This document shows, one piece after another, positions 1 through 30,750 of a stretch of DNA of 30,750 nt; positions within the stretch are counted from its first letter, which is position 1; each line of letters begins with the position of its first letter. The DNA lies in the UHGV virus genome UHGV-1468954; one strand, 5' to 3'. The notes below the pieces were generated by a model that was not told the origin of the DNA, did not search any database, and saw only the letters and a program-made list of their open reading frames with translations. The stretch comes from a virus. A program made the position numbers and the translations under genes.

Positions 1-9784: not shown

Positions 9785-11056
9785 TTACGGATTACCGAAG
9801 AACTGACCGCCCATGTGAGGGTTAAAGCACACATATGCAGGCAGTAAGTCGAAGCGCATTTTTTGCACGTTGGCATCGCCATCTGCGTATTTATGTACGC
9901 GGATGGAGAAACCTTCATATGTTGCAACAGCAGAATCAATACTGTGCAGTTTCGGCAGTGGGATAGAGCCAAGTCCACAGAAGAACTTGTTATAGAACAG
10001 GTTTGGCTTCATTGTCTGGCTAGCAGTGCCTACTACAGATACGGCATCGCCTGCCTCTACCTGACGACTTACAGAGTTGTACTGCGGGTTTGTAGTGTCA
10101 TAAATCGGAACACCAGAAAGCGTAACCGTCACATCGCCACTGCTGTCTGAATTAGCATCAGCAGTAACCGTTGCAGTGAAGCTAATTGGTGTGGCTCCGT
10201 TATACAACGCCTGTTTGGTCTGCTGTTGCAGCCAGTAGGTATTGGTGAATTTAACCTGATCACCAGCTTTCAGAAAACCTGTAACGCTGGCTGTCGCTCC
10301 GGTCAATGTTACAGTGAACTGGTATGAGTCTTTAACTGCGTTATAGGTAACAGTTGGCTGTGTTTTGACTGTCAGTGTTCCGCCAAATGCCCCCTGCGTA
10401 CGAGAGGCAAGCCCATTAGACATCAGTGCGCGAATGCCGCCAAAATTGGTTGGGATCTGTGCGTTCTCCCATGCAGTACGAACCAATTGATCTGAAGCAT
10501 GCAAACCAGTCTGCGCATCAGCAAGTCGCTGTGCAGACCATGGATCCATTACAGCATAGTTTTCACCTTCATTAACGCCGAGGTCTTTCAGGAAAGATGC
10601 CGTCTGCGCAACATCAGACCATTTGGTGATTGGAGTATTGGGGCTACCAAGTGACAACGCACCGTTATTCATCATGAAGTGAGCAAGCTCTGTTTCAAGG
10701 TCGGTAACGATTCGCTGGCGAACCGGCGCGAGAATTTCTTCCAGTTGGTTAAGCTTGATCGCTTCCTCCAGTTGCTGATATTCAACAGCAACAGTGATGT
10801 AGTTACCTACACGCCCCGTAGCTTTACCTGAGATCAGGTTGTTTTTATTTTGCCCTGAGATATCACCAGTGGGAGTACGGAGGGATGAGAATTGATGCGG
10901 ACGTTTAAAGCTAACGCTATCGCCAGTGCTGGAGTTGATTTCACCTGCCAGCAACTGACGGTCTACGGTTTTCGCCAGAACTAAATCTGACATAAAACCC
11001 GGAAGGAATTTTTTCAGAACGATTTGACTGACGTTACTGTCGAGATTGTTAGGCAT
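9785..11056 (-). CDS. Major capsid (coat) protein, P22 gp5 family
   Basis: 423 aa; follows the scaffold and precedes gp4 as in P22-like phages; size close to P22 coat. Confidence 0.8.
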   Translation of the reverse strand: MPNNLDSNVSQIVLKKFLPGFMSDLVLAKTVDRQLLAGEINSSTGDSVSFKRPHQFSSLRTPTGDISGQNKNNLISGKATGRVGNYITVAVEYQQLEEAIKLNQLEEILAPVRQRIVTDLETELAHFMMNNGALSLGSPNTPITKWSDVAQTASFLKDLGVNEGENYAVMDPWSAQRLADAQTGLHASDQLVRTAWENAQIPTNFGGIRALMSNGLASRTQGAFGGTLTVKTQPTVTYNAVKDSYQFTVTLTGATASVTGFLKAGDQVKFTNTYWLQQQTKQALYNGATPISFTATVTADANSDSSGDVTVTLSGVPIYDTTNPQYNSVSRQVEAGDAVSVVGTASQTMKPNLFYNKFFCGLGSIPLPKLHSIDSAVATYEGFSIRVHKYADGDANVQKMRFDLLPAYVCFNPHMGGQFFGNP

Positions 11057-11067
11057 TTATCTTTTCC

Positions 11068-11952
11068 TTATTCGATTTTTGCGCCGGGGCATAATTTGTT
11101 GAATTCGTCTTGTTTCGCATCAGCACCGCCACCACGTACTTCCGGCTCTGGCTTGATGGCTTTCTTTGGTTTTGGAGCAAGGCTTACCTGTTTGCTAATC
11201 TGCCCCAAGAGGAATGCTGCGCGAATTGGATCTGTCTCAGCGGCTACACGCTGGCGTAATTGCTGGCTCTTACCTAAGCCATAGGCGAGTAGTTCAGAGC
11301 CTTCGTCTGCACAGTGAATGATGATTTCCTGCTGAATTGGTGGTAGCTCACTAAGAACAATGGCTTCCATTTCCTGATAATCTTTCACAGGAAGTTTGGC
11401 TGCCCGTTGTTTATGCGCTTCTACCCTTTGCTGGAAACGCTGCTGGTATTCCTGTTGCTGACGTAGTTTTTGTTGCTGCTGCTGTTCGACACGGCCTTTT
11501 TTCTCATGCCAATCAGTCAATGCCTGTTCAAACGCCTGTTCGTCATAATCACACGACTCAAGAGTCGGTTTTGGTGGAATAGCGTCTGGTTGTGGTTGCT
11601 GATGTTCCGCAGGCTTGGCTAATGCTTCCTCAAGCTGGCGGCGCAACTCACGGTTTTCTTTCTGTGTTTCTTTGAATCCTTTGCGAAGATCTTTCACCCA
11701 TTGCGGTGCAGGTTGCCCGTCAATGTGATCATCATCGTCAGCGTTAAGCTGAATTTCTTCATCACCAATACGCAAGGCGTAATCTTCTGGTGTCTCTTCG
11801 GTTTTTTCAGGATCAGTTGCCATCTCTTTTCCGTTGTCATCCTGGCTTTCATTCTCAGGCTGTGACTCTGTTTGGATGATGGTTTCTTCTGCATTTTCCT
11901 GTGTTTCAGACAGGTCAATAACCTGACCGTCGATGATCAGTTCGTTTTCCAT
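11068..11952 (-). CDS. Scaffolding protein, P22 gp8-like
   Basis: 294 aa; acidic, Gln/Glu-rich, with a basic C-terminal tail; between portal and coat. Confidence 0.75.
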   Translation of the reverse strand: MENELIIDGQVIDLSETQENAEETIIQTESQPENESQDDNGKEMATDPEKTEETPEDYALRIGDEEIQLNADDDDHIDGQPAPQWVKDLRKGFKETQKENRELRRQLEEALAKPAEHQQPQPDAIPPKPTLESCDYDEQAFEQALTDWHEKKGRVEQQQQQKLRQQQEYQQRFQQRVEAHKQRAAKLPVKDYQEMEAIVLSELPPIQQEIIIHCADEGSELLAYGLGKSQQLRQRVAAETDPIRAAFLLGQISKQVSLAPKPKKAIKPEPEVRGGGADAKQDEFNKLCPGAKIE

Positions 11953-11965
11953 TGATTACTCCTGG

Positions 11966-14092
11966 TTAACTCGGCATTAAGTCTGCCGGTGACTGTGGTG
12001 GTGACTGGAATTGCTGTTGTTGTGACTCGGCGACATCTTTCAGAAGGCGTATTGCCTCCATCACTGCTTTGTCATCGATGTTTCTGGCTTGAGCCAGTTT
12101 ATAGACAGTGTTTGCCTGACTCTCCATCGCATCCTGCTGGGCAGTAAATGCTTTGATTTGAGTTTGAGCAGTTTCGTTAGTTGCTTTTTGCGCTTCTGCC
12201 TGCGCTGCTACCATTTGCGCCTGAGCGAGAACCATTTCAGGATTTGGCTGGCTTTGTGCTGCCATTTGCGCCTGTTGAACAATCTGCTGCTCTTTCTCAT
12301 TGCGTGGTTTTGCAATACCAGATATCAGCAGTTGGTTTCGGTTGTACTCTTTGAAGTCATCAAGGCCTTCGCCATCGATATTGTCCAGAATAATACCCTG
12401 AATTGCCTGGCGCATTGGGTCTGTTGGAAGCATAGAGCTAAGGACATTTGTCAGTACAGAAACCGTTGCATCACGTCGTGCTGTGTAGCTTGGTCCAACA
12501 TCAACCGTCACATCGTATCGACCGACAGAAAGGTCATTTAACGCAACAACAGCCCCTGTTTGCCTGTCAACAACCTGTGCGCTCAGGACAGCGATATCAT
12601 CACTTCCATCTTCGTTAACGATGCGCACTTCACGTTCTGAACCGTACACTTCACGCGCCATTGACAGCCATACTTCACCAGCGCGTTTAAGACTTTTCGC
12701 CATATTGTCCAGATAGATAAACGAAGCCATATCTGCTCTGTTCATCAAGTTGTTAACCGTTTCCTGAGCAATATTACTTGGCATCTGCTGCATGGCCTGA
12801 CTGCCGCCTGTAACCTCCTGAATATCTGCACTGGTTTGCTGTAGTAATGCAGCCAATGCCTGATTCATAACCGCAGGCTGTGTATATCCTGCCGGGGTAG
12901 CTCCAGCGATAATGTTGCCAGATTTATCTCTCACTTCGCGCAACGGCAAGAACGCTGGGCGTTTCTTGTTGCGAGCCTCCCAGTGCTTCTCAAGTCCACG
13001 AATTTGCTCCATGCCAACTATAGGGATCTGACCGGGGTCTTGCGCTGCAGTATCAGCCAGCATTGAAACCTGAAGGTTGTACAAACGCTGTGGATCCATT
13101 GCTTTTGCAATGTGCCCTTCGACACGCTCAATGTCATCAATGAACCAGCGTTTTCCATAAACCGGGATGAGGGGGATATGCTCACCAGGAATACGTCGAG
13201 GTTTCTCAAGGAAACCATCACCATCCACTACGGATACATACACACGACGGCGCTTCACTGAGCGCCTTGCCACTTCCTGAAATCCAGCTATTGCCAGTTC
13301 ATCTTCAATATCTTCAACCTGATCACTGTCGTATGTTGCAATCTCTCCAGTGATTGGATGTCGATAACTGATGACGTCAACAGACTCTTTACGAACTTCG
13401 TAATACTTCGCTATGTAAATAACATCTGCACCAAACCAGTTATATTCCCAACTGGTCATAGACGTTACATCCAGAGAAGTAGGAGGTTTCTTTCCGTATT
13501 CAGCCTCATATTTTTCAGGTGACAACGAATACATACAGAACGCCCACAACGCGTCAGATTTGTCGTACTTCTTAGCGTCAGGGTCAAACCACACAGAGCG
13601 CGACGGGTCGTATATTGGTTCAATAGCAATACGCTGACGATCGTCCATGGGGTCGTATTCATTGACCAGCATCGACGTCAAACGGAAGCAACCGAAACCA
13701 CCAGTAGCAGCGTCGTCAAATGCATTATCGCAAGCCTCACCGCCATCAGTTTCTTCGTAGTCAGCACGGAACAGACCATTTAATTTATTGGCTAACTCTT
13801 CGCTTGCCTCTCTGTCACCAGGACGAAACTTAACGGTGATTCTGTTATTGCGGTATTCTGCAATGATGCGGTTAAGTTCAGTTGCTACCTTATTGATTTC
13901 AAACTTAGGATACTTCTCGAACTGCTCATCAAGCTTAGTTCCAGCCGCCGTTGCTCCTTCCCATTGACCTCCTGGGACACGAGCAAACCTCGTAGCTTCA
14001 ATGCACTTTTCGCGCACTTCCTTCTGTGGAGAATAGGCGCGGTCAAACCTGAGCATGATCCGCTCATGTTTTTTCTCTAATGTCTCTGCCAT
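11966..14092 (-). CDS. Portal protein, P22 gp1 family
   Basis: Track ORF 11966..14164; likely start is ATG 14092 (MAETLEKKHERI...), 2 nt after the TerL stop. Segment ...KKYDKSDALWAFCMYSLSPEKYEAEYGKKPPTSLD... aligns with P22 portal (memory). Confidence 0.8.
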   Translation of the reverse strand: MAETLEKKHERIMLRFDRAYSPQKEVREKCIEATRFARVPGGQWEGATAAGTKLDEQFEKYPKFEINKVATELNRIIAEYRNNRITVKFRPGDREASEELANKLNGLFRADYEETDGGEACDNAFDDAATGGFGCFRLTSMLVNEYDPMDDRQRIAIEPIYDPSRSVWFDPDAKKYDKSDALWAFCMYSLSPEKYEAEYGKKPPTSLDVTSMTSWEYNWFGADVIYIAKYYEVRKESVDVISYRHPITGEIATYDSDQVEDIEDELAIAGFQEVARRSVKRRRVYVSVVDGDGFLEKPRRIPGEHIPLIPVYGKRWFIDDIERVEGHIAKAMDPQRLYNLQVSMLADTAAQDPGQIPIVGMEQIRGLEKHWEARNKKRPAFLPLREVRDKSGNIIAGATPAGYTQPAVMNQALAALLQQTSADIQEVTGGSQAMQQMPSNIAQETVNNLMNRADMASFIYLDNMAKSLKRAGEVWLSMAREVYGSEREVRIVNEDGSDDIAVLSAQVVDRQTGAVVALNDLSVGRYDVTVDVGPSYTARRDATVSVLTNVLSSMLPTDPMRQAIQGIILDNIDGEGLDDFKEYNRNQLLISGIAKPRNEKEQQIVQQAQMAAQSQPNPEMVLAQAQMVAAQAEAQKATNETAQTQIKAFTAQQDAMESQANTVYKLAQARNIDDKAVMEAIRLLKDVAESQQQQFQSPPQSPADLMPS

Positions 14093-14094
14093 GT

Positions 14095-15507
14095 TTACCA
14101 ACCGGAGGATGAGGGAACGTATATTTCTGTTTCTTCGCGGACCAATGCCGGGCAATGCATACACATCATCAGCGCATCAGCCAGGTTAGGAGATGGAATA
14201 CCGAGCTTCTGCTTCATTTCGACCTTAGTCATAAGCTCCAGCTTCCCGTTATTATTGAATTTGCGCTGAATCTGCGTCAGTTCTGCAAACAGCTTCTCCA
14301 GCATCTTCTCGCCTATCGCTTCTTTGTCGAAACTCAGCATGTCGTCGGGGTCTGCATACTCACCGTGAACAACCGCCCGATATGTCAGATACAGCCTGTC
14401 AGCCAGCGCGTAATAGAATTGTGCTCGCTTATTGCGGAACACATCGCCAATAGTGCGAACGTTGTCACCCTGTACGACTTCATCAGCCCATGCTCCGGCT
14501 TGATACGGTGCATCTTCATCGAATGGCGATTCGCTGCCCTTGAACATCGTGGCGGTGATTTTCTTGCCGGAAAACGCTTCCGTTGTCTGTCTGCGTAGCC
14601 CGGCACCAACACCATCACCATCCCACAGGTAATGGTCAGCGCCGTCTTCAATCGCCAGCGAAGTAGCCCAGTCAGCACCCTCGTTGATGTCCATCAGCAG
14701 ACCTTCGGCAATGCGCTTAACTACCGAACCGTGACGCGATGCATAACCTTTAGCATCTGGCCCTGTATCTGATGGGTCATGCGCAGAGACAACAGCGCCT
14801 TTCGCTTTCCATCCGAGTTTCTTGTGCGCATCGGTTGCGGCTTCAAGCCATTCACGTTTGATAATTGCCATATCACTTGCGCTCACTGGCTCACCAAGCC
14901 AGATGTGACGATACAGTGTCGGATTTCTGCGTTTACACTCTTCCATCTCCAGACGGAGAACTTCAGGAAAGTGCGGGTTGTCGGTGTAGTTCACCGTCAA
15001 CAGGCAAATATCATCAGGAGGATTTACGACGAATCGCTGATAGGTATCGTCGAGTATGTTCTTCGGGTTAAAGCTCACCCATATTTCAGAGAACGGCTTA
15101 CGGATGGTTGGTATCAGGATATCCCATGATTCCTTCGTTACCGCTTCCGCTTCTTCCACCCAGCAGATATCAATACCTTCGAGCGATTTAATCTTCGTCG
15201 GGTTGTTTTTGATGCCGTAGAACATGAATTCAGCATTCGTTCCGAGATGACGAATCATGGAACGCTGAATTTCAAACTCAGCCGTATACCCTTCACGCTC
15301 TATGGTGTCTTCAAGCAGCCGGATTACCGAATCGCTGATACTGTTTTGCAGTTCACGAGCGCAGAGAATACGCACTGGCTGCCGACGCGCCGCTTCAACA
15401 AGCAGTCTCGCAATTGCCCATGATTTACCGCTACCTCGACCGCCTTTGGCGACTTTGTAGCGATGCGCCTCAATGAACGGTTCAAAGATAGGATTAATCG
15501 AGGTCAT
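14095..15507 (-). CDS. Terminase large subunit
   Basis: 470 aa; Walker A VAKGGRGSGKS; followed directly by the portal gene. Confidence 0.85.
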   Translation of the reverse strand: MTSINPIFEPFIEAHRYKVAKGGRGSGKSWAIARLLVEAARRQPVRILCARELQNSISDSVIRLLEDTIEREGYTAEFEIQRSMIRHLGTNAEFMFYGIKNNPTKIKSLEGIDICWVEEAEAVTKESWDILIPTIRKPFSEIWVSFNPKNILDDTYQRFVVNPPDDICLLTVNYTDNPHFPEVLRLEMEECKRRNPTLYRHIWLGEPVSASDMAIIKREWLEAATDAHKKLGWKAKGAVVSAHDPSDTGPDAKGYASRHGSVVKRIAEGLLMDINEGADWATSLAIEDGADHYLWDGDGVGAGLRRQTTEAFSGKKITATMFKGSESPFDEDAPYQAGAWADEVVQGDNVRTIGDVFRNKRAQFYYALADRLYLTYRAVVHGEYADPDDMLSFDKEAIGEKMLEKLFAELTQIQRKFNNNGKLELMTKVEMKQKLGIPSPNLADALMMCMHCPALVREETEIYVPSSSGW

Positions 15508-15944
15508 TTTCCGAATAGAGTACTCATCGGTGATGTTTCAATCTGGATTGCGCCGCCGTCTTTGCCTGTTAGCTCGTGATCAACCTTGTCGCGCCATTTA
15601 TCCTTCTGTCGGTTCTTAAGCCAGAAGATGGCAGCTGTTGTATCAGGCGGGTAATACTTCTCAAGAGGAGTTTCGACAATTCTGTTTTCAATAACACGAA
15701 TATCGATGTCTGGAGCCACGAAGCCCATAGCGCGTTGATAAAGACGGTCACTAACTTCTGCATCAGCGACGGCCTTACCCTTTTTTATGGACTCCGAAAA
15801 CTCAGGATAATCAAGCTTCCACTTGTTAATAGTTGACTCACTGACTTCGAAGAAATCAGCAAGCTCTGCATCGGTGTAGCCCAGCAAGCACAGTTTGCGT
15901 GCCTGTTCGGCATACGCCTCTTGATACTTTGTTGGGCGCGCCAT
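15504..15944 (-). CDS. Terminase small subunit
   Basis: 146 aa; HTH-like N-terminus; immediately upstream of TerL with a 4-nt overlap. Confidence 0.7.
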   Translation of the reverse strand: MARPTKYQEAYAEQARKLCLLGYTDAELADFFEVSESTINKWKLDYPEFSESIKKGKAVADAEVSDRLYQRAMGFVAPDIDIRVIENRIVETPLEKYYPPDTTAAIFWLKNRQKDKWRDKVDHELTGKDGGAIQIETSPMSTLFGK

Positions 15945-15946
15945 GT

Positions 15947-16189
15947 TTATGCTCCGGTGGTGAACAGGTATAACGCTTCCTTCGATTTACGCACCGCTTC
16001 GATAGTGCGGGTAGTGATATCTGAATTAGCGCCGCCTGACTGGAAGTGAATTTTGAATAGCTCAAGCTTCAGTTCGTCAGTGCCAATGAACTGAAATGCT
16101 TCCTCTGCGGCTGCGTTCTGGTTCATGACCAGCTTGTAAATCTCTAACTGGAATTTCTGTTCTTCAGTCATGGGAATAATCTCTGCCAT
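15947..16189 (-). CDS. Hypothetical protein (80 aa), P22 orf80-like position
   Basis: Between the Rha-like gene and TerS; size and position match the P22 orf80 slot. Confidence 0.45.
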   Translation of the reverse strand: MAEIIPMTEEQKFQLEIYKLVMNQNAAAEEAFQFIGTDELKLELFKIHFQSGGANSDITTRTIEAVRKSKEALYLFTTGA

Positions 16190-16416
16190 TGTTGGCTCCG
16201 TTTATCCGTTAAAAGGGATATCAGTTAAGTTATCCCGTGTAGGGTATAAGCCATTGTCGAGACCACTCATTGAATGGTCTCTGCAATAACCGATGTCTTT
16301 CCATCAGTACGCCACCACAAAGAATCTTTTTTGCCATAAGGCAGGAGGTTCATCTTTCAGTGGCTGCCAGTGTTATTTCCCCACTTTCTGGCTTGGGTTG
16401 TTTCGCTGTACTGCCG

Positions 16417-17028
16417 TTAATTGGTGAGTCCGGGGATTACGGTTTGCCCGTGCTGTTCAAGGCGTTCAATTCTCGCCAGTAGCTGAGGCTTCTTAATTTT
16501 TCCCCAGCGATTAAGCAGGCGGCCTGACATGCTGGCAACATCCTTCTCTTTCATGTACTCCAGCATTACGGCATTTCTCTCTTCTTCAAATTGACGATGA
16601 CCAACCTGAAGCATGGCGTACATCCAGTTGAATGCGTTGATGTAAGCAATTTTGATACGCATTGCTTCTTTTTTGGTGTAGGACATAACCAAAAGCATCA
16701 ACCCATCCTTGCGGAGACGGTAGAATTTTTGCGGCTTACCATTCTGTAACTCATTGTTTTTATAGCAAAGCTCAAAGTTGAGCTTTGTATCAAACTCAGG
16801 AGGGCAAGCTTCTATGGTTCGTTCAATGTCACGAACCACGTTCTTCGGCAGCTTTCCAAATGCTTTTGCCACCATAAAAGAATCTGTAACCGGATCGTTG
16901 TTTGCTACAAAAATTAGGTCTCTGAAATCTATATCGTTAACAACGGTTGGGTAGTTCATTGCGTCTTTACCTTTTAGAAAGATGAGCCTGTTCGCACAGA
17001 AAAGCCGCCCCGAGATGGTCGCCACCAT
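16417..17028 (-). CDS. Rha-family phage regulatory protein (P22 orf201-like position)
   Basis: 203 aa (alternative start at 16959); N-terminal motif ...PVTDSFMVAKAFGKLPKNVVRDIERTIE is typical of the Phage_pRha family. Confidence 0.6.
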   Translation of the reverse strand: MVATISGRLFCANRLIFLKGKDAMNYPTVVNDIDFRDLIFVANNDPVTDSFMVAKAFGKLPKNVVRDIERTIEACPPEFDTKLNFELCYKNNELQNGKPQKFYRLRKDGLMLLVMSYTKKEAMRIKIAYINAFNWMYAMLQVGHRQFEEERNAVMLEYMKEKDVASMSGRLLNRWGKIKKPQLLARIERLEQHGQTVIPGLTN

Positions 17029-17104
17029 ATACGGCAGTTCTCAGGCTCAGCTTTCTGAAAGACTCGGGATTGTTACGCGCTGCGATGCGCGGTTTACTGC
17101 AGAT

Positions 17105-17132
17105 ATAAAAAAGCCCCGCGAATGCGAGGCTA
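17105..17132 (-). terminator. Intrinsic terminator downstream of Rz/Rz1
   Basis: Minus strand reads AGCCTCGC-ATTC-GCGGGGCT followed by TTTTTT. Confidence 0.55.
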
Positions 17133-17304
17133 AATCCTGGTATTTGTAATGACTGGCTCTTATCTCAACGCAGCCCCTTACCGCGCGCCAGATGCTCAAT
17201 ATCAAGCATCAGCAATGAGATGTTTAATCTGGATTCACTCCAGAAGTGATCACCACCCTGTCTACAGAGCCAGATGTGAAGGATGATGAGTAAAATTATC
17301 GCTA

Positions 17305-17742
17305 TCATCGAAGGCATTGCGTCCTGATGTACTCCTGCAGGTAGTTAACCTGCGCGGTTATCCTGTCGATTCCACTTCGGAGACGGTAATAATTGAGTTC
17401 AGCATCTGCTGTAAGTCTTGGGTTTTCTCCATCGCCCATGCTGCTGGCTCCGGTCGTTGACTTTGCACAGGTGGCGGCGACTTGCAGGCGCTTACGCCCA
17501 GCAGAAACATCAGCACGGAGACTTTCGATAGTCGCGTTAGCATCAGCAAGCTCCTTTGTGTATCTTGCGTCGAGTTCTGCTACATCACGTTGACGCTTCC
17601 GCATATCAGCGATGATGGATGTGGCTTTATCGCGCTGCTCTTTGTAGGCGATTGCATTATCACGGTAATGATTAACAGCCCATGACAGGCAGACGATGAT
17701 GCAAATAATCAGAGCGGAGATAATCGCGGTGACTCTGCTCAT
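17305..17742 (-). CDS. Rz: Rz spanin (i-spanin); apparent chimera
   Basis: 145 aa; the first ~33 residues ([31 protein letters not shown]) are lambda-Rz-like, the rest diverges; 145 aa is the size of P22 gene 15. Confidence 0.85.
17358..17549 (-). CDS. Rz1: Rz1 outer-membrane lipoprotein (o-spanin), embedded in Rz in the +1 frame
   Basis: 63 aa; signal peptide plus lipobox ...LLGVSAC followed by the proline-rich [13 protein letters not shown]. Confidence 0.75.
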
Positions 17743-18215
17743 ACCTCAATCTCTCTGACCGTTCCGCCAGCCTCTTTGAATTTTGCAATCAGGTTGTCAG
17801 CCTTATGCTCGAACTGACCATAACCAGCCCCCGGAAGTGAAGCCCAGATATTGCTGCAACGGTCGATTGCCTGACGAATATCACCGCGATCAATCATCGG
17901 TAAAGCGCCACGCTCTTTAATCTGTTGCAGTGCCACAGCGTCCTGGCTTTTCGGAGAGAAGTCTTTCAGGCCAAGCTGCTTACGATAGGCATCCCACCAA
18001 CGGGAAAGAAGCTGGTAACGTCCGGCTGCTGTTGATTTGAGTTTGGGGTTTAGCGTGACAAGTTTGCGAGGGTGATCGGAGTAATCAGTGAATAGCTCTC
18101 CGCCTACAATGACGTCATAACCATGATTTCTGGTTTTCTGACGTCCGTTATCAGTTCCCTCTGACCACGCCAGCATATCGAGGAACGCCTTACGTTGATT
18201 ATTGATTTCCACCAT
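17739..18215 (-). CDS. R: Endolysin (lytic transglycosylase), lambda R
   Basis: 158 aa; [62 protein letters not shown]... is near-identical to lambda R (memory). Confidence 0.9.
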
Positions 18216-18522
18216 CTTCTACTCCGGCTTTTTTAGCAGCGAAGCGTTTGATAAGCGAACCAATCGAGTCAGTACCGATGTAGCCGATAAACACGCTCGT
18301 TATATAAGCGAGATTGCTACTTAGTCCGGCGAAGTCGAGAAGGTCACGAATGAACCAGGCGATAATGGCGCACATCGTTGCGTCGATTACTGTTTTTGTA
18401 AACGCACCGCCATTATATCTGCCGCGAAGGTACGCCATTGCAAACGCAAGGATTGCCCCGATGCCTTGTTCCTTTGCCGCGAGAATGGCGGCTAACAGGT
18501 CATGTTTTTCTGGCATCTTCAT
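18199..18522 (-). CDS. S: Holin/antiholin, lambda S
   Basis: 107 aa; [39 protein letters not shown]... matches lambda S, including the dual-start Met1-Lys2-Met3. Confidence 0.9.
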
Positions 18523-18811
18523 GTCTTACCCCCAATAAGGGGATTTGCTCTATTTAATTAGGAATAAGGTCGATTACTGATAGAACAAATCCAGGCTACT
18601 GTGTTTAGTAATCAGATTTGTTCGTGACCGATATGCACGGGCAAAACGGCAGGAGGTTGTTAGCGCAACCTCATGCCACCCGCTTTCACGAAGCCAGCCA
18701 TTGAGCTGGTTTTCTTTTATGCAAAGCACACCGCACCGTAGCCACAGCGGATAAGGTGATTATTTTGGTCTGTCTGGTATTTGGTTTGATGTGCTTTCAG
18801 AAAGGCCGTGC

Positions 18812-18850
18812 TTAAAACGCAAAAAGCCCCGAGCTATTAACTCAGGGCTT
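18812..18850 (-). terminator. Hairpin terminator in the late leader (tR'-like)
   Basis: Minus strand reads AAAGCCCTGAG-TTAATAG-CTCGGGGCTTTTTGCGTTTT, about 60 nt downstream of the pR'-like promoter. A second hairpin plus T-run lies near 18640-18676. Confidence 0.5.
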
Positions 18851-18884
18851 TATTTAACGAGTGCATTTATCCATCGTTGAGTCA

Positions 18885-18913
18885 AATTTACCCAACTTTA
18901 TTCAAAAAGTCAA
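18885..18913 (-). promoter_or_regulatory. Late promoter pR' (Q-dependent antitermination site region)
   Basis: Minus strand reads TTGACT-17 nt-TAAATT, just downstream of the Q stop. Confidence 0.6.
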
Positions 18914-18955
18914 TATCATGCCGTTAATATGTTGCCATCCGTGGCAATCATGCTG

Positions 18956-19579
18956 CTAACGTGTGACCGCATTCAAAATGTTGTCTGCGATTGACTCTTC
19001 TTTGTGGCATTGCACCACCAGAGCGTCATACAGCGGCTTAACAGTGCGTGACCAGGTGGGTTGAGTAAGATTTGGGATTAGCATCGTTACAGCGCGATAT
19101 GCGGCGCTTGCTGGCATCCTTGAATAGCCGACGCCTTTGCATCTTCCGCATTCTTTCTCAACAACTCTCCCCCACAGTTCTGTTTTGGCTATATCAACCG
19201 CACGGCCTGTACCGTGGCAATCTCTGCATCTTGCGCCCGGCGTCGCGGCACTACGGCAATAATCCGCATAAGCGAATGTTGCGAGCACTTGCAGTACCTT
19301 TGCCTTAGTATTTCCTTCGAGCTTTGCCACACCACGGTATTTCCCCGATACCTTGTGTGCAAATTGCATCAGATAGTTGATAGCCTTTTGTTTGTCGTTC
19401 TGGCTGAGTTCATGCTTACCGCAGAATGCAGCCATTCCGAATCCGGCTTGTGATTGCGCCATCCCCATAGCAGCCATCACATCAGTACCGGAAAGAGAGT
19501 CAGAAGCCGTAGCCCGTGGTGAGTCGCTCATCATCGGGCTTTTTGGCGAATGAAATTTAGCTACGCTTTCGAGTCTCAT
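18956..19579 (-). CDS. Q: Late antiterminator Q
   Basis: 207 aa; MRLESVAKFHSPKSPMMSDSPRATASDSLSGTDVMAAMGMAQSQAGFG... matches lambda Q (memory). Confidence 0.9.
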   Translation of the reverse strand: MRLESVAKFHSPKSPMMSDSPRATASDSLSGTDVMAAMGMAQSQAGFGMAAFCGKHELSQNDKQKAINYLMQFAHKVSGKYRGVAKLEGNTKAKVLQVLATFAYADYCRSAATPGARCRDCHGTGRAVDIAKTELWGRVVEKECGRCKGVGYSRMPASAAYRAVTMLIPNLTQPTWSRTVKPLYDALVVQCHKEESIADNILNAVTR

Positions 19580-19764
19580 GGCCTTCCCCTTTTGCCCTGT
19601 TTGACCATCAGGACGCCGTTAACTATTACGTGACGCTCGCCTTTGCTGTCTCGGTTGTACTTGAGCACTGTTCCTCTTGCGCAGGAAAGCATCCTCGCCA
19701 CTTCGGTCTGATTGCCTCGTGTCTGGATAAGAAGCTCTGGTATCGTTTGAATTGTGGCGTTCAT
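19576..19764 (-). CDS. ninH: NinH-like protein
   Basis: 62 aa; ...GNQTEVARMLSCARGTVLKY...VNGVLMV resembles lambda NinH; immediately upstream of Q. Confidence 0.65.
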   Translation of the reverse strand: MNATIQTIPELLIQTRGNQTEVARMLSCARGTVLKYNRDSKGERHVIVNGVLMVKQGKRGRP

Positions 19765-20123
19765 GCGTTCTCCAGTTCGGTGATTTTTATTCCAAGCCGC
19801 CCGCCTGGTACTTTCACACCACGAATTACGCGAATGTCATCGAATTGCTCGTCGTCTTCCGCAAATCCGGCGTGGATAAGTGAGTCGAGTAAACCTTTCA
19901 GGATGTTATCGAGGTCGCGGCGGCGGGAGTCTGGAACGTCTGCGATGACTTTGATGCGGAGTCGTGATTTGGTGAAAATGTCTAACTTGAGTTGGCGGAT
20001 GATTTGCTGAACGTCTTTTCGGTATTTCTGGCCTTTATCGCTGATGTAGTATTGGCTTCCCCGTCTTCGCCAGTAGGTGTTCACCGACGGCGGGTATGGA
20101 AGCACAAACTGATATTCGTTCAT
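19761..20123 (-). CDS. rusA: RusA-family Holliday junction resolvase
   Basis: 120 aa; ...DVPDSRRRDLDNILKGLLDSLIHAGF...GGRLGIKITE... has the RusA catalytic-region pattern. Confidence 0.8.
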   Translation of the reverse strand: MNEYQFVLPYPPSVNTYWRRRGSQYYISDKGQKYRKDVQQIIRQLKLDIFTKSRLRIKVIADVPDSRRRDLDNILKGLLDSLIHAGFAEDDEQFDDIRVIRGVKVPGGRLGIKITELENA

Positions 20124-20410
20124 GACTTAATCTTCCCCTCCTTCAGCAGTATCGCCTGCGTCCTGATCACGCCTTCGAGGTGGTAAAGTCTGGCGTCTTT
20201 GTTGTCGAGATTATGGGTGCGTCGGTCGATTTCATCGTGACACGCGCTACAAGCCCATGCGCCGATCAGGTCGTCAGGCTTCATTCCCGTTCCGCAAATT
20301 CCAGCCATCCGGTAATGTGCCAGAACTGTAGTTTCAGGATTACCATTGCATACGCCGTAAATACGTACCTGGCATTCTCTGCCGCGCGCTTCTTTGCGTA
20401 GGTTAGCCAT
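20120..20410 (-). CDS. YbcO-like (DUF1364) nin-region protein
   Basis: 96 aa; MANLRKEARGRECQVRIYGVCNGNPETTVLAHYRMAGICGTGMKPDDLIGAWACSACHDEIDRRTH... resembles DLP12 YbcO (memory). Confidence 0.6.
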   Translation of the reverse strand: MANLRKEARGRECQVRIYGVCNGNPETTVLAHYRMAGICGTGMKPDDLIGAWACSACHDEIDRRTHNLDNKDARLYHLEGVIRTQAILLKEGKIKS

Positions 20411-21132
20411 TAAGCAGCCTCCCCTGTTACTTTCAGCATTCCGTTATCGAGCAGCTTTCTGGTCAGCCACTGTTGACCACGCCCGGTGATTTTTGTGGTG
20501 AACGATATCTGTATTCCGTGATTTGTGTTGACCGCTGTTTCTTTCACTGTGAAATAGCCGCGATCCATATATTCCTGCATTGGCACATTGCGCCGGGAAC
20601 CTGAAGCAATAAGGATTTTGTGATCGCGCATCCACGCAAACAGTTTGTTTGGACCAATACCGACAACCTTTGCAAAGTTTCCAATCAAAATTCCGCTGGA
20701 CTCGCCAACGCGATCGGCAAACTCAACTTTAGGTGCGGCAATTGCGAGCTGGTTTTCCAGTTGCATTTTCTGCTCAGCAAGATCAGCAGCAAGGCGCAAC
20801 GCTTCTGGTAGCGTTTTGGGGATATTAACCGCGGTTTCTTCAAGCTCTCGCCAACGGTCAACAAGACGAGCGGTGAATTCCGGCGACAACTGGGCTACAA
20901 CGACAATACTGTCTCGCTTACCTTGTTCGCCCTCAAAAACGTAAGCCTCTACGCCACGAAGTAATCCTAAGTTATTGATTTTTTCGAAAACCACCATTGG
21001 GGGATTTCGGATCACACCTCGAGCCGCCAGTCGTTCAATAGATTGTTTCACCTTGTCATGACGCTTACCCACCAACTCAGCGATTTCAATGCTTGTCATT
21101 TTGATGGCATTGCCATTTATTAACTCATTCAT
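20410..21132 (-). CDS. Antirepressor-like protein with Rha-type N-terminus (Roi/KilAC-like)
   Basis: 240 aa; N-terminus IKMTSIEIAELVGKRHDKVKQSIERL fits the Phage_pRha pattern; inserted in the nin region between ninF and ybcO-like. Confidence 0.55.
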   Translation of the reverse strand: MNELINGNAIKMTSIEIAELVGKRHDKVKQSIERLAARGVIRNPPMVVFEKINNLGLLRGVEAYVFEGEQGKRDSIVVVAQLSPEFTARLVDRWRELEETAVNIPKTLPEALRLAADLAEQKMQLENQLAIAAPKVEFADRVGESSGILIGNFAKVVGIGPNKLFAWMRDHKILIASGSRRNVPMQEYMDRGYFTVKETAVNTNHGIQISFTTKITGRGQQWLTRKLLDNGMLKVTGEAA

Positions 21133-21301
21133 CGTCTTCTTCCTCGTACATTGAGCTATTCGGATCGCTCATCAGTTCTGCGCAGCAGTGCTCACACACG
21201 TGAACTTCCAGCACATGCAGCTTCTTACCGCAGTTAGCGCACGTTAAAGCTCGCTCGACGCTTTCTTTCTGGTATTGAATGGATTGGGATGGGCTAAGCA
21301 T
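21125..21301 (-). CDS. ninF: NinF
   Basis: Track ORF 21125..21331; from the internal Met, MLSPSQSIQYQKESVERALTCANCGKKLHVLEVHVCEHCCAELMSDPNSS matches lambda NinF (about 58 aa). Confidence 0.75.
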   Translation of the reverse strand: MLSPSQSIQYQKESVERALTCANCGKKLHVLEVHVCEHCCAELMSDPNSSMYEEEDDE

Positions 21302-21677
21302 TATTGGCGTCCTGCAGCATGAGAAAGACAATCATGGCGGCACGGAGTGGATTGTCATATGCGACACCAACATTCGGTCCTGCATCATCAAACAAGTCCC
21401 TTGCGTTGTCTGTGGCGCACGGCATTGAGGGATTGTCTAAAATTATGCTGATGTTGTTTTCAGTGATAATCGGCCATGCGTCTGCTGAGTTTACGCATGG
21501 GTTAAATGATCCGCGCTCAACTTCTACTTCAACTGCGTCTCCGTTTACAATGTCTCCCTCAAATGAGACAAACACCATATCGCCATTCTCACCTTCTTTG
21601 TAATCCGGTGATCCGTTATGAATGGCTTCGAATACCGCCACGTTAATTTCAAAATCACTTAACTGTGAATAATCCAT
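21294..21677 (-). CDS. Hypothetical acidic nin-region protein
   Basis: Track ORF 21294..21719; likely start is Met 21677 (GAGG 7 nt upstream) or 21683, which overlaps the ninE stop as ATGA. No family recognised. Confidence 0.5.
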   Translation of the reverse strand: MDYSQLSDFEINVAVFEAIHNGSPDYKEGENGDMVFVSFEGDIVNGDAVEVEVERGSFNPCVNSADAWPIITENNISIILDNPSMPCATDNARDLFDDAGPNVGVAYDNPLRAAMIVFLMLQDANNA

Positions 21678-21679
21678 TG

Positions 21680-21856
21680 TCATTTCCTCGCACGATGTCT
21701 TAGCCACCGGATATCCCACAGGTGAGCCGTGTAATTGAAGGTTTTTACGTCAGATTCTTTTGGGATTGGCTTGCGTTTATTTCTGGAGCGTTTCGTTGGA
21801 AGGTATTTGCAGTTTTCGCAGATGATGTCGGTGAAACTTCGTCGCTGTCGTCTCAT
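21680..21856 (-). CDS. ninE: NinE
   Basis: Track ORF 21680..21901; from the internal Met, [52 protein letters not shown] matches lambda NinE. Confidence 0.75.
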
Positions 21857-22263
21857 TCGTACCTCCTGTCGGTAAATCTGACACCCTGACCAATAGCCCA
21901 TGCTGTTGTGTACTCGATCAGACTTGCCATACGCTTCACACTCATCTGCGCGCTGCTTTCGCGAATGTTGACGTATTCGCCTTCAAGCCCGGGCAAAACA
22001 TCAGCTTCCTGTTTTGTTGCCACTGCATGACCGCTGATCAACAAAACCTTCCATTGTTCTGGTTTTAACCATTTATCGCGCCACTGAACTTGCCTAGCGA
22101 TATCTGCGACCATCGCGTGAAATTTTGCGTTCTGGTCAAGGTTGCGCTTGTAGTCAGTAATGCGGATGGTGACTGGCTTGTCTTTATCGAGTGGTGTTGC
22201 GAGGATGGCATTTATTGCAGCTTGCTGTTGTTGCTTAGTTCGGAGGAAGATTGTTTGCTTCAC
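21853..22263 (-). CDS. ninB: NinB (Orf-family recombination mediator)
   Basis: 136 aa; ...[20 protein letters not shown]...W... parallels the lambda NinB pattern LDQNRKLWACLGDVSRQVEW. Confidence 0.7.
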
Positions 22264-22274
22264 TGAATACTCCT

Positions 22275-22466
22275 TTATTTTTTATGCCTGTAACCCCATT
22301 CTTCCAGCAACCTTGCGGCGTACCACCCAAGAAACAAAGGAAAGAACATTACAATGAGATATTTCCCGCCACGGTCAATGTTCGAAATTGACCAGATTAC
22401 GATGTAACCAGTGCAGGACAGGAATATTACAAACCCCAAAAAGCTACTTCGTCGACTCATGCTCAC
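22275..22466 (-). CDS. Small membrane protein (63 aa, two predicted TM helices)
   Basis: MSMSRRSSFLGFVIFLSCTGYIVIWSI...MFFPLFLGWYAARLL; not present between ren and ninB in lambda. Confidence 0.45.
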   Translation of the reverse strand: MSMSRRSSFLGFVIFLSCTGYIVIWSISNIDRGGKYLIVMFFPLFLGWYAARLLEEWGYRHKK

Positions 22467-22879
22467 TCCTTCACTTTGATTCCAGCGGCGCGGATAGCCT
22501 CTACATCGCTTTCGTATTGCGATTCTGCACCTGAGTCATAGCCAATGTGATAATCACCGGGAAGTGGGCCTTTCTTTGGCTTTTGCAGCTCAATTTCAAT
22601 AGCTGCTCTCGATGCCTGCCACGTTTGCCAGTGGCCTTGAACATCGTCCATCACGTATTGACCACCAATATCACCACTGCCAATTTCATGGTGATTTTCA
22701 GGGTAACGGATAAGGTCTGAAGATTCGCCCCCACGTCGTAACCAACTCTCTTCAAACTGGCATCTGCTTTCGTCATCTTTCATAAGGCAGTCACATTCAA
22801 TAAAAATCGGCTCTCCCCAAGGAGTAGAACCTCCGCTATCACACATTCCTGTGTTATTGCACTTTTGGCACTTGCTCAC
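22463..22879 (-). CDS. Cys-rich hypothetical protein (138 aa)
   Basis: N-terminal CQKC-x5-C...C-x-C (probable zinc-binding) followed by an acidic region; 4-nt overlap with the downstream gene. Confidence 0.5.
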   Translation of the reverse strand: MSKCQKCNNTGMCDSGGSTPWGEPIFIECDCLMKDDESRCQFEESWLRRGGESSDLIRYPENHHEIGSGDIGGQYVMDDVQGHWQTWQASRAAIEIELQKPKKGPLPGDYHIGYDSGAESQYESDVEAIRAAGIKVKE

Positions 22880-22891
22880 ATTAACCTCCGA

Positions 22892-23098
22892 TTAACTCAC
22901 AAAACGCCACGCCACTTTTGCTACGACAACAGGCATAACACCGATAATCACCCACAGAAAAATGCTACCGAAAAGCACACCCACCAGGTCTTTACCTTCG
23001 CCTACCAACCGGACAAAACAGCCAGCAACCACAATGAACGTCGCCACCATCCACAGAGCACCGAGAAGCCTCAATGCAGAGAAAATCAACTCAACCAC
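22892..23098 (-). CDS. Small membrane protein (68 aa, two predicted TM helices)
   Basis: Hydrophobic throughout; apparent GTG start with GGGAGAG upstream. Confidence 0.4.
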   Translation of the reverse strand: MVELIFSALRLLGALWMVATFIVVAGCFVRLVGEGKDLVGVLFGSIFLWVIIGVMPVVVAKVAWRFVS

Positions 23099-23111
23099 GA
23101 TTTACTCTCCC

Positions 23112-23145
23112 CCAAATAAAAAGGCCTGCGATTACCTGCAGGCCT
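23112..23145 (-). terminator. tR2-like intrinsic terminator downstream of ren
   Basis: Perfect 8-bp inverted repeat AGGCCTGC-N8-GCAGGCCT, followed on the minus strand by TTTTATTT. Confidence 0.6.
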
Positions 23146-23170
23146 GTTATTAGCTCAGTGATGTAGATGG

Positions 23171-23461
23171 TCATCTTTTAACTCCATATACCGCCAATAT
23201 CCGTTTCATCGTGGCACTCTGGCGACACTCCTTAAAAATCAGGTTCGTGCTCATCTTTCCTTCCCGTTCTTCCTTGGTAGCAAACCGGTAATACACCGTT
23301 CGCCAGACCTTACCTTCGATAACCAGAAGACCTGCCCGTGCCATTTTAGCCGCGGCCTGATTTATGCTGGTTACTGTTGCGCCTGTTAGCGCGGCAACGT
23401 CCGGCGCACAGAAGCTATTATGCGTCCCCAGGTAATGAATAATTGCCTCTTTGCCCGTCAT
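23171..23461 (-). CDS. ren: Ren
   Basis: 96 aa; position after P and similarity to lambda Ren (memory). Confidence 0.8.
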   Translation of the reverse strand: MTGKEAIIHYLGTHNSFCAPDVAALTGATVTSINQAAAKMARAGLLVIEGKVWRTVYYRFATKEEREGKMSTNLIFKECRQSATMKRILAVYGVKR

Positions 23462-24159
23462 ACACTTGCTCCTTTCAGTCCTAACTTAGCTTTAATTTCT
23501 GCGATCTTCGCCAGCGCCTGAACACGATTTAGAGGTCTGCCGCCCATGACAGGAAGTTGTTTTACTGGTTCAGGTATCGTCTCACCACGGTTAATTCGCG
23601 CTGTCATACAGGTCAGTTCATCGGCAGCCTTGCGTCGTAATTCCGCGTCAGTCAGCGCATTGGCCCGCATGTTCTGGTACAGGTTGGTAACCAGCCAGTA
23701 GTGCGCGTTCGATTTCCACGGATAAGACTCTGCATCCGGATACAGGCCTCGCTTCCGGCAATACTCGTAAACCATATCAACCAGCTCGCTGACGTTTGGC
23801 AGTCCGGCGATAACGGATGCTTCTTCCCGGCACCATGCAACAAACTGCCCGGGTGATGGCAGAAATGGTCGATTCTGCCGACGGGCTACGCGCATTCCTG
23901 CGTTAACCTGTTCCATTGTGGTGATCCCGTTTTCCCGGAAAGCCAGAACCCACTGGCGGCGGATTTCATTCAGTTCGTTCTGGTCACGGTTAGCCAGACT
24001 CGCCGGGAAAGTTGCCAGTAACTGGCTGAACACACCGTTGATGATCTGCGCTACCTGCTGTACCTGCGGCTTTTCGTCGTACTGTTCCGGCATGTTGTTG
24101 GCGATCCGACGCATCTGCTCACGGTCAAAATTAACCATCTGTGCGGCGATGTTTTTCAT
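23458..24159 (-). CDS. P: Replication protein P (DnaB helicase loader)
   Basis: 233 aa; MKNIAAQMVNFDREQMRRIANNMPEQYDEKPQVQQVAQIINGVFSQLLATFPASLANRDQNELNEIRRQW... matches lambda P. Confidence 0.9.
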   Translation of the reverse strand: MKNIAAQMVNFDREQMRRIANNMPEQYDEKPQVQQVAQIINGVFSQLLATFPASLANRDQNELNEIRRQWVLAFRENGITTMEQVNAGMRVARRQNRPFLPSPGQFVAWCREEASVIAGLPNVSELVDMVYEYCRKRGLYPDAESYPWKSNAHYWLVTNLYQNMRANALTDAELRRKAADELTCMTARINRGETIPEPVKQLPVMGGRPLNRVQALAKIAEIKAKLGLKGASV

Positions 24160-25055
24160 AAATCCACCCCGTAAATCCAGTCAGTGTTTGTCAGGTCGAG
24201 TTTTGGTTTGCTAGCTGTCACGCCTGCCTGTTGCTTGTTACGGTTGATTTCGAGTTGAGTCCACTTGTCGCGGAGTTTGGCCGGACTCAGCACGTTACCG
24301 GACCAGAAGTTGTCCTGGCATGCCCAGCGGAACAGCACGCACATGTCGCGGTGGTTACGTCCGTCACGTTCACGCATCAGGCGGATATCGTTAGCCCACC
24401 CTGCAAAATTTGGTTTTCTGGCTGATGGCGCGATGGTCTTCACCATGTCAAACATCCACTCTGCGGCGGTCAGGTCTTCTGCTGTCCCCCACTTGCTGCC
24501 GCTCTGAATTGCAGCATCCGGTTTCACCACAGAAAGGTCGTTTTCTGGCTGGTCAGAGGATTCGCCAGAATTCTCTGACGAATAATCTTTTCTTTTTTCT
24601 TTTGTAATAGTGTCTTTTGTGTCCCCCTGTTTTGAGGGATAGCAATCCCCCAATTTGAGGGATGTTTTATCCCTCGTTTTAGGGGATTTTCCCTCGTTTT
24701 GAGGGATACACCATTCTGAGATGTTTTTATTTGGTCCAAACATGCCGCCTTGCTGCTTGATAATATTCATTCTGACGAGTTCTAACTTGGCTTCATTGCA
24801 CCGTTTGACGGGTAACTTTGTAATCTCGCTAAGTTGAGAATCGGTGATTCTGTCCATTGGTTTATTCCATCCATAGGTTTTACGCAGAATGGCAAGCAGC
24901 ACTTTAAACTGTCGCTTGGTCAGATCTGCGCCTGAATAAGCCTCAAGCAGCATATTTGATAGTCTGGCGTAACCATCATCGAGATCTGCCACATTACGCT
25001 CCTGTTTGGCAAAGTTACCTCTGTAGAAGTTGAGTATTTTTGCTGTATTTGTCAT
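24156..25055 (-). CDS. O: Replication initiator O
   Basis: 299 aa; MTNTAKILNFYRGNFAKQ...; contains the ori iterons in its mid-region as in lambda. Confidence 0.9.
   Translation of the reverse strand: MTNTAKILNFYRGNFAKQERNVADLDDGYARLSNMLLEAYSGADLTKRQFKVLLAILRKTYGWNKPMDRITDSQLSEITKLPVKRCNEAKLELVRMNIIKQQGGMFGPNKNISEWCIPQNEGKSPKTRDKTSLKLGDCYPSKQGDTKDTITKEKRKDYSSENSGESSDQPENDLSVVKPDAAIQSGSKWGTAEDLTAAEWMFDMVKTIAPSARKPNFAGWANDIRLMRERDGRNHRDMCVLFRWACQDNFWSGNVLSPAKLRDKWTQLEINRNKQQAGVTASKPKLDLTNTDWIYGVDL
24585..24706. other. Lambda-type replication origin: four 17-18 bp iterons plus adjacent AT-rich region, inside O
   Basis: Iterons TCCCCCTGTTTTGAGGGA, TCCCCCAATTTGAGGGA, TCCCTCGTTTTAGGGGA, TCCCTCGTTTTGAGGGA at about 24622-24706; the AT-rich tract at about 24585-24620 is on the P-proximal side. 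Confidence 0.85.
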
Positions 25056-25064
25056 AATGACTCC

Positions 25065-25141
25065 TGTGGATTGATCCAGTAATGACCTCAGAATTCCATC
25101 TGGATTTGTTCAGAACGCTCGGTTGCCGCCGGGCGTTTTTT
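25065..25141 (+). ncRNA. oop: OOP-type antisense RNA (about 77 nt) covering the cII 3' end
   Basis: pO: TTGAGT (25030-35), 17-nt spacer, CATAAT (25053-58). Terminator stem CGCTCGG / CCGGGCG (one G-U pair) with a T6 run at 25116-25141. The predicted length equals lambda OOP. Confidence 0.6.
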
Positions 25142-25381
25142 ATTGGTGAGAATCGAAGCAACTTGTCGTGCCAATCGAGCCATGTCGTCGTCAACGACAC
25201 CCCATTCAAGAACAGCCAGAAGCATTCCCATTTTTGGGATGAAGCTGTCTTTCCATCGTGAAATTTGCGATTCATTAATCCCTAACGCGTCGGCAACCTT
25301 TCGCTGACCACGTACAGCAATTCGATTCAGGATGTTGCTTGTAATTGCATTCGCTTTCTTGCGAGTACTTGTAAGTTCCAT
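25088..25381 (-). CDS. cII: CII transcriptional activator; chimeric (divergent N-terminal/HTH region, lambda-like C-terminal part)
   Basis: Track ORF 25088..25468; start ATG 25381 gives 97 aa. C-terminal ...SQISRWK...LLAVLEWGVVDDDMARLARQVA.ILTNKKRPAATERSEQIQMEF matches lambda CII; residues 1-45 differ. Confidence 0.8.
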   Translation of the reverse strand: MELTSTRKKANAITSNILNRIAVRGQRKVADALGINESQISRWKDSFIPKMGMLLAVLEWGVVDDDMARLARQVASILTNKKRPAATERSEQIQMEF

Positions 25382-25439
25382 ATGTAAGTATTTCCTTAAC
25401 AAATAAGAAGTTATGCGCATCAACTTATGCGCGTTGTAT

Positions 25440-25482
25440 TCCCGCATTTCGGCGGGAATGAGGACCATGACTGTTAAAGAGC
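25440..25482 (-). promoter_or_regulatory. nutR (boxA plus boxB) between cro and cII
   Basis: Minus strand boxA GCTCTTTAACA (25472-82) and boxB hairpin UCCCGC-CGAAAU-GCGGGA (25440-57); the boxB is identical to that at nutL. Confidence 0.6.
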
Positions 25483-25490
25483 GGTGTTAC

Positions 25491-25691
25491 TTATGCAGTT
25501 GTTTTTTTGTTGCTTGGGAAGGGCTTTATTTCTTCCGCATAAACGCTTCCATCAGCGTTTATAGTTAAAAAAATATTTCGGCCTGCATGAATGGCCTTGT
25601 TGATCGCGCTTTGATATACGCCGAGATCTTTAGCCGTCTTGGTTTGACCAAAGCGCATTGCATAATCTTTCAGGGTTATGCGTTGTTCCAT
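25491..25691 (-). CDS. cro: Cro repressor
   Basis: 66 aa; [64 protein letters not shown] matches lambda Cro apart from about 2 residues. Confidence 0.9.
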
Positions 25692-25717
25692 ACAACCTCC
25701 TTAGTACATGCAATCAT

Positions 25718-25785
25718 TATCACCGCTAGAGGTAAAATAGTCAACACGCACGGTGTTAGATATTTATCCCTTGCGGTGATAGATT
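25718..25785. promoter_or_regulatory. Right operator oR1-oR2-oR3 with divergent pR (minus) and pRM (plus)
   Basis: oR1 25718-34 TATCACCGCTAGAGGTA; oR2 25742-58 CAACACGCACGGTGTTA; oR3 25765-81 TATCCCTTGCGGTGATA. pR is TTGACT-17-GATAAT on the minus strand; pRM is TAGATA-17-TAGATT with a leaderless cI start. Confidence 0.85.
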
Positions 25786-25788
25786 TAA

Positions 25789-26505
<717 letters not shown>

Positions 26506-26571
26506 TATATGTGAAATGCATATATTGATATAAATGCAGCAATATCAAATAGTTAAAAGGTTATATTTTTA

Positions 26572-26952
26572 ATGAATGATCTTGATAAGAAAAAGTACGA
26601 CCAAGTTATTGATTCTGTGAACTTCGCCCTTAGATCGTTGTCAGAGTTATTCGAAGCCCATGGAATGCATGGGATGTATGATCTAACGAATCCAAGCCTT
26701 GATGAGCTAAAATTAGTGTTTACAAGGATGAAAAACGGAGTTGACTCTATTGCTCAAAGCTTTGAGCATATGGTAGAGACAGCAAAGGATATGGATGCCG
26801 CAAGTGCAAGCATAAATGTTATGAACATCAAGCAAGGATTGATGTATGCTGAATCACTATTGCTTGCTGTAGAGAAATTAGACTATGATAAATGTGTGGA
26901 AGCAAATACGCAGATAAAAACCCACGATCTTCCACCAACCCAATGGCCTTAA
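26572..26952 (+). CDS. Hypothetical protein (126 aa) at the rexA/rexB position downstream of cI
   Basis: Same strand as cI, 66 bp downstream after an AT-rich spacer; visibly AT-rich coding sequence; predicted soluble and helical; no family recognised. Confidence 0.6.
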   Translation: MNDLDKKKYDQVIDSVNFALRSLSELFEAHGMHGMYDLTNPSLDELKLVFTRMKNGVDSIAQSFEHMVETAKDMDAASASINVMNIKQGLMYAESLLLAVEKLDYDKCVEANTQIKTHDLPPTQWP

Positions 26953-27021
26953 TAGTAAATCAAGATTTCATATAGTCTATTTGAACTAGGCTAGTACCAT
27001 AAAATAAACCGAGGAAACGCA

Positions 27022-27123
27022 ATGAAAACCATGTCCACTCTGCACAAAGATGCAATGACCCTGAGATCTCTCATTAACGAGATTCTGGCTCGCTCGTCAG
27101 CACACACCAAAAAAGCTGCATAA
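27022..27123 (+). CDS. Small ORF (33 aa) downstream of orf126
   Basis: MKTMSTLHKDAMTLRSLINEILARSSAHTKKAA; GAGGAA 5 nt upstream of the ATG; followed at 10 nt by an intrinsic terminator. Below the ORF-track size cut-off. Confidence 0.4.
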   Translation: MKTMSTLHKDAMTLRSLINEILARSSAHTKKAA

Positions 27124-27132
27124 TGCCTACAT

Positions 27133-27160
27133 AACCCGGCCTCATCGCCGGGTTTTCTTT
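27133..27160 (+). terminator. Intrinsic terminator closing the cI-orf126-orf33 unit (tImm-like)
   Basis: AACCCGGC-CTCATC-GCCGGGTT followed by TTCTTT. Confidence 0.65.
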
Positions 27161-27316
27161 GCCTCACGATCGCCCCACCTAAAAACACATAACCAATTGT
27201 ATTTATTTGAAAATTAATAGATACAACTCACTAAACATCGCAATTCAGATCTCTCGATCACCTTCCCAATCCACACAACCCTGCAAAAAATAAATCTATA
27301 TAAAAAACATACAGAT

Positions 27317-27379
27317 AACCATCTGCGGTGATAAATTATCTCTGGCGGTGTTGACACACATACCACTAGCGGTGATACT
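27317..27379 (+). promoter_or_regulatory. Left operator oL3-oL2-oL1 and promoter pL
   Basis: oL3 27317-33 AACCATCTGCGGTGATA; oL2 27337-53 TATCTCTGGCGGTGTTG; oL1 27361-77 TACCACTAGCGGTGATA. pL is TTGACA (27351-56), 17 nt, GATACT (27374-79). Confidence 0.85.
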
Positions 27380-27425
27380 AAACACATCAGCAGGACGCTG
27401 GCAGCCAAACGGAACAGATTGGCAG

Positions 27426-27466
27426 GCTCTTTAACATTGATGGGATTGTCCCGCCGAAATGCGGGA
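27426..27466 (+). promoter_or_regulatory. nutL (boxA plus boxB) in the pL leader
   Basis: boxA GCTCTTTAACA (27426-36); boxB hairpin TCCCGC-CGAAAT-GCGGGA (27449-66). Confidence 0.6.
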
Positions 27467-27573
27467 ACCAAAGAGTAGTTGGCTTTGGGGTGACGTGAAG
27501 TGCAGCTGCACGACGGCAACCGGAAGATAAGCACCCGGCGCGTCACCGCCAAAGTCAATCATCGGAGGTCAAC

Positions 27574-27879
27574 ATGACAGTCGTCATTACATATCTGGCT
27601 GACGATAACACCAGAAATCGCCGCAGAGCACGCAGACAGGCTCAACGTGAGCAGGCAATGCAAGAACAGCGACTGGCGCGAAAAATTGCGCTAAAGCTCT
27701 CTGGTTGCGTCAGAGCAGATAAAGCAGCATCACTCGGAAGCCTTCGCTGCAAGAAGGCAGAAGAAGTCGAGCGTAAACAGAATCGTATTTACTACCGCAA
27801 GCCACGCAGTGAAATGGGTGTGACCTGTTCAGGCCGCCAGAAGCAACGCGGAAAATCAATTCCAGCTTATTACGATTGA
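27574..27879 (+). CDS. N: N-family transcription antiterminator (not lambda-type N-terminus)
   Basis: 101 aa; GGAGG RBS; arginine-rich motif NTRNRRRARRQAQREQ near the N-terminus; C-terminal ...VTCSGRQKQRGKSIP resembles the lambda N C-terminus (memory); first gene downstream of pL/nutL. Confidence 0.7.
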   Translation: MTVVITYLADDNTRNRRRARRQAQREQAMQEQRLARKIALKLSGCVRADKAASLGSLRCKKAEEVERKQNRIYYRKPRSEMGVTCSGRQKQRGKSIPAYYD

Positions 27880-27887
27880 GGTGAGCC

Positions 27888-28025
27888 ATGCTCAAGAAAG
27901 TCAAACGCCGACTTTACAAAGAAGGTAGATATTCATGCCATTTGCCAAAATGCGACACAGCAAAATGGAGTGTCGATGATTGGTGTAACTGGATAGATAG
28001 ATACGGAACTTGGTGGGATAAATAA
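27888..28025 (+). CDS. Small Cys/Trp-rich ORF (45 aa) immediately after N
   Basis: MLKKVKRRLYKEGRYSCHLPKCDTAKWSVDDWCNWIDRYGTWWDK; its GAGGTGA RBS overlaps the N stop codon. Below the ORF-track cut-off. Confidence 0.4.
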   Translation: MLKKVKRRLYKEGRYSCHLPKCDTAKWSVDDWCNWIDRYGTWWDK

Positions 28026-28079
28026 CAGGTAACTTAAGCGGATTTATTTTCGCAGCAAACCACTTATTTGAGGTGAGAT

Positions 28080-28343
28080 ATGGACGAGAAAATTAAATCA
28101 TTGAAGCCAGGAATTGTTATCAGAGACATAAGTGGTTATTACGATACAGAGACATATGATATTTTATATGTGCATGCAGATGGAAAATGTCAGTATTCGA
28201 ACGACATTTTTAATAATAAAGGCGATGCCGAAATTGCTGCCACCACAGTTAATAAAGAGCTCGTAGCTAACGAGTCGTGGGATTATTTTATGCCATCATC
28301 CACTTCTATGAACTGGAAAGTGGTTTTGTACATTCCATCATAA
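28080..28343 (+). CDS. Hypothetical protein (87 aa), early-left operon
   Basis: GAGGTGA RBS 3 nt upstream of the ATG; no family recognised; sits in the position held by ea10/ral in lambda. Confidence 0.5.
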   Translation: MDEKIKSLKPGIVIRDISGYYDTETYDILYVHADGKCQYSNDIFNNKGDAEIAATTVNKELVANESWDYFMPSSTSMNWKVVLYIPS

Positions 28344-28384
28344 TTGTAGCTGCCGTTCAAAAATGAAAGTAAATCTAACATCAC

Positions 28385-28408
28385 AGGCCGCATAGTCGGC
28401 CTTCTTTT
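28385..28408 (+). terminator. Intrinsic terminator (tL2-like, first of a tandem pair)
   Basis: AGGCCG-CATAGT-CGGCCT followed by TCTTTT. Confidence 0.55.
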
Positions 28409-28527
28409 GGCATAAACAACAGAATAAACACTGCACTGTGTATTCATTCCAACGAGTGAATACACTGAGCAATGTCGCTCGTAACTAAACAGGAGCCGAC
28501 TTGTTCTGATTGTTGGAAATCTTCTTT

Positions 28528-28553
28528 GCCCTCCAGTGTGAGGGCCTTTTTAT
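28528..28553 (+). terminator. Intrinsic terminator (second of the tandem pair)
   Basis: GCCCTC-CAGTGT-GAGGGC followed by CTTTTTAT. Confidence 0.6.
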
Positions 28554-28614
28554 ATGCATACCAATAACGCTTCACTCGAGGCGTTTTTCGTTATGTATAA
28601 ATAAGGAGCACACC

Positions 28615-28755
28615 ATGCAATATGCCATTGCAGGGTGTCCTGTTGCTGGCTGCCCTTCCGAATCTTTACTTGAACGAATCACACGTAAATTACGTGATGG
28701 ATGGAAACGCCTTATCGACATACTTAATCAGCCAGGAGTTCCCAAGAATGGATAA
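28615..28755 (+). CDS. cIII: CIII-like protein (46 aa, C-terminally shorter than lambda CIII)
   Basis: Internal start of track ORF 28510..28755 with an AAGGAG RBS; MQYAIAGCPVAGCPSESLLERITRKLRDGWKRLIDILNQPGVPKNG matches lambda CIII residues 1-46 (memory). Confidence 0.75.
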   Translation: MQYAIAGCPVAGCPSESLLERITRKLRDGWKRLIDILNQPGVPKNG

Positions 28756-28861
28756 AACACTTATGGCTATCCAGACTAAATTCACTATCGCCACTTTTAT
28801 TGGCGATGAAAAGATGTTTCGTGAAGCCGTAGAAGCCTACAGAAAATGGAGGTCAAAATGA
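28748..28861 (+). CDS. kil: Kil-like small protein (37 aa)
   Basis: MDKTLMAIQTKFTIATFIGDEKMFREAVEAYRKWRSK; starts 8 nt before the cIII stop, as kil follows cIII in lambda. Similarity to lambda Kil is from memory only. Confidence 0.5.
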   Translation: MDKTLMAIQTKFTIATFIGDEKMFREAVEAYRKWRSK

Positions 28862-29046
28862 TTCCGGTAGAACTGGCGAAAACCCCAGAGTTAAGCCGAT
28901 TAAAAAGAGAGTATCACATTGCTGAGGCTCGTTACTGGCGTAAAGCGGGAGATAAATCAAAGAAACAACTTTGCTTATGGCAGGCACAAAGAGAGCGCAT
29001 GAATGAGCGCAAATTTCTTTCCGCCCCATCCGAATTACCATTCTGA
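28858..29046 (+). CDS. Hypothetical basic protein (62 aa)
   Basis: Start ATG overlaps the kil-like stop as ATGA, with GGAGG 6 nt upstream; not Gam-like. Confidence 0.45.
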   Translation: MIPVELAKTPELSRLKREYHIAEARYWRKAGDKSKKQLCLWQAQRERMNERKFLSAPSELPF

Positions 29047-29054
29047 GGTGAATT

Positions 29055-29735
29055 ATGGGAACTGCGACATTAATACTCGGTGAGTCTGGCACCGGAAAAT
29101 CAACCAGCATGAGAAATATCAATCCAGAGGAAGCAATACTTATAAAACCAATAGGCAAGCCGCTACCATTTAAATCAAAAGACTGGCTTGCATGGGATGC
29201 CAGAGCAAAAAAAGGAACCGTAGTTACCACTGACAAATGGGACGTAATAGTTGCTGTAATTAAGCGTGCTCACGAATACGGAAAAAGAATCGTTATTGTT
29301 GATGACTTCCAGTATGTGATGAGCAATGAGTTTATGCGCCGCTCAGAAGAAAAATCGTTTGATAAATTTACTGAGATAGGCCGCCACGCATGGGAGGTGA
29401 TTAAGGCTGCACAGGATGCACCTGATGACCTGAGAGTCTATTTTCTTGCGCACACAGAAGAAACCCCTATGGGGCGCGTGAAAATGAAAACTATCGGCAA
29501 AATGCTGGACGAGAAAATCACTGTCGAAGGCATGTTTACTATAGTTCTTCGCACCCTTACCCGTGATGACCAGTTCTTTTTCACCACGAAAAACAACGGT
29601 GCAGACACTGTTAAATCCCCAATGGGAATGTTTGATTCCAATGAGATTGATAACGATCTCTCTTTTGTCGATGCCACTGTTTGTGATTACTACGGCATCA
29701 ATAATGTTCATCAAATTAAGGAAAACGCCGCATGA
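29055..29735 (+). CDS. Sak4-like RecA-fold ATPase (AAA_24-type), putative recombinase
   Basis: 226 aa; Walker A ILGESGTGKST at the N-terminus, Walker B RIVIVDDF; occupies the recombination slot of the pL operon. Confidence 0.6.
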   Translation: MGTATLILGESGTGKSTSMRNINPEEAILIKPIGKPLPFKSKDWLAWDARAKKGTVVTTDKWDVIVAVIKRAHEYGKRIVIVDDFQYVMSNEFMRRSEEKSFDKFTEIGRHAWEVIKAAQDAPDDLRVYFLAHTEETPMGRVKMKTIGKMLDEKITVEGMFTIVLRTLTRDDQFFFTTKNNGADTVKSPMGMFDSNEIDNDLSFVDATVCDYYGINNVHQIKENAA

Positions 29736-30319
29736 GCAACGTGATTTTTACTTATAACGAAGAAGCAGCACTGACAGCAGGGCAAGGTGGTTTTATTAAC
29801 GAAACTGGCGCTCATATCATTACCATTACTGAAGCAGAACTCAAGCAATCAGAAAAAGGCGCAAAATTTATTGAGTTTTCTGGCGAATCCGACGACGGAC
29901 GTAAAATCCAATATCTTAGCGTCTGCGTTCAGAAAAATGACGGAACGGAAAACAAATTTGGCGCAAATGTCGTTCACGCCATGATGGGGTGTGCCGGGAT
30001 TGGGCAGTTAACGCAACATATGATTTCCGTCAGTAAATTTGTTGCACCTGAATTTCATGGAAAGAAAATCGGGTTGGTGCTCCAGAAAGTATTAACCACA
30101 AACAAAAAGACTGGCGCAGACAGCTACCAGATGGAAATACGCATCCCGTTTATTGCACAAACTGGTCAAACCCTTAAAGAAAAGGCGGAAGGCAAGCAAC
30201 CAGAAACTATCGCCAACATGGTTGCCAGTCTCAAAGATAAAGACAATCGCTCTAAAAACGTAATCCAGAATCATGCAGATGATTATGGTTACAGCCAGAA
30301 CGATTACCCTCCTTTCTGA
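29732..30319 (+). CDS. Hypothetical partner protein (195 aa) with acidic/aromatic C-terminal tail; candidate ssDNA-binding partner
   Basis: 4-nt overlap with the ATPase gene; C-terminus ...HADDYGYSQNDYPPF resembles the acidic tail ending in Phe of phage SSB-like proteins. The function is inferred. Confidence 0.4.
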   Translation: MSNVIFTYNEEAALTAGQGGFINETGAHIITITEAELKQSEKGAKFIEFSGESDDGRKIQYLSVCVQKNDGTENKFGANVVHAMMGCAGIGQLTQHMISVSKFVAPEFHGKKIGLVLQKVLTTNKKTGADSYQMEIRIPFIAQTGQTLKEKAEGKQPETIANMVASLKDKDNRSKNVIQNHADDYGYSQNDYPPF

Positions 30320-30342
30320 TTACTGAAAATAAGGCTCCCATT

Positions 30343-30639
30343 ATGCCAGCGCCTCTGTATGGTGCGGATGACCCGCGCAACTGCTCCGGTAGCTCCAAGG
30401 CGGAGGTGCTGGAAAATATCAAAAACAATTTCGACACGTTTATTGCCCTGACACCAGAAACAAAAGCAGAACGGATGTACCGACGCGATATACAGCTCGC
30501 GTTAAAAGATGAGAGGGACCGAACAAACGAAACAGCAATGCGACCGTTGCGAAAAGCGACAATAGACAAATTCCCTGAATATATCGACCCGCGCCTGCGT
30601 AATTACCGCTCACGCTATGGCGCTATCAGTAATGACTGA
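30343..30639 (+). CDS. Hypothetical protein (98 aa)
   Basis: Same-strand ORF continuing the early-left operon; no family recognised. Confidence 0.4.
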   Translation: MPAPLYGADDPRNCSGSSKAEVLENIKNNFDTFIALTPETKAERMYRRDIQLALKDERDRTNETAMRPLRKATIDKFPEYIDPRLRNYRSRYGAISND

Positions 30640-30750
30640 GGAATTTACCATGAGAGGACTTGCTTAAGAGAAAGAGTTTCGGTTCTGTTAATGACAACAA
30701 ATATCTGAATGCGATGTGGCGGAGTGGGAAGAAATGAAACAAATGTCACT

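Follow-up and report, generated by a model that had tools for sequence, protein, structure and literature searches.

The rha genes of phages phi80 and P22 and the roi gene of HK022 were first found as functions that block lytic growth in IHF-deficient hosts (cited in PMC4936722 and PMC3430580). In P22, rha (orf201) is flanked by Rz/Rz1 on one side and by the small terminase gene on the other, and encodes a Phage_pRha domain joined to an ORF11CD3 domain. The roi genes of HK022, HK97, HK620, CUS-3, Gally (a prophage of E. coli LF82), and the Stx phages occupy a slot in the nin region between ninF-like and ybcO-like/rusA genes, and the HK022-type product consists of a divergent Rha-type N-terminal domain and a KilAC domain. 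HK022 Roi is reportedly a DNA-binding protein, the one Roi for which DNA binding is said to be established, and an IHF site reportedly adjoins the Roi site in HK022 roi. The ant gene of P22, in turn, is located between arc and gene 9 and is controlled by Mnt, Arc, and sar, and its product is made up of the P22_AR_N and P22_AR_C domains, neither of which is found in Rha or Roi.

The window, meaning the whole 30,750-nt stretch of virus genome UHGV-1468954 that was analysed, belongs to the P22-like (Lederbergvirus) prophages of E. coli, and among these to the CUS-3/HK620/Gally type; the region shares 98% DNA identity with CUS-3. An earlier note on this DNA had pointed to a Rha-type motif at the N-terminus of two encoded proteins, of 203 and 240 aa, and had proposed that one of them could replace a missing Ant. 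In our judgement it is likely that the two genes are instead standard P22-like regulators, rha and roi, which would be made after removal of CI and would tune lytic transcription, neither gene being controlled by Mnt or substituting for Ant.

The minus strand does contain both ORFs as described, with the 203-aa ORF at 16417-17028, but this maximal ORF overshoots the gene at its 5' end, because M24 is invariant in 41 homologues, in which it is the usual annotated start, because residues 1-23 are disordered in the structure model (pLDDT <50), and because the 69 nt 5' of M24 belong to a conserved non-coding leader that carries frameshifting indels and precedes a different gene in HK620. Database entries for rha homologues are mostly 179-185 aa in length. 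The true start is almost certainly M24, at window position 16959, which yields a probable CDS of 180 aa at 16417-16959; in P22, by contrast, a GTG start 23 codons upstream is annotated, whereas the evidence from the window favours the ATG. The gene lies between lysis and terminase genes, as the earlier note had it, in the same slot as P22 rha, with which it shares 52% identity along its entire length. The window allele differs from that of P22 in being the one found in CUS-3 (ECRS218_0024) and 720R6, with 100% identity to each. By these matches the ORF is rha, with a Rha-N plus ORF11CD3 architecture; the IHF-dependent growth phenotype is the one described for the phi80 and P22 genes.

The 240-aa ORF (20410-21132, minus strand) is situated in the nin region between ninF-like and ybcO-like genes, and its product shows 88% identity to HK022 Roi and 90-92% to the roi products of CUS-3, HK620, N7, and Gally. 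The match covers the genes annotated as roi in CUS-3, HK620, HK97, and HK022, which identifies the ORF as roi, with a Rha-N plus KilAC architecture. At both ends roi shares nucleotides with its neighbours, its start with the preceding stop codon (ATGAATGA) and its stop with the following start codon (TAATG), so there is no room for a promoter of its own. The 180 C-terminal residues match HK022 Roi almost exactly, whereas the differences are concentrated in residues 22-62, the helix-turn-helix region and presumed recognition region; because this segment is substantially divergent, the DNA target of the window Roi may differ from that of HK022 Roi. A consensus scan of the whole window for IHF sites returned three matches, with 1.7 expected by chance, and one of these (AATCAATAACTTA; 20968-20980, minus strand) lies inside roi, which fits, but does not prove, a counterpart of the IHF site reported for HK022 roi.

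Domain annotation bore out the Rha-like nature of the shared motif, strongly for one protein and marginally for the other. Residues 48-136 of the 203-aa ORF (16621-16887, minus strand) match Pfam Phage_pRha (PF09669) at 76.6 bits against a cutoff of 29.9 (E 2.4e-21), the protein scores 84.4 bits against NCBIfam TIGR02681 phage_pRha (cutoff 45.95), and residues 148-199 (16432-16587, minus strand) match ORF11CD3 (PF10549, 91 bits). In the AlphaFold2 model, the N-terminal domain of Rha is a helix-helix-wing fold with pLDDT of about 90, there are helices at 120-165 and 169-194, and the ORF11CD3 helical hairpin probably mediates oligomerisation. For Roi, residues 12-99 (20836-21099, minus strand) score just 30.3 bits against the same Phage_pRha profile and its 29.9-bit cutoff (E 6.4e-7), an NCBIfam search of the protein returned no Rha match, and pairwise BLASTP of the 203-aa and 240-aa proteins found no similarity. 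The Rha-type domain of Roi nonetheless holds up as marginal but real in profile comparisons: Phage_pRha is matched by 54 of 56 diverse Roi relatives (38-58% identical; best E 9e-18), hhalign aligns the profiles of the two N-terminal domains in the Pfam register, with 60 columns covered (E 2.9e-5, probability 74%), and five PHROG families match both proteins across the same profile columns. Six-frame HMM scanning of the window revealed no third Rha-type domain. The C-terminal region of Roi (residues 126-228; 20449-20757, minus strand) is an ANT/KilAC domain (PF03374, 113.9 bits) that is matched by all 56 family members and agrees with the description of this protein as antirepressor-like in the earlier note. 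Since the Roi structure model has a pLDDT of 36, and a structural-neighbour search with the Rha model found nothing significant, assignment of the winged-helix fold rests on sequence profiles and weak structural matches.

Rha and Roi are two-module regulators assembled from the KilA-N/Bro-N/Rha domain-shuffling kit of phages, with an N-terminal Rha-type winged helix presumed to bind DNA sequence-specifically in each, and with C-terminal modules that differ, namely the ORF11CD3 helical hairpin in Rha and KilAC in Roi. We infer DNA binding by both proteins of the window. The KilAC module brings to mind AriS of Listeria phages, an AntA/B plus KilAC protein with the same two-module design, and pRha plus KilAC is listed among the AriS-like architectures (PMC9043618). 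The KilAC domain of the Listeria phages alone inhibits the SOS response when overexpressed, and the protein at its native level promotes the lytic cycle (PMC9043618). One could thus envisage that the Rha domain of Roi regulates phage genes while its KilAC domain dampens SOS in the host, probably through RecA, and coordinates induction of co-resident prophages, a scenario that would draw on the strength of the KilAC match and on the frequency with which parts of the roi-to-rha region are found in several copies per E. coli genome (median 2 places, maximum 14). This activity is known only from Firmicutes, from proteins with AntA/B- and Bro-N-type N-terminal domains, and from overexpression; AriS differs from Roi in its N-terminal domain and Gram-positive host, and an SOS-inhibiting activity of Roi would be hypothetical. 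The scenario is compatible with a role as a standard lytic regulator, to which it adds a specific host target, and we consider it rather unlikely.

The genomic setting of the two genes bears on when they would be expressed. Upstream of rha is a conserved non-coding leader (16960-17310, minus strand) that includes a terminator-like hairpin at 17112-17131 (GCCTCGCATTCGCGGGGC followed by T6) and a ribosome-binding context (AAAAGGTAAAGACGC-ATG), and that is 92-100% identical in CUS-3, 720R6, Gally, and HK620 as far as the ATG, with divergence beyond it. P22 rha shares this leader and the downstream junction block. In HK620, the leader precedes the KilA-N gene hkbK, which occupies the rha slot and encodes KilA-N plus the same ORF11CD3 domain that is found in Rha, and HK022 gp73 consists of KilA-N plus P63C. 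The leader drives genes of either of these architectures in other phages, and rha and roi each sit in a known variable cassette slot. Scanning for sigma-70 consensus sites upstream of rha found no promoter-like site, although a weak private promoter may exist. With rha behind the conserved hairpin inside the Q-dependent late operon, between lysis and terminase genes, and with roi translationally coupled within the delayed-early, PR/N-dependent nin operon, both genes would be expressed only after CI is inactivated. Most likely, they tune transcription of the phage and/or the host in lytic growth, with a dependence on host IHF.

The same placement counts against the idea that rha and roi are moron-like competition or exclusion cassettes that act mainly on other lambdoid phages. 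Both genes first came to notice because they inhibit the growth of lambdoid phages (PMC3430580, PMC4936722), and rha resides, like accessory cassettes, in a hot-swap slot between highly conserved junctions. Neither gene, though, is placed for expression from a repressed prophage, when exclusion matters, a PADLOC search for defence families gave no match, and the inhibition is confined to IHF-deficient hosts, making a primary function in exclusion very improbable.

An 83-aa orphan mnt gene is found at 752-1003 on the plus strand, with PHROG matches to Arc/Mnt-type families and with a product that has 76% identity to P22 Mnt and matches Mnt of Gally and 720R6 at 100%. Neither arc nor ant was found between mnt and the tailspike start at 616, and searches throughout the window found no P22-type Ant, in keeping with the orphan status assigned in the earlier note. 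Alignment to the annotated Pant and mnt operator of P22 located a homologue at 674-724 on the minus strand, with a -35-like TCGGCA (724-719), a 17-nt spacer, a -10-like TATATC (701-696), and an operator palindrome, AGACCAC-N-GTGGTCT, at 688-674. It is directly upstream of the tailspike gene and points into it (ATG at 616). The palindrome (AGACCACAGTGGTCT) is unique, with no second copy at up to 3 mismatches in the whole window. Most likely, orphan Mnt still represses this Pant-derived promoter, which now reads into the tailspike gene, and neither rha nor roi would be under its control. A GAGACCA palindrome at 16253-16287 was rejected as an Mnt operator, as its half-site spacing is wrong, it lies downstream of rha, and it is retained in phages that have no mnt, such as HK620. 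Gally resembles the window in having an identical orphan mnt adjoining the tailspike gene, no ant, a roi that is 91% identical, and rha, and differs in its rha allele (47% identical) and in its P22-type C2 repressor, in place of the 237-aa CI of another immunity type found at 25792-26505 in the window. In macrophages, mnt and the tailspike gene of Gally are co-induced, and deletion of mnt leaves bacterial survival unchanged.

Loss of ant beside a retained mnt, together with two genes whose domains occur in so-called antirepressors, is what made it attractive to suppose that Mnt now controls rha or roi as a functional substitute for Ant. The search for operator-like sites upstream of either gene, which the earlier note had suggested, found none within 3 mismatches in the window other than 688-674, the Pant/Omnt homologue kept before the tailspike gene, and 'mnt-only' ant morons are already a known class (PMC2629481). 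P22 carries ant and rha together, and CUS-3, the closest relative, has ant and two mnt genes alongside an rha that is identical, and a roi that is 90% identical, to those of the window. In a presence/absence panel of nine P22-like genomes, too few for statistics, the distribution of rha and roi is independent of that of ant, each being present in 2 of 4 Ant-positive phages and in 3 of 5 Ant-negative genomes. Considered with the lack of an Ant domain in either protein and the placement of the genes for late expression, these sequence tests refute, for practical purposes, the proposed replacement of Ant, to which we attach almost no probability.

A related proposal dispenses with Mnt and holds that Roi, Rha, or both act as true antirepressors, made during lytic growth, which bind a CI-type repressor and either act in trans on heteroimmune resident prophages or lock in the induction of their own phage. 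KilAC is present in the P1/P7 antirepressors Ant1/Ant2 (PMC9043618), one secondary source terms phi80 Rha an antirepressor (PMC4936722), and trans-acting antirepressors are described for Salmonella Gifsy prophages. PHROG and NCBI families are also labelled 'anti-repressor', but such labels, the only likeness between P22 Ant and these proteins, derive from shared domains and not from assays, and the P22 Ant domains are absent from both. Against the proposal, HK022 Roi is described as a 'DNA binding protein' in its GenBank note and in similar terms in a paper's title. No credible LexA boxes were found near rha or roi, and both genes lack a promoter under LexA or Mnt/Arc control of the sort that inducing antirepressors typically have. 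In macrophages, roi and rha of Gally were unchanged while other prophage genes responded (PMC9928086). We therefore regard antirepressor activity as improbable.

The five regulators of Gally are mnt, c2, c1, roi, and rha (PMC9928086), and the pairing of rha with roi is thus both common and already published, in line with the genes being ordinary phage regulators. Of 5,426 complete E. coli genomes, 178 contain 80% or more of the roi-to-rha segment and have annotations for both genes, and Roi-type proteins gave more than 7,000 matches, with one cluster found on at least 1,000 contigs.

The window is an E. coli prophage of the P22-like (Lederbergvirus) type with its late genes on the minus strand; the stretch at 25.1-27.9 kb encodes an N-like protein, Cro, CII, and a CI-type repressor (CI at 25792-26505). 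The interval 15500-21500 is 98% identical to phage CUS-3, and the other close relatives are HK620, Gally, N7, and Sf6. Both ORFs to which the earlier note had assigned a Rha-type motif, one of 203 codons (16417-17028, minus strand) and one of 240 codons (20410-21132, minus strand), are present where it placed them, although the start of the former has to be corrected. The 203-aa ORF is rha. Its product matches Pfam PF09669 (Phage_pRha) over residues 48-136 with 76.6 bits (cutoff 29.9), NCBIfam TIGR02681 with 84.4 bits (cutoff 45.95), Pfam ORF11CD3 over residues 148-199 with 91 bits, and PHROG 518, annotated as 'Rha-like transcriptional regulator', and it has no KilAC domain. The protein is 100% identical to CUS-3 ECRS218_0024, annotated as a 'hypothetical protein', and to the 'Rha protein' of 720R6; full-length identity to P22 rha is 52%, and identity to Gally rha is 47%. 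In the window and in each of these four phages the gene occupies one and the same position, bounded by Rz/Rz1 and by the small terminase gene. In the window, as in P22, rha is flanked by Rz (17305-17742) on one side and by DUF2560/terminase genes (15504-16189) on the other, the lysis-to-packaging interval of the late operon in which the P22 and phi80 rha genes are found.

Translation of rha very probably starts at the ATG at 16959 (M24), 23 codons inside the maximal ORF. M24 is invariant amongst 41 homologues, database entries are mostly 179-185 aa in length, and residues 1-23 of the 203-aa ORF are disordered in an AlphaFold2 model. Furthermore, the 69 nt upstream of M24 belong to a conserved leader with 1-nt indels, which in HK620 continues to the ATG of another gene, hkbK. 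In the model (mean pLDDT 78.7), residues 30-115 form a winged-helix-like domain and residues 120-194 a long helical hairpin. Structure searches with this model found no significant neighbor, and no relative of Rha or Roi was found by searching PDB sequences.

The 240-aa ORF is roi. Its product is 88% identical over 240 aa to HK022 Roi, which is the characterized protein and with which it shares a nin-region position, and 90-92% identical to the roi products of CUS-3, HK620, N7, and Gally; the flanking genes are ninF-like and ybcO-like, as in HK022, HK620, and CUS-3. The KilAC/ANT domain of Roi (PF03374) scores 113.9 bits against a cutoff of 25.3. The N-terminal domain is a marginal case when Roi is considered by itself, with a PF09669 score of 30.3 bits that is barely over the cutoff of 29.9 and no match to TIGR02681, and HK022 Roi, at 25.2 bits, falls under the Pfam cutoff. 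Phage_pRha is matched, however, by 54 of 56 diverse Roi relatives (best E 9e-18), hhalign of the Rha and Roi N-domain profiles aligns 60 columns in the expected register (E 2.9e-5, probability 74%), and several PHROG families match Rha and Roi over identical profile columns. Direct BLASTP of Rha against Roi found nothing (E 0.35), and the homology is visible with profiles only. Its detection depends on diverse representatives, as the hhalign probability was 3% with a shallow Roi alignment (91-98% identical sequences) and rose when these were added; AlphaFold2 on Roi from near-identical sequences only gave a pLDDT of 36. On these profile comparisons, the Roi N-terminal domain is best described as a divergent member of Phage_pRha. 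The observation of two Rha-type genes in one prophage is confirmed, with a clear Phage_pRha domain and ORF11CD3 in Rha, and a divergent, marginally scoring Phage_pRha domain and KilAC in Roi. The C-terminal halves of the two proteins are unrelated, and no third Rha-type domain is present in the window.

Another proposal of the earlier note was that rha or roi replaces the missing P22-type antirepressor, Ant, under the orphan Mnt. The premise is correct, as an 83-aa Mnt is encoded at 752-1003, no arc or ant lies between mnt and the tailspike gene, and tblastn with P22 Ant and CUS-3 Ant found nothing anywhere in the window. The proposal itself is not supported for either gene, and five independent lines argue against it. 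Co-occurrence was scored by tblastn in eight related genomes and the window. Where Ant is present, it is accompanied by rha without roi in P22, by both in CUS-3, by roi only in N7, and by neither in 611R6; where Ant is absent, rha and roi are both found in the window and in Gally, rha only in 720R6, roi only in HK620, and neither in Sf6. Every combination of rha, roi, and Ant occurs, and the closest relative, CUS-3, has ant and two mnt genes in addition to roi and an identical rha. The panel is small, at nine genomes, and gives no hint of rha or roi compensating for ant. P22 Ant is composed of P22_AR_N and P22_AR_C, both of which are absent from Rha and Roi, leaving no domain in common with Ant. 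No Mnt-operator-like site was found near rha or roi; the operator palindrome at 674-688 has no second copy with three or fewer mismatches in 30.7 kb.

The positions of the two genes bear on the same question. The ATG of roi overlaps the stop codon of the upstream ninF-like gene (ATGAATGA) and its own stop codon overlaps the ATG of the next gene (TAATG), leaving no intergenic space, which makes roi a gene internal to the nin operon and translationally coupled to its neighbors. No promoter-like site was detected before rha, and a conserved GC-rich hairpin followed by T6 (17112-17131) lies upstream, which assigns rha to the late transcript antiterminated by Q. The cascade controlled by the repressor therefore acts ahead of both genes and, judging from lambdoid gene order, a protein made only after CI inactivation would be unable to trigger induction of its own prophage. 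An SOS-controlled antirepressor of the Gifsy, 186 Tum, or SPC32H type was also considered and rejected, there being no credible LexA box near rha or roi. The window contains no exact box (CTGT-N8-ACAG), and none of its 17 one-mismatch sites (shuffle mean 11.2; 17 reached in 4 of 100 shuffles) is plausibly positioned or has an AT-rich spacer. The idea that Roi or Rha is a true antirepressor acting in trans, similar to P1 Ant, is a less probable alternative with no direct support.

As judged by alignment with P22, a Pant-derived promoter ahead of the tailspike gene is most likely still under the control of the orphan Mnt. Mnt is 76% identical to P22 Mnt and 100% identical to the Gally and 720R6 proteins, and in those two phages mnt abuts the tailspike gene in a layout identical to that of the window, where the tailspike gene starts at 616 on the strand opposite to mnt with no arc or ant between. 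A mnt-only class of 'ant moron' has been recognized in ST64T, ST104, and Para1, which carry mnt plus one unknown gene (epsilon34 paper, PMC2629481). The mnt-tailspike spacer, which includes the operator palindrome AGACCAC-A-GTGGTCT (674-688), aligns with the annotated Pant/Oarc/Omnt region of P22, the ant promoter with its operators, and retains homologous promoter elements and the operator position. Compared to P22, the -35 element is TCGGCA rather than TTGACA and the -10 element TATATC rather than TATATT, with an equal spacing of 17 nt, and the operator half-sites are altered (AGACCAC versus GGTCCAC). The Pant homologue (674-724, minus strand) points directly into the tailspike gene and lies ~60 nt upstream of its ATG, a placement that may let Mnt gate a promoter close to the tailspike gene. 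A Mnt target at this position fits RNA-seq data for Gally that show joint induction of mnt and the tailspike gene in macrophages; deletion of Gally mnt left bacterial survival in macrophages unchanged (PMC9928086).

With regard to function, Rha and Roi are members of a modular phage regulator kit, with Rha-N, KilA-N, Bro-N, and AntA/B as DNA-binding heads that are shuffled onto KilAC, ORF11CD3, and P63C as tails, of which the window and its relatives are a direct example. The most likely mechanism is sequence-specific DNA binding by the Rha-type winged helix, to which the C-terminal modules would add oligomerization or partner contacts, and both proteins would act in lytic development, roi as a delayed-early gene and rha as a late gene. 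Nearly all differences between Roi and HK022 Roi fall in residues 22-62 (20950-21070), the presumed helix-turn-helix/recognition segment, and the C-terminal 180 residues are ~99% identical, a pattern that would be expected if DNA specificity diversifies while KilAC function stays constant. HK022 Roi reportedly binds a site in its own gene adjoining an IHF site. One of three IHF-consensus matches in the window lies inside roi (20968-20980), about 0.04 being expected by chance in a gene of that length, and provides modest evidence for a similar IHF site. Both rha of phi80/P22 and roi of HK022 were found through a block of lytic growth in IHF-deficient hosts, as related by secondary citations in PMC4936722 and PMC3430580; in the genetic definition of rha, growth is restored in mutants. 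For the KilAC half of Roi, an attractive specific alternative is drawn by analogy, in that it may be AriS-like and damp the SOS response. An overexpressed KilAC domain has this effect in Listeria phages, and the AriS authors name pRha plus KilAC as a variant architecture, but the literature linking KilAC to SOS is limited to Listeria phages (PMC9043618).

The late-operon cassette slot occupied by rha has conserved surroundings. Its leader (16960-17310, minus strand) is kept up to the start codon, and modules are exchanged exactly at the ATG. This leader precedes different genes in different phages, either of two rha alleles or the KilA-N gene hkbK, and the hairpin at 17112-17131 within it is a good intrinsic-terminator-like element inside the late operon. 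Behind this shared leader, in the window, P22, CUS-3, 720R6, and Gally the slot contains Rha-N plus ORF11CD3, whereas in HK620 hkbK combines KilA-N with ORF11CD3, and in HK022 gp73 combines KilA-N with P63C. Just 3' of rha are two junction blocks on the minus strand, A (16292-16425) and B (16190-16290), which are 92-99.6% identical in all nine phages of the panel, with or without rha; the neighboring rha alleles are only 47-52% identical at the protein level. At 90% identity or more, block A is found in 157 phage records, mostly unannotated and including HK97/HK022-type siphoviruses, and blocks A and B are separated by additional genes in Sf6, 611R6, and Gally. The ATG in block A opens a 28-codon ORF in the window (MNLLPYGKKDSLWWRTDGK...) and is the annotated start of orf118 in phages L and ST64T. 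No Rfam family covers the leader or the junction blocks, and the blocks are candidates for a recombination boundary, a translation-start cassette, or an RNA element.

Block B also includes a palindrome (16253-16287) with 17-nt arms, which in the late transcript folds as a hairpin of 10 + 8 bp (-24 kcal/mol). It is not an intrinsic terminator because no T-run follows the hairpin, and P22 orf25 begins inside the corresponding P22 palindrome. The P22 version is compensated, with GAGGCCA...TGGCCTC in place of GAGACCA...TGGTCTC, and this suggests that pairing or dyad symmetry is under selection. The palindrome was rejected as a second Mnt site, being downstream of rha, with a spacing of 8 nt rather than 3 nt and an 8-mer half-site match that is expected by chance. 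It is, moreover, conserved in HK620, which is without mnt, and the P22 counterpart does not fit P22's own operator.

A joint reading, in which Roi is the enterobacterial counterpart of Listeria AriS and the rha slot is a dedicated landing pad, strikes us as improbable. The divergent Rha domain together with IHF would then bind inside roi and tune nin and late expression, and the targets of the nearly invariant KilAC half would be host RecA/SOS or heterologous repressors. The pad would consist of the conserved leader and blocks A and B, in at least 157 phages of podovirus and siphovirus lineages, with heads (Rha-N or KilA-N) swapping onto shared tails (ORF11CD3 or P63C) and the start codon as the exact point of exchange. 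Several other lambdoid prophages are typically present in an E. coli genome and, if Roi were AriS-like, one induced prophage would coordinate or suppress induction of the others.

At least 80% of the whole roi-to-rha segment is present in 178 of 5,426 complete E. coli genomes (about 3%), where the genes are annotated as 'phage antirepressor KilAC domain-containing protein' and 'Rha family transcriptional regulator'. There are thousands of Roi-type proteins, with about 6,900 representatives for a deep and diverse alignment, and Rha and Roi are both very abundant. Where databases label Rha- and KilAC-domain proteins as 'antirepressor', the label derives from shared domains and does not mean 'Ant substitute'. 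The pairing of rha with roi is already known, with nothing new about it, and Gally is a published case in which both genes accompany an orphan mnt, the five regulators named for that phage being mnt, c2, c1, roi, and rha (PMC9928086). Since both genes are long known, the discovery value is small and the use of the result is mainly corrective, concerning how the label is read, the start of rha (probably 23 codons downstream), and the target of Mnt (most likely before the tailspike gene).

A number of accessory genes lie elsewhere in the window. Beside mnt, in the ant moron, a 347-aa gene (1019-2062, minus strand) encodes a P63C domain (residues 224-311, 52.5 bits), a module of the KilA-N/Rha shuffling network also seen in HK022 gp73; its N-terminal 220 residues are without a Pfam match, the gene has no PADLOC match, and a homologue is found alongside arc and ant in phage 611R6. 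PADLOC likewise returned no defense-family match for Rha, Roi, or the neighboring moron genes. Three small genes occupy classic moron positions, beside the DNA-transfer gene (2069-2533, plus strand), immediately downstream of cI (26572-26952, plus strand, 126 aa), and between cI and N (27214-27558, minus strand). They have no Pfam or PADLOC match, belong to PHROG families of unknown function only, and are candidate accessory or exclusion genes expressed from the prophage. The remaining two IHF-consensus matches (26543-26555 and 26602-26614) are close together, just 3' of cI and at the start of the 126-aa moron gene. Finally, the early-left operon contains a strong match to the Lambda cIII thermoregulator RNA element (28602-28660, plus strand; Rfam RF01804, 84 bits against a cutoff of 50).

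Follow-up and report, generated by a model that had tools for sequence, protein, structure and literature searches.

In phage lambda, the spanin Rz is anchored in the inner membrane and its partner Rz1 is an outer-membrane lipoprotein, and the periplasmic C-termini of the two proteins bind each other. The resulting complex disrupts or fuses the outer membrane once the endolysin has cleared the peptidoglycan, and in both lambda and P22 the spanins are needed for lysis when divalent cations are present. The genome papers of HK620 and Sf6 reportedly introduced boundary-sequence features for lambdoid genomes, and the Sf6 record (AF547987) carries such a feature inside gene 63, its Rz gene (misc_feature "bsq7; boundary sequence"). 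A census of spanins places CUS-3, HK022, Sf6, epsilon34 and P22 in the "HK97" o-spanin family and the lambda o-spanin in another, while all these phages share one i-spanin family, that of lambda (Kongari et al. 2018, PMC6139136). Spanins are not mentioned in a paper on co-transfer in lambdoid phages (PMC9836094), and the epsilon34 paper treats lysis cassettes in general terms only.

The window analysed here is a stretch of 30,750 nt of viral DNA (UHGV virus genome UHGV-1468954). Its lysis genes lie on the minus strand in the order S, R, Rz with overlapping ends, Rz/Rz1 being the last of the cassette. S (18199–18522, 107 aa) is a holin/antiholin of the lambda family (Pfam PF05106, E 2.4e-30) with a nucleotide identity of about 99–100% to lambda, HK620 and CUS-3. 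R (17739–18215, 158 aa; phrog_90 endolysin, E 2e-63) is a lambda-type endolysin; the protein is 98% identical to lambda R, the gene differs from its CUS-3 counterpart by a patch of 14 mismatches at 17829–18141, and its end overlaps the start of Rz by 4 nt. The i-spanin Rz itself (17305–17742, 145 aa) matches PF03245 with an E-value of 1.7e-35 over residues 34–143 and phrog_13, Rz-like spanin, with 3e-71. Its membrane anchor comprises residues 4–22, the most hydrophobic 19-mer of the protein (mean Kyte-Doolittle value 2.64), and is followed by the periplasmic domain; cysteines are found at positions 92 and 143. The o-spanin lipoprotein Rz1 (minus strand, 17358–17543, 61 aa; PF06085, E 1.9e-20; Rz-like spanin in PHROGs) is encoded wholly inside Rz, starting 199 nt past the Rz start and therefore in the +1 frame. 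Its lipobox, VSAC, contains Cys20, and five of its 41 mature residues are prolines; the gene is also annotated in the CUS-3 record. The locus thus combines an anchored i-spanin, an o-spanin nested in the +1 frame, a proline-rich lipoprotein and a place next to holin and endolysin, as expected for an embedded two-component spanin. Judged by these sequence features, it is very probably an ordinary lambdoid Rz/Rz1 pair of this type that closes a holin-endolysin-spanin cassette; the spanin function of both proteins is predicted from their family membership and from the published work on lambda and P22.

Comparison with a larger set of phages suggests that the Rz/Rz1 of the window is a widespread allele of the HK97/HK022/Sf6/CUS-3 type that was inherited whole, a reading to which we assign a probability of roughly 90%. 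The closest relative is CUS-3 (CP000711, ECRS218_0025/0026), a K1-specific P22-like prophage of Escherichia coli RS218, to which Rz/Rz1 is 100% identical at the nucleotide level and the S-R-Rz region as a whole 99%. Between positions 15300 and 17828, a stretch that spans Rz, a small downstream ORF, a terminator, rha, a DUF2560 gene and the small terminase gene, window and CUS-3 differ by three mismatches, none of them in Rz, and no discontinuity in Rz is seen against CUS-3 over this interval. Full-length Rz including its lambda-like 5' end is furthermore found with 96–98% identity in Sf6, Sf101, epsilon34, HK022 and HK75 as well as in HK542, HK140, mEp phages (e.g. mEp234) and Stx2a_WGPS4, and with 95–98% identity in phi330. 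The entire gene thus matches a single known lineage (CUS-3 at 100%, the HK022/Sf6 group at 96–98%), an outcome that the initial annotation had named as one that would speak against its own reading. Several of these carriers are siphoviruses or Stx phages without virion genes of the P22 type. In IMG/VR, at least 80 contigs encode the full-length Rz protein with 93–99% identity.

The surroundings of the allele differ from carrier to carrier. Unlike CUS-3, which has a phage-21-type Q, the window has a lambda-type Q, and it also differs from this phage in its lambda cI, O and P and in its HK620-type portal, scaffold and coat genes. Sf6 has the same Rz allele in its genes 63/64 (96–100% identity per segment) and the same small downstream ORF; homology to Sf6 stops at about window position 17143, before the terminator and rha, and upstream Sf6 carries a phage-21-type Q and tRNA genes, unlike the window. 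HK022 (HK022_72) shares the S-R-Rz/Rz1 cassette with 97.7% identity across the 1289 nt that end at the Rz stop, whereas its downstream sequence and virion genes are unrelated and its Rz ends in LK* in place of the LR* of the window.

When only lambda and P22 are taken as references, a sharp switch of similarity appears within Rz. The lambda pair is embedded in the same way and falls into the same Pfam families, and lambda Rz is about 95% identical to that of the window over nt 1–100. From about nt 110 onwards the identity falls to about 52–55%, with a 21-nt insertion in lambda and a protein of 153 aa; lambda Rz1 is 45% identical to the Rz1 of the window over 40 aa, and the gene downstream of Rz in lambda is bor. 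P22 shows the reverse pattern: its gene 15 codes for 145 aa like Rz of the window, a correspondence in size that the initial annotation had rightly noted, it is about 94–96% identical over Rz nt 35–431, and its Rz1 protein is 95% identical. The first ~35 nt of P22 gene 15 differ (GTG start, VSRIKAIIASV), as do its last Rz codons and about 180 nt downstream, and the P22 endolysin, encoded upstream by gene 19, bears no relation to lambda R. In a three-way alignment of window, lambda Rz and P22 gene 15, the informative sites pair the window with lambda rather than P22 in the 3' end of R and in Rz nt 1–78, and with P22 rather than lambda between Rz nt 93 and about nt 431. Allowing one breakpoint, the maximum chi-square was 110.9 with 155 informative sites, a value reached in 0 of 10,000 permutations (p ≤ 1e-4). 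Informative sites and maximum chi-square together place the switch at Rz nt 78–93 (17650–17665), i.e. in codons 27–31. This is close to the proposal that Rz begins like lambda for about 33 residues and then diverges, and the alignment of 17305–17742 with lambda Rz and P22 gene 15 that had been suggested as a check does locate the breakpoint, with a sequence like P22 gene 15 beyond it.

The switch interval falls within the equivalent of bsq7 (Rz nt 70–117; 17626–17673, minus strand), which is identical to the Sf6 boundary sequence at 48 of 48 positions. A joint in Rz is thus already known, as it is marked in the Sf6 genome record. The equivalent of bsq7 forms the end of a longer conserved block at the 5' end of Rz (nt 1–117; 17626–17742, minus strand), which we delimited by megablast hits and segment identities. 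It encodes the transmembrane helix and the conserved motif NHYRDNA, and its protein sequence is highly conserved in most alleles. For SPN9CC, 118970_sal4, 1H12, ev207, phi467, SE1Spa and others, megablast matches are limited to this block (Rz nt 1–117, 90–97% identity), while lambda aligns through the end of R into it (query 1–217; the phages just named only 101–217). Since the phages that share only Rz nt 1–117 differ from the window on both flanks, the block is an island of conservation. It is nevertheless not universal among carriers of the distal allele: in POCJ13 and ST64T, unrelated anchor sequences are fused to the same distal part of Rz. The sequence of the anchor is thus not strongly constrained, and these joins fit with an anchor that is functionally interchangeable.

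We surveyed the edges of homology in 80 IMG/VR loci that carry the Rz allele of the window. In 25 of them, homology to the window starts at the ATG of Rz (17742) or 7 nt upstream of it (17749), and in most of these 25 loci the Rz start marks the end of a lysozyme ORF of the phage-21 type, about 165 aa long. On the other side, homology stops at 17304, 17312 or 17314, at the Rz stop codon, in 52 of the 80 loci. The same 3' boundary, comprising the stop and the last two codons of Rz (17304–17314), is where homology to HK022, P22, POCJ13 and ST64T ends. With edges at the start and stop codons of Rz, the exchangeable unit is the Rz/Rz1 pair itself. The CUS-3-like block, by contrast, has its ends outside Rz, one near 18694, upstream of S and at the place of bsq3 in CUS-3, and the other at about 14200, near the border between the large terminase and portal genes. 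By these comparisons the boundary in Rz is old and shared, its age preceding the spread of the allele, and the recent junctions are those at the ends of the CUS-3-like block.

From these observations we can outline how the locus may have arisen. The step in similarity to lambda (Rz nt 78–117) is an old intragenic boundary that is present in every copy of the allele. The first ~117 nt, which encode the anchor and the stretch that follows it, are conserved in many lambdoid phages; several diverged or unrelated versions exist both of the endolysin gene upstream and of the distal part of Rz/Rz1. Homologous recombination in the conserved block and at the start and stop codons might then reassort endolysin types, alleles of the periplasmic domain with Rz1, and downstream genes; it is the conserved block that suggests homologous recombination rather than illegitimate recombination followed by selection. 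The joint would be tolerated because both Rz1 and the periplasmic domain are encoded 3' of it, so that the C-terminal domain of Rz and mature Rz1 always travel together. As to the direction of the change, the derived form could be that of lambda, that of P22 or the allele of the window. The idea that a junction inside the Rz/Rz1 pair puts the nested o-spanin at risk finds no footing here: the joint is located about 110 nt upstream of Rz1, just past the transmembrane helix, and a single source supplied all of Rz1 together with the periplasmic part of Rz. As the interacting C-termini were inherited together, a compatibility problem between Rz and Rz1 does not exist.

Rz has been joined at other positions as well. 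We mapped breakpoints in eleven phages segment by segment and in a sample of megablast hits; in the sampled hits, segments of high identity end at nt 1, 13–16, 34, 61–62, 113–118, 136, 259, 403 and 421–431. Breaks at the start codon are found in the Stx2 phages 1717, 2851 and WGPS8, in 4A7 and in SPN9CC, those at nt 13–16 and 34 in the P22 group, and one at nt 61–62 in POCJ13 and phiON-2011 (Stx/POCJ13). Lambda, HK620 and many others break at nt 113–118, ST64T and ST160 at nt 118–135, 4A7 and mEp460_4F5 at nt 259, HK620 and Ayreon at nt 403, and HK022, P22, POCJ13 and ST64T at nt 421–431. Among the sampled hits, which are few and non-independent, no high-identity segment ends in nt 260–402, the part that codes for mature Rz1. 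The one break inside Rz1, that of 4A7, coincides with the lipobox cysteine, so that a signal peptide of the HK97 type precedes a mature part like that of lambda.

This pattern raises the possibility that joints in Rz/Rz1 are functionally confined, such that mature Rz1 and the C-terminal domain of Rz (nt 260–402) are never split; we regard this as doubtful. Joints may in that case be allowed at the start codon, in the region of the anchor and first helix, at the lipobox border, past the stop codon of Rz1 and at that of Rz. By the same reasoning, the conserved 5' block might be a maintained recombination linker, with selection on breakpoints keeping mature Rz1 and the C-terminal domain of Rz together. 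The island of 90–97% identity that many phages with differing flanks share at Rz nt 1–117 and nowhere else would suit such a linker, as would the uninterrupted interval of nt 260–402 and the position of the 4A7 break. However, the sample is small and its members are non-independent, the ends of megablast segments are imprecise, and breakpoints are expected wherever diverged alleles retain local similarity, for which selection on a linker is unneeded. We therefore consider the linker rather improbable. If it were true, the first 117 nt would be a sequence maintained for the exchange of lysis modules, and the breakpoint pattern would amount to a natural map of the spanin parts that must stay joined.

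A whole Rz/Rz1 allele shared with CUS-3 remains our preferred reading. The initial annotation had seen in Rz the place where recombination joined a control and lysis core of lambda to a P22-like morphogenesis module, i.e. the fusion of two halves of the genome. Its assignment of S, R, Q, cI, cro, O, P and ren to lambda holds well: protein identity to lambda is 98% for cI, 99% for O, 100% for Q and 98% for R (98–100% overall), and nucleotide identity is 91–100% for S, ren, P and cro. When lambda, P22, HK620 and CUS-3 were compared along the full length of the window, lambda was the closest reference for cI (25501–26500), for ren, P and O (23251–25250), for Q, and for S and R together with the 5' end of Rz. 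The nin genes (19501–21250) are closest to HK620 and CUS-3, the recombination genes (28501–30250) to HK620, and positions 15501–17750 to CUS-3. The head genes (9001–14250) are 97–100% identical to HK620; the tail and ejection genes (about 5250–9000) are mostly 93–98% identical to HK620/CUS-3 and 65–93% to P22. The lambda-like blocks are thus non-contiguous, and many segments of differing affinity make up the window.

Directly downstream of Rz, on the minus strand, lies a small ORF of 50 aa with unassigned function (17165–17317; phrog_11822, E 3.9e-38), which overlaps the end of Rz and corresponds to gene 65 of Sf6 and gene 67 of epsilon34 in their annotations. It belongs to a segment of about 180 nt, bounded by the Rz stop and the terminator, that is present or absent depending on the phage; this segment is missing in HK022, P22 and POCJ13, where homology returns at the terminator. 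The latter (17102–17131, minus strand) was detected by a pattern scan as an intrinsic terminator-like hairpin plus T-run, with an 8-bp stem, six of the pairs being GC, followed by TTTTTATATC. A terminator is annotated here in epsilon34, and its sequence is conserved in HK022, P22 and POCJ13. Next comes a Rha-family regulator (16417–17028, minus strand; PF09669 and PF10549) of 203 aa as listed, for which PGAP places the start so that the protein is shorter. At the nucleotide level this gene is 99.8% identical to CUS-3 and 96% to POCJ13 rha. It is mosaic relative to P22 rha, with an amino acid identity of 53% overall and the last ~60 residues nearly identical. It is followed, likewise on the minus strand, by the DUF2560 gene (15947–16189, 80 aa), the small terminase (15504–15944, 146 aa) and the large terminase (14095–15507, 470 aa).

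Several of these data are what a fusion point in Rz would lead one to expect. A comparison limited to lambda and P22 does put the switch at Rz nt 78–93; the order downstream (Rz, Rz1, terminator, rha, orf80 homologue, terminase) is that of P22; and patches of 75–95% nucleotide identity to P22 occur in the terminator region, at the 3' end of rha and in the orf80 homologue. Yet the same chimeric allele is found in siphoviruses and Stx phages with virions that are not of the P22 type (HK022, HK542, HK140, mEp234, Stx2a_WGPS4, phi330), and the match to P22 breaks off at the Rz stop codon, dropping to 24% identity over 17155–17311 and resuming weakly at the terminator. Moreover, large terminase, portal and coat are far from P22 and 97–100% identical to HK620: protein identity to P22 is 32% for the portal and 21% for the coat, and for the large terminase no similarity to P22 gp2 could be detected. 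Together with the scattered lambda-like segments and the continuity of Rz with CUS-3, this makes it very unlikely that Rz is the fusion of two genome halves. The description of the downstream genes as P22-like stands as far as gene order and some genes are concerned (e.g. gp10, 93% protein identity), but does not extend to large terminase, portal and coat, the head genes being HK620-like; similarly, a junction inside Rz is there as long as lambda and P22 are the sole references, but not as the place where a lambda core and P22 morphogenesis genes met.

In favour of an old allele boundary, the synonymous sites of Rz tell the same story as the informative sites. Relative to lambda, dS is 0.20 in codons 1–33 and 1.21 in codons 34–145; relative to P22, the corresponding values are 1.41 and 0.11. 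Synonymous divergence thus rises six-fold over the boundary and flips between the two comparisons, and in the alignment with lambda and P22 a 21-nt indel lies exactly at the boundary. That Rz has not recombined at all, its 5' part being under stronger purifying selection as the membrane anchor while the remaining part of lambda Rz diverged faster, is the least credible explanation: the highly conserved protein sequence of the transmembrane helix and NHYRDNA motif in most alleles would agree with it, but the six-fold jump and flip in dS, the incongruent relationships on either side of the boundary, the unrelated anchors of POCJ13 and ST64T on the same distal allele and the indel at the boundary itself all contradict it. 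Rate heterogeneity in place of recombination was dropped on the synonymous-site evidence. As the flip in dS across the joint rules out stronger selection on the anchor, the mosaic joint inside Rz is real. Indeed, the site has what marks a boundary sequence: a step in identity, incongruent relationships that include synonymous sites, and coincidence with an annotated bsq.

The main value of these results is a correct annotation of the locus, namely a standard lambdoid lysis cassette with an Rz/Rz1 identical to that of CUS-3 and a boundary that is already given in the Sf6 record. They also hold a lesson of method, as a comparison with two references (lambda versus P22) can make an old, widely shared allele boundary resemble the place where a particular genome was fused. 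Once further references are included, the Rz/Rz1 pair emerges as the exchangeable unit and the window as a patchwork of many segments.

Among complete E. coli genomes, the 7-kb context of the locus (13000–20000) was not found at ≥99% identity, the best match being 97% over 98% of its length; this combination of modules is thus not itself a catalogued phage. The 714-bp region under study (17029–17742) is, by itself, 100% identical in many ExPEC genomes and covered to at least 80% in 444 of 5426 complete E. coli genomes. In E. coli ATCC 11775, an identical copy of the 714-bp region is accompanied by a phage-21-type Q and different replication genes.

In 25 of the 80 viral contigs from IMG/VR that carry the window's allele of the i-spanin gene Rz (L019-L098), we found that homology to this Rz (17305-17742, (-)) starts exactly at its ATG or 7 nt upstream of it, e.g. 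in L025, L095 and L098. In most of these 25 contigs an ORF of ~165 aa resembling the signal-anchored lysozyme of phage 21 terminates at this point (...EREVCLWGQQ*). The 5' end of Rz, lambda-like as it is, is therefore not linked to lambda R either. A breakpoint further inside the spanin genes is seen in phage 4A7, whose Rz (2001-2444 of its locus, L011) we compared with that of the window. The gene of this phage is a natural chimera with the breakpoint within the nested o-spanin gene Rz1 (17358-17543, (-), in the window), where the cysteine of the lipobox is encoded (near Rz nt 259), so that its Rz1 combines a signal peptide of the window type with a lambda-like mature part. The same segment end is also found in mEp460_4F5.

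On the other side of the Rz start, we compared the window with CUS-3, its nearest relative in this region. Within the endolysin gene R (17739-18215, (-)), 14 mismatches to CUS-3 are clustered at 17829-18141 (-), while the flanks are near-identical (1 mismatch in 18142-18652 and 3 in 15300-17828). Judged from this pattern, the patch looks like a short gene-conversion tract within the endolysin gene. The RefSeq labels for the endolysin gene beside this Rz vary among E. coli genomes between "glycoside hydrolase family 104" and "family 24". The similarity to CUS-3 begins at about 18693, in the late-promoter region between Q and S (18523-18955), where the CUS-3 record annotates the boundary sequence bsq3. 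Compared to lambda, this region is conserved right after Q and then again from about 18700 to S, but at the position of lambda orf-64 in its middle the window contains a shorter, unrelated stretch.

Downstream of Rz, a 50-aa ORF (17165-17317, (-)) with a hydrophobic N-terminus and a match to phrog_11822 (unknown function) shares 13 nt with the 3' end of Rz; its annotated counterparts are gene 65 of Sf6 and gene 67 of epsilon34. The segment of about 180 nt that holds this ORF (17132-17311) is present in CUS-3, Sf6, epsilon34 and HK620, whereas HK022, P22 and POCJ13 are devoid of it and have a conserved terminator almost directly after the Rz stop. A mosaic structure is also seen when the Rha-family gene (16417-17028, (-)) is compared with P22 rha, from which its N-terminal Rha domain has diverged, whereas the C-terminal ~60 residues (ORF11CD3 domain) are nearly identical. 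As the Stx-like phage POCJ13 carries the same gene with 96% nucleotide identity to the window copy, it is not bound to P22-type virion genes.

Lambda immunity and replication genes are located at 23171-26505 in this P22-like (Lederbergvirus-type) genome: cI and O share 98% and 99% protein identity with lambda, and P, ren and cro are lambda-like by nucleotide sequence. In the cII/nutR area (bin 25251-25500), HK620 is closer than lambda (95% versus 62%). For 1001-2500 and 4501-5250, a nucleotide match is absent from the four references compared (lambda, P22, HK620 and CUS-3). Their ORFs include one of 347 aa (1019-2062, (-)) and one of 154 aa (2069-2533, (+)), in the region bounded by the ejection-protein genes on one side and the window's tailspike end on the other.

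What the first reader, a model, noticed from the sequence alone, without database searches (positions are those of the whole stretch)
22275..23098. Three-gene insertion between ren and ninB: two small membrane proteins flanking a Cys-rich protein
In lambda, ren is followed by ninB. Here a tR2-like terminator is followed by a 68-aa two-TM protein, a 138-aa protein with an N-terminal C-x2-C...C-x-C cluster and an acidic tail, and a 63-aa two-TM protein, tightly packed with 4-nt overlaps, before ninB. Membrane-protein plus zinc-finger combinations at nin-region insertion points are plausible exclusion or anti-defence cargo. I do not recognise any of the three.
Basis: inference. Interest (0 to 1): 0.55.

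Follow-up and report, generated by a model that had tools for sequence, protein, structure and literature searches.

The report
Ordinary mosaic lambdoid nin-region genes
The three small genes between ren and ninB are real, but they are already catalogued, functionally uncharacterised accessory genes that lambda-like phages shuffle independently at the start of their "nin" region, and nothing found here shows that they exclude phages or block defences.

Summary
The ORFs exist as described, on the minus strand. In order: ren, a tR2 hairpin, a 68-aa two-TM protein, a 138-aa acidic protein with a CxxC…CxC cluster, a 61/63-aa two-TM protein, then ninB. All have good Shine-Dalgarno sites. They are not one insertion but three independently assorting modules.

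- **ORF68** travels with tR2. In 79/79 related loci the hairpin lies 22-24 nt from its GTG start. In 29 of 79 loci ninB follows it directly. Its DNA occurs in 449 of 5426 complete E. coli genomes.
- **ORF138** combines a portable 4-Cys knuckle, shared with Ead/Ea22-, DUF551- and PF04447-containing proteins, with a phiTE_015 (PF26207, phrog_343) scaffold. Its two inserts are shuffled combinatorially.
- **ORF63** is rarer. A 72%-identical homolog sits alone after a DnaB-like helicase gene.

The whole block is 98.9% identical in phage phiv205-1 and is present in 55 complete E. coli genomes. No Pfam, NCBIfam or PADLOC function was found. No fold match and no literature turned up either.

No promoter-like site lies in the region, and every transcript must read through tR2. 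Expression is therefore inferred to be N-dependent and lytic-phase. That argues against prophage-expressed exclusion. The most likely role is non-essential lytic-phase host modulation, and this is inference. The finding is ordinary and of low interest.

The parts
23171..23461 (-). ren (96 aa), last gene before the terminator
   Evidence: phrog_142 Ren-like exclusion protein, E=2e-41. Preceded by lambda-type P (phrog_109) and O (phrog_277).
23091..23174 (-). ninA-type 27-codon mini-ORF (MTIYITELITGLQVIAGLFIWGRVNRG). Its ATG overlaps the ren stop (ATGA), it is read through the tR2 hairpin, and its TGA overlaps codons 2-3 of ORF68.
   Evidence: Translation. The same ORF is annotated ninA in HK620, HK630 and Lahn2. 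Whether it is translated was not tested.
23112..23145 (-). tR2-type intrinsic terminator: stem-loop 23145-23122 plus T-run
   Evidence: Scan. It forms the dominant hairpin in the RNA fold. It is annotated tR2 or terminator in HK620, Lahn2 and HK75. Hairpin and T-run were matched by pattern in 75 of 79 related loci. In the other 4 the hairpin is visible with one G-T pair. The stem ends 22-24 nt before the ORF68 start.
22892..23098 (-). ORF68: 68-aa, basic, two-TM small membrane protein (GTG start, GGGGGAGAG Shine-Dalgarno)
   Evidence: Two Kyte-Doolittle peaks. phrog_1165, E=2e-34, full length. More than 190 clusters, nearly all 68 aa. Homologs at 43-57% identity keep the length and hydrophobic pattern. 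pN/pS about 0.3-0.6. Equivalent to HK022 gp58, Lahn2 ORF69 and mEpX1 gp49.
22463..22879 (-). ORF138: acidic cytoplasmic protein (GTG start 5 nt after GGAGG). Residues 1-36 (22772-22879) form the 4-Cys module, residues 37-138 form the phiTE_015-type scaffold with two variable inserts.
   Evidence: phrog_343, E=3e-31. Precomputed PF26207 on all homologs. PGAP names the 106-aa form 'phiTE_015 family protein'. The Cys module recurs in several hundred other protein clusters. AF2 model has pLDDT 82.
22275..22460 (-). ORF63: probably 61 aa from the ATG at 22460, or 63 aa from the GTG at 22466. Basic two-TM small membrane protein.
   Evidence: Hydropathy and AAGGAG Shine-Dalgarno. Four homolog clusters, 61 aa. 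A 72%-identical homolog keeps the length and pattern and lies directly after a DnaB-like helicase gene. No PHROG or Pfam family.
21853..22263 (-). ninB (136 aa), downstream boundary of the variable slot
   Evidence: PF05772 NinB, E=5e-53. Found downstream of ORF68 in 79 of 80 related loci.

Best explanation
The interval is the first, highly mosaic slot of the nin region of a lambdoid phage. This phage combines lambda-type O/P/ren replication genes with P22-like late genes. The interval holds three independent accessory genes, plus a ninA mini-ORF, inside the pR delayed-early operon.

Shown:
- All three are real, conserved coding genes with good ribosome-binding sites.
- ORF68 forms a fixed unit with the tR2 terminator.
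- ORF138 is a two-part protein. It has a portable CxxC…CxC knuckle and a phiTE_015-type helix/strand scaffold whose two inserts are swapped combinatorially.
- ORF63 assorts on its own.

Inferred:
- No promoter-like site lies in the region, and the ORF68 start is 23 nt beyond the terminator stem. The genes are therefore transcribed only when N-modified RNA polymerase reads through tR2. That means during lytic growth, not in the lysogen.
- ORF68 and ORF63 insert in the inner membrane. Both termini face the cytoplasm, by the positive-inside rule.
- ORF138 stays in the cytoplasm as a zinc-stabilised binding protein with variable specificity.
- Together they are non-essential lytic-phase host-modulating factors. 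Host take-over or counter-defence is the most likely class, rather than a prophage-expressed exclusion or defence system.
For: Gene reality.

Context: the gene order is cII, O, P, ren, nin genes, Q, holin, endolysin and Rz.

Terminator linkage: the hairpin lies 22-24 nt before a GTG start in 79/79 loci. No sigma-70-like site lies on either strand in 21800-23600.

Independent assortment in 80 IMG/VR loci:
- ninB directly follows ORF68 in 29.
- A phiTE_015-core gene lies between them in 42.
- ORF63 is present in 10.
- The Cys module is present in 5.
- The upstream gene is a DnaB-like helicase (46 loci) or lambda P/ren (16 loci).

ORF63's relative stands alone after a helicase gene.

Intragenic shuffling in ORF138: 21 insert-1 types and 37 insert-2 types give 45 combinations among 120 parsed cluster representatives.

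The Cys module also occurs in Ead/Ea22-like, DUF551 and PF04447 proteins, and in virulent Pseudomonas phages. This fits a phage lytic-cycle function.

In the AF2 model the conserved IEIEL and IKVKE strands pair, and the conserved helices pack.

The literature describes nin regions as typically mosaic and non-essential, with a pool of 30-50 genes (PMC5630979; PMC2629481).
Against: - No expression data were available. The promoter scan is a sigma-70 consensus search and can miss weak or alternative promoters, and the efficiency of this tR2 is unknown.
- No homolog has a tested function, so 'host modulation/counter-defence' is a class-level inference.
- ORF63 shows almost no sequence diversity. 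All E. coli copies are at least 95% identical, so selection on it could not be measured.
- TM topology rests on hydropathy and charge only.
- Zinc binding is inferred from four conserved Cys.
Confidence: 0.6

Rival explanations
1. One reading: the block is exclusion or defence cargo (moron-like) that benefits the lysogen. The membrane proteins block DNA entry of superinfecting phages and the Cys-rich protein acts as sensor or regulator.
For: Small inner-membrane proteins are a known class of superinfection-exclusion factors (HK97 gp15, T4 Imm; own knowledge). The block lies next to ren, itself classed as an exclusion-related gene. The slot recurrently carries small membrane proteins in other phages.
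Against: No promoter-like site was found, and the genes sit directly behind tR2 in the repressor-controlled pR operon. No terminator follows the block, and its GC content is not atypical. There are no PADLOC hits. The three genes do not co-occur as a system. ORF138 relatives occur in virulent phages, which have no lysogen to protect.
Confidence: 0.1
2. The genes are auxiliaries of replication or recombination. The membrane proteins would anchor or time the replication complex, and ORF138 would assist NinB/Orf-type recombination.
For: They lie exactly between the replication genes and ninB. The ORF63 relative lies 20 nt after a DnaB-like helicase gene.
Against: ORF68 is found with two unrelated replication modules, lambda P/ren and DnaB-like helicase. 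The genes are absent from lambda and from many ninB-bearing phages. The 1-kb query, which includes the ninB start, matched 392 phage records, but ORF68 matched only 107. No DNA-binding or nucleotide-binding fold was detected.
Confidence: 0.1
3. ORF68 and/or ORF63 are holin-, antiholin- or viroporin-like proteins that tune membrane potential or lysis timing.
For: Their size and two-TM topology match pinholins such as phage 21 S68 (own knowledge). ORF68 has conserved Gly, Trp and Pro residues within its TM segments.
Against: They match no lysis PHROG. They are early-operon genes far from the lysis cassette. The phage has its own holin, endolysin and spanin at 17305-18522.
Confidence: 0.1
4. ORF63 is not a functional gene. 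It would be a conserved junction sequence that happens to be open.
For: It has very low diversity. No synonymous changes were available to test selection. It has no PHROG or Pfam family. It is left unannotated in phage Gally.
Against: It has a strong Shine-Dalgarno site and an ATG start. A 72%-identical homolog has 17 substitutions but the same 61-aa length and two-TM pattern, in a different genomic context.
Confidence: 0.05

Closest known systems
Escherichia phage phiv205-1 (MN340231) genes QGF19945, QGF19944 and QGF19943, and prophages of about 55 complete E. coli genomes including the type strain ATCC 11775
   Same: The same tR2-ORF68-ORF138-ORF63-ninB block at 98.7-99.3% DNA identity.
   Different: The upstream gene there is a DnaB-like helicase instead of lambda P plus ren. 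Homology starts at the last codon of ren. All three genes are annotated 'hypothetical', with shorter start choices for the two membrane proteins.
HK022 gp58 / gp59, mEpX1 gp49, Lahn2 ORF69, Sf6 gene 48 protein
   Same: HK022 gp58 is 97% identical to ORF68 and mEpX1 gp49 is 95.5% identical. HK022 gp59 overlies DNA matching the start of ORF138, and Sf6 gp48 is 63% identical to the ORF138 scaffold. All occupy the same position after tR2.
   Different: They lack the N-terminal Cys module and ORF63. In mEpX1 and about a third of related loci, ORF68 is followed directly by ninB.
Lambda/P22 nin region (ninA-ninI), as described by Juhala 2000 and Casjens 2004, cited in PMC5630979 and PMC2629481
   Same: The same operon position, between replication genes and Q and behind tR2. 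The same dispensable, mosaic, small-gene character. A ninA-type mini-ORF is present.
   Different: None of the three proteins is homologous to a named lambda nin gene.
Morons / superinfection-exclusion membrane proteins (e.g. HK97 gp15)
   Same: Small inner-membrane proteins carried as optional cargo by lambdoid phages.
   Different: A moron has its own promoter and terminator and is expressed from the prophage. Here there is no promoter-like site, no downstream terminator and no compositional difference. There is no sequence similarity.
DnaJ-type / lambda Q-type CxxCxGxG zinc finger
   Same: Most homologs of the N-terminal module read CxKCxGTG…CxC. The only PDB sequence hits are to the lambda Q zinc finger.
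   Different: Those hits are not significant (E about 1.2-1.8). The second half-site is CxC rather than CxxCxGxG. In this window the first Gly of the CxxCxGxG motif is Asn. No Pfam model matches.
Ead/Ea22-like and DUF551 mosaic early proteins of lambdoid phages
   Same: They share the identical about 30-residue Cys module and a W..W(Q/L)A(S/C)RAA helix motif. They show the same cassette-shuffling style.
   Different: ORF138 lacks the Ead/Ea22 coiled coil and the DUF551 domain. It lies in the right operon rather than the exo-xis region.

Membership tests
phiTE_015 family (Pfam PF26207) / phrog_343 | Significant match to the family profile | tested here: met
   phrog_343, E=3.2e-31 over residues 27-138. 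PF26207 is precomputed for the 100%-identical protein P0001 and all listed homologs. PGAP names the 106-aa form of an essentially identical gene (one synonymous difference) 'phiTE_015 family protein'. The local Pfam copy lacks this model. The family has no assigned function.
phrog_1165 (ORF68 family) | Full-length profile match | tested here: met
   E=2e-34, residues 1-68 against profile positions 1-68 of 68. Category 'unknown function'.
Lambda nin-region gene (positional class) | Located in the pR operon between the replication genes and Q, downstream of tR2 | tested here: met
   Gene order is O, P, ren, tR2, the three ORFs, ninB, NinX, NinF, Roi-like, HNH, RusA, Q.
Lambda nin-region gene (positional class) | Dispensable for plaque formation (removable like nin5) | not testable with these tools
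   Only indirect evidence. Each gene is absent from many otherwise similar phages.
Moron | Own promoter and terminator flanking the gene(s), allowing expression from the repressed prophage | tested here: not met
   No promoter-like sites on either strand in 21800-23600, against an expected 2.2. The only terminator is upstream (tR2). 11 nt separate the ORF63 stop from the ninB start.
Moron | Base composition different from neighbouring genes | tested here: not met
   GC is 0.49, 0.48 and 0.43 for the three ORFs, against 0.47 for the window and 0.48 for ninB.
Known anti-phage defence systems (PADLOC-DB 2.0) | Match to any defence-protein model | tested here: not met
   No families at E<=1 for any of the three proteins.
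Superinfection-exclusion membrane proteins | Blocks infection by other phages when expressed in the host | not testable with these tools
   There is no sequence relative with such an annotation. The inferred lack of lysogenic expression argues against it.
Holin / pinholin | Homology to a holin family and location in the lysis cassette | tested here: not met
   No lysis PHROG hit. The phage's holin, endolysin and Rz are at 17305-18522.
Type I toxin-antitoxin (hok/sok-like) | Small hydrophobic toxin with an overlapping antisense RNA and its promoter | tested here: not met
   No Rfam family apart from a sub-threshold chance hit on the terminator. No promoter-like site on the opposite strand.
DnaJ/lambda-Q type zinc finger | Significant sequence match, with paired CxxCxGxG motifs binding zinc | tested here: inconclusive
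   The best PDB hits are to the lambda Q zinc finger at E=1.2-1.8. No Pfam hit at E<=10. Four conserved Cys. Metal binding is untested.

The most novel reading that the evidence does not exclude
The tR2-linked unit could be a widespread lytic-phase host-interference toolkit. In this reading, ORF68 and ORF63 are small inner-membrane proteins that neutralise membrane-associated abortive-infection or exclusion effectors. ORF138 is a zinc-stabilised scaffold whose two combinatorially shuffled inserts have been diversified to bind different host immunity proteins. As a side possibility, translation of the ninA mini-ORF across the tR2 hairpin could couple ren/P translation both to terminator read-through and to re-initiation at ORF68.
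Probability: 0.2. Interest if true: 0.6.

Novelty: already known. Interest (0 to 1): 0.22.

Why it matters
As it stands, the finding matters little. It is a typical example of the known mosaicism of lambdoid nin regions, and the exact block is already deposited in a phage genome and in dozens of E. coli genomes. The residual value is as a pointer. ORF68 is a strictly length-conserved membrane protein present in about 8% of complete E. coli genomes, including Stx phages. The ORF138 family shows unusually fine-grained intragenic cassette shuffling. Neither has ever been assigned a function. If either proved to be a counter-defence or host-takeover factor, it would annotate many prophage genes at once.

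Tried and rejected
- **Family searches.** Pfam, NCBIfam and PADLOC searches of the three proteins found nothing.
- **PDB sequence search.** A profile search of PDB sequences found nothing.
- **First structure model.** The first AF2 model, from 19 sequences, was too poor to use (pLDDT 54). A 38-sequence alignment gave pLDDT 82.
- **ORF68 = NinA.** I first thought ORF68 might be NinA, because 'ninA' appeared under the hits. This was rejected: ninA is the 27-codon ORF across tR2 and ORF68 is a separate gene.
- **ORF68 and ORF63 as homologs.** Rejected (hhalign probability 1.3%).
- **Lipoprotein signal.** The VAGC in ORF68 and the LSC in ORF63 were considered. The ORF68 Cys is not conserved and the ORF63 -1 position does not fit the consensus.
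- **RNA elements and repeats.** Rfam gave only a sub-threshold Trp_leader hit on the terminator. No meaningful repeats were found.
- **Species-wide genome scan.** It found ORF68 only in Escherichia and in three probably contaminated MAG contigs.
- **Literature.** Eight searches found no functional study of any of the three genes. The terms covered phiTE_015, PF26207, PHROG ids, nin region with membrane, defence or tR2, and Ea22/DUF551/zinc.

Full report
**Observation**

The window is a lambdoid phage or prophage read in reverse. On the minus strand the gene order is cII, O, P, ren, a nin region (NinB, NinX-like, NinF, Roi/Ant-like, HNH, RusA), Q, then holin, endolysin, Rz and terminase. The repressor and N lie on the plus strand.

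- ren lies at 23171-23461.
- An intrinsic-terminator hairpin lies at 23145-23122, followed by a T-run.
- ORF68 lies at 22892-23098. It has two hydrophobic segments, GRAVY 1.67 and pI 9.3.
- ORF138 lies at 22463-22879. It has pI 4.7 and Cys at positions 4, 7, 29 and 31.
- ORF63 lies at 22275-22466. It has two hydrophobic segments and pI 9.9.
- ninB lies at 21853-22263.

Each gene has a good Shine-Dalgarno sequence: GGGGGAGAG, GGAGG, AAGGAG and AAAGGAG.

Three details need correcting.
- The gaps are 12 nt (ORF68 to ORF138) and 11 nt (ORF63 to ninB).
- The single 4-nt overlap (GTGA) exists only if ORF63 starts at the GTG. The ATG at 22460, 5 nt after AAGGAG, is the likelier start. It gives the 61-aa product called in other genomes.
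- A 27-codon ninA-type mini-ORF (23174-23091) was overlooked. Its ATG overlaps the ren stop, it runs through the terminator, and its stop lies inside codons 2-3 of ORF68. The same ORF is annotated ninA in HK620, HK630 and Lahn2.

**Are they genes?**

ORF68 matches phrog_1165 end to end (E=2e-34). It has more than 190 homologous 90%-identity clusters, nearly all exactly 68 aa, from Escherichia, Shigella and Salmonella. Relatives at 43-57% identity (HK620, Salmonella P22-like phages) keep the length, the two hydrophobic segments, the LVxxGKD loop and the AKxAWRF tail. pN/pS against the window gene is about 0.3-0.6.

ORF138 has 160 homologous clusters and matches phrog_343.

ORF63 has only four clusters and almost no diversity in E. 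coli. However, a 72%-identical homolog keeps the 61-aa length and pattern. It sits in a different context, 20 nt after a DnaB-like helicase gene with neither ORF68 nor ORF138.

**Not one insertion but three modules**

The complete block is 98.9% identical in phage phiv205-1. It occurs in 55 of 5426 complete E. coli genomes, including the type strain. In those, homology begins at the last codon of ren and the upstream gene is a DnaB-like helicase.

By megablast, ORF68 DNA alone is in 449 genomes and ORF63 in 195.

I examined 80 IMG/VR loci that carry an ORF68 homolog.
- ninB lies downstream in 79.
- In 29 of those, ninB follows ORF68 after only 6-7 nt.
- 42 loci have a phiTE_015-core gene in between.
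- 10 have ORF63 and 5 have the Cys module.
- The upstream gene is a DnaB-like helicase in 46 loci and lambda P/ren in 16.

The slot also holds other small genes, among them two further small membrane proteins.

The terminator hairpin was matched by pattern in 75 of the 79 loci with enough upstream sequence. In the other four it is visible with one G-T pair. The stem always ends 22-24 nt before a GTG start.

ORF68 is therefore a fixed companion of tR2. The real variable slot lies between ORF68 and ninB. This is the 'typically mosaic' nin region described in the literature, with a pool of 30-50 non-essential genes of which each phage carries about ten (PMC5630979; PMC2629481).

**ORF138 anatomy**

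Alignment shows four parts.
- An optional N-terminal module.
- A conserved helix (SRxQFExW), followed by variable insert 1.
- A conserved helix and strand (WxxWQASRAAIEIEL), followed by variable insert 2.
- A conserved helix and strand (AIRAAGIKVKE).

Among 120 cluster representatives that could be parsed there are 21 types of insert 1 and 37 types of insert 2, in 45 combinations. The window's insert 2 occurs with at least four different insert 1 types. The sample is biased toward the query's own types.

With a 38-sequence alignment, AF2 gives pLDDT 82, and above 90 for residues 40-95. The conserved elements form the packed core, the two conserved strands pair, and the Cys module forms a beta-hairpin pair.

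The N-terminal roughly 30 residues read CxKCxxTGxxDSGGxQPWGEPIxIECDC. They form a portable module seen at 55-77% identity in most of the 279 other protein clusters hit. These include Ead/Ea22-like, DUF551 and PF04447 pyrophosphohydrolase-domain proteins, and proteins of virulent Pseudomonas, Aeromonas and Escherichia phages. Its only PDB sequence hits are to the CxxCxGxG zinc finger of lambda Q, and they are not significant (E about 1.2-1.8).

PGAP annotates a truncated 106-aa form, named 'phiTE_015 family protein'. The GGAGG plus GTG start and the conservation of the Cys module show that the 138-aa form is real.

**Function**

No evidence links any of the three to a known activity.
- No Pfam, NCBIfam or PADLOC hits.
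- No PDB sequence relative.
- Every source name is 'hypothetical'.
- Eight full-text searches found no functional study.

What the sequence does say concerns expression. No sigma-70-like site lies on either strand between 21800 and 23600. Only 23 nt separate the terminator stem from the ORF68 start codon. No terminator follows the block, and base composition is unremarkable.

Any mRNA for these genes must therefore have read through tR2 from pR. In lambdoid phages this requires induction and N antitermination (established lambda biology). This is an inference; no expression data were examined.

The inference fits poorly with a moron-like exclusion or defence function in the lysogen. It fits a non-essential lytic-phase role. 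Two observations lean the same way. ORF138 relatives and the Cys module occur in virulent phages, and ORF138's inserts are shuffled combinatorially. Both suggest a binding protein under diversifying pressure, such as a host-takeover or counter-defence factor. That remains a class-level guess.

**Rivals**

- Replication or recombination auxiliaries: about 0.1. This is weakened because ORF68 occurs with two unrelated replication modules.
- Holin-like or lysis-timing proteins: about 0.1. There is no homology, the operon is wrong, and the phage has its own lysis cassette.
- ORF63 is not a gene: about 0.05.

**Verdict**

The genes are accessory and unrecognised, but they are not a unit, and nothing supports exclusion or anti-defence. 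The genes and their families are already catalogued, and the exact block is already in public phage and E. coli genomes. The finding is an ordinary instance of nin-region mosaicism, with low interest. The only forward-looking points are the wide distribution of the tR2-linked ORF68 and the fine-grained shuffling of the ORF138 scaffold.

Noticed in passing
window 23091-23174 (- strand): A ninA-type 27-codon hydrophobic mini-ORF overlaps the ren stop (ATGA). It is read straight through the tR2 hairpin and ends inside codons 2-3 of ORF68. The arrangement suggests translational coupling from ren to ninA to ORF68, and possibly an effect of translation on termination. A sub-threshold Rfam Trp_leader hit (21.5 bits, E=0.31) lies on the same stretch.
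   Followed up: partly
L016-L095 (IMG/VR loci), slot between the ORF68 homolog and ninB: Besides phiTE_015-type genes and ORF63, the slot in other phages carries two further small membrane proteins. One is a 60-aa two-TM protein (MVNAFICSLFLVAIFHG…). The other is a 106-108-aa protein with an N-terminal TM (MADWQIPIIILAGASLVAGF…). Small membrane proteins seem to recur at this position.
   Followed up: partly
window 26572-26952 (+ strand): A 126-aa ORF (phrog_16322, unknown function) lies between the cI-like repressor (25792-26505) and N (27574-27879). Lambda carries rexAB at this position. This is a better candidate for lysogen-expressed cargo than the flagged genes.
   Followed up: no
L007 (E. 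coli S87, NZ_CM151376) and L008 (HK620, NC_002730): Annotation problems. PGAP truncates the ORF138 homolog to 106 aa, losing the Cys module, and marks the ORF68 homolog as a frameshifted pseudogene in S87. The ORF68 homolog is not annotated at all in RefSeq HK620 (locus 1495-1701). ORF63 is unannotated in phage Gally.
   Followed up: partly
L012, L014, L015 (genome-contig scan): MAG contigs labelled Cellvibrionaceae, Bacillota and Collinsella carry ORF68 at 91-96% identity to the E. coli prophage gene. This is most likely mis-binned or contaminating enterobacterial phage DNA.
   Followed up: no
window 25088-25468 (- strand): The longest ORF for cII is 126 aa, but the CII-like profile matches only residues 30-126. 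The true start is probably an internal ATG.
   Followed up: no
window 29055-30639 (+ strand): The early-left operon carries a Sak4-like annealase, an SSB and an Abc2 anti-RecBCD gene. This recombination module differs from lambda Red and sits alongside lambda-type O/P/ren and P22-like late genes, which shows how mosaic this phage is.
   Followed up: no
window 22772-22879; proteins P0265-P0391: The roughly 30-residue CxxC…CxC module is highly conserved (55-77% identity) across most of the 279 protein clusters hit by the representative search, including proteins of virulent Pseudomonas phages (PAK_P3, KPP10 group). It matches no model in the local Pfam copy.
   Followed up: partly

Follow-up and report, generated by a model that had tools for sequence, protein, structure and literature searches.

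Gene Content of the Immunity Region

The window, i.e., the whole 30,750-nucleotide stretch of viral DNA analyzed here (UHGV-1468954), contains a lambda-like immunity region that is inverted relative to the lambda map, with cro, the nutR/tR1 region, cII, the oop/pO region, O and P following one another on the minus strand. The cII gene (25088-25381, minus strand) starts at the ATG at 25381 and encodes a chimeric CII/C1 transcription activator of 97 aa; the 126-aa version reported by the ORF finder begins at an upstream in-frame ATG. The protein is matched by the Pfam family Phage_CII (PF05269) over positions 1-91 of 91 (E=1.8e-46; 156.7 bits against a cutoff of 21.3), by PHROG 191 (CII-like activator) and by the lambda CII structure PDB 1xwr (E=9e-39), and is, judging by the full-length profile match, a member of the Phage CII/C1 activator family.

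The neighbors of cII are largely of lambda type. These are cro (25491-25691, minus strand; Pfam Cro, 93-100% identity to lambda), the repressor gene cI (25792-26505, plus strand; Pfam HTH_3 and Peptidase_S24), which pRE is expected to serve and whose compared part (25771-25800) is 97% identical to lambda, and the O gene (24156-25055, minus strand), followed by P. Repeats in the O gene (TTTTGAGGGAT / CCCTCGTTTTAGGGGA, window 24600-24720) resemble lambda-type ori iterons. A promoter and terminator scan, together with identity to lambda, places a lambda-type oop antisense RNA on the plus strand, with promoter pO at 25030-25058 and a terminator at 25112-25139; its extent we take, on the model of lambda oop, to be 25066-25144. 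The nutR boxB (25439-25456, minus strand) is of a non-lambda type; its 18-mer (CCCGCCGAAATGCGGGAA) is identical at nutL (27450-27467, plus strand), and boxA (CGCTCTTTAAC) lies upstream of it. As both boxB copies are non-lambda and the N-like gene (27574-27879, plus strand) is no lambda N but a member of phrog_271, the cI-cro-operator cassette of lambda sits among N/nut elements that are foreign to it.

The virion module (2558-15944, minus strand) is P22-like, with portal (PF16510) and coat (PF11651) genes and gene sizes matching gp3, gp2, gp1, gp8, gp5, gp4, gp10, gp26, gp14, gp7, gp20, and gp16, while replication (O, P), Q and immunity resemble those of lambda. The Rfam family Lambda_thermo (cIII thermoregulator) was found at 28602-28660 (plus strand; 84 bits, E=5e-20), a lambda-type cIII leader in a P22-like genome. 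Directly after cI, where lambda has rexA/rexB, there is a 126-aa ORF (26572-26952, plus strand) with a full-length match to PHROG 16322 (unknown function) and no Pfam or PADLOC match; from its position it could be an accessory or exclusion gene expressed from the prophage.

Mosaic Structure of cII

Three-way DNA alignments, sliding identity and protein alignment all show that cII is a hybrid, as the earlier note on this DNA had proposed. Codons 1-61 are of the type found in P22 C1, HK620, Sf6, and HK542, and codons 62-97 are of lambda type. At the protein level, residues 1-62 match the C1-type sequences of HK542/HK620 everywhere but at residue 2 (E, as in P22), and residues 53-97 are identical to lambda CII save for A76S. 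The window tracks HK542 up to the GGT of codon 61 and then follows lambda from GTC GTT GAC onward, which places the recombination joint (codons 61/62) at 25196-25199, between cII nt 183 and 186, within the conserved MLLAVLEWGV block (LLAVLEWG core) common to all types. The C-terminal two-thirds of the gene had been described as lambda-like; the chimerism itself stands, the proportions do not, the N-terminal ~63% being non-lambda by descent and the lambda share amounting to the C-terminal third (~37%).

The foreign segment extends beyond the coding region. A patch of ~310 bp (25199-25505), comprising nutR with its boxB, the tR1 region, the cII leader, pRE, and cII codons 1-61, is 97-100% identical to HK620/HK542 as against 60-90% to lambda, and within it the interval 25200-25495 has full-length matches of 98% identity in phages ECP1, N7, and mEpX2. 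From 25800 down to ~25505 (cI start, OR, cro) the sequence is of lambda type, and leftwards from 25196 (cII codons 62-97, oop, O) it is lambda again; the 3' third of cII (25088-25195, minus strand), which encodes the predicted C-terminal helix and FtsH degradation tail and is overlapped by oop, has 93-100% identity to lambda. The left edge of the HK620-type patch falls at the end of cro. The change of the pRE -35 region along with the cII 5' end, also pointed out previously, was thus borne out, both lying on the same patch.

The N-terminal part is of a common type and nothing unusual. A tblastn search recovered the C1-type N-terminus in P22 (82% identity over residues 1-82), HK620, Sf6, HK542/544/244, mEpX2, N7, and many other phages, and 583 relatives were confirmed in IMG/VR, so that hundreds of sequences of this type are present in collections of phages and viral contigs. 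Tabulation of N-types against C-types over all fetched loci revealed several natural combinations, including a second form with a C1-type N-terminus and a lambda-like C-terminus, and a clade combining a lambda/Yersinia-like N-domain with a P22-like C-terminus; recombination at this joint is therefore recurrent and ordinary. The cII gene of the window is an ordinary natural recombinant, an instance of the routine mosaicism of lambdoid phages already found in public sequences. The window itself has no full-length match among complete E. coli genomes, where the best hit to a 441-nt query was 95.8% over 91% of its length, or among phage records, where HK620 came closest overall with only 57% coverage.

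Lambda-type cII was also encountered in assemblies of unrelated organisms (genome_contigs loci L092-L107, L112, L114, L127, and L149), among them Shewanella, Pseudomonas, Kitasatospora, Bradyrhizobium, Ruminococcus, and Oceanobacillus. Over residues 7-97 these matches share 74% identity with the window protein, the same value as for lambda itself, and several lie on contigs of ~48.4 kb; judging from these features, they are almost certainly lambda DNA contamination.

The pRE Promoter and Its CII-Binding Box

The pRE CII-binding box TTGC-N6-TTGT (TTGCGAGTACTTGT; 25359-25372, plus strand) occupies cII nt 10-23 and flanks the -35 region. Direct reading and pattern search give TTGC-GAGTAC-TTGT at this position. 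Both candidate boxes of the earlier note, this one and another at 25335-25348, are present on the plus strand by the same two methods. The -10 hexamer AAGTAT (25386-25391, plus strand), identical to that of lambda, follows the box after a gap of 13 nt, the same spacing as in lambda pRE, and the -10, the leader and the Shine-Dalgarno region of cII/pRE are all identical to lambda in the alignment.

The box at 25359-25372 had been correctly identified as standing at the lambda-equivalent position. Alignment of CII/pRE regions shows it in the same register in lambda (TTGCGTTTGTTTGC), P22 (TTGCGAGTGCTTGT at cII nt 10-23), HK542, HK620, and Sf6. The GenBank record of HK542 marks the CII binding site at cII nt 10-23 along with a -35 and, at the same offset as here, a -10, that of HK620 has pRE and a cII protein_bind feature at the position equal to 25359-25372, and the Sf6 annotation puts the CII/C1 site at cII nt 10-23. 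The N-terminal region of this cII is, then, a common variant whose site had already been annotated at cII nt 10-23. The C1 site at P22 pRE has been quoted as TTTCN6TTGT (PMC12111858); this string appears to be a typographical error, since the P22 sequence (AF217253) reads TTGCGAGTGCTTGT there.

The position of the box is kept across CII clades from Yersinia, Pantoea, Citrobacter, and others. Of 86 unique CII 5' ends, drawn from viral contigs and from genomes spanning many genera, 71 have TTGC-N6-TTG(C/T) exactly at nt 10-23; for CII 5' ends that are colinear the count is 141 of 143. Two CII homologs (L130, L135) have GTGC...GTG(T/C) at nt 10-23 in place of the TTGC repeats, which are also lacking there in loci L110, L113, L116, L118, L121, L123, L133, L139, L141, and L142, and no TTG(C/T)N6TTG(C/T) was found in the CII 5' ends of the ..ARKIESW.. 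clade, which has a two-residue insertion; from their sequences, the CII target of homologs without these repeats at nt 10-23 may be displaced or changed.

Conservation of the box was assessed at synonymous sites in 166 unique sequences of the first 62 cII codons, including a C1-type superclade A (n=130) and a clade B (n=16), by counting parsimony changes per third codon position on neighbor-joining trees. Among E. coli phages the region hardly varies, so that 80 viral contigs of close relatives alone gave no information, and divergent genera were added. Codon 4 has the form xCA and codon 7 is CGC in every case, and the third position of codon 4 as well as codon 7 showed zero synonymous changes in the 130 and 16 unique sequences of the two groups, which indicates that the bases of the pRE box are conserved beyond coding need.

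A sigma-70 scan of 25000-25800 returned only pR and pO and no consensus promoter at pRE, as is expected of an activator-dependent promoter. By its sequence layout the element qualifies as a pRE-type promoter: a direct repeat straddling the -35 region, 13 bp to a weak -10, location at the cII 5' end, and orientation toward cro and cI. A transcript start near 25398, placed from the -10 position only, would send the transcript through cro in antisense and on to cI. The earlier doubt as to which of the two boxes is used can be regarded as settled for promoter function: register, annotations and -10 spacing together indicate that the box at 25359-25372 is the one used for activation at pRE.

The Hybrid CII Protein and Its Targets

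The DNA-recognition region had been said to differ from that of lambda; the recognition helix SQISRWK (residues 38-44) is, on the contrary, invariant in the six proteins compared, namely those of the window, Dewey, HK542, HK620, P22, and lambda. A single-sequence AlphaFold model of the cII protein (low confidence, pLDDT 60, too poor for anything beyond rough helix limits) has helices at 3-33, 37-43, 48-59, and 65-80, with 81-97 disordered, and by these limits the DNA-binding part lies on one side of the joint and the last helix with the tail on the other. This division agrees with the crystal structures of lambda CII. Because the joint sits in the conserved LLAVLEWG core, the hybrid protein can be described as a C1-type DNA-binding domain joined to the lambda C-terminal helix and FtsH tail. 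The direct repeat is recognized by two subunits of the CII tetramer (PMC9986795); the FtsH tag consists of the last 16 aa, and the overlap between oop and cII measures 52 nt (PMC5869508).

The hybrid CII is predicted to recognize the pRE box, since its DNA-binding domain and the box share the inherited ~310-bp patch and the recognition helix is invariant. A second target is retained in the genome. paQ (TTGCGAGCACTTGC, 13 nt, TAGTAT; 19279-19311, plus strand) was found by pattern search and comparison with lambda, antisense within the lambda-type Q gene (18956-19579, minus strand; Pfam Antiterm). Its box and the ~40 nt flanking it to the left and right match lambda, one mismatch lying 27 nt downstream; here a C1-type DNA-binding domain serves this lambda-type CII target. 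No tandem box was found 24 bp upstream of 19279, and the window motif matches at 12300 and 5171 were rejected as CII promoters, having no -10 and looking like chance occurrences. The retention of a lambda-identical paQ box fits the TTGCN6TTGC/T specificity common to P22 C1 and lambda CII, whose targets are the same or very similar according to the passage of PMC2629481 that cites Ho et al. (1992). The question raised earlier, whether the hybrid CII still recognizes its promoter, therefore probably has a positive answer, given the shared patch, the invariant helix and the retained paQ; we see no recognition mismatch between hybrid CII and pRE box, which form a co-inherited pair and should bind.

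Taken together, the locus is very probably a lambdoid lysogeny-establishment module in a P22-like (HK620-like) genome with lambda immunity, in which the cII mosaic co-inherits the DNA-binding domain and the pRE box. Hybrid CII would bind the box at 25359-25372 as a tetramer and activate the weak pRE (-10 AAGTAT, predicted start near 25398), whose transcript would run antisense through cro into cI; it would also act on the lambda-identical paQ. The 5' patch may keep matched parts together, the DNA-binding domain with pRE and nutR with the phage's N, and the lambda-type 3' third of cII would stay matched to the oop antisense RNA and to FtsH/cIII control. The chimera may thus illustrate how joints fall where co-adapted parts stay together, i.e., the DNA-binding domain, pRE and nutR on one side and the oop overlap, FtsH tag, oop, and O on the other. 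The chimera matters little for the question as it had been posed; the useful by-product is a lead on a conserved, unannotated second CII-type box.

A Conserved Second Box Upstream of pRE

The second box (TTGCTTGTAATTGC; 25335-25348, plus strand; cII nt 34-47) is a perfect TTGC-N6-TTGC repeat found by direct reading and pattern search, and is a candidate auxiliary CII site. It reads TTGC-TTGTAA-TTGC, is centered at about -56 of pRE, and starts 24 bp from the start of the pRE box. Compared with the lambda pI CII site (TTGCGTGTAATTGC) it is identical at 13 of 14 positions, the two being one spacer base apart. Over the whole window both motifs occur at chance frequency (TTGCN6TTGC, 3 against 2.9 expected; TTGCN6TTGT, 2 against 2.0 expected), and the meaning of such a box therefore comes from its position and conservation only. 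The curated annotations of HK542, HK620, and Sf6 have a single CII site at pRE and no second one, and the literature searched contained no description of a second CII site at pRE. No conserved -10 was found downstream of the upstream box among the relatives compared.

A perfect box is present in clade A (E. coli C1-type, Kalamiella, Erwinia) and also, at nt 34-47, in the separate clade B (Cedecea/Dryocola type, ARAIESK, 16 sequences), where its spacer and flanks are different; in the N-domain tree clade B falls into the lambda/Yersinia half. Amino-acid changes have broken the box in the P22 type (CTGC...TTGC), the Rahnella type and L091 (TTGC...TTTC), and the lambda-type and Yersinia-type genes have no such box at nt 34-47. 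The upstream box is thus not present in all members with the same type of DNA-binding domain.

In superclade A, with a mean of 6.25 changes per degenerate third position over 57 sites, only four of the 57 had no change at all, at codons 4, 7, 12, and 15, and these are exactly the codons carrying the synonymous base of the four TTG(C/T) repeats. Codons 12 (GCA) and 15 (AGC) belong to the upstream box. With the pRE box taken as known, the probability that codons 12 and 15 are the two remaining zero sites is 1/1485 (0.0007) in superclade A, and P = 0.006 when the test is confined to codons 2-22; in clade B the same test gives P = 0.018 for all codons and 0.12 for codons 2-22 only. The first ~16 codons show generally lower synonymous variation, which weakens the test for the upstream box. 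Codons 12 and 15 vary in lambda-type genes, which are without the upstream box. The distribution of changes suggests that the upstream CII motif is maintained by selection at synonymous sites. The conservation of this box, which the earlier note did not claim, is, on the sequence evidence, more than coincidence.

Interpretation of the Upstream Box

The chances appear about even that the upstream box is a second, selectively maintained CII-binding site centered near -56. The broader reading, that pRE has two CII operators 24 bp apart in the HK620/Sf6-type module and, independently, in the Cedecea/Dryocola-type clade, is put forward tentatively, as not quite reaching an even chance on the sequence comparison. 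Among the observations that count against a second site, P22 has a C1-dependent pRE without an intact upstream box, and the box centers are 24 bp apart, a non-integral number of helical turns.

The main alternative is that the box is a coding by-product of the Ala-Ile-Thr-Ser-Asn sequence with no function at the DNA level, pRE being a single-site promoter as in lambda and P22; this is quite possible, though it too stays clearly short of even. It would account for the chance frequency of TTGCN6TTGC in the window, for the loss of one repeat through amino-acid changes in P22, Rahnella-type and L091 genes, and for the single site of the reference annotations, and synonymous change is generally reduced at gene 5' ends. 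What it does not predict is zero change exactly at the two degenerate positions within the repeats, all neighboring third positions being variable, or the occurrence of the box in two clades that are separate and differ in its spacer and flanks; the 13/14 identity to a genuine CII site, lambda pI, and the variability of codons 12/15 in lambda-type genes also speak against it. Conservation of these codons could instead come from constraint acting on the mRNA where cII translation starts (structure, RNase or factor binding), as the sites lie inside the first 16 codons, where translation constraints are common. We consider this improbable: RNAalifold of 16 diverse sequences gave -1.66 kcal/mol with four invariant pairs and no covariation, the possible partner UUGC at codons 21-22 is freely variable, and it is precisely the GCAA repeats of the CII motif that are conserved. 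Structure in the mRNA was accordingly rejected as the cause of the synonymous conservation. An overlapping ORF on the other strand was also rejected, none of at least 40 aa crossing the box, as was compensation for the imperfect TTGT, since L246, L164, L169, and L170 combine a perfect TTGC..TTGC proximal box with the upstream box.

It is scarcely conceivable that the upstream box, and not TTGC-N6-TTGT, fires pRE or a second leftward promoter within cII. Its repeat is perfect, against the TTGT of the proximal box, but the sequence 13 nt downstream (CGAGTA/GAGTAC) is unusable as a -10, this would-be -10 lies in the freely variable spacer of the proximal box (GGGTAC, GTGTGC, GTGTTG, GGGTGG), and 37 nt would separate the box from AAGTAT; the proximal box, in turn, stands in the lambda register, is conserved in all clades, and has TTGT in P22, HK620, and Sf6 as well. 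A second promoter served by the upstream box was rejected on these grounds. The remaining alternative concerns the protein, namely that the joint upsets folding or tetramerization and leaves a mismatched or inactive hybrid CII with no lysogeny via pRE. Chimeras with a C1-type N-terminus and a lambda C-terminus are indeed rare (6 of ~290 C1-type N-termini in the sample), and the structure model is of low confidence (pLDDT 60). Still, the joint lies inside a block identical in both parents, the cII frame is intact with a full-length Pfam match, the same protein occurs in an isolated phage (Dewey) and another contig, a second, independent form of C1-type N-terminus and lambda-like C-terminus is known (L007 type), and natural reassortment of N and C types is seen in clade B; an inactive hybrid therefore seems very unlikely.

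If the upstream box is indeed a second CII-binding site, two CII tetramers could occupy the cII 5' end, with a sharper dose-response of repressor establishment to CII or a block to rightward transcription into cII-O-P. Cooperative activation, a roadblock, or autoregulation of rightward transcription are possible effects of the box. Such a two-operator pRE would depart in design from the single-site paradigm of lambda and P22 and, as HK620/Sf6/HK542-type phages of E. coli and Shigella are very common, could alter the cooperativity of the lysis-lysogeny switch in them.

Comparison with Known Systems

The locus shares with lambda CII/pRE the gene order, the convergent layout and the box register at nt 10-23, as well as identical -10, leader, Shine-Dalgarno region, recognition helix and paQ, and the oop overlap. 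The C-terminal 35 residues of the protein are identical to lambda CII save for A76S, whereas identity is only about 45% over window protein residues 1-52; the proximal repeat is TTGT where lambda has TTGC, and lambda has no box at nt 34-47. Lambda pI, so similar to the upstream box, differs in having its own -10 and driving int; no conserved -10 follows the window box, and another CII box stands 24 bp downstream of it.

The P22 C1/HK620/Sf6/HK542/HK544/HK244 group has the same TTGC-N6-TTGT box, in the same annotated place in HK542, HK620, and Sf6, and the nutR of HK620/mEpX2 is of the type carried on the HK620-type patch of the window. The proteins of the P22-C1 group differ in being 92 aa long with a VEDEELAELAKKVA... 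C-terminus, as against the 97 aa and the lambda C-terminus here, and in P22 the upstream repeat of the second box reads CTGC.

The closest relatives are phage Dewey (PQ850600) and the IMG/VR contig IMGVR_UViG_2698536618_000022, which carry the same chimera of C1-type N-terminus and lambda C-terminus with 98% and 100% amino-acid identity, respectively. The Dewey CII CDS (1441-1794) is annotated from an upstream in-frame ATG as a protein of 117 aa; homology and the position of the Shine-Dalgarno sequence indicate that its true start is probably that of the 97-aa form. Dewey differs from the window in its repressor, cro, and nutR context, and has an HNH endonuclease gene after its cII.

What the first reader, a model, noticed from the sequence alone, without database searches (positions are those of the whole stretch)
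26506..27160. Unrecognised two-gene cassette replaces rexAB directly downstream of the cI repressor
In lambda, cI is followed by rexA and rexB, the classic prophage-encoded exclusion system, and the cI-downstream slot is a known hotspot for lysogen-expressed defence cargo. Here cI (near-identical to lambda) is followed by a 126-aa soluble, predicted helical protein and a 33-aa peptide, closed by a strong intrinsic terminator, before lambda-like oL/pL resumes. The cassette is visibly more AT-rich than its flanks, consistent with horizontal acquisition. I recognise neither protein (not RexA/RexB, not BstA-like, no TM segments).
Basis: partly seen in the sequence, partly recalled or inferred. Interest (0 to 1): 0.8.

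Follow-up and report, generated by a model that had tools for sequence, protein, structure and literature searches.

The report
Unnamed protein-plus-peptide cassette behind cI
Where phage lambda carries its rexAB exclusion genes, this lambda-like phage carries a mobile, uncharacterised pair of genes, a small helical-bundle protein and a 33-residue peptide whose tail looks like a protease-degradation tag, which makes it a candidate toxin-antitoxin-like or defence module with no function yet shown.

Summary
Homology to lambda stops one base after the cI stop codon (window 26506). It resumes at the rexB stop codon and tIMM terminator (27131). In between, 624 AT-rich bases (GC 0.375) replace the 1,397 bases of rexA and rexB.

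The insert encodes a 126-aa acidic protein and a 33-aa basic peptide. AlphaFold2 models the protein as a four-helix bundle (pLDDT 90). Neither product matches Pfam, NCBIfam, PADLOC or a solved structure. The protein matches only PHROG 16322, of unknown function.

The pair is a real co-inherited unit. Every intact homologue examined, down to about 25% identity, is followed by a small ORF and a terminator. This holds in Escherichia, Klebsiella, Pectobacterium, Pantoea, Cronobacter, Proteus and Xenorhabdus, in an Aeromonas phage, and on a 3.9-kb Rep3/Mob plasmid-like contig.

The peptide is under purifying selection and has the stronger ribosome-binding site in 11 of 13 loci. It always ends K-(A/V)-A, which matches ClpX C-terminal degrons.

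My best reading is a mobile toxin-antitoxin-like pair, with a labile peptide and a stable bundle protein, expressed with the repressor in lysogens. That is inference at about 0.4 confidence. Defence activity is untested.

The parts
25792..26505 (+). cI repressor (HTH_3 + Peptidase_S24), 232/237 aa identical to lambda CI. It supplies the presumed promoter (pRM) for the cassette.
26507..27130 (+). Inserted segment of 624 bp that replaces lambda 35829-37225 (rexA-rexB). GC is 0.375.
   Evidence: blastn breakpoints; composition
26506..26571 (+). Leader between the cI stop and the 126-aa gene. It is AT-rich and contains two 7-bp inverted repeats, ATATATG-N7-CATATAT and TTGATAT-N10-ATATCAA. It also has two promoter-like hexamer pairs, which are no more frequent than chance. 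The Shine-Dalgarno match is weak.
   Evidence: sequence
26572..26952 (+). Gene for a 126-aa acidic (pI 4.8) soluble protein. It is modelled as a four-helix bundle (H3-37, H43-71, H74-101, H105-117). Conserved features are the G-M-x-G...P-S loop, an N-I-K-Q-G-L-x-x-A-E-x-L motif in helix 3, Cys108, and a C-terminal P-x-W. It belongs to PHROG 16322 and is identical to the protein cluster P0001, which NCBI labels 'MULTISPECIES: hypothetical protein [Enterobacteriaceae]'. E. coli prophage copies are annotated WP_021539111.1.
26953..27021 (+). 69-nt spacer with a weak hairpin and a strong Shine-Dalgarno (GAGGA) for the peptide gene.
27022..27123 (+). Gene for a 33-aa basic (pI 10.4) peptide, MKTMSTLHKDAMTLRSLINEILARSSAHTKKAA. 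It has a heptad-like hydrophobic core followed by a basic tail, and the family always ends K-(A/V)-A-COOH.
27133..27163 (+). Intrinsic terminator homologous to lambda tIMM. The stem is AACCCGGC/GCCGGGTT followed by TTCTTTG. The same stem closes the cassette in other genera.
27316..27379 (+). Lambda-like oL3-oL2-oL1 operators and pL. This is the downstream flank, not part of the cassette.

Best explanation
The cassette is a self-contained mobile unit (a moron) encoding a two-partner module with toxin-antitoxin-like logic. One partner is a stable, acidic four-helix-bundle protein of 126 aa. The other is a strongly translated 33-aa basic helical peptide whose invariant C-terminus, K-(A/V)-A-COOH, marks it for ClpXP-type proteolysis.

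In this phage the pair sits between cI and the tIMM terminator. It should therefore be transcribed with the repressor from pRM in lysogens, as rexAB is in lambda.

Proposed mechanism:
- The peptide binds and neutralises the bundle protein as long as it is continuously made.
- When its synthesis is interrupted, the peptide is degraded. Interruptions could include shut-off of host transcription by a superinfecting phage, loss of the element, or loss of pRM activity.
- The freed bundle protein then acts on a host or phage target, giving exclusion or abortive infection in prophages and addiction on plasmids.

Shown here: the anatomy, co-inheritance of the two genes, coding selection on both, the degron-like tail, the ribosome-binding-site asymmetry, the fold class, the mobility, and the recurrent placement behind repressor genes.

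Inferred, not shown: co-transcription with cI, binding between the two products, proteolytic lability, which partner is the effector, and any toxic or anti-phage activity.
For: 1. Obligate pairing. Every intact homologue examined has a 33-53-aa ORF 25-84 nt downstream. A terminator hairpin plus T-run follows it in each of the thirteen loci whose downstream sequence was inspected, three of them distant. The set spans about 45 loci and roughly 25 distinct peptide sequences, down to about 25% identity in the large protein, across seven enterobacterial genera, an Aeromonas phage and metagenomic contigs.
2. The peptide is coding. dN/dS is 0.04-0.35 where dS could be estimated, with dS saturated in the other pairs. 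The last codons vary at third positions, and the stop codon varies among TAA, TGA and TAG.
3. The C-terminus is invariant K-(A/V)-A across the family: KKAA, QKAA, RKAA, KRAA, KKVA, KEVA. This matches published ClpX degron classes. C-motif-1 is xAA (ssrA LAA, NAA, PAA, EAA). C-motif-2 includes MuA RRKKAI, YbaQ RAKKVA and PaaA HARKVA (PMC9775585 Table 2 and PMC12723719).
4. The peptide's Shine-Dalgarno pairing is stronger than the large gene's in 11 of 13 loci and within 0.1 kcal/mol or equal in the other two. Means are -6.9 and -3.2 kcal/mol (Wilcoxon p = 0.0005). This is the stoichiometry expected for an antitoxin made in excess.
5. The charges are complementary, pI 4.8 against 10.4. The large protein is a bundle of three long helices and one short helix (pLDDT 90.3, pTM 0.83). 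Many fold neighbours are helical-bundle domains, including de novo designed bundles, one of them from a study of binders to helical peptides.
6. The contexts are those typical of selfish or defence cargo.
   - It lies directly behind and co-oriented with cI-type repressors of at least 8 different sequence types, in 30 of the 39 loci with upstream sequence.
   - It lies behind mnt in a P22-like immI region.
   - It lies at a prophage end beside what I read by eye as a tRNA gene.
   - It is flanked by IS1595 copies.
   - It is the only evident non-backbone cargo of a 3.9-kb Rep3 + MobA/MobC plasmid-like contig.
7. All three damaged copies have lesions in the large gene with the peptide intact: L036 has an internal stop, L054 a 21-nt in-frame deletion, and L012 an N-terminal truncation.
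8. The slot is known to hold lysogen-expressed abortive-infection cargo, rexAB and bstA (PMC8585504).
Against: - There is no experimental data of any kind.
- The large protein has no recognisable toxin fold or catalytic motif. It has no match in Pfam, NCBIfam, PADLOC or the PDB, and the fold matches are generic helical bundles.
- The peptide has no DNA-binding domain, so classical type II autoregulation is absent.
- The charge pattern is the reverse of the usual one, which is a basic toxin with an acidic antitoxin.
- The lesion asymmetry (3 of 3) is not significant given the 3.7-fold larger target. About half of random cases would look the same.
- An internal promoter for the peptide is not consistently predicted (6 of 13 loci).
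- If expression depends only on pRM, prophage induction would itself free the effector. That needs an explanation.
- The K-(A/V)-A tail could serve partner binding rather than proteolysis.
- The peptide's amphipathicity is only modestly above shuffled controls.
Confidence: 0.4

Rival explanations
1. The roles are reversed. The basic, strongly translated, rapidly degraded 33-aa peptide is the active inhibitor, acting as small phage peptides such as Kil do on host proteins. The acidic bundle protein is its antidote, chaperone or proteolytic adaptor, as in type VI SocAB, where the toxin is the ClpXP substrate.
For: The charge pattern fits, with a basic small partner and an acidic large partner. 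The degron-like tail sits on the peptide. The peptide has a strong ribosome-binding site. That SocB is the labile partner and that Kil-type peptides are inhibitors comes from my own knowledge and was not checked here.
Against: Three loci keep an intact peptide gene while the large gene is broken. That would leave an unopposed toxin. In addition, the large gene's helix-3 motif is more strongly conserved than anything in the peptide core.
Confidence: 0.15
2. It is a lysogeny or host-physiology modulator rather than a killing module. The pair would tune the repressor switch, the SOS response or ClpXP proteolysis. For example, the peptide could act as a competing ClpX substrate that stabilises ClpXP targets such as the O replication protein. 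This would parallel the reported non-exclusion roles of RexA (biasing the switch) and RexB (blocking degradation of labile proteins).
For: The cassette is recurrently placed inside repressor operons of at least 8 immunity types. Its neighbours elsewhere are dinI with what I read as a LexA box, and umuDC-like genes. There is precedent for RexA and RexB roles outside exclusion (bioRxiv 10.1101/2021.04.19.439022; PMC4255059). The window's O protein keeps a near-match to the lambda-O ClpX N-degron: TNTAKILNFYRG against lambda's TNTAKILNFGR (PMC12723719).
Against: The same pair occurs with no repressor nearby. Examples are a small Rep3/Mob plasmid-like contig, an IS1595-flanked locus, and prophage ends. 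A pure decoy would not need an obligatory 126-aa partner conserved across the whole family.
Confidence: 0.2
3. The two ORFs are chance or decaying reading frames in a non-coding mosaic joint and have no function.
For: Neither product has database annotation. The region is AT-rich and lies at a recombination hotspot.
Against: The large protein belongs to a conserved family with invariant residues: 18 clusters at 50% identity, and E = 2.2e-68 against the profile built from its own close relatives. The peptide is under purifying selection and is always present. The AlphaFold2 model is confident, at pLDDT 90.
Confidence: 0.02

Closest known systems
Lambda rexA-rexB (cI-operon abortive-infection cargo)
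   Same: The genomic position is identical, between the cI stop codon and tIMM. It is also a two-gene cargo, presumably transcribed from pRM in lysogens, and it ends at the homologous terminator.
   Different: There is no sequence or fold relationship. The insert is 624 bp against 1,397 bp. It has no membrane protein, whereas RexB is an integral membrane protein. It has no RexA-like protein and no PADLOC match.
Type II toxin-antitoxin modules with a tiny, non-DNA-binding, protease-labile antitoxin and the toxin gene first (for example paaA2-parE2 of O157 cryptic prophages; higBA-type gene order)
   Same: The features in common are two adjacent co-oriented genes, a small helical partner lacking a DNA-binding domain, a degron-like tail, a stronger ribosome-binding site on the small partner, and residence on prophages and plasmids. 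The paaR2-paaA2-parE2 prophage system turned up in the literature search (PMC8630535). Its details come from my own knowledge.
   Different: The large protein is not ParE/RelE, MazF, PIN, HEPN, Doc or any other known toxin family. At 33 aa the peptide is about half the size of PaaA2. Toxicity, binding and lability are all untested.
tomB-hha (YmoB-YmoA) pair
Morons of lambdoid and HK97-like phages (autonomous cargo units with their own terminator, inserted between conserved genes)
   Same: The same unit, ending in a terminator, appears in unrelated positions in different phages and has deviant base composition.
   Different: 'Moron' describes the packaging, not the function. In this window no convincing promoter of its own is seen, and expression is probably borrowed from cI.

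Membership tests
RexAB exclusion system | Homologues of RexA (279 aa, DNA-binding sensor) and RexB (144 aa, polytopic membrane protein) | tested here: not met
   Lambda homology stops at the cI stop codon and resumes at the rexB stop codon. There are no PADLOC, Pfam or PHROG Rex hits. There is no TM-like segment.
RexAB exclusion system | Location between cI and tIMM, in the pRM transcription unit | tested here: met
   Breakpoints lie at 26506 and 27131, and the terminator is homologous to lambda 35828-35780. Transcription itself was not tested.
Type II toxin-antitoxin module | Two adjacent co-oriented genes inherited together | tested here: met
   The small ORF is present after every intact homologue examined.
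Type II toxin-antitoxin module | Antitoxin is proteolytically labile (Lon or Clp) | tested here: inconclusive
   The invariant C-terminal K-(A/V)-A matches ClpX C-motif-1 and C-motif-2 by sequence. Degradation was not measured.
Type II toxin-antitoxin module | Toxin belongs to a known growth-inhibiting fold or shows toxicity | tested here: not met
   No known toxin family was found by Pfam, NCBIfam, PDB sequence or fold search. Toxicity itself cannot be tested with these tools.
Type II toxin-antitoxin module | Antitoxin carries a DNA-binding domain and autoregulates the operon | tested here: not met
   The 33-aa peptide has no domain hit and is too short for an HTH, RHH or AbrB fold.
Type II toxin-antitoxin module | Direct protein-protein neutralisation | not testable with these tools
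   Co-folding of two chains was not available. The only support is complementary charge and bundle-plus-helix geometry.
TomB/YmoB-Hha | Sequence homology to TomB and an Hha-family partner | tested here: not met
   hhalign gives probability 0.3% against E. coli TomB, and no Pfam hit was found. The partner is 33 aa.
Known anti-phage defence systems (PADLOC-DB 2.0, including BstA and the PD-lambda and PDC candidates) | Match to any system's protein models | tested here: not met
   The window proteins give no hit. Scattered sub-threshold hits appear in only 1-2 of 31 family members.
Phage moron | Discrete unit with its own terminator, deviant composition, and presence in different genomic positions in different phages | tested here: met
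ClpX C-terminal degron (C-motif-1 or C-motif-2) | C-terminal xAA-COOH, or basic residues followed by a small hydrophobic pair | tested here: met
   All of about 25 distinct peptides end K-(A/V)-A, compared with the motif tables in PMC9775585 and PMC12723719. This is a match of sequence pattern only.

The most novel reading that the evidence does not exclude
This is a previously unrecognised family of addiction or abortive-infection modules. A 33-aa peptide tagged with a ClpXP degron is the labile antidote of a non-enzymatic four-helix-bundle effector with no relative among known toxins. The pair would work as a sensor of interrupted transcription. It rides in the repressor operon of lambdoid prophages of several genera and also on small plasmids.
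Probability: 0.3. Interest if true: 0.75.

Novelty: new variant of a known kind. Interest (0 to 1): 0.6.

Why it matters
The cI-N interval of lambdoid phages is one of the most strongly expressed prophage regions in lysogens. It is the home of rexAB and bstA, so uncharacterised cargo there is a prime source of new lysogen-protecting functions.

This cassette is compact (about 0.6 kb) and mobile across prophages of several genera. It also sits on a plasmid-like contig and has no homology to any described system.

The analysis gives it a concrete, cheap-to-test mechanistic handle: an invariant ClpX-degron-like tail on an obligatory peptide partner. If the model holds, it adds a new effector fold and one of the smallest protein antitoxins to the toxin-antitoxin and defence repertoire. 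If it fails, the pair is still a conserved lysogen-expressed module of unknown role, present in 32 of the 5,426 complete E. coli genomes searched (0.6%).

Tried and rejected
- **Family searches gave nothing.** Pfam, NCBIfam and PADLOC scans of both products and of 22-31 family members gave only scattered sub-threshold hits: HMD, DUF7373_C, ATG17-like, LmuB, ZorA. I rejected these as noise.
- **PDB sequence search gave nothing.** A profile search against PDB sequences found nothing below E = 0.02.
- **The first structure model was too weak.** Built from 20 close sequences, it reached pLDDT 68, and its Foldseek search of the PDB gave no significant hit. I rebuilt it with 31 sequences including distant members and obtained pLDDT 90.
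- **HEPN-like toxin was rejected.** No conserved Rx4-6H motif appears in the alignment.
- **Apparent truncated homologues are gene-calling artefacts.** P0022 and P0023 are full-length ORFs in the DNA. P0046 is a gene call starting at an internal Met. The locus itself, L054, carries a real 21-nt in-frame deletion in an otherwise full-length ORF.
- **The lesion asymmetry is not significant.** The 3 of 3 count does not stand out once gene size is considered.
- **No consistent internal promoter for the peptide** was found (6 of 13 loci).
- **Hairpins in the spacer between the two genes** are present but do not differ from shuffled sequence.
- **Rfam finds no RNA family in the cassette**.
- **Isolated phages, PLSDB and the literature add little.** Among isolated phages only Aeromonas phage AsXd-1 carries a homologue, and PLSDB plasmids have none. 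A search of the paper library for WP_021539111, the accession of the E. coli prophage copies, found nothing.
Full report
**1. What is in the window**

The window runs opposite to the standard lambda map.
- O (24156-25055), a cII-like gene (25088-25468) and cro (25491-25691) are on the minus strand.
- cI (25792-26505) is on the plus strand.
- After cI come a 126-aa ORF (26572-26952) and a 33-aa ORF (27022-27123), then a hairpin terminator, then oL/pL and an N-like gene (27574-27879).

A direct comparison with lambda fixes the boundaries.
- Homology at 91.8% identity runs from the replication genes through window 26506, one base past the cI stop codon (lambda 37226).
- It resumes at window 27131 (lambda 35828, the rexB stop codon) and continues at 89% to 27398, just past pL.
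- So 624 bp (26507-27130) stand exactly where lambda has the 1,397 bp of rexA and rexB.
- CI is 232/237 aa identical to lambda CI.

The terminator stem spans 27133-27154 and is followed by TTTTCTTT.
- It folds at -15.9 kcal/mol (z = -3.07).
- It is homologous to the terminator just downstream of lambda rexB, tIMM, where pRM and pLIT transcripts end (bioRxiv 10.1101/2021.04.19.439022).

The insert has GC 0.375, against 0.455 for cI and 0.47 for the contig. Only 0.2% of equal-sized windows are as low.

The window itself is IMG/VR contig UViG_3300045988_037354.

**2. Both reading frames are real genes and form one unit**

The 126-aa protein matches PHROG 16322 end to end (E = 8e-89, function unknown). 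It is 100% identical to a protein cluster that NCBI labels 'MULTISPECIES: hypothetical protein [Enterobacteriaceae]'. The E. coli prophage copies are annotated WP_021539111.1, 'hypothetical protein'.

The family is very small.
- It has 23 clusters at 90% identity among 5.8 billion proteins.
- It has 18 clusters at 50% identity among 1.84 billion representatives.
- Apart from four short fragment entries, all members are 109-134 aa.

At every locus I could read, the gene is followed by a small ORF after 25-84 nt. An intrinsic terminator follows it in each of the thirteen loci whose downstream sequence I inspected. The loci are:
- E. coli, Klebsiella, Pectobacterium, Pantoea and Cronobacter;
- Proteus and Xenorhabdus, at 38-40% identity;
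- Aeromonas phage AsXd-1, at 46% identity;
- the most distant metagenomic members, at roughly 25-32% identity.

About 25 distinct peptide sequences were recovered.

Evidence that the peptide is coding:
- Pairwise codon analysis gives dN/dS of 0.04-0.35 in the pairs where dS could be estimated. dS was saturated in the rest.
- The final codons differ at third positions, and the stop codon varies.
- Selection is therefore on the peptide, not on an RNA.

**3. Properties of the two products**

The large protein:
- It is acidic (pI 4.8) and soluble.
- A first AlphaFold2 model from close homologues was weak (pLDDT 68).
- Adding distant members raised it to pLDDT 90.3 and pTM 0.83. The model is a bundle of three long helices (3-37, 43-71, 74-101) and a short fourth helix (105-117).
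- Conserved features are a G-M-x-G...N-P-S loop between helices 1 and 2, an almost invariant N-I-K-Q-G-L-x-x-A-E-x-L stretch in helix 3, Cys108 in helix 4, and a C-terminal P-x-W.
- TomB was a tempting analogue because of its size and gene order. A profile comparison with E. coli TomB gives probability 0.3%.
- Pfam, NCBIfam, PADLOC and PDB sequence searches give nothing consistent for single sequences or across 22-31 members.

The peptide:
- It is basic (pI 10.4).
- It has a heptad-like core, L-x-x-L-(H/Y)-x-x-(A/S)-(L/M)-x-L-x-x-(L/I)-(I/M)-x-(E/D)-(I/L)-x-x-(R/K)-(A/S), followed by a basic tail.
- Its last three residues are K-(A/V)-A in every member, even where the rest has diverged to about 20-30% identity.
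- This fits the published C-terminal recognition classes of ClpX. C-motif-1 is xAA (ssrA LAA, NAA, PAA, EAA). C-motif-2 includes MuA RRKKAI, YbaQ RAKKVA and PaaA HARKVA (PMC9775585 Table 2; PMC12723719). The Proteus peptide ends ...SKKVA, the same last four residues as YbaQ.
- Its Shine-Dalgarno pairing is stronger than that of the large gene in 11 of 13 diverged loci and equal or within 0.1 kcal/mol in the other two. Means are -6.9 and -3.2 kcal/mol (Wilcoxon p = 0.0005). The loci are not fully independent.

**4. Where the unit occurs**

In complete E. coli genomes the cassette is rare. It is in 32 of 5,426, always at 99% identity or more, on the chromosome. For comparison, lambda-type cI is in 618 genomes and rexAB in 99.

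Its most common position is directly behind, and co-oriented with, a cI-type (HTH + S24) repressor.
- This holds for 30 of the 39 loci with upstream sequence.
- At least eight different repressor sequence types are involved. They include lambda-type cI, a second E. coli immunity type, several Proteus types, and the phage with an 85%-identical homologue.
- In Proteus locus L013, other cargo lies between cI and the cassette: a 50-aa ORF and a DUF3024 protein.
- The same cI allele as in the window carries a P63C-domain gene instead in other E. coli.
- This agrees with the literature, which describes the cI-N interval as a mosaic hotspot holding rexAB and bstA (PMC8585504).

The unit is not tied to cI. 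It also lies:
- behind mnt in the immI region of a P22-like Pectobacterium prophage;
- at a prophage end in Klebsiella, next to what I read by eye as a tRNA gene, and opposite umuDC-like genes there and in Cronobacter;
- behind a dinI-like gene with what I read as a LexA box, next to tail-fibre genes, in Aeromonas phage AsXd-1;
- behind an HTH gene, flanked by IS1595 copies;
- as the only evident non-backbone cargo of a 3.9-kb contig that otherwise encodes Rep3, MobA and MobC, that is, a small mobilisable plasmid.

Upstream sequences are unrelated between contexts. The conserved unit is therefore gene, spacer, peptide gene and terminator. The Enterobacteriaceae and Aeromonas copies even share the ACCCGGC...GCCGGGT terminator stem with lambda tIMM. 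That shared stem may be the homology that let the unit replace rexAB.

**5. How it most likely works**

The features of the pair are these:
- it is obligatory and compact;
- one partner is a tiny, highly translated peptide with a conserved protease-recognition tail, and the other is a larger, more weakly translated folded protein;
- the charges are complementary;
- it occurs on prophages, on a plasmid-like contig and on an IS-flanked islet.

The arrangement that best fits is a toxin-antitoxin-like module. Continuous synthesis of a labile peptide would hold a stable effector in check.

In this phage the unit lies inside the cI-tIMM transcription unit, so it should be made in lysogens from pRM. 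Interruption of that synthesis would remove the peptide and free the bundle protein. The interruption could be host shut-off by a superinfecting phage or loss of the element.

This gives exclusion or abortive infection in the prophage setting and addiction on the plasmid. I give it about 0.4.

The steps that are shown are anatomy, co-inheritance, coding constraint, tail motif, ribosome-binding-site asymmetry, fold class and genomic contexts. Everything about binding, lability, toxicity and phage resistance is inferred.

Points against the model:
- There is no known toxin fold.
- The peptide has no DNA-binding domain.
- The charge pattern is reversed relative to most type II pairs.
- No consistent internal promoter is predicted.
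- It is unclear how the phage would avoid triggering the module on its own induction.

Three damaged copies all hit the large gene and spare the peptide (L036, L054, L012). That is the direction expected if the large protein is the harmful partner. Given the difference in gene size it is not statistically meaningful.

Rivals:
- **Reversed roles (0.15).** The peptide is the inhibitor, and the bundle protein is its antidote or adaptor.
- **Non-lethal modulator (0.2).** The pair tunes the lysogenic switch, the SOS response or ClpXP. One version has the peptide acting as a competing ClpX substrate. This echoes the reported roles of RexA and RexB outside exclusion.
- **Non-functional ORFs.** This is excluded by the conservation data.

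**6. Comparison with what is known, and novelty**

The unit works like rexAB only in where and when it is probably expressed. It is not a Rex system.

It resembles type II toxin-antitoxin modules in logic, especially those with very small antitoxins that do not bind DNA and with the toxin gene first. It fails the tests for a known toxin family and for an autoregulating antitoxin.

It is a moron in the structural sense. It matches no model of known or candidate defence systems.

I therefore rate it a new variant of a known kind, namely lysogen-expressed two-gene cargo with toxin-antitoxin-like design. It is not a member of any described family, and without functional data I do not call it categorically new.

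This analysis adds the mobile-unit definition, the family-wide peptide partner and the degron-like tail, which make the hypothesis directly testable.

Noticed in passing
window 28602-28660 (+): There is a full-length match to Rfam Lambda_thermo, the cIII thermoregulator (84 bits, E = 3e-19). The cIII region and its RNA thermometer are therefore lambda-like.
   Followed up: no
window 27399-27879: Homology to lambda ends just past pL (27398). The N-like protein at 27574-27879 hits PHROG 271 and only weakly the Pfam N_peptide family. The phage therefore combines lambda immunity (cI, oL, oR) with a different N/nutL module.
   Followed up: partly
window 24156-25055 (-), N-terminus of O: The O replication protein starts MTNTAKILNFYRGN. 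This keeps most of the lambda-O N-terminal ClpX degron (TNTAKILNFGR in PMC12723719), which is relevant to the idea that the cassette peptide might compete for ClpX.
   Followed up: no
L009 3207-4118 (E. coli WS4437A-1): A cI gene that matches the window's over its first 709 of 714 bases at 99.9% identity is followed by a 303-aa P63C-domain gene overlapping the cI stop. This is another alternative cargo of the same slot.
   Followed up: partly
L013 5196-5698 (Proteus viral contig): Extra cargo lies between cI and the cassette: a 50-aa ORF and a 113-aa DUF3024 protein. The slot can evidently stack several units.
   Followed up: partly
L012 6001-6530 (Xenorhabdus budapestensis): The large gene is reduced to its last 52 codons while the peptide gene is intact. 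A second small ORF of 42 aa, ending ...TSKAA, lies between the peptide gene and the terminator.
   Followed up: partly
window 26506-26548: The cassette leader contains two AT-rich 7-bp inverted repeats, ATATATG-N7-CATATAT and TTGATAT-N10-ATATCAA. They could be protein-binding sites or chance palindromes. The leader sequence is identical in the E. coli copies whose upstream sequence I read (L002, L054), and upstream sequences in other genera are unrelated.
   Followed up: no
window 27133-27163; L004, L005, L008, L003, L037, L040 downstream of the peptide gene: Cassettes in unrelated genomic contexts and genera end with the same terminator stem (A/G)CCCGG(C/T)...(G/A)CCGGGT as lambda tIMM. The Pectobacterium copy even shares the TTTTCTTTGCCTCA tail. 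The terminator may act as a portable recombination joint.
   Followed up: partly
window 25088-25468 (-): The cII-like ORF is mosaic. Its C-terminal half is almost identical to lambda CII, while the N-terminal half, including the HTH region, differs. The listed ORF has a probable upstream extension.
   Followed up: no
L051 (3,908-bp Logan contig, GC 33%): This small Rep3 + MobA/MobC plasmid-like contig has iteron-like repeats (ATGACTACAGATTTATGGT) at both ends. Its host is unknown, and the cassette is its only evident accessory content.
   Followed up: partly

Follow-up and report, generated by a model that had tools for sequence, protein, structure and literature searches.

The 30,750-nucleotide viral sequence analyzed here (UHGV-1468954; the window) carries, downstream of cIII and kil in its leftward early operon, four genes in the order hkaM-sak4-ssb-abc2. 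There is little doubt that they form a homologous-recombination ('Rec') module of the type found in coliphage HK620 and that the host element is a lambdoid, P22/HK620-like phage; nothing in the analysis contradicts the HK620-type assignment. The identities and order of the genes, their motifs, the C-terminal tail and fold class of the single-strand DNA binding protein (SSB), and the conservation of the sak4-ssb gene pair are established here. The pair itself is already known, near-identical proteins having been characterized biochemically in 2018. The features of the region are as follows.

28602-28660: match to the Rfam family Lambda_thermo (cIII thermoregulator RNA), 84.1 bits against a gathering score of 50
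28615-28755: cIII, 46 aa, upstream of the module
28748-28861: kil, 37 aa, upstream of the module
28858..29046, plus strand: 62-aa homologue of hkaM, opening the HK620-type Rec module
29055..29735, plus strand: sak4, 226 aa, ATG start; by analogy, a core-only RecA-like, ATP-dependent single-strand annealing protein
29079..29102, plus strand: Walker A motif GESGTGKS, Sak4 residues 9-16, found by motif search
29289..29306, plus strand: Walker B motif IVIVDD, Sak4 residues 79-84, found by motif search
29732..30319, plus strand: ssb, 195 aa, HK620-type phage SSB (HkaK, 'SSB-2'; DUF669 / N4 gp45-like)
30299..30316, plus strand: C-terminal tail NDYPPF of SSB, residues 190-195, which would recruit Sak4
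30343..30639, plus strand: abc2, 98 aa, anti-RecBCD protein 2, diverged allele, identified with Pfam and PHROG

The genome-wide context of the module is that of a pL transcript, with the order N, cIII, kil, and then the Rec module. Translational overlaps link consecutive genes: the kil stop and the hkaM start overlap in ATGA, and so do the sak4 stop and the ssb start, which share 4 nt of the same sequence. A megablast search of the region against phage records reached HK620 (AF335538), whose genes cIII-kil-hkaM-hkaL-hkaK-hkaJ have the same order and the same overlaps, with module products of 62, 226, 195, and 98 aa. Phage and prophage records matching the module number in the hundreds, which, together with a nucleotide identity to HK620 of 97 to 98%, argues that sak4 and ssb are real, conserved genes and not chance open reading frames (ORFs). 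The original prediction, made from the letters alone, had placed an ATPase of 226 aa and a partner of 195 aa ending in NDYPPF, overlapping by 4 nt, after cIII and kil. Both ORFs are in the ORF list at exactly the coordinates proposed, the second ending in SQNDYPPF, and the position in the operon was right, but the 62-aa hkaM homologue lying between kil and the ATPase gene had been overlooked.

The sak4 product is identical to HK620 HkaL/Sak4 at 225 of 226 positions (99.6% by BLASTP), the lone change being D43 for E43, and the nucleotide identity is 98.4%; this near-complete identity to a characterized protein settles the assignment. As predicted, it is a Walker A/B ATPase of the Sak4 (AAA_24) type: it scores 30.2 bits against Pfam AAA_24, for which the gathering score is 27, matches PHROG 2872 'Sak4-like ssDNA annealing protein' over residues 1-220 of 226 (E = 3.9e-108), and possesses both motifs without any extra domain. 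Walker A is also kept in diverged Sak4 relatives encoded at three of the loci described below (L034, L084, and L086). A PDB sequence search at E <= 1 returned no relatives of Sak4, and the single-sequence AlphaFold model, with a pLDDT of only 44.7, was too poor for a fold search. The RecA/RadB-like core fold of Sak4 is a claim of Lopes 2010 and Hutinet 2018, as these are quoted in PMC5928155.

What the pair does is known from HK620. There, Sak4 and SSB have both been purified and studied, and Sak4 needs ATP for the binding of ssDNA and the annealing of complementary strands (Hutinet et al. 2018, PMC5928155). In oligonucleotide recombineering, Sak4 alone gave a 15-fold increase over background, and Sak4 with SSB, or the whole module, an increase of ~210-fold; SSB alone had no effect, and hkaM and abc2 brought no gain (PMC5928155). 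Because the only changes in the window pair are a single conservative substitution in Sak4 and four substitutions outside the tail of SSB, the same mechanism can be assumed for it with high confidence, and the window Sak4 would thus be an ATP-dependent, ssDNA-binding single-strand annealase. Experiments on HK620 proteins 98 to 99.6% identical to those of the window likewise let us expect, with high confidence, ATP-dependent annealing, stimulation by SSB, and dependence on the SSB tail. The idea that the two genes encode a two-component annealase is thus supported by 99.6% and 98% identity to a pair with demonstrated annealing activity (PMC5928155); that this very pair had already been studied was not recognized in the original prediction.

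The 195-aa partner is 191/195 identical (98%) to HK620 HkaK, with a nucleotide identity of 96.9%. The substitutions relative to HkaK are I98, V100, E153, and I178; none lies in the tail, and NDYPPF is identical in the two proteins, so that the acidic/aromatic, SSB-like ending noticed in the original prediction is the tail of a known phage SSB. The protein matches PHROG 743 'single strand DNA binding protein' (E = 2.6e-65). For this protein, hmmscan against Pfam at E <= 10 found no family, DUF669 included, the profile of canonical bacterial SSBs (Pfam SSB family) was not matched, and a PDB sequence search yielded no relatives. As the Pfam DUF669 model misses the protein, its link to DUF669 and N4 gp45 rests on PHROG, on NCBI names, many of the collected homologues being called 'DUF669 domain-containing protein', and on fold matches.

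The AlphaFold model of SSB (pLDDT 80, pTM 0.75) has a confident, beta-rich, OB-like core, followed by residues 177-195 that are predicted to be disordered, as their pLDDT is below 50. In a Foldseek search against viral models, DUF669 proteins and SSBs of N4-like phages came out on top, with E values from 3e-12 to 1e-7, the best value against predicted structures of DUF669 proteins being 3.3e-12. PrgE of plasmid pCF10 (PDB 8s4s) also belongs to the nearest matches of the model, and it and other OB-fold ssDNA-binding proteins are among the closest known to the window SSB. The fold matches to DUF669 proteins and N4-like SSBs agree with the relation of the HK620 SSB to N4 gp45 and DUF669 reported on the basis of HHsearch (PMC5928155). 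The fold of the partner had been called not obvious from sequence. On the evidence of the model, the protein has the OB-like core of SSBs of the DUF669 / N4 gp45 type and not the fold of gp2.5 or of a canonical bacterial SSB.

All 36 SSB homologues that were aligned end in F, and their tails, although variable in length, are acidic/aromatic. Removal of the last 6 residues of the HK620 SSB cut recombineering 10-fold and abolished the loading of Sak4 on SSB-covered ssDNA, and the NDYPPF tail of that protein has been compared with the tip of Escherichia coli SSB, DDDIPF (PMC5928155). With the functional need for the tail shown for HK620, we have high confidence that the identical tail of the window SSB would serve to recruit Sak4.

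The 98-aa gene that closes the module had been left unassigned. Its product matches Pfam PF11043 'Anti-RecBCD protein 2' over its full length (E = 3.6e-36, residues 1-98, profile positions 1-97 of 97) and PHROG 656 'abc2 anti-RecBCD' (E = 1.9e-44), which identifies it as Abc2. It represents a diverged allele, 61/98 residues (62%) being identical to HK620 Abc2/HkaJ, with a nucleotide identity of 73.7%; identity to P22 Abc2 is also 62%. The 23-nt spacer between ssb and abc2 is 100% and ssb itself 96.9% identical to HK620, against 73.7% for abc2, which places a mosaic joint precisely at the abc2 start. Both alleles circulate behind the pair: in 46 IMG/VR loci abc2 is nearer to the window allele (78 to 97% identical) than to that of HK620, and an HK620/P22-type allele follows the same sak4-ssb pair in 26 others.

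At the other end of the module, the hkaM product is identical to HK620 HkaM at 60 of 62 positions (97%; 95.8% at the nucleotide level) and matches PHROG 1723 (E = 1.3e-32), and Pfam has no family for it. Of two possible starts, the one at 28846, which would give a 66-aa ORF, and the ATG at 28858, we prefer the second, as it is preceded at a distance of 5 nt by a GGAGG ribosome-binding sequence and agrees with the HK620 annotation. NCBIfam gave no meaningful matches for any of the four module proteins.

Linkage was assessed in 80 retrieved IMG/VR loci encoding SSB relatives. A Sak4 98.7 to 100% identical to that of the window is encoded directly upstream of SSB, with the same 4-nt overlap, in 69 of the 80, and every one of the 72 Sak4-bearing loci also has hkaM as well as abc2, the latter 27 nt downstream of ssb. 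The 4-nt overlap of sak4 and ssb persists in Salmonella and Xenorhabdus pairs that are only 52 to 66% identical. At least 80% of the module is present in 180 complete E. coli genomes and part of it in 1,332, and the Sak4-SSB pair is widespread in E. coli prophages, Stx-converting phages included.

Some of the retrieved loci depart from this arrangement. In L034 (1748-3588), and also in L036 and L061, a sak4 allele of 218 aa (52% identical) is combined with an unchanged ssb, and a gene for a 206-aa HNH endonuclease (PHROG 374, E = 2.3e-64) is located between the two, which looks like the insertion of a homing endonuclease inside the module. In L076 (1294-3588), and likewise in L077-L083, an SSB 87% identical to that of the window ends in WQYGGDNF instead of NDYPPF and is preceded by an annealase of the RecT family (PF03837) and an exonuclease of the YqaJ type (PF09588); these loci contain no Sak4, HkaM, or Abc2. 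The RecT/YqaJ neighbors and the GGDNF ending indicate that the same SSB family has been joined to a different annealase with a changed tail. Diverged SSBs linked to Sak4 end in DFDDDIPF in Xenorhabdus (L084, 3001-3615) and in DDDIDF in Salmonella (L086, 3001-3585). A strict covariation of the tail with the type of partner was considered and does not hold cleanly, as the Sak4-linked endings DDDIDF and DFDDDIPF differ from each other, next to the RecT-linked GGDNF.

Outside the module, the window and HK620 are related in patches. The virion genes form an HK620-like, P22-type module that is 96 to 97% identical over ~10 kb (96.6% over 10.4 kb), whereas the immunity and replication region, which has lambda-type O/P/ren/cII families, differs: no DNA match to HK620 was found across 25609-27385, and only short matches at 77 to 98% identity across 22894-28422. 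Within the Rec module, the abc2 allele is diverged (62% for the protein, 73.7% for the nucleotide sequence), and Sak4 and SSB have one and four substitutions, respectively.

Several other features of the window were noted. A 126-aa ORF (26572-26952; PHROG 16322) lies directly downstream of, and on the same strand as, the 237-aa ORF of a cI-like repressor (25792-26505). PADLOC gave no match for it, and it does not resemble HK620 hkaS, the gene in the same place; in lambda, this place is occupied by rexA/rexB. The ORF is a candidate for a moron or an exclusion gene expressed in the lysogen. The stretch 27888-28343, flanked by N (27574-27879) and cIII, contains two small conserved ORFs, of 45 aa (PHROG 1871) and 87 aa (PHROG 33140), and no HK620 DNA match was found across 27766-28421, which holds both. 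Adjoining a gp16-like DNA-transfer gene, two divergent ORFs at 1019-2533 encode 347 aa (minus strand; PHROG 2384) and 154 aa (plus strand; PHROG 2651); neither has a PADLOC match, and the stretch 1013-4006 has no HK620 match. The cIII thermoregulator, whose Lambda_thermo match covers the cIII ribosome-binding site and start, was the sole match in an Rfam scan of the window, and a tRNA scan of the window returned none. Chi sites (GCTGGTGG) number 0 in the window against ~1 expected, a count that is not informative.

In the pL operon of lambda, the position downstream of cIII and kil is that of the Red genes gam-bet-exo. From kil to the window end, ~110 nt past abc2, the only ORFs are hkaM, sak4, ssb, and abc2, and no genes for Gam, a Bet/RecT-type annealase, or an Exo/YqaJ-type nuclease are present in this interval; within the window, this supports the proposal that the pair replaces Red. 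The two modules have the same overall task, i.e., the protection or processing of DNA ends in the face of RecBCD and single-strand annealing, and both lambda Red and the HK620 module are active in oligonucleotide recombineering (PMC5928155), yet Red has no protein homologous to those of the window module. For annealing, the window module would use an ATP-dependent protein with a RecA core, and lambda uses Bet, which is ATP-independent and Rad52-like; RecBCD would be modified by Abc2 in window-type modules and is blocked by Gam in lambda; and, unlike Red, window-type modules would require a dedicated phage SSB and lack a phage exonuclease.

The Rec module of P22, arf-erf-abc1-abc2, has the same four-gene layout with abc2 last, and the Abc2 proteins are homologous. 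Sak4 takes the place of Erf, a Rad52-like annealase, and SSB that of Abc1, and P22 Arf is unrelated to HkaM of the window type (PMC5928155). The HK620 Rec module, composed of Sak4, SSB-2, and Abc2 without a nuclease, has been catalogued among the types of lambdoid Rec modules; in that account, Sak4 is an annealase of the Rad51/RecA family, HkaK goes by the name 'SSB-2', and the anti-RecBCD function falls to Abc2 (PMC12315714).

By analogy with these systems, the module may work as follows. Abc2 would bind the RecC subunit of host RecBCD and shift the activity of the enzyme from the destruction of phage DNA ends to their resection. The phage SSB, with its OB-like fold and as a presumed tetramer, would then coat the exposed single strands, and its disordered NDYPPF tail would recruit Sak4 to the SSB-covered DNA. 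The outcome would be recombination by single-strand annealing, and probably the formation of concatemers and the repair of ends, the role in concatemer formation within the phage being inferred only. P22 Abc2 binds RecC and alters RecBCD, as quoted in PMC5928155 and PMC12315714; with only 62% identity between the window Abc2 and this P22 protein, the role given to the former, including precisely how it affects RecBCD, is an extrapolation by homology.

The physiological purpose of the pair could be a different one. If SSB were a replication SSB and Sak4 drove the switch to rolling-circle or concatemeric replication, the pair would serve mainly phage DNA replication, with recombination as a by-product, a reading to which we give a minority chance. 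It draws on other phages, in which mutants lacking functional sak or sak4 grow poorly and form few genome multimers and ssb mutants have similar, milder defects (Neamah et al. 2017, as cited in PMC5928155), as well as on the implication of lambda Rec-module genes in the theta-to-sigma switch (PMC12315714). Nevertheless, it concerns the physiological role and not the biochemistry, and is compatible with the annealase mechanism; moreover, sak4 and ssb occupy the Rec-module position beside abc2, away from the O/P replication genes at 23458-25055. It is distinctly less probable that either the SSB tails recruit host-SSB-binding proteins or HkaM or the Abc2 allele acts in the recombination of dsDNA ends. 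NDYPPF, and DFDDDIPF in the Xenorhabdus relatives, are similar to the host SSB tip and might attract proteins that normally bind host SSB; the Xenorhabdus tail holds the DDDIPF quoted for E. coli SSB (PMC5928155), which makes it conceivable that tails of this family act on such host proteins as well. With the RecT-linked relatives ending in GGDNF, the tail could be a swappable adaptor. The 62-aa HkaM, being tightly linked, or the diverged Abc2 allele might for their part have a role in dsDNA-end recombination.

That Sak4 is, in vivo, a true RecA/Rad51-like strand-exchange recombinase needing SSB, and perhaps HkaM, as cofactors is improbable. The protein has been described as a RecA-core homologue, and low-level recombination upon expression of sak4 and ssb in vivo is mentioned in PMC5928155, but HK620 Sak4, with or without its SSB, neither carried out strand exchange in vitro nor stimulated RecA (PMC5928155). 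An ATPase of defense, exclusion, or packaging with a P loop, next to an unrelated 195-aa accessory protein, can be practically dismissed. PGAP names sak4 'AAA family ATPase' and its neighbor 'hypothetical protein', and Sak4 matches PADLOC mad8 (22 bits) and PDC-S19 (15.9 bits), and the Pfam P-loop families Zot, ABC_tran, and RsgA, weakly. However, mad8 (residues 1-23) and most of the Pfam matches span little beyond Walker A, and PDC-S19 (residues 20-86) and Zot (residues 78-121) score only 15.9 and 12.7 bits. A defense function was rejected, as the two PADLOC matches are weak and partial and none is significant over the full length, and no packaging family rose above noise in the Pfam search. 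The protein shares 99.6% identity with an annealase that has been purified, and its gene adjoins abc2 in the Rec-module position of the early left region; it is a recombination family that it matches, where a non-recombination family would have spoken against the initial reading. We thus retain single-strand annealing by a Sak4-SSB pair.

Annotation is where the assignment has its practical value. In RefSeq E. coli genomes (H51-H62), PGAP calls sak4 'AAA family ATPase', three 'hypothetical protein' entries lie under the module match, and no feature under that match is named SSB or DUF669. Given these labels and a Pfam DUF669 model that misses the SSB, automated pipelines will keep showing the module as unknown. 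The module brings little new biology, since its central pair has been published as the Sak4-SSB system of HK620. A reading confined to the sequence correctly deduced a two-component annealase from the position, the Walker motifs, and the SSB-like tail. For the phage, the module would do the work of lambda Gam/Bet/Exo with a set of unrelated proteins that includes no phage nuclease.
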